DNA of 32,000 nucleotides from Nostoc sp. PCC 7120 = FACHB-418 (GCF_000009705.1 NC_003270.1:1-32000); one strand, 5' to 3'; shown: positions 1 through 32,000, numbered from the stretch's first letter. The notes: a model not told the origin generated them from the letters alone. Program-made: numbers and translations.

Positions 1-119
1 TACGTATTGCCATGTTATAGCTGTCAAGGAATCTTGAATTTCCACTACAAAATGTCTGCTATTTAGAACATCGCTTTAACCCAAAAACTGGTGTCTAATA
101 AATACACCAACTAGCTTTT

Positions 120-215
120 AGCCACTTTTTTCAAACTTGCTCATTCTCAATAACTCAGATTTTATTGAGAATGAGCAATACATACGTGTTGCACACGTAC
201 TTCAAAAAGACGGCT
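120..215. repeat. Structured non-coding module A: conserved boxes plus two hairpins; candidate origin/oriT-type element
   Basis: Seen directly: 'agccactttttt' (120-131). Perfect 17-bp inverted repeat 137-153/162-178 with an 8-nt loop. 6-bp inverted repeat 184-189/193-198. 'tacttcaa' box (198-205). The same box order recurs at 608-705 with different stem sequences. Confidence 0.6.
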
Positions 216-403
216 CAATCGATTAACTTCTTCAGTAAGTGAACCTGAAATTTCCACTGTGAGTTCACAAGTCACTCTATATATTGAGCGTTAACTGAAA
301 TAAAAACTTGTCTAACACAACAACTCTACTAAAAACCTTTAACACCGTAAGATTAGTGTAGTTTAACCGTACTAAATCAGTCTCATCCGACACTAATATT
401 TTT

Positions 404-560
404 GGCCGTCCAAAACATCAAAAACAATGGTTTCTTGTCCCTTTGGCCGTCCAATAAGCACCAACCTTAGTCAGTTGTCATGCTCTGCTGACAATTGCCC
501 ACCTGTCAACGGCCGTCCAAAACATCAAAAACAGTGGTTTCTTGTCCTTTTGGCCGTCCA
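404..560. repeat. Two 50-bp direct repeats bounded by GGCCGTCCA boxes (iteron-like)
   Basis: Units 404-453 and 511-560 differ at 2 positions. GGCCGTCCA occurs 4 times (404, 445, 511, 552). The second unit also forms a 14-bp inverted repeat 524-537/558-571 ('atcaaaaacagtgg'/'ccactgtttttgat'). Confidence 0.75.
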
Positions 561-607
561 CTGTTTTTGATAAAAATCTTCTGTAACTTTTATCCAGTCT
601 CAATTAC

Positions 608-705
608 AGCCACTTTTTTGAGCATTTTTCATTGTCAATAAGCTGGGGGATTATTGACAATGCGTAATACTGCGATATTACATACCTACTTCAACAACTG
701 CTCAG
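608..705. repeat. Structured non-coding module B, a paralogue of module A
   Basis: 'agccactttttt' (608-619). 12-bp inverted repeat 630-641/651-662. 6-bp inverted repeat 664-669/676-681. 'tacttcaa' (687-694). The stems differ from module A but pairing is preserved. Confidence 0.6.
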
Positions 706-1428
706 TCACTCCAACCACCAGACACAGTAAAGCCGTTTTATATTCATCAAACAGTTATTGCCTTCATCCCAAGTGTGATCATCATTAGTCAACACTAACC
801 ACACATTTATAATCACCACTAAGTCCCAGTAATTAGTATTTTTTTAGAGTTAGCATATATTACATTTGTGTTTCAATGATGATTCAAAATCAATTTCATC
901 TACAGTTTTACAGGTTTTACTCTGAGTTAGTAGCCAAGCGTTCCATATAACAGTTGAAAAAACACGTTAATAATCAAGGTTTGTGACCACCAACGCCCTT
1001 ACTTGTGATTAATATTAGTCATTCCAAAAGCTAATAAATTTGATGGTTTTATGGCATCGCTCCAGTAGAGCAAGTTAGCACTCAATACGCACCCATTTGC
1101 ACAGAGTATGCACAGTTTCGCACTAAAAGCTGTGCATCGCTCTGGCTAAAAATGATGATTTAGGCTTACCAAATTGTGCAGAGTGAGTGCAAGATTGTGC
1201 CGATTTGCTCCAAATTCGTGCCTTGATGTCGCTGTGTTTTTGGGGTGGGTGCTATTACCGTTCTATTTCGAGTAGGGGGTATTAGGATGGAGGTGTACTC
1301 ACTACACTTCCGCGCCCTGCGGGTGGGCTACGCCCATCTTTCGCTTCGCTCAAGACGCAGAAGTTTCGTTCGCCCCTTCGGGGAGTTCGCACACCCTTGG
1401 CACAACTGTAAAATCCGAGAGTAAATCA

Positions 1429-3222
1429 ATGGTAGCTTTGGCGATTCTGCGCGTTGAAAAACTCAAATCTTTCGGCAATGTTGGCGGTAGCGAGAAGCAT
1501 ACTGCCCGTTTACAAGATACCCCGAATGCCGACACGACTAAAAAAAATATCAGACTGATTGGTATGGAGGACAACTCATCACTAGAAGATTTGGTCAAAA
1601 CCAAGATTGCCAACACTACCAAGCACAAACCGCGCAAGGATGCCGTGCTGTGTAGCGAGATGTTTCTGTCGGCATCGCCCGAATATTTCCGCCCTGACGA
1701 CCCATCAAGAGCGGGTGAATGGAATCATGAGCGTATGGTATTGTTCGCTGGGGCTTCTCGACAATGGCTGATCAACAACTACGGTGATAAGTGTGTCCGG
1801 GCAGAACTGCACTTGGATGAAGCTACTCCCCACATTCATGCTTACATTGTTCCCATCAACGACAAAACCAAACAGCTAAGTCACAAGGAAATGTTCGGCG
1901 GTAATGGTCGTGTTGGCAGCATCAAGTTATCTAAGCTGCAAGATAGCTATGCTTCGGCACTCGCTCCTTTGGGAATTGAACGGGGGGTTAAGGGCAGTAA
2001 GGCCACCCACACCAAAGTAAAGGAGTATTACCAAGCCGTTAACAGCGAACCACTCACTGCCGTCTGGTCGAATAAAAAACTAGCTCCCCAACCACTTGAA
2101 TCAGCTACAAATTATGTTGCCCGGATTCAGAATGATGACCAATTCCACGCCATCAACCACCAACTTGCTGACCGCGCTTTCATGCAGGAGCGATTAGAAC
2201 GGGCAGAGCAACGGGCAAGAGCCAGCGAGAAGGAACGACAACGGTTAGAAAAAGAAGTGCGATCGCTTGAGTTGAAGACCCAACAACTGCGCGACTTGGA
2301 ATTATTGGATGTCGCTTGGGAGTTGGGGCTAGATTACGAGCGTGAAAGATGGAGAGGTCACGGTCACATCATTAATATAGATGGTTCCAAATTCTATGAC
2401 TTTTCACCCGACCAACAGAAGGGCGGCGGCGGTGCGATTGATTTGGTCATGCACGTTAATCAGTGCAATTTTCGGCAGGCGGTTGTCTGGTTGCATGAGC
2501 GTTTTGGTGAAGCTGGCGTAGAACGGGCAGCGATCGCTCACGTTAAAAACAGGGCGGCGGACATTATCCAGGCTGAACCACGTCCCCAATTCACCCCACC
2601 CGTTGAGAATAAAGCTAACTGGCCTGCCGTTGAACGTTACCTTACCCAACAACGGGGCATCCCCTCTGATTGTTTGCAAATGCTTCAAAACCTGGGACTA
2701 CTTTACGCTGATGATCAACAAAACGCTGTTTTTGTTATGCGGGATCTTGAGGGTCAAACTAGCGGTGCATTTTTACGGGGAACTAGAGGGGAGAACAACA
2801 GTTTTAAAGGCTACTCTAAGGGAACCAAACGCAGTGATAGCTGGTTTTACTTCGGTTTGGGTGGTCAAGCGACCGATAAAGTAGCTCATGTTCTGCTGTG
2901 TTCTTCTCCCATTGAAGCTGTTTCCAGAGCTATGCTCGAATACTTTGTTAGGGGCAATGTGCCACCTGAGCGAACCCTGTACATGGCAGTCGATAACATT
3001 AACTCTTTGCCTGTCGAGCGATTGCAGAACGTTCCTAATATACTGGTGACTTTTGGTAAAGACCAATCAACAAATGCGGCCGCACAGCGTGTCTTAGAAC
3101 TTCTGCCACAGTCCCAACAAGTCTTATCCAAAGCGGCGGATTGGAACCAGCAGCTTCTTGAATATGGATGGCAGTTAAGGCGACAGCAGTACCAGCAACA
3201 GGATGATGAATTGAGTATTTAA
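1429..3222 (+). CDS. MobV-family (Mob_Pre) relaxase fused to a C-terminal DUF3991/Toprim-like primase-type domain
   Basis: N-terminal 'LRVEKLKSFGNVGGSEKHTAR' and 'LHLDEATPHIHAYIVP' fit MobV motif I (HxxR) and motif III (HxDE..PHxH). A central charged coiled coil follows (ERAEQRARASEKERQRLEKEVRSLE). The C-terminal 'GGGAIDLVMHV..' and 'LLCSSPIEAVS ... YMAVDN' look Toprim-like. ATG start, 597 aa ORF. Confidence 0.8.
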   Translation: MVALAILRVEKLKSFGNVGGSEKHTARLQDTPNADTTKKNIRLIGMEDNSSLEDLVKTKIANTTKHKPRKDAVLCSEMFLSASPEYFRPDDPSRAGEWNHERMVLFAGASRQWLINNYGDKCVRAELHLDEATPHIHAYIVPINDKTKQLSHKEMFGGNGRVGSIKLSKLQDSYASALAPLGIERGVKGSKATHTKVKEYYQAVNSEPLTAVWSNKKLAPQPLESATNYVARIQNDDQFHAINHQLADRAFMQERLERAEQRARASEKERQRLEKEVRSLELKTQQLRDLELLDVAWELGLDYERERWRGHGHIINIDGSKFYDFSPDQQKGGGGAIDLVMHVNQCNFRQAVVWLHERFGEAGVERAAIAHVKNRAADIIQAEPRPQFTPPVENKANWPAVERYLTQQRGIPSDCLQMLQNLGLLYADDQQNAVFVMRDLEGQTSGAFLRGTRGENNSFKGYSKGTKRSDSWFYFGLGGQATDKVAHVLLCSSPIEAVSRAMLEYFVRGNVPPERTLYMAVDNINSLPVERLQNVPNILVTFGKDQSTNAAAQRVLELLPQSQQVLSKAADWNQQLLEYGWQLRRQQYQQQDDELSI

Positions 3223-3398
3223 AAGAGGTAGTGTAAAAGTAGCCACAACGACCAAGGGCATTTGTAACTGGGTGCTAGATTCAATCTCAACTATCTTCTT
3301 TGAATCAGCCTAACTTTCCTGCTTACTAGGCGCAGATAGCCTTTGTATCCCACTGATAATTTAAAATCGTTCCGGTGCGCCTGGGTTGTTGTGTCCCC

Positions 3399-3833
3399 TT
3401 ATTTAATAGATGGGCTAATCTTAAACCGAAGTTTACCATTCGCGTTAATTTCTATATCTACATGATGTTTCCCGTTTAATGTCGCAACAGCAACAGTTCC
3501 AACGATAGCTCCGATACCACCGCCAACTGCTGCTCCAACAGGCCCACCAACTATGACTCCAAAAATAGCTCCTGCGCCTGCTCCTCCAAAGATATAAAGG
3601 GCAGAATAATTAATTGTAGTAGCCGCAAAAGAGTAAGGGATGAATGCACCTGTAGCTACATTTACCCACATTCCCGATTTGTTCTTGTGTAACTCAAAAA
3701 TTGTTTTCAATTGCTCTGGCAGGTCTGAATATCGTTCGTAGTCTGTAATAACCTCAACTTCCTCACCTTGCGCCAAGGCTGTCTTTAGCTCACGATAAAA
3801 CCTTTCCGTATCTGAGAAAACTAACTTCCGCAT
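3399..3833 (-). CDS. Small protein with a soluble N-terminal domain and a glycine-zipper membrane segment
   Basis: The ORF track starts at a TTG (3866); the first ATG is at 3833 (MRKLVFSD..). 'GGAGAGAIFGVIVGGPVGAAVGGGIGAIVGTVAVA' is a classic GxxxG glycine-zipper stretch. No family recognised. Confidence 0.5.
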   Translation of the reverse strand: MRKLVFSDTERFYRELKTALAQGEEVEVITDYERYSDLPEQLKTIFELHKNKSGMWVNVATGAFIPYSFAATTINYSALYIFGGAGAGAIFGVIVGGPVGAAVGGGIGAIVGTVAVATLNGKHHVDIEINANGKLRFKISPSIK

Positions 3834-4200
3834 ACACTTACTCAACCTTGGCAATCTGCTGGTCAAACCTCATCGTTTAGTATTCCCTTTCACATCGTAC
3901 TTACAAGCACCCAACAATCGACCTTAAAACACTGTCTCATCAACAACCTTGCGTTGCCTCAACTCTCAACAGTCATAGACCAACTTTCAGCTACTCTTTA
4001 GTGAGGACTAAAAGCCTTTAACTATAGGTCAATGATGAAATCACCCACCCAAAAGTTTAAGACTTTAAAGGACATTTTGTAGTGCTAATGTAGTTTTTTA
4101 GTAGTTAATTTTGTTGGTTGTTTTTTTTCTTTCTCAATTTAGACTTAAAAAACGGGAAAAACTTTTTTGCGTACTGTGCGGAAACTCAAATTTTTTCAAC

Positions 4201-4350
4201 TGACATGAAATTAACGTCAATTTGACTAGGATTTACCATAGTTTTACCAAGGTTTTAACATAGGTTGACTGCGGTCAAAGTTGCGCCTCCCATGAAATTG
4301 ACATGGATCTAACTAGGATTTAACGTCAATCTGACATGAAACTGCCATAG
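4201..4350. repeat. Shuffled short-repeat (iteron-like) cluster downstream of the primase-helicase gene
   Basis: 'gacatgaaa' at 4202 and 4333. 'catgaaatt' at 4204 and 4291. 'aacgtcaat[t/c]tgac' at 4213 and 4322. 'actaggattta' at 4225 and 4312. 'ccatag' at 4236 and 4345. Confidence 0.6.
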
Positions 4351-4725
4351 ATTTCACATAAAACTGGCATAGCACACTGATATGTTTTATTACGGGTTTT
4401 TCCTGTACTGAGTTGAGCAATTTATTTTCCCTAAGCGAACCAAATCGGGTTTAAATGCTCTTGTTTGTTCTAAAAAGCCAACACATCTCTGTACTGCTGT
4501 CTTGGTACAACAGCAGGCACAGTCTAGCCGTCGTCAGTTTAACCCCAAAAAGCGAGATTTTTCATCCAGAGTCTTCCACATCTCATCCGCTCAACATGAA
4601 GCTAGAGATGATGACGGTTTCATTCAGCATAGGTTGGTGAAAATTATCTCACCCAGATACGATCGCTTTTACCTTGGATCAAGCTGATGGCACTGCCCCT
4701 GAATTAATCACTCTCAGTCTCAGGT

Positions 4726-7700
4726 TTATTCCAATGCCTTGAGTTGCTTGACTGCCTGACGCTCCTCTGGGGTCAACTCTTTCCAAACAGCCGATTTAAA
4801 CTCACTCGTCCATTCTTCTATAAGTTCAGCAATCAAGCCCCAACTCTCATCGGCAATACACTCCCTAATCAGTGCCACATTACCCATAAGTTTCTGCTCA
4901 AAAGATAATTCGAGGGTAGAACCAGAGGTGGAACAGGGGGTGGAACCGAAGGCGGAAGATTTTGGTTGTTCGTCTCTTTGAACATTGACTGTTTGGTGTG
5001 ACGCTTCCTCTTCACCTTGTAGACAAACCTCTGCTACATCTACGCTCTTTAGTTGGCTCTCTACTTCTGTTGTCAATAAGCTCTCTGGCATAGCAATAAG
5101 CTCTCCTGGCACAGCAATATCCACACCAGTTGAATCGGCTGTAGTGCTTGCTGGCACTTCACCGCACACCTCCCACACCAATTTATCGCCCTCTATTTCA
5201 TTTTCAAAATCAACATTGGGATTGATATCTAATTTTGACTCAAGATTCCCATGCCAATCTTGATCAGCCCTATCGACATTGACATTGATCTCTGATTTTG
5301 GTTGTTGATCTAGATCGACTTTTTGAAAACCAGAATTATTTTTTTCATCCAACCCCTCATCACTGGTGTGGGTGGTGTGGAAGTCTTGATTTATCAGGCT
5401 TTGTTGGTGTGGATTTGGTGTGGAATTTGGTGTGGAATTTTCACTTATTGCTATGGGTGTGCCAGTTATTGACATTGGCACATTATCAAAACTAATTCCT
5501 TGCAGTGCTTGTAATTTCCGCTTACCTGATGGATGGGGAACTGTGACTAATTTGGTTTTGGGAAATAATGCTTTAATTCTGGGTAGGGCTTGGTTAATCG
5601 CCTTGACTGTTTTATCGCTGGGCTTAGATTGTTCCTGCCATATCGCTTTTACCTTGCCATTGCTCGATTCCTCAAATGACAAAGTACCGTTATCGATGTA
5701 CCAATTTTCCAGGCGTTGCCAGATATCAAAAGCGGTAACAATGCCATTCGCCTTGTATCCTAGCCCTGTATCCTTGCAGAATTGGAACAAGTGCGAGTTT
5801 TCCGCTTGAATTTCTTCCAAGGCTTGTTGAGTGCAACTGTAGTCAATGCCCTCAGCGATTAATGCTTGTAACCCAGCAATCATCTTATTTAAAAATGCTG
5901 GGGCGACACACTCTTGCACAAAATCCACGTCATAAGCAAACCGGGGGTCAGCTAGTAACTCATCGTGGTTATTGGGGTCAGGGTTGGTCTTAAATGTTTT
6001 GCGGAAAATCAGAGCGGCGATGCGGTCTAAAATTGCTTGAATTGTGCCGTACCATGACGGGGTATCATTCAAGTTGAAGATGCCGATCGCGTTAGAGTTA
6101 AATTCGATGTGGTCTTTGCCTTTGCGCTCGGAGTGTAAGACGTTACCAGTAGCAAATAGCTTGAGCGACTGAATCTTATCGAGTCGTGTGGTCTGTGGGT
6201 TTTCACTTGCCCAATTCACCCGGCTGTTAACGAGTGCAGCTAATGCAAATTTCCGCCCTTCATCATAAGCCACAAAGTCAGCTAAAGAGCAGCTGGTCAT
6301 ACCTTGATGACCGTAGATGGTAGATACTACCTGCCGAATTGAATCTTTACCATTTGCACCCAAGCCACAAGCAAGTAGTACCTTTGGTTCCCGTCCTTTA
6401 CGCTTACGAACTTCCGCTAAATCAAGACTTGCCCCCAGATTCCTTAATAAAATTTGCTGTTGTGGCGAGTCTAAACATTCCAGTAAGCGATCGCAGTGGC
6501 TAGAATCCGCCTTCGGGTCATACTTCACCAATGGTTCATAAGTAAAAAAGTGCTTATCTGGGTCGTGTTCTTCTAAAACTGGCCTTGGTATTGGGCCTGA
6601 CCAGTCAATGGCTAACACGCCATTGGTACAGTTGACTCCTGGCGGGTTGAGTAATTGCGGGTCAATTTCGACTCGCAGCTTCACCCACTCCAGTAATTCT
6701 TTGACCTTGTTGGGTTTGGCGTAGGGATAGGTGATCACATAACTATCGCCGTTTTTCTTGATCACCGGATAGGAATTGCAATAATTGGTGATGCGCCGAC
6801 GCTCGACGGCATCGGGTGAGTACCTGTAGCCTTTGCCATGCCAGTAGTACAGCTTGCCATCGGCACAGATCCATTTTGTTTCACCGTAAAGGGTGTTAAA
6901 ACCCTTTTGTAGAAATGTGCTGTCAGGCTCCTCGTCGCCCAAATCGGCAACATCTAGTGTGTCTTGGGCTGATTGTTGTTGCTTTTGAGTTGTAATTTCT
7001 TCAATCTGTTTAAGCAATAGCTCTACTAATTCATCGCCCGTCATGCCCGACTCAAAAATATCTGCTATGTCTCCTTTATCTTGCAGATTGGGTTGAATTT
7101 TTAGCAAGTCGATGGCAACAAAACTTACTCCGGCTTGCTGACAAATCTCTTTAATTCGCTGTTGCTTGTTCCAGCCAGTAGAATCATTATCTACGCAGTA
7201 AGCTAGTAAAAAATCTTTACCTGTACTGTGCTGGATTTGGGTTAATGAATGGAGTATGTCACGGTCGGAACTGCTGCCTACCCAAGTAATGCTGGCTAAG
7301 TTTTCTAATCGGCTGGCTTCAACGCATTTTTCACCTTCATGAGCCAGCAGTACAGGGATGCCGTCTGTGGCTTTGATAATGGCGATCGCTTCGGATTGTC
7401 TGTAAGCTGGCCAAAATCCTTCTTTCTTCCAGGCAACCTTATTAGTTATAGGGTCAATTCGGCTGACTGAGAATGTTTTGACCCTGCCTTTGGGTGCGGC
7501 AGCACAGGGACAAGAAAATCTATGAGCCTTTCGCCCATTGCCATAGTCGTATTCAATCTCCTTAATTTCTTTTAATTCCTGTGATGTGGCTCCTGAATCT
7601 GACAGCCTGATGGCAACGGATTTAGGAACGAAATCAGGTGTTACAGGCTGTGGTGTGGTGATTTCACCCGAAAGCAAGCATATTCTTAACTGTGATGGGT

Positions 7701-8019
7701 CTACATCTAAAACTTTGGGTACTGTTGCTGGCTTTTTCGCCTTAATTGGTAGCGGCTTGGGTGATAATGTAGAGCCTAGTTTTCGTTCTTCTAGTACCTG
7801 AGTCCAGGGCTTGATTGCTTCTCTAATATCGCGGTGAAGGCACTCGTTATAACAACTGTATTTGCCGTTATTCGGGTTGATGCTGAGATTATGGCCACCG
7901 CACACTGGGCAAATATATTTATTCTTGACCCGTGTTGGTTCTAACTGGTCTATAAAGTTGCGAATATCAAATGAATCTGAACCGGCGATCGCTGTAGAGG
8001 AGGAGAATTGTGCAACCAT
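4726..8019 (-). CDS. Plasmid replicative primase-helicase: zinc ribbon, Toprim, D5_N-like and P4/D5-family SF3 helicase domains, with a long acidic C-terminal tail
   Basis: 'CPVCGGHNLS..CYNEC' zinc ribbon. Toprim-like 'LLAHEGEKC' and 'YCVDNDSTG'. 'GKLYYWHGKGY' D5_N-like. Walker A 'GLGANGKDS' and Walker B-like 'VNWASE'. The last ~330 aa are acidic and low-complexity. ATG start. Confidence 0.85.
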   Translation of the reverse strand: MVAQFSSSTAIAGSDSFDIRNFIDQLEPTRVKNKYICPVCGGHNLSINPNNGKYSCYNECLHRDIREAIKPWTQVLEERKLGSTLSPKPLPIKAKKPATVPKVLDVDPSQLRICLLSGEITTPQPVTPDFVPKSVAIRLSDSGATSQELKEIKEIEYDYGNGRKAHRFSCPCAAAPKGRVKTFSVSRIDPITNKVAWKKEGFWPAYRQSEAIAIIKATDGIPVLLAHEGEKCVEASRLENLASITWVGSSSDRDILHSLTQIQHSTGKDFLLAYCVDNDSTGWNKQQRIKEICQQAGVSFVAIDLLKIQPNLQDKGDIADIFESGMTGDELVELLLKQIEEITTQKQQQSAQDTLDVADLGDEEPDSTFLQKGFNTLYGETKWICADGKLYYWHGKGYRYSPDAVERRRITNYCNSYPVIKKNGDSYVITYPYAKPNKVKELLEWVKLRVEIDPQLLNPPGVNCTNGVLAIDWSGPIPRPVLEEHDPDKHFFTYEPLVKYDPKADSSHCDRLLECLDSPQQQILLRNLGASLDLAEVRKRKGREPKVLLACGLGANGKDSIRQVVSTIYGHQGMTSCSLADFVAYDEGRKFALAALVNSRVNWASENPQTTRLDKIQSLKLFATGNVLHSERKGKDHIEFNSNAIGIFNLNDTPSWYGTIQAILDRIAALIFRKTFKTNPDPNNHDELLADPRFAYDVDFVQECVAPAFLNKMIAGLQALIAEGIDYSCTQQALEEIQAENSHLFQFCKDTGLGYKANGIVTAFDIWQRLENWYIDNGTLSFEESSNGKVKAIWQEQSKPSDKTVKAINQALPRIKALFPKTKLVTVPHPSGKRKLQALQGISFDNVPMSITGTPIAISENSTPNSTPNPHQQSLINQDFHTTHTSDEGLDEKNNSGFQKVDLDQQPKSEINVNVDRADQDWHGNLESKLDINPNVDFENEIEGDKLVWEVCGEVPASTTADSTGVDIAVPGELIAMPESLLTTEVESQLKSVDVAEVCLQGEEEASHQTVNVQRDEQPKSSAFGSTPCSTSGSTLELSFEQKLMGNVALIRECIADESWGLIAELIEEWTSEFKSAVWKELTPEERQAVKQLKALE

Positions 8020-8309
8020 TACGCGATACCTCCGATTTGATTCAATTGTTGAAGATTAGCTATTAAAAAAATCGCTGTATTGTTTCTATAGCAAGTGTCT
8101 CCGAGGATTTTAAAACAGTTAATTACTGTGCTATTATCTATTTCTAACAGCAAATTTCTTGATGCTGTAATATAGATACAATGCCCTCTGACAATGTTAC
8201 CGATGCACTCATGGTAACTGTCGTTGTAAACTTGTAGTTTAAGCATATTAACTTTTATTAAATCCGGGCTTTCCCGGTATGAGTGAACAAACAACGCTGA
8301 ATCCGCCAA
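8019..8309 (-). CDS. Hypothetical leader ORF translationally coupled to the primase-helicase
   Basis: Its TAA stop overlaps the primase-helicase ATG by one base (TAATG at 8017-8021). However, it has only a TTG start, no clear RBS and no recognisable family. Confidence 0.3.
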   Translation of the reverse strand: MADSALFVHSYRESPDLIKVNMLKLQVYNDSYHECIGNIVRGHCIYITASRNLLLEIDNSTVINCFKILGDTCYRNNTAIFLIANLQQLNQIGGIA

Positions 8310-8330
8310 GATAGGGCGTTGTTAAGAACT

Positions 8331-8364
8331 AAAAGCTCTCGGTTGCTACCGGGGGCTTTTTGTT
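8331..8364 (+). terminator. Rho-independent-type hairpin with flanking A and T tracts; the stem is better on the + strand
   Basis: 9-bp stem 8335-8343/8348-8356 (7 Watson-Crick pairs plus 2 G.U as + strand RNA), loop 'ugcu', tail 'tttttgtt'. On the minus strand the two wobble pairs become C.A mismatches. It lies between the RHH gene and the leader ORF/primase-helicase. Confidence 0.45.
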
Positions 8365-8379
8365 ATTGATGTGAGGATT

Positions 8380-8403
8380 ATAGCACTATAGTCAAAGTGC
8401 TAT
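8380..8403. promoter_or_regulatory. ATAGCAC half-site pair at the 3' end of the RHH gene
   Basis: 'atagcactatag' 8380-8391 and an inverted 'agtgctat' 8396-8403. This is the same motif as the 8648-8681 palindrome. Confidence 0.4.
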
Positions 8404-8570
8404 TTATTTTTGGTTGACTCAGGATCGTTTTCTTCTAACCACTTATCAAGAAGACCTTTTAAAACTTCATCCATAGTTGTTTTTAACTGTATACAGGTTA
8501 TTTTGAAGCGATCACGCTTTTCTTCATCTACTCGAAATCGCACAAAAACCTGTTTGTTTGAATCGGTCAT
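8400..8570 (-). CDS. Ribbon-helix-helix (CopG/Arc-like) DNA-binding protein
   Basis: From the first ATG: 'MTDSNKQVFVRFRVDEEKRDRFKITCIQLKTTMDEVLKGLLDKWLEE'. This gives a beta-strand (VFVRFRV) followed by two helices. It is 56 aa and sits upstream of the replication gene and divergent from parM. Confidence 0.6.
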   Translation of the reverse strand: MTDSNKQVFVRFRVDEEKRDRFKITCIQLKTTMDEVLKGLLDKWLEENDPESTKNK

Positions 8571-8647
8571 AGCAAAATGTTTCTTTAGCAAATTAGCAAT
8601 ACTTTACTATTGTCGCCAAATAGTTAGCACATTCAAGTAAATGATTT

Positions 8648-8681
8648 AATAGCACTATAGTTTTTGTGCTATAGTGCTATT
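8648..8681. promoter_or_regulatory. Perfect 13-bp inverted repeat (operator or centromere candidate) in the divergent RHH/parM promoter region
   Basis: 'aatagcactatag' 8648-8660 and 'ctatagtgctatt' 8669-8681. 'gtgctat' is repeated at 8666 and 8674. Confidence 0.6.
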
Positions 8682-8827
8682 AAGGTAAAAACGTCAGGGA
8701 ATGACCAAAGCAACATTAGATGGGATAAGTGCCAGCGCGCCACCGCATCATTGCTTAACTGGTCAAAACCAAGGCAGCAAGCCTATTCCAGAACCTTGTC
8801 AATTGAATAATTAGAGGGTTATACCTT

Positions 8828-9880
8828 ATGACAGATTTGGCAGAAATGCCCGAAAATGCCCTTCCGAGGCATCAGGGTACACTCACGCTGATTGCAGGTT
8901 ACGACCTCGGTAACTCTGGCGTTAAGTTCGTTACATCAGACCGAAAAATCAGGTTTCCAAGTTATTTAGAGAATTGCTACTACCGTCCCACCGAACTACC
9001 AACCGAGGGTTATGTAGAGTACCTAGAAGGAGACGCAATCACCAAACTAGACTACAAACAGTGGTTGTCAGGTTATGCTGCTTACGACGCAAACCCCAAA
9101 AACCACCTGCGAGTGACTGACGATGCTACCGCTAAAGTTACTCAATCGCTCAAACACCTATTAGCAGCACTATCAAACTATCCCTATAAGCCAGTAATTA
9201 ACCTAATTATCTGTGCCTCCTTACATGAGCGAGGAGATTTAGAGGAACAGTTGATTGATGCCATTGCAGGTAAACACATCGTCAAATTTGGTGGGAAGCC
9301 CATACCAACAACAGTCAACATTCATGTTTTGAAAGTCTACGACGAAGGACACGCCGCCATAGCAGCTAACGCTCATACACTGGACACCAGCAAACAGAAC
9401 GTGATTGTAGATATTGGCAATCGCACAGTCATAGCCACTTTAATCGGGCAGAAAGGACATTTAGCCAACCGTAAAACCTTTGATAACGGGGTTGAGGAAT
9501 TAATCAGAATGATTTCCGTCAACCCAACATTTAAGAACCGATTATACGGAGAAATAGCAATACCTCACCTAATTCGTCAGGGGTTAGAGAGTAGTGAAAA
9601 ACCGTTTTGGTATGGTAAACAATTCAGTTTTGAAGATGTCTACCGTCAGGAATTAATGCCTTGGGTACAGAAGTCACTAGCACCAGTTTTTAAATTCATT
9701 CACCCGTGGAAGATAAACGCCGATGCTTGCTTAATTATTGGCGGAGGTTCACAGTTACCAAGTGTTGATGAGGCATTAAAAGCCAAAGGATTTGTAATAG
9801 CAGAAAACCCATTATGGGCAAATGCAGAGGGGTTATACCAACTAGCAACAATGATGTATTCGAGGGGAATAGATGAGTAA
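8828..9880 (+). CDS. parM: ParM/StbA-type actin-like plasmid segregation ATPase
   Basis: Actin-fold motifs are present: 'IAGYDLGNSGVKFV' (phosphate 1), 'VIVDIGNRTV' (phosphate 2), 'LIIGGGSQL' (adenosine). ATG start with 'agaggg' upstream. Confidence 0.8.
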   Translation: MTDLAEMPENALPRHQGTLTLIAGYDLGNSGVKFVTSDRKIRFPSYLENCYYRPTELPTEGYVEYLEGDAITKLDYKQWLSGYAAYDANPKNHLRVTDDATAKVTQSLKHLLAALSNYPYKPVINLIICASLHERGDLEEQLIDAIAGKHIVKFGGKPIPTTVNIHVLKVYDEGHAAIAANAHTLDTSKQNVIVDIGNRTVIATLIGQKGHLANRKTFDNGVEELIRMISVNPTFKNRLYGEIAIPHLIRQGLESSEKPFWYGKQFSFEDVYRQELMPWVQKSLAPVFKFIHPWKINADACLIIGGGSQLPSVDEALKAKGFVIAENPLWANAEGLYQLATMMYSRGIDE

Positions 9881-10088
9881 CGAAAGCATAAGAGTAGTAA
9901 TTAGAAAGCCGTTTCATCCAATGCTTAAACAGCTATCAGAACAACTAAATATTGATGATTACGGCGAATTAGTCAACTACATACTTTTGGAGTTCCAACG
10001 ACGCGGCGGTGAATTTTCCGAGTCAGTTGAAATGCCTAGCAAAAAGGTTGAATCATCTCTGGCTAACAAATTAGCAGCAATGTTTTGA
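9873..10088 (+). CDS. Small RHH-like protein in the parR position (ParR-like adaptor candidate)
   Basis: Its ATG overlaps the end of parM by 8 nt. 'IRVVIRKPF' strand then 'HPMLKQLSEQLNI'/'GELVNYILLEF' helices. The call rests on position and fold pattern only. Confidence 0.55.
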   Translation: MSNESIRVVIRKPFHPMLKQLSEQLNIDDYGELVNYILLEFQRRGGEFSESVEMPSKKVESSLANKLAAMF

Positions 10089-10093
10089 TAAGC

Positions 10094-10360
10094 ATGAACA
10101 ACTTAAATAGAGTCTATGACAGCACAATTCTAAGCACCAAAAAGGTGTACCAGATAGACAGAACCTTGTATCAATACCTGTACCAAACAGGCACAATCCA
10201 AGCACCACAATTTATTTTCCGCCCACTAGCAGGACAAAGAAAGAAAGCGGATTTGAAACTGAATCACAAAGCTTTAACTAATCGTTGTTATGAGGTAGAA
10301 GGCGCAACTACAAAGAGTTCTGTACTCAGCCAAGAATCATTGCAATTATCAATATTTTGA
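10094..10360 (+). CDS. Hypothetical protein
   Basis: The first ATG is at 10094 (the track starts at TTG 10085). It directly abuts the previous stop and lies within the co-directional operon. No family recognised. Confidence 0.45.
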   Translation: MNNLNRVYDSTILSTKKVYQIDRTLYQYLYQTGTIQAPQFIFRPLAGQRKKADLKLNHKALTNRCYEVEGATTKSSVLSQESLQLSIF

Positions 10361-10371
10361 TGAGGTGAATT

Positions 10372-10569
10372 ATGCAGAATCAACCACTACAAGAATTAGT
10401 TGCACAAGCCCAAGAATTACTGTCAGCAATTCGTCAGCATCCACAATATCAAGCACTACAAATTGACGCAGATGTCACCCTCGGTGATGTCACTCAATTT
10501 TTCAATACTCTGCAATGGTCAGCAACATCTGACGCTGTGGACACAACTAGAGAAGGGTTTTTTCAGTGA
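10372..10569 (+). CDS. Hypothetical small helical protein
   Basis: ATG preceded by 'gaggtg' at a suitable distance; 65 aa. The overlapping +2 ORF 10400-10705 is less likely. Confidence 0.5.
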   Translation: MQNQPLQELVAQAQELLSAIRQHPQYQALQIDADVTLGDVTQFFNTLQWSATSDAVDTTREGFFQ

Positions 10570-10653
10570 TGGGGAGAGCGATTGCAATGATTGGCCGTCG
10601 GTGCAATCGCCCACCAGTGCATCGGGTACATACACTACAAGGATCTTAGCAAG

Positions 10654-10824
10654 ATGGACAGCAAATATTATCTCTGTGAGGCAGAGAATACCGATGAGGG
10701 AGTAAACAAGGTTACGCCCTACGACAAACCAGAAGAAGCATTAGAAGCCGCATCTAATAGCACCGCCAAAGTGCATTTCATCAGCACAGTAAACCCTTTG
10801 GCTGTTGATGAGGAGGAAGAGTAA
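10654..10824 (+). CDS. Hypothetical small acidic protein
   Basis: ATG at 10654 with 'aagga' upstream (the track starts at TTG 10591). Its stop overlaps the next ATG as TAATG at 10822-10826. Confidence 0.45.
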   Translation: MDSKYYLCEAENTDEGVNKVTPYDKPEEALEAASNSTAKVHFISTVNPLAVDEEEE

Positions 10825-11540
10825 TGGATCATGGCATTGCAGTAATTAACCCAGTAGCAGGGCATTCCAGCCATATTGACGAAAAAGCCCAAACTTGGGG
10901 AGGGTTTGAGGCTGATATCTTGGGCTATTTGGGAGACATTAACAAGCTTGAGCAGTTCGCAGATTACGCCAACAACGCCCTTGAACTGGCAGAACGTTTA
11001 GATCCGTTTCTAGAAAATGCCCGTAGTGCTTTTGAGGCATTGCAGAAGCTAACTACGGGTCAGGTAACTTGGACAGAACTTCGTAAGCAATACGGCTCTC
11101 ATGTCGCCAACGCTATCAACAAAATTAGGGTTCTAAATGCTCAATTTGATAGTGAAATGCAGCAGCTTGACGCGAAAGACCGAGCCGAACTACTGAAAAT
11201 TGACCAAAAACGGCAACACGGACTAGCAGAGATAGCCGCACAGTTACACGTTGATTTACAAGCTGAACTGTTTAGGCATCAAAACAAACTGACTGGGATT
11301 GAGAACAGACAACAAGTCCAAACCGAACGCCAAACAATCACCGCCGGATTAAGGGAGAAGCGCCAAGCATTACTGAATCGTGCCAAGTATGGCAGTACAG
11401 GAAATGACCAACAACCACGGGAACAGATACCCGTTACTGTGCAAGCTTCCCCAGCAGCAAGTAGTGTTTCTGCCTCTGGCACAGTTCGCGGGTTTGGCTC
11501 CTTCCTGGGGAATTTGTGGCAACGACTGGGCGATCGCTGA
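10824..11540 (+). CDS. Coiled-coil protein of unknown function
   Basis: 238 aa and long heptad-like helical stretches (e.g. 'LDAKDRAELLKIDQKRQHGLAEIAAQLHVDLQAELFRHQNKL'). Start coupled to the upstream ORF. Confidence 0.65.
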   Translation: MDHGIAVINPVAGHSSHIDEKAQTWGGFEADILGYLGDINKLEQFADYANNALELAERLDPFLENARSAFEALQKLTTGQVTWTELRKQYGSHVANAINKIRVLNAQFDSEMQQLDAKDRAELLKIDQKRQHGLAEIAAQLHVDLQAELFRHQNKLTGIENRQQVQTERQTITAGLREKRQALLNRAKYGSTGNDQQPREQIPVTVQASPAASSVSASGTVRGFGSFLGNLWQRLGDR

Positions 11541-11573
11541 CAACTGACAACCAATAGTTAGGGACTAAGGCTG

Positions 11574-12113
11574 ATGTTAGTAAAACGACAACCACAGCAA
11601 ACTAACGTCAGCCCTTTTTTGTATGAAGGGCTGGCCACAACTCCACAACAACAGCAGCAAGCACAACAACCCCCACAACAAGCACTCCCGCCAGAGTCTA
11701 ACTTTGGCAGAGGCTTGAGAAGGGCGGGAAATGCCTGTGAGATTATCGCTGGCAGTTGCTTGAATAGCGGTGTTATTTTCACTTTCCACCTTCTACAAGT
11801 TCACCCTGTTGGCTTTGTGTTGGCCTTGGGAGTTTCACATTTCTACTTGTCAGCAACCGCCGCCGGGGAAGGTAAAGACCGTTTCGCTACCAATGTAATG
11901 ACTGGGGCTAGTGCTTCACTATCCTTACTATGTGCATTGTCTGAACCGATAGCCGAGTGGTATGAGGCGCAAGTTTCCAACACTATTGCCGCAGATGTGA
12001 GGCGCGAATTGTATGAACCTAAGCAAGCTCCTGACTCTGGACTCATGACCATTGGTGCGATCGCATTTGGGCTAGTGGTTCTATTTCTATTTTTTGGCGG
12101 GAGGAGAAAATGA
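11574..12113 (+). CDS. Membrane protein with a Q-rich N-terminus
   Basis: 'TPQQQQQAQQPPQQ' then about 3 hydrophobic segments (VGFVLALGVSHFYL, GASASLSLLCAL, TIGAIAFGLVVLFLFF). Its stop overlaps the next start (ATGA at 12110-12113). Confidence 0.6.
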   Translation: MLVKRQPQQTNVSPFLYEGLATTPQQQQQAQQPPQQALPPESNFGRGLRRAGNACEIIAGSCLNSGVIFTFHLLQVHPVGFVLALGVSHFYLSATAAGEGKDRFATNVMTGASASLSLLCALSEPIAEWYEAQVSNTIAADVRRELYEPKQAPDSGLMTIGAIAFGLVVLFLFFGGRRK

Positions 12114-13876
12114 ATTATTTAAGTGATAGGCATCGGGAATTAGCACAGAGTCAGCAATCAGGTTTAATGGCTTGGTTTGGTCAACTGCCCTTTGACCGCA
12201 AAGCCGCCGCAATTGGTCTTAGTCTTACCCTTGGCGTAACTTGTGCTGGCATGGCATGGAGAGGGACAGCATCGGACAGGATTTATTTCTGCATCCGTAC
12301 CCCAGGCAATGGTTTGAAATGTGCTGATGACAATAACCGACCTTTCAGGATGACCCCTTACTACTGGGAAGAGTGGCAACAGCGAGGGATGCCAGCAGAG
12401 GTTGTAAGAGATGCGGCGACGGGCGTTAATGGGCTAGTCAGGGCAAGCAATCCAAGCAAACCTTTTTTTGCTACAGGTGCATTTTTGGGTTTTGCGCTGG
12501 CTGGTTGGATGTTACGCCATTGCCAGCATGAGGTTAAGCAATTGGCAGTATTTGAGGATATCGCACAGAAACGAGATGTACTAGAGGCTAGTAGGGACGT
12601 AATGATTGCTGAGGTTGAACTGCAAGCAGACTTAGAACTGGCTGCAAATAACCGAGTAGTGGAGATTCAACAGGCGGAGATTTTAGGCGAAACAGAACTG
12701 GCGATCGCCAAATTAGAAGCAGATGACGCACTGTTTGATGCACAAACCGCAGGCATGACACCAGAACAGAAAGCCGAGTACATCAAGTTTTTGAGAGATA
12801 CTAAAACGCCTTATTTACAAGGCACTCAGACTCTACAGGGTACAGTTGACCCAAGCGACAAAGTTACCGCCGCCCAGGAGCAACCAGCGATCGCACCCAA
12901 CGGCAATACAGCATGGGTACAAAACTTAGTCAAACAAACTGCCCTGATTTGGGGGAACCAAGGCGGCGGTAAATCTTGGCTGACCCGTTACGTTGTTAAA
13001 CAGAAAAAACAAGCAGGCTACAGGGTGATTGTGCTTGACCCCGACAGTAACCGTGCAGAATGGCGAGGAGTTGAAAGTTACCATTCTTGGGACGAGATTG
13101 AACAGCAGATCCGTGACTACGTTAAAGAACTGGAACAACGGTTGAAAACTTTTAATAATTCCTCTATGAGTGAGGAGCAATGGCGGCAGAAACTTTGGGC
13201 ATCCGGTAAAGCAACCGCCCTAATTTGTGAGGAAGTAACCACCTACGGCGACTGCATTAAAGATGCAGAATTATTGGAAAAATTCGGCAAGCTGGCACTT
13301 ACTAAAAGTCGTAAACAAGAGATGCCTTTAACTGTGGTTGCTCACAACAATACCCAGACTTGTTTATTCGGAATAAAAGGCTTACATAATCTCGTTTCTA
13401 AGATGCTTCAGGTTGAATGTTTGGCTGAAGTAGATCCAGTTACACTACAGCCAAAATCTACAGGTAGAGCTAAGGTAAAACTCGATAGTTCTAACGAATG
13501 GCTTGATGTTATTCTGCCGAGTTTGACAGCCAAAATATCTGATTTTAGTGACACAGTAACACCAGCATCTAATCCAATTCCACCCATAGATAAAGCCACA
13601 TTAGAACGCATTTATGAACTGGAATTTAATATCTGTGGCAAGGCTGGTGATACCCCCAATGAAAAAAATAAGCTATCACCAATGGCTCAAAAATTGTATG
13701 AATATCTCACCAGAACTGAACGAATAGAGGCTGATGTAAGAGACTTCAAGGGCAACTTTAAAGTAAACGGTGAGAGATTCACTGTAGAGCAAATCAAAGG
13801 TTGGATGTATGAAATTGTTGGAGCATCTTTAGCAGACTGGATAGGCGAGGGTGTTATCAAGCTTAATCAAATTTGA
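12110..13876 (+). CDS. Membrane-anchored P-loop NTPase (FtsK/TraG-like DNA-transfer or coupling ATPase candidate)
   Basis: Two N-terminal hydrophobic segments, a coiled coil, Walker A 'GNQGGGKSW', then 'RVIVLDPD' and 'ALICEEV'. RBS 'ggaggag' upstream. Exact family not recognised. Confidence 0.8.
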   Translation: MNYLSDRHRELAQSQQSGLMAWFGQLPFDRKAAAIGLSLTLGVTCAGMAWRGTASDRIYFCIRTPGNGLKCADDNNRPFRMTPYYWEEWQQRGMPAEVVRDAATGVNGLVRASNPSKPFFATGAFLGFALAGWMLRHCQHEVKQLAVFEDIAQKRDVLEASRDVMIAEVELQADLELAANNRVVEIQQAEILGETELAIAKLEADDALFDAQTAGMTPEQKAEYIKFLRDTKTPYLQGTQTLQGTVDPSDKVTAAQEQPAIAPNGNTAWVQNLVKQTALIWGNQGGGKSWLTRYVVKQKKQAGYRVIVLDPDSNRAEWRGVESYHSWDEIEQQIRDYVKELEQRLKTFNNSSMSEEQWRQKLWASGKATALICEEVTTYGDCIKDAELLEKFGKLALTKSRKQEMPLTVVAHNNTQTCLFGIKGLHNLVSKMLQVECLAEVDPVTLQPKSTGRAKVKLDSSNEWLDVILPSLTAKISDFSDTVTPASNPIPPIDKATLERIYELEFNICGKAGDTPNEKNKLSPMAQKLYEYLTRTERIEADVRDFKGNFKVNGERFTVEQIKGWMYEIVGASLADWIGEGVIKLNQI

Positions 13877-13884
13877 CTGCGATT

Positions 13885-14047
13885 GGTGTCTAGTGTCTAG
13901 CCCCAAAAACGCGCTTTTTTCGCGGACACAGGACACCAGACACCACAGACACTAAACCCTAAAACCTTTATACAGCATAGACACCAGCAGACACTAGACC
14001 AGACACCACCCAGACACCAAGTGTCTAATACGTGTCCGCTAGACACC
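13885..14047. repeat. Dense iteron array of about 14 copies of the 6-7 bp motif (A/G)GACAC(C/T), in both orientations
   Basis: Inverted copies are at 13886, 13894, 14021 and 14032. Direct copies are at 13924, 13931, 13938, 13947, 13979, 13989, 14001, 14012 and 14041, plus a partial copy at 13996. Confidence 0.85.
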
Positions 14048-14100
14048 AATAATAAATCCCCCAATAAATAGCCATTTATTATTAAAGGATTATCAACATC

Positions 14101-14772
14101 ATGCTGAGAATAGTAATTGTTGAACCAGAAACATTCACGCTCTTAGGCTTCAAAGCGGCTATTGAACAATCTCCTGATATAGAAGTTACAGGGTCAGCCA
14201 CCAGTGGAAAGATAGGTTTTCAGTTAATTGAACAAGTAAATCCAGATGTTGTGTTAGTTGATTTACTATTACCGGACATGAGCGGTTTAGAACTCACTCG
14301 TTCAATTAAAAGAAATACTAATAGTAAAGTGGTGATTTTTACTAATGAGACTCATTCAGACTTTATTAACTCGGCTTTCCGTCATGGTGCTGATTCTTAT
14401 ATGCTCAAGAGTGCTGATGTAGAATTGATTGAACTAGCCATCAAGAGAGCTTACTTTGATGAATGTCTACTTGACCCAAAGCTGGCTAAAAAACTGTTAG
14501 AAAGCCTTTATCAAAATAGATATATTGACCCCACCTTCGTTGATAAAAACTTGATAGATCCGCCTACCGAGCGCCAAATACAAGTCCTGCGTTTACTGGC
14601 TCAGGGTTTAGTTTTTCAAGATATTGCCAAAGAAATGTTTCTGTCTGTTAGTACGGTCAAACAATATGCCAGTGATTTGTACAGTAAATGGCACGTCAAG
14701 AACCGTTATGAGGCGATAAAAAGAGGGGCGATGCTTGGTTATATCGACTATAACTTGATTGTGAATGAATGA
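14101..14772 (+). CDS. NarL/FixJ (LuxR-type HTH) response regulator, orphan
   Basis: The receiver has a phospho-acceptor context 'VVLVDLLLPDMSG', 'VVIFT' and 'YMLKS'. The C-terminal 'TERQIQVLRLLAQGLVFQDIAKEMFLSVSTVKQYASDLYSKW' is a LuxR HTH. Confidence 0.85.
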   Translation: MLRIVIVEPETFTLLGFKAAIEQSPDIEVTGSATSGKIGFQLIEQVNPDVVLVDLLLPDMSGLELTRSIKRNTNSKVVIFTNETHSDFINSAFRHGADSYMLKSADVELIELAIKRAYFDECLLDPKLAKKLLESLYQNRYIDPTFVDKNLIDPPTERQIQVLRLLAQGLVFQDIAKEMFLSVSTVKQYASDLYSKWHVKNRYEAIKRGAMLGYIDYNLIVNE

Positions 14773-14922
14773 TGTATTGGTGAGGAGAGTGGAATGATTA
14801 AGTCTGGGATTGAAGCATAAAAACTGGCTGTAACAAAAGAGAATCGCTTTAAAACGTTGTAATTACGCAATTTTTCGTGGTATATCTGTATCCAAAAAGA
14901 AATTTGTATACAGCACCCAGCC

Positions 14923-16962
14923 ATGCCCCAGGACTTCTCCGGCCAAAATCTTCGTGGGCGCAACTTCAAAGGACAAGACCTTGCGGGTGCAAACTTTAGC
15001 TATGCCGACATTCGAGGGGCAAACTTTAGCGGTGCTAACTTGATAGGGGCAAACTTTACTCTTGCCAAAGCCGGACTGCGACGACGTTGGGTGATTGGTT
15101 TAGTTATTGTCTCGTTCTTATTGTCGAGACTGTCAGGATATCTCTGTGCTTTTAATGGTTATTTAGTGTCGCTGATATTTAGTTTGTCCACTGATAACCT
15201 GATTATCGGCTGGGTTGCTTTAATTATATTGATTCCTTTCTACTTCATAACCATTCGTCAAGGATTCACAGCTGGTTTTGGATATCTCGCCGTCGCTTTC
15301 GCCGTCGCCGTCGCCGTCGCTTTCGCCGGAGCCGGAGGCGTCGCTTTCGCCGTCGCTTTCGCTTTCGCTGGAGCCGGAGGCGTCGCTTTCGCCGTCGCCG
15401 GAGCCGGAGCCGTTGCCGTCGCCGTCGCCTTCGCCGTCGCTTTCGCCGTCGCCGGAGCCTTCGCCGGAGCCGTTGCCGTCGCCGTCGCCTTCGCTTTCGC
15501 CGTCGCCGGAGCCCTCACCTTCGCTGGAGCCTTTGCCTTCGCCAGAGCCTTCGCCGTCGCTGTCGCCGTCACCGAAATGTTACTGAGCATTTACATTGCT
15601 TGGCAAGCCATGAAAGGAAACGAAAAATATTCTCTAGTTCGCAACATTGCGATTGCCTTTGCTGCAACAGGAGGTACAAGTTTTCGTGGCGCTGACTTAA
15701 CCAGTGCTGATTTCACCCAAGCCACACTCAAAAGTACAGATTTGAGAAACACAATCCTTACTAATACCCATTGGCATCAAGCCAAAATGCTTGACCGTGT
15801 TCGCCCTGGCTCGACTTATCTTCAAAATCCACAAATACGTCAACTGCTGGTTACAGGACAGGGACAGGACAAAAACTTTGACGGTCAAATTCTGCGAGGT
15901 ATCAATTTACAAAAAGCTAACCTAGCAGATGCCAGCTTTATTGGTGCTGACCTCAGTGAAGCCAATTTGCAAGATGCCGATTTGTCAAGGGCAAAGCTAA
16001 AGCAAACCCAACTAGACGGCACAGATTTAACAGGTGCAACACTCACCGGAGCTTTCATTGAAGATTGGGGGATTACAAATACAACTAAATTGCATGGGGT
16101 GAGGTGTGAATATGTCTTCATGCGCTTACCCACTGCATATAACCCCGACCCCCTCCGCAAACCTGATAATAATAAAGAAGTGTTTGCAGACGGTGATTTT
16201 GGCGAATTTATTAAACCAATTTTTGATACACTCGACCTCTACCATAACCAAAATGTTGACCCCAGAGCGATCGCAATTTCGTTTAAGCAGTTAGCAGAAA
16301 ATCACCCGGCAGCCGAACTAGAAATTGTGGCAATGGAGAAACGGGGACAGGATAAGTTTTTACTTCGCGCTAAAACCGCAGCTAGGGCTGACAAGTCTCA
16401 ACTGAGTGCAGAATATTTTGATAGTTATAATCAGCTTAAAGGTTTACCAGAGAGAGAAATTAAATTATTGCTGGCAGAGAAAGAAAATCAAATCCGCAGA
16501 TTAGAAAATATGGTAATGACGGCACTTGAGCGTCCTAGTTTTTATTCAAACACCCAAATAGAAAAGGTAAATACAATGACTAATAATCCTGGTGGAATTT
16601 CTCAAAATGTAAGTGGCGGTAGTGTGTATGGTGGGATGCAAGCAGCACAGGGTAATAATAACGTGCAAACTTCAACCACTTATTCTTCACCAGAACAAAA
16701 ACAAAATCTTGCAGAAGCCGCAGCAGAAATTCAGCAATTACTAGAGCAATTAAGCCAGTCTTATCCTACCAATACCAACTCTGAAAAAATGGTATTTGCA
16801 ATAGAAGCCAAGAAACACGTCGAAAATAACCCAACTTTAATGAAGAAAATAATTAGTGCTTTAGAGGCAGGTAGTACGGCTGCTCTAGAACAACTTCTTA
16901 GTCATCCCGCAGCAAGTTTTGTAATTGGAGCCTTCGAGGATTTCAAAAATAACTCCAAGTAA
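14923..16962 (+). CDS. Pentapeptide-repeat membrane protein with an A/V/F/G low-complexity TM region and a C-terminal Q/N/G motif module
   Basis: Pentapeptide repeats occur at the N-terminus ('GANFSYADIRGANFSGANLIGANF') and centrally ('LRGINLQKANLADASFIGADLSEANLQDADLSRAKL'). A hydrophobic block lies at about aa 55-230. 'MTNNPGGISQNVSGGSVYGGMQAAQGNNNVQ' is encoded at nt 16576-16668. Confidence 0.85.
   Translation: MPQDFSGQNLRGRNFKGQDLAGANFSYADIRGANFSGANLIGANFTLAKAGLRRRWVIGLVIVSFLLSRLSGYLCAFNGYLVSLIFSLSTDNLIIGWVALIILIPFYFITIRQGFTAGFGYLAVAFAVAVAVAFAGAGGVAFAVAFAFAGAGGVAFAVAGAGAVAVAVAFAVAFAVAGAFAGAVAVAVAFAFAVAGALTFAGAFAFARAFAVAVAVTEMLLSIYIAWQAMKGNEKYSLVRNIAIAFAATGGTSFRGADLTSADFTQATLKSTDLRNTILTNTHWHQAKMLDRVRPGSTYLQNPQIRQLLVTGQGQDKNFDGQILRGINLQKANLADASFIGADLSEANLQDADLSRAKLKQTQLDGTDLTGATLTGAFIEDWGITNTTKLHGVRCEYVFMRLPTAYNPDPLRKPDNNKEVFADGDFGEFIKPIFDTLDLYHNQNVDPRAIAISFKQLAENHPAAELEIVAMEKRGQDKFLLRAKTAARADKSQLSAEYFDSYNQLKGLPEREIKLLLAEKENQIRRLENMVMTALERPSFYSNTQIEKVNTMTNNPGGISQNVSGGSVYGGMQAAQGNNNVQTSTTYSSPEQKQNLAEAAAEIQQLLEQLSQSYPTNTNSEKMVFAIEAKKHVENNPTLMKKIISALEAGSTAALEQLLSHPAASFVIGAFEDFKNNSK
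15289..15573. repeat. Imperfect tandem hexanucleotide-type repeat (GCCGTC/GCTTTC/GCCGGA units) inside the pentapeptide protein gene
   Basis: Encodes (A-F/V/G)n. Higher-order repeats are visible, e.g. 'ttcgc[c/t]ggagccggaggcgtcgctttcgccgtcgc' twice. Several frames on both strands are open, which explains the track ORFs 15258-15590(-) and 15278-15586(+). Confidence 0.85.
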
Positions 16963-16981
16963 ATATTAACCTCAATAGAAA

Positions 16982-17022
16982 ACACCAAACGAGTTTAGAA
17001 GAGTCTTTGCTGCGTTTGGTGT
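16982..17022 (+). terminator. Stem-loop after the pentapeptide protein gene (weak terminator candidate)
   Basis: Perfect 10-bp inverted repeat 16982-16991/17013-17022 ('acaccaaacg'/'cgtttggtgt'). The loop is long (21 nt) and there is no strong T-tract. Confidence 0.3.
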
Positions 17023-17058
17023 GAAAAATATTTGATATATTGCTATGAAATTTTTACT

Positions 17059-19092
17059 ATGGATCAGCCAAAGTCTCCTGATGATAATCAAGCATCTTCG
17101 CCTGAACCTGGTATAAGACAGGAGGCTAATAATTCAACTTTCGGTGGTGGACAGCAGGCTGCAATAGGTAATGATAATATCCAAAATCAGGGGAACAATA
17201 ACTGGCTAGGTAATACTTGGAATGTTTTTTTTGGGCAGCCGACAACCCCAGTAGGCAACCCGGCTCGACCAAAGAACGAACGGATACTATTAGCCGCAGT
17301 CAAAGAAGAAGTTACTTCCCGGTTAAGGCAGTCTCTACACAATGCTGTGCTAATTAATCTAGGGAAAGAATCACAACCCCAGCAGGTAAAACGCTTTTGG
17401 GATGCAGAGATAAAAATTGGCTTAAAGCCTGCTGAACCTCTCTCAGATACCACAACAATTTTGGAAATTTTTGACTCCCAAGAAATTGCAGGTAAGTTGC
17501 TAATTCTGGGAAATCCTGGTGCTGGGAAAACTACTACAATGCTAGATTTAGCGAAAGCTTTAATTGCACGGGCAGAACAAGATGCTGATTATCCAATTCC
17601 AGTATTGTTTAACCTCTCGGCTTGGAAGTATGATAAGCAGTCGATGCGGGATTGGTTGGTGCTGGAATTAAAGTCGAAATATGTAGTGCGTCAGGATATT
17701 GGTGCAAAGTGGTTGGATGATGTCAAGTTGTTACCAATGTTGGATGGGTTGGATGAACTAGAGTCAGCACGTCAGGAAGCTTGTGTCAATAATATTAATA
17801 AATTTGTGCAAAATGAATGGAGATCGCAGTATTTAGTGGTTTGTAGTCGCTCGGAAGAATACACAAATTATAAAATCAATCTGCAATTAAATGGAGCAAT
17901 TTTTCTACAACCACTTACAGATAAACAAATTCAGGCATATTTAACAAGGCTAAACCAACTAGAATTATGGAGAATAATACAAGTTGATACAGAGCTATTA
18001 AAGTTGCTAAGAACATCTCTATTTTTATCAATTTTAGGATTTATCTCATTGCATAAAGCTTTATCTCTTCAAGAGTGGAAAACACTTACATCAACTCAAA
18101 CACGACTGGAATACTTTTTTGGTACTTACTGGGAAACGGCAATAAGACGAGATATTGTGACTCCACAAATGGAGTCTCAGGGATTTAAAAGCCGTTCTTA
18201 TGGAAAGAAAAAACCTCCGAGTGAAAAGCAAACACGAAGGTGGTTACTGTTTTTATCACAGCAGTTACAAAAAGAATCCAGAACTGAATTTTTGATTGAA
18301 AAAATGCAATTGTCTTGGTTGATAAATAATAGAGAAAAATGGACTTATAGAATATCTTTTGGGATGCTTAGTGCCTTGATAGTTGGAATGATTTTTGGGA
18401 CATTTGGTGAACTGAATGTTGGTCTAACCTTTGGGCTGATTGGCGGACTAATTGGTGGGTTTAAGGAAATTAGATCTGTTGAATCATTTCGTTTTAATTT
18501 TACTGATAAACTAGGTAAAAATTTATTTAAAAACATAATCTATGGACTACTTACTGGACTTAGTTTTGGATTGATTGGTGCATTAATTGGTGAATTTTTT
18601 TTAAGGCTGAGTGGCAGAGGTTTGATTGCCGGGTCGTTTTTTGGCTTAATTAGTGGTGTGATTATTGGACTAATTAATGGGTTAAAAGCTGATATCCAAA
18701 CTCGAACAAAACCAAACCAAGGAATTTTGGAGTCTGCAAAGAACTCGGCTGTAATTACCCTAAGCATCCTACTCATTTTTGTTCTGATACAGGCTTTAGC
18801 TTCGCAAACTCTCAGCAACATCTTTACTCAACCTAAGTTCACTAGTCTTGTAGTTTGTTTACTGGCTGCATCAGTCTGTGGGTGTGGTTCAGCAAGTGGT
18901 GGTCAAGGTGGTATGCAGCATTTTACCCTACGCCTCGTCCTCTACTTCAACGGCTACATCCCTTGGAACTACGCCCGTTTCCTCGACTACTGCACTGAGC
19001 GATTATTCCTCCAGCGTGTAGGTGGACGCTACCGCTTCATCCACAAACTGCTGCAAGACCACTTCGCGCAAATGGAGTTCAAACGGGATTAA
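17059..19092 (+). CDS. NACHT-type STAND NTPase with an N-terminal Q/N/G motif and a C-terminal multi-pass glycine-zipper membrane domain
   Basis: First ATG at 17059 (MDQPKSPDD..; the track TTG is at 17032). Motif 'STFGGGQQAAIGNDNIQNQGNNN' at nt 17134-17202. Walker A 'LGNPGAGKTT', Walker B 'LLPMLDGLDEL', 'VVCSRSEEY'. The C-terminus has repeated 'GLxFGLIGxLIGxF' hydrophobic segments. Confidence 0.85.
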   Translation: MDQPKSPDDNQASSPEPGIRQEANNSTFGGGQQAAIGNDNIQNQGNNNWLGNTWNVFFGQPTTPVGNPARPKNERILLAAVKEEVTSRLRQSLHNAVLINLGKESQPQQVKRFWDAEIKIGLKPAEPLSDTTTILEIFDSQEIAGKLLILGNPGAGKTTTMLDLAKALIARAEQDADYPIPVLFNLSAWKYDKQSMRDWLVLELKSKYVVRQDIGAKWLDDVKLLPMLDGLDELESARQEACVNNINKFVQNEWRSQYLVVCSRSEEYTNYKINLQLNGAIFLQPLTDKQIQAYLTRLNQLELWRIIQVDTELLKLLRTSLFLSILGFISLHKALSLQEWKTLTSTQTRLEYFFGTYWETAIRRDIVTPQMESQGFKSRSYGKKKPPSEKQTRRWLLFLSQQLQKESRTEFLIEKMQLSWLINNREKWTYRISFGMLSALIVGMIFGTFGELNVGLTFGLIGGLIGGFKEIRSVESFRFNFTDKLGKNLFKNIIYGLLTGLSFGLIGALIGEFFLRLSGRGLIAGSFFGLISGVIIGLINGLKADIQTRTKPNQGILESAKNSAVITLSILLIFVLIQALASQTLSNIFTQPKFTSLVVCLLAASVCGCGSASGGQGGMQHFTLRLVLYFNGYIPWNYARFLDYCTERLFLQRVGGRYRFIHKLLQDHFAQMEFKRD

Positions 19093-19264
19093 GCAGATAC
19101 CACCAACTCACACAGGGCGATCGCCAATCCCGTCGCCTTTAAATTTATCGAAGGCTTGAGCCGTGAAAATCTGCGCTTTGATGTAGCTGATACCGTCACT
19201 GGATTTGTCTTAGTGAGCTATACTCAATTTTTATTCAAGCATCTAAGTAGACAAGATAAATATA

Positions 19265-19699
19265 ATGACTAATAATCCTGGTGGAATTTCCCAAAATGTA
19301 AGCGGTGGTAATGTGTACGGTGGTATGCAAGCGGCGCAGGGCGACAAAAACCAGCAAACAATGGAGACCAATGTAGTCGCATCTGGTGAAAAACAGCTAA
19401 CTCAGGAAGATGTAATTCGGATGTTAGCGCAGATAGAACAATTAGTAGGTGCAAACCCAGAACTACCAGAAGCAGTTAAAGAAAAGTCACTCAAATATCT
19501 AGGAGCCGCTAAAGAAGAAGCTCAAGTTCCTGAACCTGATAAACAGTTGGCATCTGGGAATCTCAAACGGATGGCAGAAACACTGAAAACTACAAGCGAA
19601 ACTGTAGCATCAACTAAAAACCTTTGGGAGAATGTTAAACCAATTTTGTTGGAACTACCCGGCTGGCTAGGTGTTGCTAAAAGTTTCTTTGGATTTTAG
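19265..19699 (+). CDS. Small helical protein carrying the Q/N/G motif at its N-terminus; a paralogue of the pentapeptide protein's C-terminal module
   Basis: 'MTNNPGGISQNVSGGNVYGGMQAAQGDKNQQ' at nt 19265-19357. It is 88% identical at nucleotide level to 16576-16653. The C-terminal tail is hydrophobic ('ILLELPGWLGVAKSFFGF'). Confidence 0.75.
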   Translation: MTNNPGGISQNVSGGNVYGGMQAAQGDKNQQTMETNVVASGEKQLTQEDVIRMLAQIEQLVGANPELPEAVKEKSLKYLGAAKEEAQVPEPDKQLASGNLKRMAETLKTTSETVASTKNLWENVKPILLELPGWLGVAKSFFGF

Positions 19700-19711
19700 T
19701 AAGACAAATCT

Positions 19712-20689
19712 ATGAATCAGCCGCCTTTATCTGACTCTACCTCAAACCAGCCTCTTCAGAATACCCTTCAGCAGAATGCGGAAAGCTCGACACTGGGAGG
19801 AGGTATTCAAGGTACTCAGGGTAATAACAATATCCAGATTCAGGGATCAGAAAATCAGGTTAACAATATTAACTTGACACTGGTTTTAAATGAAAAAACA
19901 ATTGAACAAACAAAAAATAGTGAACAACCAATTATTACTGAATCTGGGTTAGTTATTGAATCATCAGGAAGTTGGGTTTTATTACAAGGTTACTTCTTTC
20001 AAACAGAAACTGTTCGCCAGCATCAAGATGGCACATTAACTGTAATGATTCCGTCTGAGAGTTCCCAAGACGATGCAACAATTCAATCACTTCGTCCTGA
20101 CCGTTGGGGACAGTCACAGCTAACTACATTCGCTTATCGAAATGATGGTTTTCTTGTCAAGGTTGAGGAGATAGAAGCAGAATCTAGAAGGGACTCTTAT
20201 ATATGGAAACTCACTCTCAAGCCAGCAAACATCGAGTATGGTGGTAGTACTTTTGAAATGTCATATCAAGAACGCGACCAAACCTACTCAGCCGATGACA
20301 TTGCTAATTTGAGAGGAAGACGGATATTACTGAACGATCCGCCCAAGCAGGTCATAGATGCTAAGTTTTACAGGCCTGCTTCGGCAAACAATCAAATGCT
20401 TGAGACGTTAATTAGAGGTATTAATACCCCCATTCAAGTTGAAAATTGTGTGCTGCAACCTCTATACTCTGTTTACAAGGATAGACCAAAGCTTTTTCTT
20501 GAACTGGCACGACTGATGGCTATTTTTTCTCTGAAAGCTGGCGATGTTGTTGAGCAAGTACTGGAATTGGCATTAGGGCCAATTGAACAAGCCAGCGTTC
20601 ATGTAAGATTTCGAGGTAGAAGACGGAAGAAGTATGTTAATGTCGAGCCATCTATCATTGAAATAGAAGGTGATTGTCCTCTTGAATAA
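19712..20689 (+). CDS. Protein of unknown function with an N-terminal Q/N/G motif
   Basis: 'MNQPPLSD..' then 'STLGGGIQGTQGNNNIQIQG' at nt 19787-19846. The ~260-aa remainder matches no family I recognise. It starts 13 nt after the previous stop. Confidence 0.75.
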   Translation: MNQPPLSDSTSNQPLQNTLQQNAESSTLGGGIQGTQGNNNIQIQGSENQVNNINLTLVLNEKTIEQTKNSEQPIITESGLVIESSGSWVLLQGYFFQTETVRQHQDGTLTVMIPSESSQDDATIQSLRPDRWGQSQLTTFAYRNDGFLVKVEEIEAESRRDSYIWKLTLKPANIEYGGSTFEMSYQERDQTYSADDIANLRGRRILLNDPPKQVIDAKFYRPASANNQMLETLIRGINTPIQVENCVLQPLYSVYKDRPKLFLELARLMAIFSLKAGDVVEQVLELALGPIEQASVHVRFRGRRRKKYVNVEPSIIEIEGDCPLE

Positions 20690-20872
20690 CTGGGGGATAA
20701 AATATTAGGCATATTCTCTACTCTGTCGCAGAATAACCATGCACAATCTCGCAGGTTTTTTGCGCGACATGGCTCTATTAAATGCCATGCTTATCGTAAT
20801 AAAGATATTTTCTGTTGATAATTACAACTTGTGATTAAAATTACTAATATGTCCAGCTATTAACTTATTTGG

Positions 20873-23800
20873 ATGTCGCAGATTTACAAATGGAAAAGGT
20901 TTTGGTATCCAAGGTCAGGTAGGATTAATCTGACAGGCTTTGGTTATTTATATGACCCAGATACAGACTTTGGACATTACCTAAATCCAGATTTAGTAAC
21001 ATTTAATGCAATAGCTCATTTACCCTGTTTGGCACTTCTAGGAGAACCAGGAATTGGTAAGAGCTTTGCTATTGAGGCAGAGCAAAAAATAATCGATGCC
21101 AAAATCAAAGAAGAAGGTTCCCAGATACTCAGGTTAAACCTTCGTGAATACAGCAGCGAAGACAGATTAGTCCGCAGGTTTTTTGAAAGTCCAACTTTTA
21201 ATGCTTGGATACAGGGTCAGCATCGGCTTTATGTTTTTCTTGACAGTTTAGACGAGTGTCTATTGAGAATTAACACTCTGGCTGCACTATTAGTAGGCGA
21301 GTTATCAAATTACTCAAACCACGTAGAACGCTTATATCTTCGCATTACCTGTAGAACTGCTGATTGGCCTAATAGTCTTGAACAAGGGCTGAAAAAAATT
21401 TGGGGAAAAGAGGCTGTAGGAGTTTACGAGTTAGCTCCCTTGCTTCGGGTAGACATTGCCTCGGCTGCACAAACAAAGGGTTTAGACGAGAACAACTTTC
21501 TTCAAGCTATTGAAGAACAAGAAGTTGTGCCATTGGCTATCAAGCCAATTACACTAAAATTTTTACTAAACACATACTGCAACAACGGTAGCCTACCCAC
21601 CCAGCAAACAGAACTATATTTAAAAGGTTGCCAATTGCTATGTGAAGACACCGAAGATCGCCGTGATGCTCGGCTCACTGGCAACTTTACTGCTGACCAA
21701 AGAATGGTTGTTGCCGCTCGTATTGCCGCCGTAACAGTTTTCTGCAATCGATATGCTGTATGGATGGACATAGACCAAGGTGAAGTTCCCCCAGAAGATG
21801 TTGTGATTCGGGAGCTAGTTGGAGGAATAGAATTTATTCAGGGAGACGAATTTTCTGTAACCAAAGATGCTGTTAGAGAAGTATTGTCTACAGCATTATT
21901 TTCTTCTCGCGGATGTCATCGTATGGGGTGGGCGCACCAGACTTATGCTGAGTTTCTTGCTGCTTGGTATTTGCAACACCGTCAATTAACCTTAGAGCAA
22001 ATGATGAGCTTAATAGTTCATCCAGGCGACCCTGATGGCAAATTGATTCCCCAACTTCAGGAAACAGCAGTTTGGTTATCAAGTATAAATCAAAAAGTTT
22101 TTCAGGAGGTAATGAAGACAAACCCAGACATTTTATTAAACAGCAGCGTAGCCACTGCTGACGATACAGTTAAAGCAAATTTAGTTGAGTCATTGCTAAA
22201 ACTTTATGACGAAGGAAAGTTGTTGTATGAACCCAGATATGGGGCGTATATACACTTGAAACATCAAAACTTAGCGGCTCAACTTCAATCATATATTTAT
22301 GATGCCAGTAAGAACGAAACCGCACGATATGTGGCAATCGAAATTGCACAACAGTGTGAAGAAAAATCGCTTCAAGGAGACCTAGTTAGTATTGCCCTTG
22401 CCCCTGAACAACCTTATTGGGTTAGGGTAAATGCCGCAGATACAATTTGTCTTATTGGTGATGAAGAAACTAAAGCAAGATTAAAACCATTAGCTACTGG
22501 TAAAGCGGGGGATGATACTGAAAATGAACTCAAGGGCTATGGTCTTCGTGCTGTTTGGCCGAATCATATAACAGCAGCAGAGTTATTCAATATTCTTATA
22601 CAGCCTACAAACAAGGCTACTGGTGGAACATATCAAAATTTTGTTGCCAAAGATATTGGACGACAAATACAGTTGGATGATTTGGCAATAGCTTTGAAGT
22701 GGGTTGAACAGCAACCTCTAAGACGCGATTTATGTTACCCATTTAATGAACTGGCAGATACCATACTGCTAAAAGCTTGGGAACATCTTGATGTTCCAGA
22801 TATACTCAAAGCTTTTGCAAATATAGTTTATTATAGGCTCAAAAATCATGACCAAATTACAGATAACCGTATATATAATGAAAACGAATCTTCTTGTGAA
22901 GAGCTACTAATACAAGATGACAATAAACGTCGTCAAATTTTAGAAACAATAGTTACTAGATTTTCTCAATCAGAAGCAGAAAGAATAGGAGTTTTAAGTT
23001 ACAACTTTCCAGGAATAAACCAAGATTTCCTGTGGATTTTAGAAAAACTCAAAGAATCATCATCCGAAGCTAATCAGCTAGCATGGGCAAAGTTAATCTG
23101 GCGACTATTCAAGAGATATGACCCAGAACAAGTAAATGCAATACTTACAATTAGCGAAGATATTCCCATACTAAAAGCAGAATTTTCAAAATTGATTGAA
23201 CCAATAAAATTAACTTCTCAAACAGCAATAGAAGAAAGAGCAAATTACTTAGAAGACCTGAAACAGCAGGAGCGTAATAATAATCAACAACTTTTAGACC
23301 CACCTCCCAAAGACCGAATTATCAAATGTTTAGACCAATTTGAATCTGGAAATCTTAATTCCTGGACGCAGATATGTCATGATATAACACTTATACCCAA
23401 TAGCATATACTATGACAAGATGCTATTGTTTAAACCAAATATAACAACGCTTCCTGGTTGGGAGGAAGCAGAATCATTAACAAAAACAAGAATTATAGGA
23501 GCTGCAAAAGTATATATACGTAAAGGAGACCCTATAACGTCGCAATGGCTAGGAACCAGTAAGTTTTATTACTCTACATTAGCTGGTTACAAAGCACTAT
23601 GCTTAATTTTACAAGAAGAACCAGAGTATATATATGCTATTCCTGATGGTGTTTGGAAAAAGTGGACGGCAGTTATACTCGATTATCCCAAAACAGGTAA
23701 TCCAAAAGATGAAGAAATTCGTCAAGAATTGGTGAAAAATACTTACAAAGTCGCTCCAGATGAAGTTATCAATACCCTCATTATTTTGATTGACAAAGAA

Positions 23801-24781
23801 AATCAGGATAACGGTTCTATTTCAATTCACCATGCACTAGAAAAATGCTGGGATAAACGCTTGGCAAGTACCGTTTTTAGTAAAGTAAAAAATCATCAGT
23901 TAAAGCATGAAAATTTAAGTAATTTACTTGAGGCACTCATAAGCCACAACTTTGATGAAGCCAAAACTTTTGCTGAATCATTAATTTCTTTACCCATTCC
24001 TGAAGATGCTGAGGAAAGAGCCAAAGTACTTGCCGCAGCAACAGCTCTTATGAGATATGCAAAAGATGCAGGCTGGTCAGTTGTTTGGGATGTGATTCAC
24101 CACGACCCAGAATTTGGTAGAGAATTAATTGAAGCTGTATCTTACTCTTTTGAATACACAGATAGTTTAGAGCAGAGACTAAAAGAAGAATATATAGCAG
24201 ATTTATACATTTTTCTTGTTCAGGAATATCCTCCTATTGAAAAAAGTAAGCAAGACGATTCTCAAGCAGAAGAACTCACGGGCATAGAAGCCTACAGAAT
24301 AAGACCAAAAGATGCTGTCACCACCTGGAGAAACAATATTCCACAGCGTCTCAAAAACCGTGGTACACCTGAAGCTTGTGAGGCTATTCGGCGAATCATG
24401 CGCGAACTACCAGACCAAAAGGATAAATTGGAGCGGTTTTTATTAGAAGCTGAGACTTTAACTCTCCGTAATACCTGGATTTCACCGCAACCATCAATAA
24501 TAATTGAACTAGCAAAAAGTAGTTACTCTAAAGAGGTACAGTCTTTAGTCAACTATGGAATCATACAAAATTTTCAAGACAGCACTGTTCACGGCAGCGT
24601 GCAGGCATTACAAGGTAATCATAACCAACAAAGTATTGAGAATGCAAATGTAGTTTCTCAGGAGAACCTGGCTAATACTCCAGTTCAAAAACATATATTA
24701 TGTACTAATTGCGGTCATGTAAATCCAAATAGTTGTAAGTTTTGCTCCCAATGTGGGCAAAAAATAATATCACAAATTTGA
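20873..24781 (+). CDS. Large STAND-like P-loop NTPase with a HEAT/ARM-like helical region, a C-terminal Q/N/G motif and a zinc ribbon
   Basis: Walker A 'LLGEPGIGKSF', Walker B 'LYVFLDSLDEC', 'RITCRTADWP'. HEAT-like 'VRVNAADTICLIGDEE'. Motif 'STVHGSVQALQGNHNQQ' at nt 24581-24631. Terminal 'CTNCGHVNPNSCKFCSQCGQ'. Confidence 0.85.
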   Translation: MSQIYKWKRFWYPRSGRINLTGFGYLYDPDTDFGHYLNPDLVTFNAIAHLPCLALLGEPGIGKSFAIEAEQKIIDAKIKEEGSQILRLNLREYSSEDRLVRRFFESPTFNAWIQGQHRLYVFLDSLDECLLRINTLAALLVGELSNYSNHVERLYLRITCRTADWPNSLEQGLKKIWGKEAVGVYELAPLLRVDIASAAQTKGLDENNFLQAIEEQEVVPLAIKPITLKFLLNTYCNNGSLPTQQTELYLKGCQLLCEDTEDRRDARLTGNFTADQRMVVAARIAAVTVFCNRYAVWMDIDQGEVPPEDVVIRELVGGIEFIQGDEFSVTKDAVREVLSTALFSSRGCHRMGWAHQTYAEFLAAWYLQHRQLTLEQMMSLIVHPGDPDGKLIPQLQETAVWLSSINQKVFQEVMKTNPDILLNSSVATADDTVKANLVESLLKLYDEGKLLYEPRYGAYIHLKHQNLAAQLQSYIYDASKNETARYVAIEIAQQCEEKSLQGDLVSIALAPEQPYWVRVNAADTICLIGDEETKARLKPLATGKAGDDTENELKGYGLRAVWPNHITAAELFNILIQPTNKATGGTYQNFVAKDIGRQIQLDDLAIALKWVEQQPLRRDLCYPFNELADTILLKAWEHLDVPDILKAFANIVYYRLKNHDQITDNRIYNENESSCEELLIQDDNKRRQILETIVTRFSQSEAERIGVLSYNFPGINQDFLWILEKLKESSSEANQLAWAKLIWRLFKRYDPEQVNAILTISEDIPILKAEFSKLIEPIKLTSQTAIEERANYLEDLKQQERNNNQQLLDPPPKDRIIKCLDQFESGNLNSWTQICHDITLIPNSIYYDKMLLFKPNITTLPGWEEAESLTKTRIIGAAKVYIRKGDPITSQWLGTSKFYYSTLAGYKALCLILQEEPEYIYAIPDGVWKKWTAVILDYPKTGNPKDEEIRQELVKNTYKVAPDEVINTLIILIDKENQDNGSISIHHALEKCWDKRLASTVFSKVKNHQLKHENLSNLLEALISHNFDEAKTFAESLISLPIPEDAEERAKVLAAATALMRYAKDAGWSVVWDVIHHDPEFGRELIEAVSYSFEYTDSLEQRLKEEYIADLYIFLVQEYPPIEKSKQDDSQAEELTGIEAYRIRPKDAVTTWRNNIPQRLKNRGTPEACEAIRRIMRELPDQKDKLERFLLEAETLTLRNTWISPQPSIIIELAKSSYSKEVQSLVNYGIIQNFQDSTVHGSVQALQGNHNQQSIENANVVSQENLANTPVQKHILCTNCGHVNPNSCKFCSQCGQKIISQI

Positions 24782-24867
24782 GACGTAAACAATAACTTCA
24801 TTTATAATTTTTAACTTTGATTCAAGGGATTATTTACTATTATAAAATTTACTTTCTTACTTTTATA

Positions 24868-25887
24868 TCACTCGGAATCCTTCAACATCCCCGTTAACAA
24901 TTCCGACATTTCCCACAGGTCTTTATTCCGGTTATCATCATAAATCATCAACGTTCTGGGGTCAGCATGACGGCTCAACTTCTGCACCTTTCTAATATTC
25001 CCATCCGTCGCATCAAGTGCTGCCGTAATCGCCGAATGCCTCACCCTGTGAGGTGACATCGGTTTCTTTACCCCCACCTTCTTAAAAGCACTAGCCACTA
25101 TTTTATAGATAGCATCCGTAGTCAATCTATGCCCAGAGTTATGAAAATCTAATGCTGTAAAAATTGGTAAATCGGGTTTCAAATCCCCTCGTGCAATCAA
25201 CCAATCAGCTATCGCCGCCGCCACATCTTTTGACATATCTAAATATTCTTCATTCGTTCCCTTCCCCTTACCCAAAACTCGCAACTTGCGCCCATAAAAA
25301 TCAAAGTCACCCACATTTAACTGACATATCTCCTGACGACGCAAAGCTAAACCCCACAGCACCAGAAAGATGGCATAATTGCGTTTACCAATCAAAGTCT
25401 CCCTGTCAAACTGCCCAAGTACAAGTGCTATCGTCTTGCTATCAACCCCCCGCGTATCTCGATATGCCTTGACCTTCTCCCCTTCGACATCTTCCAGGGA
25501 ATAATTGCACACCCCCAACTTCCGCCCCATCTTCGCCAAAGACTTAATCGCCGCCAACCGCCGATTAATTGTTGCTTCCCGCACCCCCGAAGCTATCAAT
25601 TTCGCCTTATACTTCAGCACCACCATCACCGCTTGCTCGCGCTGCAAGTGCAGAAACTCCAGCACACTATCCCCAGTTGGCGGCATTAGAGTCATCTTCA
25701 TAAAGAAATCCCGCAAATCTTTCTCGTAAGCCCGCCGAGTATTGGGGTTGCGCTTATCTGCCAACAGTTGCGCCAACACATCCGGGTCGCCCTGAAGCTC
25801 TGCGTCAAAATACCTAGTGATTGGCGCATCTAGACACGCTTCTAACTCTACCTTGACTAATTCCCCCCAAACCGGCTCGTTAGGCAT
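24868..25887 (-). CDS. Tyrosine recombinase (XerC/XerD / phage-integrase family)
   Basis: Catalytic signature pieces are present: 'GLALRRQEI' (Arg), 'HRVRHSAIT' (H-x-x-R), 'SRHADPRTLMIYDD' (His..Tyr). An N-terminal SAM-like core-binding region is present ('RRAYEKDLRDF'). Confidence 0.85.
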   Translation of the reverse strand: MPNEPVWGELVKVELEACLDAPITRYFDAELQGDPDVLAQLLADKRNPNTRRAYEKDLRDFFMKMTLMPPTGDSVLEFLHLQREQAVMVVLKYKAKLIASGVREATINRRLAAIKSLAKMGRKLGVCNYSLEDVEGEKVKAYRDTRGVDSKTIALVLGQFDRETLIGKRNYAIFLVLWGLALRRQEICQLNVGDFDFYGRKLRVLGKGKGTNEEYLDMSKDVAAAIADWLIARGDLKPDLPIFTALDFHNSGHRLTTDAIYKIVASAFKKVGVKKPMSPHRVRHSAITAALDATDGNIRKVQKLSRHADPRTLMIYDDNRNKDLWEMSELLTGMLKDSE

Positions 25888-26333
25888 AATTGCTCACTAC
25901 TGCGTTATTGATAATACAGATTTCCAATAACGTTCATCATACTCCGCTAAGGGAGTGCATTAATCTTTACATTCACTTCGGAGTAAAATATTTCTTGCGG
26001 AAGTTGGCAGGTGTTAATTAGTTATGTTAAGTCTGTAATTTCCGGCTGAGATATCAAAATTGATAGCTAAAAGTGGGGGATGTGGTGCAGATGTCTTTGA
26101 GGTAAGCCAGTTTATCAAATATCCGACTTGCCCATGCCCAGCAAATGAATGAGCTATGGTTGAGTTTAAAGTTTTTAATTTTAGATAATTAATCACATCA
26201 CATTGATGTATTCTGAGCTAAAATTTCTCTTTTTTTATTTGAGGTTATTTTCAACCCAAGAGCAAAATAAAGTAGCTCCGATGAGCGCAAAAATTTAATG
26301 AATAATGGCTAGTTTTATTCTTAATAAAAAATA

Positions 26334-29264
26334 TTAAAGGCCACAATTTTCTATACGAGATAGAAATCGAGTTATGTCTGATAGTCTCCTAGCGGTGGGC
26401 GTAGTATGAAACAGATATGAAAACCCCCAAGGAAAAATTGGGTAAGAAGGAAGATGTCCTTCTGGTGCATCCATATTGTAAATTAACTCATTTTGATATA
26501 ACCATCGTGTTTTTTTACGCCAGCCAATATATTCGCCAAATTTTTCCCATATTTTCTGACTATAATTATTAGTTCCACCTAATCTTTTATAAATGTCCTT
26601 TTGAACTTTGAACCCAAAATGACCCTTACTAGCGTATATCCATAGGTCATTAATAATTCTAATATCCTCACAGGGAAAATACTTAATATATTTAGTGTCT
26701 AAAAATTTTTCTTCTAACTGCCCGCTTATTTGAAGTATTAATCTCGCTGTTTCTTCATCAGCTTTTTTCCATTCAAAATTTAAAAGATAATAAAATAGTT
26801 GAGTATATTTATCTGGCAATACAACATTTAATATATGAATCCCAGTTTCAGATAATGTTTCATCATCATTAAAATCATATTGTTTCTTTTCATATTCTGT
26901 TAATAATCTATAATAGTTGGCAAATTCTTTTATATTTAACTGGGCATTAATATTTTGTGTTTTACTCCATGTTGTCAGCCAAGCACAAAATCTATTTGCG
27001 ATTTGCCAACTTATTCCATTAACGGGTTTTTGGGAATCTCCAGGTAAGAATCTATTACCATGCCAATTTTCAGGATATAAAGCATTACCTGTTTCTTCAA
27101 TAAATAACTGATATTCAACGCAAGTAATATAACTATTATCAATTTGTTTTTTTTCATCAATACGAACTAGTCTACCTAATCGCCTCGCCAACTTTACTTG
27201 TGCTGCTAATTTTAAAATTTCTATATCAGATGATTCTAAACCATCATCCAAAGTTTTAATCAGTCTTTCTCTTATAATTGGAGCCACTTTTAAACTTTCC
27301 TCCTGACAATCTAGTGCAAGTTTTAAAGACATTAAATCTAAATTACTTAAAGCTGTAGAAATTATATTAGTTGCATCAGTTTGGGCAGCATAAAGTCTAA
27401 TAGTTTCGTGCCACCAATCATCTTTTAATTTATTAATTAATATATGTTCTTGTTTACTTTCTTTTATTTGAACTGCTGCTAAGTATTCTTGGAAACTTTT
27501 ATGAGCAAATTCATAAATATTTTTTTCTTTTTCTACAAGTAATCCACAGACATCCTCAACATTTTTTATAAAATCTTCTGGTGATAATTTATTACCAGCT
27601 ACTTGTGATAAAACATCTTGGATAACTGAACTACCTAACATTAAATCAAACTCACGAGTATTTTGATTCATTAAAAATAATGCTAAAACTTGAAGTACTA
27701 CTTTCTTCTGATCAGATGTTAGTAAATCAGCAATTCCTTTAGAATCTTGTCGCCTACCCAACATAACATCACAAATTTCAGCATACAATTCTACTCTTCT
27801 TCCTGGTAAAGCACCACGATAACAATGAACTGTAGCAATCATAGTTAATAACAGTGGATTTAAAGCCATTGCCGCTAAAGATGAATTATTTTTTATACGT
27901 TCAATTAGATCATCGGATTTTCGGTTAGCATTCTGTTGTATACCTTGATCTTTTTGCCCATGCCGACTCATAATTTCATTTTGAAGATACCAATTTTGGA
28001 TAAAAAATTGCACCTGCTTTGAGTTAAATGGATGTATTTCTAAAATTGCCTTAATGTTTTCCACAGGGGCGCTACGATAACCAAAAGGGCGAGAGGTTAG
28101 TAAAAAAATAGCATGAGGATATTCTTGAATTTGCTTGTTTACCCATCTACTAATTAATTGGCGTTGATGAAGCTCTACTTCATCTAATCCATCGAACATT
28201 ACTAAACATTTCTGAGTTTTATAATTTCTAGTTGTTAAATTTATATTTAATCTCAAATTATCTTCAAACCAACTTTTTAATGGCTGATTTTTTTTTACTA
28301 ATTCTTGTTGTTCAATTAAAGTTGGTAAATCAGGTTGCTCTTCAATAATTGAGTTTTGAATCTCCCGTAAATAAAGTATTATGGGAATTAATTCAGGCGC
28401 TTTAGCATTATGCTGAAAATATGTATTGTTAGCATAATTTAAAACCAAGTATTCCAACAAAGTTGTTTTACCATATCCTGGAGGAGCGATGATTGCTATA
28501 CTACGAAAAGCATGGAACTCCTGACTTGCTATTAACCAATCCCATATCTCTGTTGGATTAGATCCATATTTAAGATGAATCATACCGTTAGGTATTCTAT
28601 CAACACATTCTGGTGCAAGCCTGAGTGCTACAAATACCTTTTCTAGATCCAAAGTAAAAGGGCCTTTAGTTTTCAATCCTTGAGTCCGATAATCACGGCA
28701 ATTATAAATTAATTCATCATAATACCTTTTTTTAAATTTTCTTGATTCTTCCTCCCAAGAATATGGTGTTTTTATAGCATTTGCTTCTTGGAATGTATTT
28801 AATTGTTTATATCTTTCATGATTTTTCCATTTCAAAATAATATCTATTAGTAAAATTAATAAAGCAATTAGAAAATACAAATCTTGTGATAATAGCCATT
28901 TCCAAATAATATTTATTATCCATTTAAATAATTGGTTTAGCAAAGTCAAATCAATATTTGTATTTTTGAAACGTTCATGAATTGCTATCGCCAGAAATGC
29001 TGTTAAAAAAAAGAGCGGTAGTAAAGGTAATACTCGTTTAAATTCTTTTATGAAAAAACTTTCAGTGATTTCTGTTTCTTTATACGGATTAATAGAAATA
29101 TTTACATTATTTCCCGACGAAGTATTATTAGACTGATTTTGAAAATTTTTATTTCCTTTAATAGCCTGCATTCCATTATCTAAAGTAGAAGTATCAACTT
29201 GTTGTTGAATATCAATATCCTGTTTAGATGGTTGATTAGGTTCTGGATTTAGCGGCTGATTCAT
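26334..29264 (-). CDS. NACHT-type STAND NTPase with an N-terminal Q/N/G motif, TM helices, a partial FGE-sulfatase-like segment and a C-terminal GUN4 domain
   Basis: First ATG at 29264 (MNQPLNPEP..; the track TTG is at 29300). Motif 'STLDNGMQAIKGNKNFQNQ' at nt 29133-29189. Hydrophobic 'VLPLLPLFFLTAFLAIAI' and 'LYFLIALLILLIDIIL'. Walker A 'APPGYGKTT', Walker B 'LVMFDGLDEV', 'LLTSRP'. FGE-like 'VEYQLFIEETG..PVNGISWQIANRFCAWL' at ~26960-27130. GUN4-like 'WKKADEETARLILQISG..FPCEDIRIINDLWIYASKGHFGFKVQKDIY' at ~26500-26785. Confidence 0.85.
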   Translation of the reverse strand: MNQPLNPEPNQPSKQDIDIQQQVDTSTLDNGMQAIKGNKNFQNQSNNTSSGNNVNISINPYKETEITESFFIKEFKRVLPLLPLFFLTAFLAIAIHERFKNTNIDLTLLNQLFKWIINIIWKWLLSQDLYFLIALLILLIDIILKWKNHERYKQLNTFQEANAIKTPYSWEEESRKFKKRYYDELIYNCRDYRTQGLKTKGPFTLDLEKVFVALRLAPECVDRIPNGMIHLKYGSNPTEIWDWLIASQEFHAFRSIAIIAPPGYGKTTLLEYLVLNYANNTYFQHNAKAPELIPIILYLREIQNSIIEEQPDLPTLIEQQELVKKNQPLKSWFEDNLRLNINLTTRNYKTQKCLVMFDGLDEVELHQRQLISRWVNKQIQEYPHAIFLLTSRPFGYRSAPVENIKAILEIHPFNSKQVQFFIQNWYLQNEIMSRHGQKDQGIQQNANRKSDDLIERIKNNSSLAAMALNPLLLTMIATVHCYRGALPGRRVELYAEICDVMLGRRQDSKGIADLLTSDQKKVVLQVLALFLMNQNTREFDLMLGSSVIQDVLSQVAGNKLSPEDFIKNVEDVCGLLVEKEKNIYEFAHKSFQEYLAAVQIKESKQEHILINKLKDDWWHETIRLYAAQTDATNIISTALSNLDLMSLKLALDCQEESLKVAPIIRERLIKTLDDGLESSDIEILKLAAQVKLARRLGRLVRIDEKKQIDNSYITCVEYQLFIEETGNALYPENWHGNRFLPGDSQKPVNGISWQIANRFCAWLTTWSKTQNINAQLNIKEFANYYRLLTEYEKKQYDFNDDETLSETGIHILNVVLPDKYTQLFYYLLNFEWKKADEETARLILQISGQLEEKFLDTKYIKYFPCEDIRIINDLWIYASKGHFGFKVQKDIYKRLGGTNNYSQKIWEKFGEYIGWRKKTRWLYQNELIYNMDAPEGHLPSYPIFPWGFSYLFHTTPTARRLSDITRFLSRIENCGL

Positions 29265-29509
29265 AAAAAAATAATTATTAATAATTAATTTACTTTTCAA
29301 ATTCTTAGTTTTCTAAAGAATACCGTTGAAGAAATTAGACTTAGAAACCCTATGGCATAGTTAATTACAAGATTTAATTCAAAACTTTATATAAAATATA
29401 CCATAAAAAATACGTGTTATAAAGCTTTTAAGCGTTTGATTTCCTTGGAGCAAGCTAGTGTTTAGAGGTGAGTTACCTTCTTAGGGGTAAATATAGCGAA
29501 GACACTGTT

Positions 29510-29875
29510 GGCGTAAATAGAAGGTTCGTGCAACCAGGGGCAACCTTGTAAAATTTAGTAAAAATAACCCTTGATTTAGCCTCAATTGATAAGAAATACA
29601 AATAATAACATTGCCTAGTTCGTTCCATTTTAGGCAATGTTTTTCGAGAACGCTATGTAGTGTCAAGGTTTTTACAGTAATAATTTTGAATTCCCAACTT
29701 CTATTTTAGGCAAAGATTTTTCTGCAAAAATAGCGCTTCAAAGTATAAATTTTACTTATTTATTTTAGCGATCGCTTAAAACTTTATCAACAAGAAGTGT
29801 AATCTCTGTATCCCTTACACAGCAAAGGTTTTAGGTACAGGTTGCCCCTGGTTACACGAACCTTCTATTTACGCC
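29510..29875. mobile_element. MITE-like element bounded by 37-bp terminal inverted repeats
   Basis: The reverse complement of 29510-29546 ('ggcgtaaatagaaggttcgtgcaaccaggggcaacct') matches 29839-29875 with 1 mismatch. The ~290-bp A+T-rich interior has no long ORF and contains one HIP1 site. 'ctgttggcg' occurs at both edges (29505-29513 and 29875-29883). Confidence 0.65.
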
Positions 29876-29897
29876 TGTTGGCGAATTCCCCAAACAG

Positions 29898-30116
29898 CTA
29901 AACTGAACCGATTAGTTCAGAAATAAACCGATTGAGAGCTTTCTGAGCAGTTTTATACCCAGGTGCTTGCTTACCCAACTTCAGTTCAGACAAAATACGG
30001 TCACGTAAAATTTCTAAAGATGCAACAGACAATCCAGTTTCCTGGTTGGCGACGGTCTGCGGAGCGTTTTTGGCAATCGCGGTATCAGATGTTTGATGAA
30101 ACTCGCTCTCCCGCAT
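29898..30116 (-). CDS. Hypothetical small protein
   Basis: 72-aa ORF with an ATG start. No family recognised. Confidence 0.35.
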   Translation of the reverse strand: MRESEFHQTSDTAIAKNAPQTVANQETGLSVASLEILRDRILSELKLGKQAPGYKTAQKALNRFISELIGSV

Positions 30117-30560
30117 AATACTCGGTTGAAGTTGGCATTGAGCCGAGATGTGTGCAAATTCGGAAATAGAGTCTAAAAACTCTTGTTATATATAGCTTTC
30201 AGCTTTTTTGCTACCTCTAGTTTTAAACAAATACAGTCAGGCTGAATTTAGTACACAGTTACTAATAAATCCGGTTTCTGCTCTCTCAAATACCAACATT
30301 TAAAAGTTGGTATTTGGGAGGAGAGTCACATTGATTTTTTAGAGGTTTTGGGTATGACGAAAGAAACTATTCAATCATCGAAAGTTGGTAAAAGTCAAAA
30401 TCAATAGCGTAAATATGCCCACAACAGTCGCGATCGCTACTAGCTAAACTTCCTTAAACACTAGATATTTCCAGGGTTACAGCGATTATGTACCCTTGAT
30501 GCCAAATATTCCTTAACCCTTTGAAACTGTAATTTATACAAGTTTCCAAATCTCTCAAAC

Positions 30561-30803
30561 CTAGAATTGGTAAGGCTTTCCAGGCTCTATTTCCGAGTTT
30601 GCAGGGATCTCGGCTCTATGCCTCCAAGGGGACTCTGCTGGTTGTCCCCGTTGCGAAAACAACTCTACAAAAGCTTCATCTTCATAAATACTGCCCAATG
30701 TATCGCGTATCTGTAGGTAAATATTTCCCTTGGGAAAGGCAGCACGAGCCACCTGTACAGTTTCAACGGGTATGTCAGGTATATTTTGGGGATGTATCGA
30801 CAT
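30561..30803 (-). pseudogene. Truncated transposase N-terminus (IS1182/IS5-superfamily-like, DUF772-type)
   Basis: 'PVETVQVARAAFPKGNIYLQIRDTLGSIYEDEAFVELFSQRGQPAESPWR' resembles, from memory, the conserved N-terminus of IS1182-type transposases. The similarity ends after 'PWR' (~nt 30621) and the ORF stops 20 codons later. No DDE domain follows. Confidence 0.5.
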
Positions 30804-31317
30804 ATTGACTCATGCCCAACTGTAGGAACTTATTGTTGATCCTACTCCTTTTTGAGATGTCCTATTTGAATTCGCCAACAGTGTCCTCGCTACTTTTACC
30901 CCTCTTAATCCTTACTCTGTATGGTTTTCGGCTTTTTGATAGTCCTGGCTGTTTTTCATCGAAAGATACTTGCAATGCCTGGGGCAGTTATTGGGGTCAT
31001 GACGAAATAGGTATTGGTATTGAGTTAGGTCGAGGGGGAGATAACACTCCCCCTCGCCTCTACCTCCCGGCTGAACCCCTAACTCAACCTCAATTCGGTG
31101 ACAGTGTTTGTTTTTATAAACACTATGAGGGTTTTCTCTATGGAATTTAGCGGCAGTAAGCAAAAATTAAGCAGATTCTTGTGCCATAACTGCAAACTCC
31201 CACTGTTGTAGAAGCAAACGACATAGCCAATAAACCCAGTATTATTTACCCGACTGGAGTGTAGTTGCTGTAATCCAGCTTATACCAACTTTTTATTTTG
31301 GGTTAAAAACCTCTTCT

Positions 31318-32000
31318 TCACCTTTCCAAGCGAGGTTTTACTAATTTCCACACTAAATAATAGTCATCTCCATACACCAGATTTGGCTTTAACTTATACT
31401 TTGTCGCTATTTGCTGCCGCCAAGCATTCGTGGGATTGAGTAAGAAAATATCTGTAAAATCATTAGGGATATTAGGCACAGTTTGGTCTGATAATAACTG
31501 AAATCTCACCTTTGTTTCTGCAAGATAACTTAAAGAAAATACATTACTATAATTAATATCGGAGAAATTAGTAATTAGTAGTGGGCGAGATTTTTGATTA
31601 ATAAATCTCGCAATCTGAGGATTACCATAACTTACATCCTTATTCCACCAAGTGTCTGCTTGATAAAACACTATAGAAGATATTAAACCACAAACAATTA
31701 ATAATCTAGTTATTATCTGCCAGATTCGGCGCTGGGACAGATTGCTGTTATACACTTGTGTAGCTAGTAAATAAGCGACAATGGTTTGCATTCCTAAATA
31801 TGAGGGTAATAAATAAGGTTCAGAACCAGGATGAATACCGCCTGAATCTAAACCTTGCACGATTAAGGGTAAAGCAGGTACTACAATTAAAATGAGCAGA
31901 AATAACCAAACTTGATAGCTGGTTGTGCGATATAAGAAATAAATAGCGTAGACAACTAAGAATAAAAAAATAGGTGAGATAAAATAATTTATTTGATTAT
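31318..32000 (-). CDS. Integral membrane protein, partial (5' end beyond the window); possibly a GT-C-type (ArnT/PMT-like) glycosyltransferase
   Basis: The reading frame stays open from 31860 to the window edge and encodes hydrophobic segments (..FISPIFFILLVVYAIYFLY..LFLLILIVVPALPLIV..). A C-terminal soluble domain follows. The family call is tentative. Confidence 0.5.
   Translation of the reverse strand, partial: NQINYFISPIFLFLVVYAIYFLYRTTSYQVWLFLLILIVVPALPLIVQGLDSGGIHPGSEPYLLPSYLGMQTIVAYLLATQVYNSNLSQRRIWQIITRLLIVCGLISSIVFYQADTWWNKDVSYGNPQIARFINQKSRPLLITNFSDINYSNVFSLSYLAETKVRFQLLSDQTVPNIPNDFTDIFLLNPTNAWRQQIATKYKLKPNLVYGDDYYLVWKLVKPRLER

Follow-up and report, generated by a model that had tools for sequence, protein, structure and literature searches.

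The window (the whole 32-kb stretch of DNA analyzed), part of a Nostocales plasmid-like element, carries an island with six genes whose products share one short motif, referred to here as class A (Table 1). The first two form a pair: the pentapeptide/multi-TM gene is the conserved upstream partner of the NACHT-TM gene in Nostocales plasmids, and in syntenic loci (L001, L003, L004, and L007) the LuxR/NarL gene is kept upstream of this pair. The pentapeptide protein has a hydrophobic region at residues 56-227 and, near its C-end, the class A motif, behind which lies a "type A" helical module. Pentapeptide genes encode a conserved internal Met (...V-x-T-M-T-N-N-P-G-G...), which may be a second start yielding a separate product of tag and helical module. 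Assignment of this module to EAD1 was rejected, as only 1 of 10 members gave a weak match (E 0.028-0.11); in a PDB profile search its sole matches were designed armadillo-repeat proteins. Identification of the protein's middle domain as a bacterial TRADD-N was likewise discarded, having no Pfam support and an architecture unlike that described. The NACHT-TM protein consists of the N-terminal motif, the NACHT domain, a hypervariable multi-TM region (hydrophobic segments at residues 431-615), and a conserved C-terminal part of about 60 aa. In the alignment of its orthologs, a conserved core is flanked by the hypervariable N-terminus and TM region.

Table 1. Genes of the island and copies of the class A motif (positions counted from the first nucleotide of the window)
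Feature	Position	Strand	Evidence or remark
LuxR/NarL-type response regulator	14101..14772	+	Pfam, NCBIfam; context only
Pentapeptide-repeat/multi-TM protein, 679 aa	14923..16962	+	Pfam Pentapeptide 7.6e-32
Class A copy 1, ISQNVSGGSVYGGMQAAQGNNNVQ	16597..16668	+	Pentapeptide/TM protein; "GGIS" subtype, partner side
NACHT-TM NTPase, 677 aa from ATG 17059	17059..19092	+	Pfam NACHT
Class A copy 2, IRQEANNSTFGGGQQAAIGNDNIQ	17113..17184	+	NACHT-TM N-terminus; NLR-side subtype
144-aa protein, N-terminal motif and "type B" four-helix bundle	19265..19699	+	ORF, AF2 model
Class A copy 3, ISQNVSGGNVYGGMQAAQGDKNQQ	19286..19357	+	144-aa protein
325-aa protein, N-terminal motif and unnamed conserved ~245-aa "X" domain	19712..20689	+	94 homologs
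Class A copy 4, LQQNAESSTLGGGIQGTQGNNNIQ	19766..19837	+	325-aa protein
1302-aa NACHT-type NTPase, distantly EruA/HyoA-like	20873..24781	+	NCBIfam EruA 1e-55
Class A copy 5, IIQNFQDSTVHGSVQALQGNHNQQ	24560..24631	+	1302-aa NTPase
Zinc-ribbon-like CxxC...CxxC tail after copy 5	24701..24766	+	Pfam Zn_Ribbon_1 3.4e-4, below curated cutoff
NACHT-GUN4 protein, 976 aa from ATG 29264	26334..29264	-	Pfam GUN4 1.9e-31, NACHT 1.2e-9
Class A copy 6, IQQQVDTSTLDNGMQAIKGNKNFQ	29139..29210	-	NACHT-GUN4 protein

The next two genes encode small proteins without a family match in Pfam or NCBIfam. The 144-aa protein belongs to a conserved stand-alone family (44 clusters) and matches the PADLOC candidate PDC-M14B at 2.2e-6. 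Its gene clearly descends from a pentapeptide-gene 3' cassette, the homology extending about 36 nt upstream of the ATG. In the AF2 model, residues 1-41 are disordered and residues 45-144 are helical with pLDDT >90. Foldseek found no significant PDB neighbor for this bundle, only likeness to generic four-helix bundles and no match to Bell, HeLo, or Bab proteins. The membrane-active appearance earlier ascribed to this protein is only weakly borne out: none of its segments passes the Kyte-Doolittle cutoff for transmembrane segments, and no helix is strongly hydrophobic. The X domain of the 325-aa protein is modeled with pLDDT >90 for residues 80-325. Foldseek gave no significant PDB match for its fold either, the best TM-score being 0.22, with weak hits to baseplate/Hcp-like barrels.

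The remaining two genes encode large NTPases. The 1302-aa protein scores 189.6 bits against the NCBIfam EruA model (NF058535), whose curated equivalog cutoff is 1000 bits, and is only a distant relative of the EruA antiphage NACHT protein. Its C-terminal tail combines the motif with a zinc-ribbon-like part. A literature search for EruA/HyoA returned no relevant paper, the name "EruA" being used elsewhere for an unrelated Escherichia coli regulator, and both names are absent from a Nature 2026 survey of STAND proteins. In the NACHT-GUN4 protein, the N-terminal motif is followed by two hydrophobic segments (residues 75-149), the NACHT domain, an FGE-sulfatase-like region, and a GUN4 domain that matches PADLOC PD-T4-6 at 1.6e-31. 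Among plasmids, no relative of this protein was found above about 25% identity. For five of the six motif proteins, NCBIfam and PADLOC gave no known defense system above curated thresholds.

The class A motif

The sequence-only reading of this DNA had described six proteins with a common Q/N/G-rich motif. All six ORFs are as described, and the pattern Q-[AG]-x-x-G-[ND]-x-N-x-Q has exactly six matches in the six-frame translation of the window, one in each named protein, compared with about 0.001 expected. Shuffling of the six proteins yields 0.0006 expected matches per set, and shuffling confined to 25 residues on either side of each motif yields 0.0032. The shared pattern is thus real; the length reported for it was too short, as the similarity extends over a gapless block of 24 residues, [IL]xQx[VAF]xx[SG]x[VFL]xx[GS]xQ[AG]xxG[ND]xNxQ, with Q3, Q15, G19, N22, and Q24 invariant in the six copies. 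The block is rich in G, N, and Q and contains alternating hydrophobic residues. Other features that had been pointed out, namely the S-T-[LFV] prefix in four copies, the M-[ND]-Q-P start in three, and the N-h-N-h stretches, are all present. Members of the other motif classes described below were not found within the window.

The position of the motif varies between its carriers. It starts at residue 19 in the NACHT-TM, 325-aa, and NACHT-GUN4 proteins (counted from ATGs 17059, 19712, and 29264) and at residue 8 in the 144-aa protein. In the pentapeptide protein it starts at residue 559 of 679 and is internal, 97 aa before the C-end, and in the EruA-like NTPase it starts at residue 1230 of 1302. 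AF2 monomer models of the 325-aa and 144-aa proteins show disorder in the motif regions, as would be expected for such tags at rest. At the nucleotide level, the closest copies are those of the pentapeptide and 144-aa genes (81% identity). At about half of the positions where two copies share an amino acid, their codons differ. Hence, the match between copies does not stem from recent DNA homogenization, and selection would have acted on the peptide, rather than gene conversion on the DNA. The motif appears to be functional rather than compositional.

Motif classes in related loci

The comparison set comprised about 80 related loci; for the NACHT-TM protein, 73 related loci were counted. In about 60 loci, the N-terminal slot of the NACHT-TM orthologs is occupied by one of five interchangeable motif classes, A to E. 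The product of the upstream gene carries the same class as the NACHT-TM protein in 59 of the 63 adjacent pairs. The remaining four have technical causes: two motifs were missed by the regular expression, one ORF is truncated by the contig end, and in one pair the upstream gene encodes another NACHT protein. The Smith-Waterman score between motifs is 81.9 for cognate and 43.7 for non-cognate combinations (permutation p < 1e-4), and 29.7 +/- 7.6 for shuffled sequences. The classes are interleaved on the tree of the NACHT core, requiring at least 22 Fitch changes among 58 tips. Class E is identical to the known BASS8 and is found with a Bell-like protein encoded upstream (L055, L074), and among the NACHT-TM orthologs a Bell-like partner occurs with this class only. 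In class D pairs, the two adjacent genes are separated by 3-19 nt. Some pentapeptide/TM hub proteins contain tandem arrays of two or three classes.

Within a class, no pair-specific co-evolution was seen: the ranks of cognate motifs are about as class size predicts. Matching therefore operates at the class level only, cognate pairs being no closer than other pairs of the same class. Because no more than about 0.5 kb separates the two motif-coding regions in a pair, the joint switching of class could reflect single cassette exchanges. Such an exchange leaves unexplained why the two sides are alike in every class.

Outside the NACHT-TM pairs, an exhaustive representative search of 1.84 billion proteins with the six-copy profile returned 54 protein clusters. 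Within these clusters, the motif begins either close to residue 20 or some 107-136 aa ahead of the C-end. A search of a word-indexed database with an alignment of 18 motif sequences gave eight candidates, all short fragments. Carriers of class A include NACHT, NB-ARC-TPR, nSTAND1-WD40, CHASE2, caspase plus CHAT, and pentapeptide proteins; in one NB-ARC-TPR protein (P0157), class A stands in tandem with a BASS4-like sequence. The strict positions of the motif are retained in unrelated protein families across many genera. The profile search had been set in advance as a possible refutation, and its hits are not scattered over Q/N-rich proteins. Instead, the motif recurs at defined positions at the N-termini of STAND/NLR proteins and in the neighboring genes, as had been anticipated from the window.

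The gene order in the window, earlier regarded as unusual, is less so in this comparison. The pentapeptide and NACHT-TM genes are a conserved collinear pair of partner and NLR, and homologs of the 144-aa gene occur elsewhere 12 nt upstream of motif-bearing STAND genes, in two-gene modules of a class A protein with a type B helix bundle and a class A-STAND protein (L086, L012). The idea of a multi-gene network is replicated in other islands, as in L012, in L008 with five or six class A genes, and in L090 with six adjacent class C genes.

Another type of exchange is provided by the X domain. In its 94 homologs, the N-terminal slot contains a cyclase, TIR, caspase, PNP, DUF4062, or wHTH domain, and in some of them a short class A or C motif stands there instead. 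Homologs of the 1302-aa protein align to its residues 4-1224 only, and in the Dolichospermum homolog a different C-terminal domain of about 190 aa replaces the motif tail. In both the 325-aa and the 1302-aa families, the class A motif stands in the slot used by homologs for effector domains.

Relation to known signaling systems

The closest analogs of class A are the bacterial amyloid signaling sequences (BASS). BASS1-10 were described as paired Bell-domain and NLR genes, amyloid and prion formation by BASS families has been demonstrated experimentally, and non-Bell partners, including CHAT, TIR, and cyclase, are already known (Dyrka et al., 2020, bioRxiv 10.1101/2020.01.06.895854); such partners are also reported by Ibarlosa et al. 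(2024, bioRxiv 10.1101/2024.11.07.622273). A G/N/Q-rich motif of about 20-25 aa lies on a NACHT or NB-ARC N-terminus and on the product of an adjacent collinear gene, the hosts are filamentous cyanobacteria, and several motif families swap at one slot. Such a motif at a STAND N-terminus and in an adjacent or linked gene is found in the window pairs, in the 59 matching pairs, and in the L086 and L012 modules; interchange at one slot with matching within the pair is seen for all five classes. Moreover, orthologs of the NACHT-TM protein from the window carry BASS8 itself, with a Bell-like partner.

At the same time, class A differs from the BASS pairs in several respects. In the window, the motif is shared with a pentapeptide/TM protein and a four-helix bundle, in place of Bell/HeLo-like proteins with a C-terminal motif. 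The partner-side copies of class A lie within the protein or at the N-terminus, ahead of a helical module, and not at the C-terminus. Non-NTPase sensors (X domain, CHASE2) also bear class A, as does one NTPase at its C-end. A single class can be shared by up to six genes, and some hub proteins contain tandem arrays of several classes. Class A differs from the example sequences of BASS1 and BASS3-10, and the strings GGMQA, QAAIG, and MQAA do not occur among the listed rows of the BASS supplementary tables.

Fungal HET-s/HRAM, sigma, and PP motifs and the metazoan RHIM resemble class A in length and composition. There, too, a short motif replaces the N-terminal effector domain of an NLR and activates a separately encoded effector. 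The resemblance to the RHIM/PP core suggested by the sequence-only reading has no statistical support. The class A core G-[DN]-x-N-x-Q is reminiscent of BASS3/RHIM; yet the RHIM/PP/BASS3 core is [IV]-Q-[IV]-G followed by N, whereas class A has the spacing Q-A-A-x-G or I-Q-x-Q-G. In the comparison with BASS3, the sole profile used, hhalign aligned 8 columns at 5% probability, and an assignment of class A to BASS3/RHIM is thus unsupported.

In layout, the island also resembles the Bab/Agp system of E. coli (BASS11), for which antiphage defense was demonstrated and whose adjacent genes have a common short motif and a sensor that need not be an NLR (Ibarlosa et al., 2024). Bab/Agp is a single sensor-effector pair, unlike the island, and its pore-forming Babybell effector has a C-terminal motif. 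It provides an experimental precedent for BASS signaling in phage defense with a non-NLR sensor. Finally, bacterial conflict systems contain effector-associated domains (EADs) and Death-like adaptors (Kaur, Burroughs, Iyer, and Aravind, 2020/2021, PMC7159879, PMC8195603). Here, too, a sensor or NTPase and the adjacent gene product bear the same adaptor, one protein may have several of them, and such systems are enriched in multicellular cyanobacteria. EADs fold into helical domains of about 90 aa, in contrast to the unstructured 24-aa class A tags.

Possible role of the tags

The most natural explanation, and in our view a probable one, is that class A serves as a homotypic, class-specific partner-recognition tag of the BASS functional kind. 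The co-variation of classes between adjacent genes argues for this role, and the NACHT-TM orthologs with BASS8 and a Bell-like partner, as well as the tandem of class A and a BASS4-like sequence, support it. The NLR-side form comprises an M-[ND]-Q-P leader, the motif from about residue 19, and an N/hydrophobic stretch, and sits in the slot used elsewhere for the sensor's effector domain; its carriers in the window are the NACHT-TM, NACHT-GUN4, and X-domain proteins, whereas the EruA-like NTPase has the tag in its C-terminal slot. A "GGIS" form on the partner side precedes a small helical module in the pentapeptide/TM and 144-aa proteins. An activated sensor would oligomerize, the clustered tags would adopt a beta-rich fold, and this cluster would recruit or template tags of the same class on the partners, switching them on. 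With six genes sharing one class, several sensors could address the same partners. We infer direct binding between tags, their amyloid-like fold, and the direction of signaling, and a role of the island in conflict with phages or plasmids, including the abortive infection suggested by the sequence-only reading, is likewise presumed.

The evidence on class-specific matching fits equally well another reading, in which the tag is a homotypic docking element of a defined stoichiometric hetero-oligomer, for instance by beta-strand addition, and keeps sensor and partner permanently joined; neither prion-like templating nor an amyloid fold would be involved. Consistent with docking, the partner-side tag precedes folded helical modules and is not a free terminal tail, unlike in canonical BASS and HET-s. 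We nevertheless consider this reading unlikely. The use of BASS8 by NACHT-TM orthologs and the joining of class A with a BASS4-like sequence link the tags to families experimentally shown to be amyloids and prions (Dyrka et al., 2020), and the G/N/Q-rich composition, alternating hydrophobic residues, and length of about 24 aa are typical of amyloid motifs.

It seems improbable that the tag is read by one shared factor outside the six proteins, for instance a protease, a chaperone, a sorting machinery, or a modifying enzyme. In that case the six proteins would be co-regulated or co-localized rather than bind each other, and the frequent proximity of the tag to caspase/CHAT domains and the fixed leader of about 18 residues in the N-terminal form, as in many sorting and processing signals, would be explained. 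This leader, however, lacks the hydrophobicity of a signal peptide. There is no third gene that is consistently present, the minimal modules consist of two genes, as do the closely spaced class D pairs, and five classes would need five matching recognition factors. We give hardly any credence to similarity without function at the protein level, due to Q/N/G-rich linker composition or to a hitch-hiking, recombining DNA cassette. The motif regions are of low complexity and disordered in models, the 144-aa gene with its upstream homology comes from a pentapeptide cassette, and a tyrosine recombinase lies inside the island; but the position-specific conservation far exceeds composition, about half of the codons for shared amino acids differ, the strict positions persist in unrelated families of many genera, and matching is observed in five independent classes.

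A broader scheme may also be envisaged, which we put forward tentatively as a possibility short of an even chance. In filamentous cyanobacteria, at least four undescribed classes (A-D) together with BASS would form a combinatorial address code of orthogonal channels. Many different sensors (NACHT-TM, NB-ARC-TPR, nSTAND1-WD40, GUN4, CHASE2, and the non-NTPase X domain) would plug into shared partner or hub proteins, and pentapeptide/TM hubs with two or three classes would combine the input of several channels. Islands of four to six genes of one class, often plasmid-borne, would be self-contained many-to-many networks, acting in immunity or incompatibility, rather than one-sensor/one-effector pairs.

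If the tags work as proposed, short-motif signaling by bacterial NLRs is broader than one Bell effector combined with one NLR. Its scope would extend to new motif families, new types of partners (pentapeptide/TM proteins, small helical modules, and caspase-like domains), sensors some of which are not NTPases, and many-to-many wiring within one island, and it would stand closer to eukaryotic supramolecular signaling hubs. The predictions are that tags of the same class interact and tags of different classes do not, and that swapping the tag on both partners keeps the function; the island offers compact, clonable material. These data also provide annotation for a conserved uncharacterized module of Nostocales plasmid backbones and for a widespread, so far unnamed 245-aa domain.

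The class A tag and its six carriers in the window

The six proteins in which the sequence-only reading had noticed a short Q/N/G-rich motif are all encoded in the window as described there, and the sharing of the motif is confirmed. In a six-frame translation of the entire 32 kb, Q[AG]..G[ND].N.Q has exactly six matches, each inside one of the six ORFs; 0.0006 matches per set are expected from residue shuffles of the six proteins, and 0.0032 when shuffling is confined to 25 residues either side of each motif. The conserved block, here called class A, is longer than was noted: a gapless stretch of 24 residues, [IL]xQx[VAF]xx[SG]x[VFL]xx[GS]xQ[AG]xxG[ND]xNxQ, with Q3, Q15, G19, N22, and Q24 invariant. 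It starts at residue 19 in the three proteins beginning M-[ND]-Q-P, at residue 8 in the 144-aa protein, at residue 559 of 679 in the pentapeptide protein, and at residue 1230 of 1302 in the EruA-like NTPase. Where two copies have the same amino acid, about half of the codons differ; thus, the peptide was kept by selection and not by recent DNA homogenization. The sole close pair at the DNA level is formed by the pentapeptide and 144-aa copies (81% nucleotide identity).

Pfam and NCBIfam searches of the six ORFs found NACHT in two proteins and no family match for the 144-aa and 325-aa proteins. The 1302-aa NTPase scores 189.6 bits with the NCBIfam EruA model (curated cutoff 1000) and has a weak Pfam zinc-ribbon match.

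Features of the window in Nostoc sp. PCC 7120 discussed in the text
Feature	Position	Strand	Basis or remark
AAA-type ATPase	12110-13876		Weak HerA, TcpF, AAA_10 matches
LuxR-type response regulator	14101-14772		Syntenic with the pentapeptide/NACHT-TM pair in several plasmids, as is the AAA-type ATPase
Pentapeptide/TM protein	14923-16962	+	ORF; pentapeptide repeats by family search
Hexanucleotide tandem repeat in pentapeptide gene	15287-15574		Period 6, ~48 copies; also periods 42 and 54; local GC up to 0.51
Spurious ORF from the repeat	15258-15590	-	
Spurious ORF from the repeat	15278-15586	+	
Pentapeptide segment homologous to 144-aa 5' flank	16540-16575		
NACHT-TM	17059-19092	+	ORF; NACHT by family search
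5' flank of 144-aa ATG	19229-19264		
144-aa protein	19265-19699	+	ORF
325-aa protein	19712-20689	+	ORF
Domain X of 325-aa protein	19952-20689		Residues ~80-325
1302-aa NTPase	20873-24781	+	ORF; distant EruA/HyoA-like NACHT-type NTPase
XerC/D-like tyrosine recombinase	24868-25887	-	
NACHT-GUN4	26334-29264	-	ORF; GUN4 and NACHT by family search
GUN4 part of NACHT-GUN4	26334-26900		PADLOC match to PD-T4-6, single-gene antiphage protein (1.6e-31)

The window is similar to the backbones of Nostoc and Tolypothrix plasmids 35-80 kb in size. Four related loci (L001, L003, L004, L007) have the order ParM, ATPase gene (annotated as type IV coupling protein in L004 only), LuxR-type response regulator, pentapeptide protein, NACHT-TM, and usually a tyrosine recombinase; L005 and L006 keep at least the pentapeptide/NACHT-TM pair. 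In the window, the place of that ATPase gene is taken by the AAA-type ATPase, and the LuxR-type regulator may control the operon. Pentapeptide and NACHT-TM genes form a conserved, collinear pair, separated by 9-99 nt across loci (96 nt in the window). Since the recombinase lies between the plus-strand operon and the NACHT-GUN4 gene, and GC drops to 0.30-0.32 at 26-30 kb vs. 0.37-0.48 elsewhere, the NACHT-GUN4 segment may have been acquired separately. The hexanucleotide repeat encodes a ~130-residue hydrophobic (A-V/A-F/A-G)n stretch of the pentapeptide protein and gives rise to long spurious ORFs in its other frames and on the complementary strand.

Tag classes of adjacent genes

In an alignment of eight NACHT-TM proteins, the first ~60 residues are hypervariable and the core behind them is highly conserved. 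The multi-TM region (alignment columns ~440-880), rich in GxxxG-type glycine zippers, occupies the place where NLRs usually have sensor repeats; like the N-terminal tag, it is hypervariable in length and sequence, with nearly invariant sequence on both sides.

A scan of one genome per species yielded 73 further NACHT-TM loci, and the NACHT N-terminus and upstream ORF were taken from each. At least five N-terminal motif classes can be distinguished: the window's class A (GGxQAAxGNxNxQ), class B (octapeptide repeats, NRAVQGDNNQAVLGDGN), class C (NINTGGGNYNERIEGDYIQGN), class D (NAQFGGGFINAENVNAGRIGGDIWN), and class E (YxNYGRDQINIE). Of 63 adjacent pairs, 59 have the upstream protein and the NACHT N-terminus in the same class. 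Among the remaining four, two were missed by the regex, one has an ORF cut by a contig end, and one has another NACHT gene upstream. Pentapeptide proteins ending in a caspase/CHAT-like domain were considered as exceptions and rejected, as class D directly precedes that domain. The mean Smith-Waterman score is 81.9 for cognate vs. 43.7 for non-cognate pairs (permutation p < 1e-4), with 29.7 +/- 7.6 for shuffled N-termini and 62 for the pair in the window.

A neighbor-joining tree of the NACHT core (58 tips) has the classes interleaved and requires 22 or more parsimony changes of class. Thus, the tag was often exchanged, with the neighbor's class matching along. Because the tag-coding regions of a pair are only ~0.5 kb apart, joint switching can be explained by cassette exchange, which does not account for the likeness of both sides in every class. 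Nostoc sp. UCD121 (L018) has two class B NACHT-TM paralogs in tandem on one contig, and several paralogous pairs of differing classes occur per genome elsewhere (L034, L048, L056, and Dendronalium L032/L073/L076).

Carriers of the tag and the positions it occupies

Searched with a profile of the six copies, 1.84 billion representative proteins gave 54 matches at E <= 1e-3, one of them (P0183) apparently spurious. The matches do not scatter over Q/N-rich proteins and include STAND-type carriers, so the outcome that the sequence-only reading had named as a refutation did not occur. The tag mostly starts near residue 20, otherwise ~107-136 residues before the C-end; the common sequence is a leader M-x-Q-P… followed by GIxQQxENS[ST]hxGGMQAxQG[DN]xNIQxQG. 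Full-length carriers include NACHT, NACHT with an S26 peptidase domain, NB-ARC-TPR, nSTAND1-WD40 (two), CHASE2, and pentapeptide proteins, together with a caspase+CHAT protein that has a C-terminal copy.

The partner side is illustrated by the 144-aa family, stand-alone and conserved in 44 clusters (Fischerella, Nostoc, Iphinoe, Rivularia, Halotia, and others), with conservation higher in the tag than in the linker behind it. Variants have A+B tags in tandem (P0128) or a stand-alone tag with the small helical module of type A (P0143). The window's 144-aa gene is derived from a pentapeptide gene's 3' cassette: 5' of its ATG, homology to pentapeptide coding sequence (…FYS…) goes on for ~36 nt, across a stop codon. 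Full-length pentapeptide genes of many loci retain the Met of M-T-N-N-P-G-G in their interior, where it could be an internal start releasing a free tag-plus-module product. In the AF2 model, residues 1-41 are disordered and 45-144 form a confident four-helix bundle that has no significant structural neighbor and in which none of the helices is strongly hydrophobic. In PADLOC, the defense candidate PDC-M14B is matched at 2.2e-6. Iphinoe (L086) and Nostocales LEGE 11386 (L012) have a 144-aa-type gene followed after 12 nt by the gene of a STAND NTPase with N-terminal class A, a minimal two-gene module that is canonical apart from the small protein's N-terminal tag.

Two families show the tag alternating with other domains. 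The 325-aa protein ends in a conserved domain of ~245 residues, X, which is modeled with confidence; it has no match in Pfam, NCBIfam, or PADLOC and no fold neighbor in the PDB. In 94 X homologs the N-terminal slot holds adenylate cyclase, TIR, caspase, PNP, DUF4062, wHTH, or a short tag, of class A in P0002-P0005 and of class C in eight clusters. Fusions of X to these domains are seen in homologs of cyanobacteria and planctomycetes (e.g., Lignipirellula, Paludisphaera). Because one cyclase-X gene stands alone amid unrelated genes, X is suggested to be a sensing or regulatory module with its N-terminus as the output position. The 1302-aa NTPase shares its core (residues 4-1224) with proteins from Dolichospermum, Bradyrhizobium, Rhizobium, and Bacillus. 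In place of tag and zinc ribbon, the Dolichospermum homolog ends (L084 8541-9227) in a domain of ~190 aa that contains a PD-(D/E)xK-like signature, DIHVD…IIEVK, and has no Pfam match. In both families the tag thus stands in for a cis output domain, the hallmark logic of adaptor-type motifs.

Islands of neighboring genes of one class recur. L008 has class A on a STAND-kinase-pentapeptide protein, CHAT with the type B helical module, an X-domain protein, a 253-aa helical protein, and a divergent nSTAND1-WD40 gene, and class D on two proteins; L012 has four class A genes. L090, located by means of an X-domain protein of class C, has a run of six class C genes at 755-5933 (GNYNE[RS]I..DY[IV]QGN), including TIR-GUN4, GUN4, tag plus type A module, and the X-domain protein. 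Tandem arrays occur in some pentapeptide proteins: A+B+C in L066, A+C in L056, and D+B+C in L022. Further two-class tandems in pentapeptide or small proteins are B+D, A+D, and A+B (L050, L008, and P0128).

Relation to amyloid signaling motifs

The concept of amyloid signaling motifs shared by NLRs and partners is known (Dyrka et al., 2020, bioRxiv 10.1101/2020.01.06.895854). In Stenomitos (L055) the NACHT-TM ortholog begins with MTRQYRNDGRDQIPIENVHGNVYIQEG. The gene upstream encodes a 142-aa protein whose N-terminal helix is hydrophobic and whose C-end reads …YTNYGRDQINIETIQGNPKIGGS. This pair is close to the BASS8 pairs of their Table S2, and class E is, by sequence, the published BASS8. In P0157, an NB-ARC-TPR protein, class A is directly followed by QKIFENIRAGGNITVGDIKQ, matching BASS4 examples. 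Class A is not found among the BASS1-10 examples compared, and its characteristic strings are absent from the supplementary tables searched. A resemblance to RHIM/PP, proposed earlier, is unsupported, because profile-profile comparison with the RHIM-like BASS3 aligned G[DN]xNxQ alone, at 5% probability. In the literature searched we found no description of the class A tag and classes B-D, of pentapeptide/TM and helical-module partners, of tags on non-NTPase sensors or at an NTPase C-terminus, or of multi-class arrays and many-gene same-class islands.

A non-functional linker is unlikely; selection on the peptide and class matching between neighbors are described above. It is also unlikely that the tag is a recognition signal for a third party. 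The main rival is a non-amyloid docking tag. Direct binding, an amyloid fold, signaling direction, and a role in defense or plasmid competition would follow by analogy with Dyrka et al. (2020) and the E. coli antiphage system Bab/Agp (Ibarlosa et al., 2024, bioRxiv 10.1101/2024.11.07.622273), whose sensor is likewise not an NLR.

The evidence best fits a homotypic, class-specific tag that is BASS-like in function and lets several sensors signal to common partners. The window's sensors would be NACHT-TM, NACHT-GUN4, the X-domain protein, and the EruA-like NTPase, and the partners the pentapeptide/TM protein and the 144-aa bundle. The multi-class proteins suggest hubs addressable through several channels.
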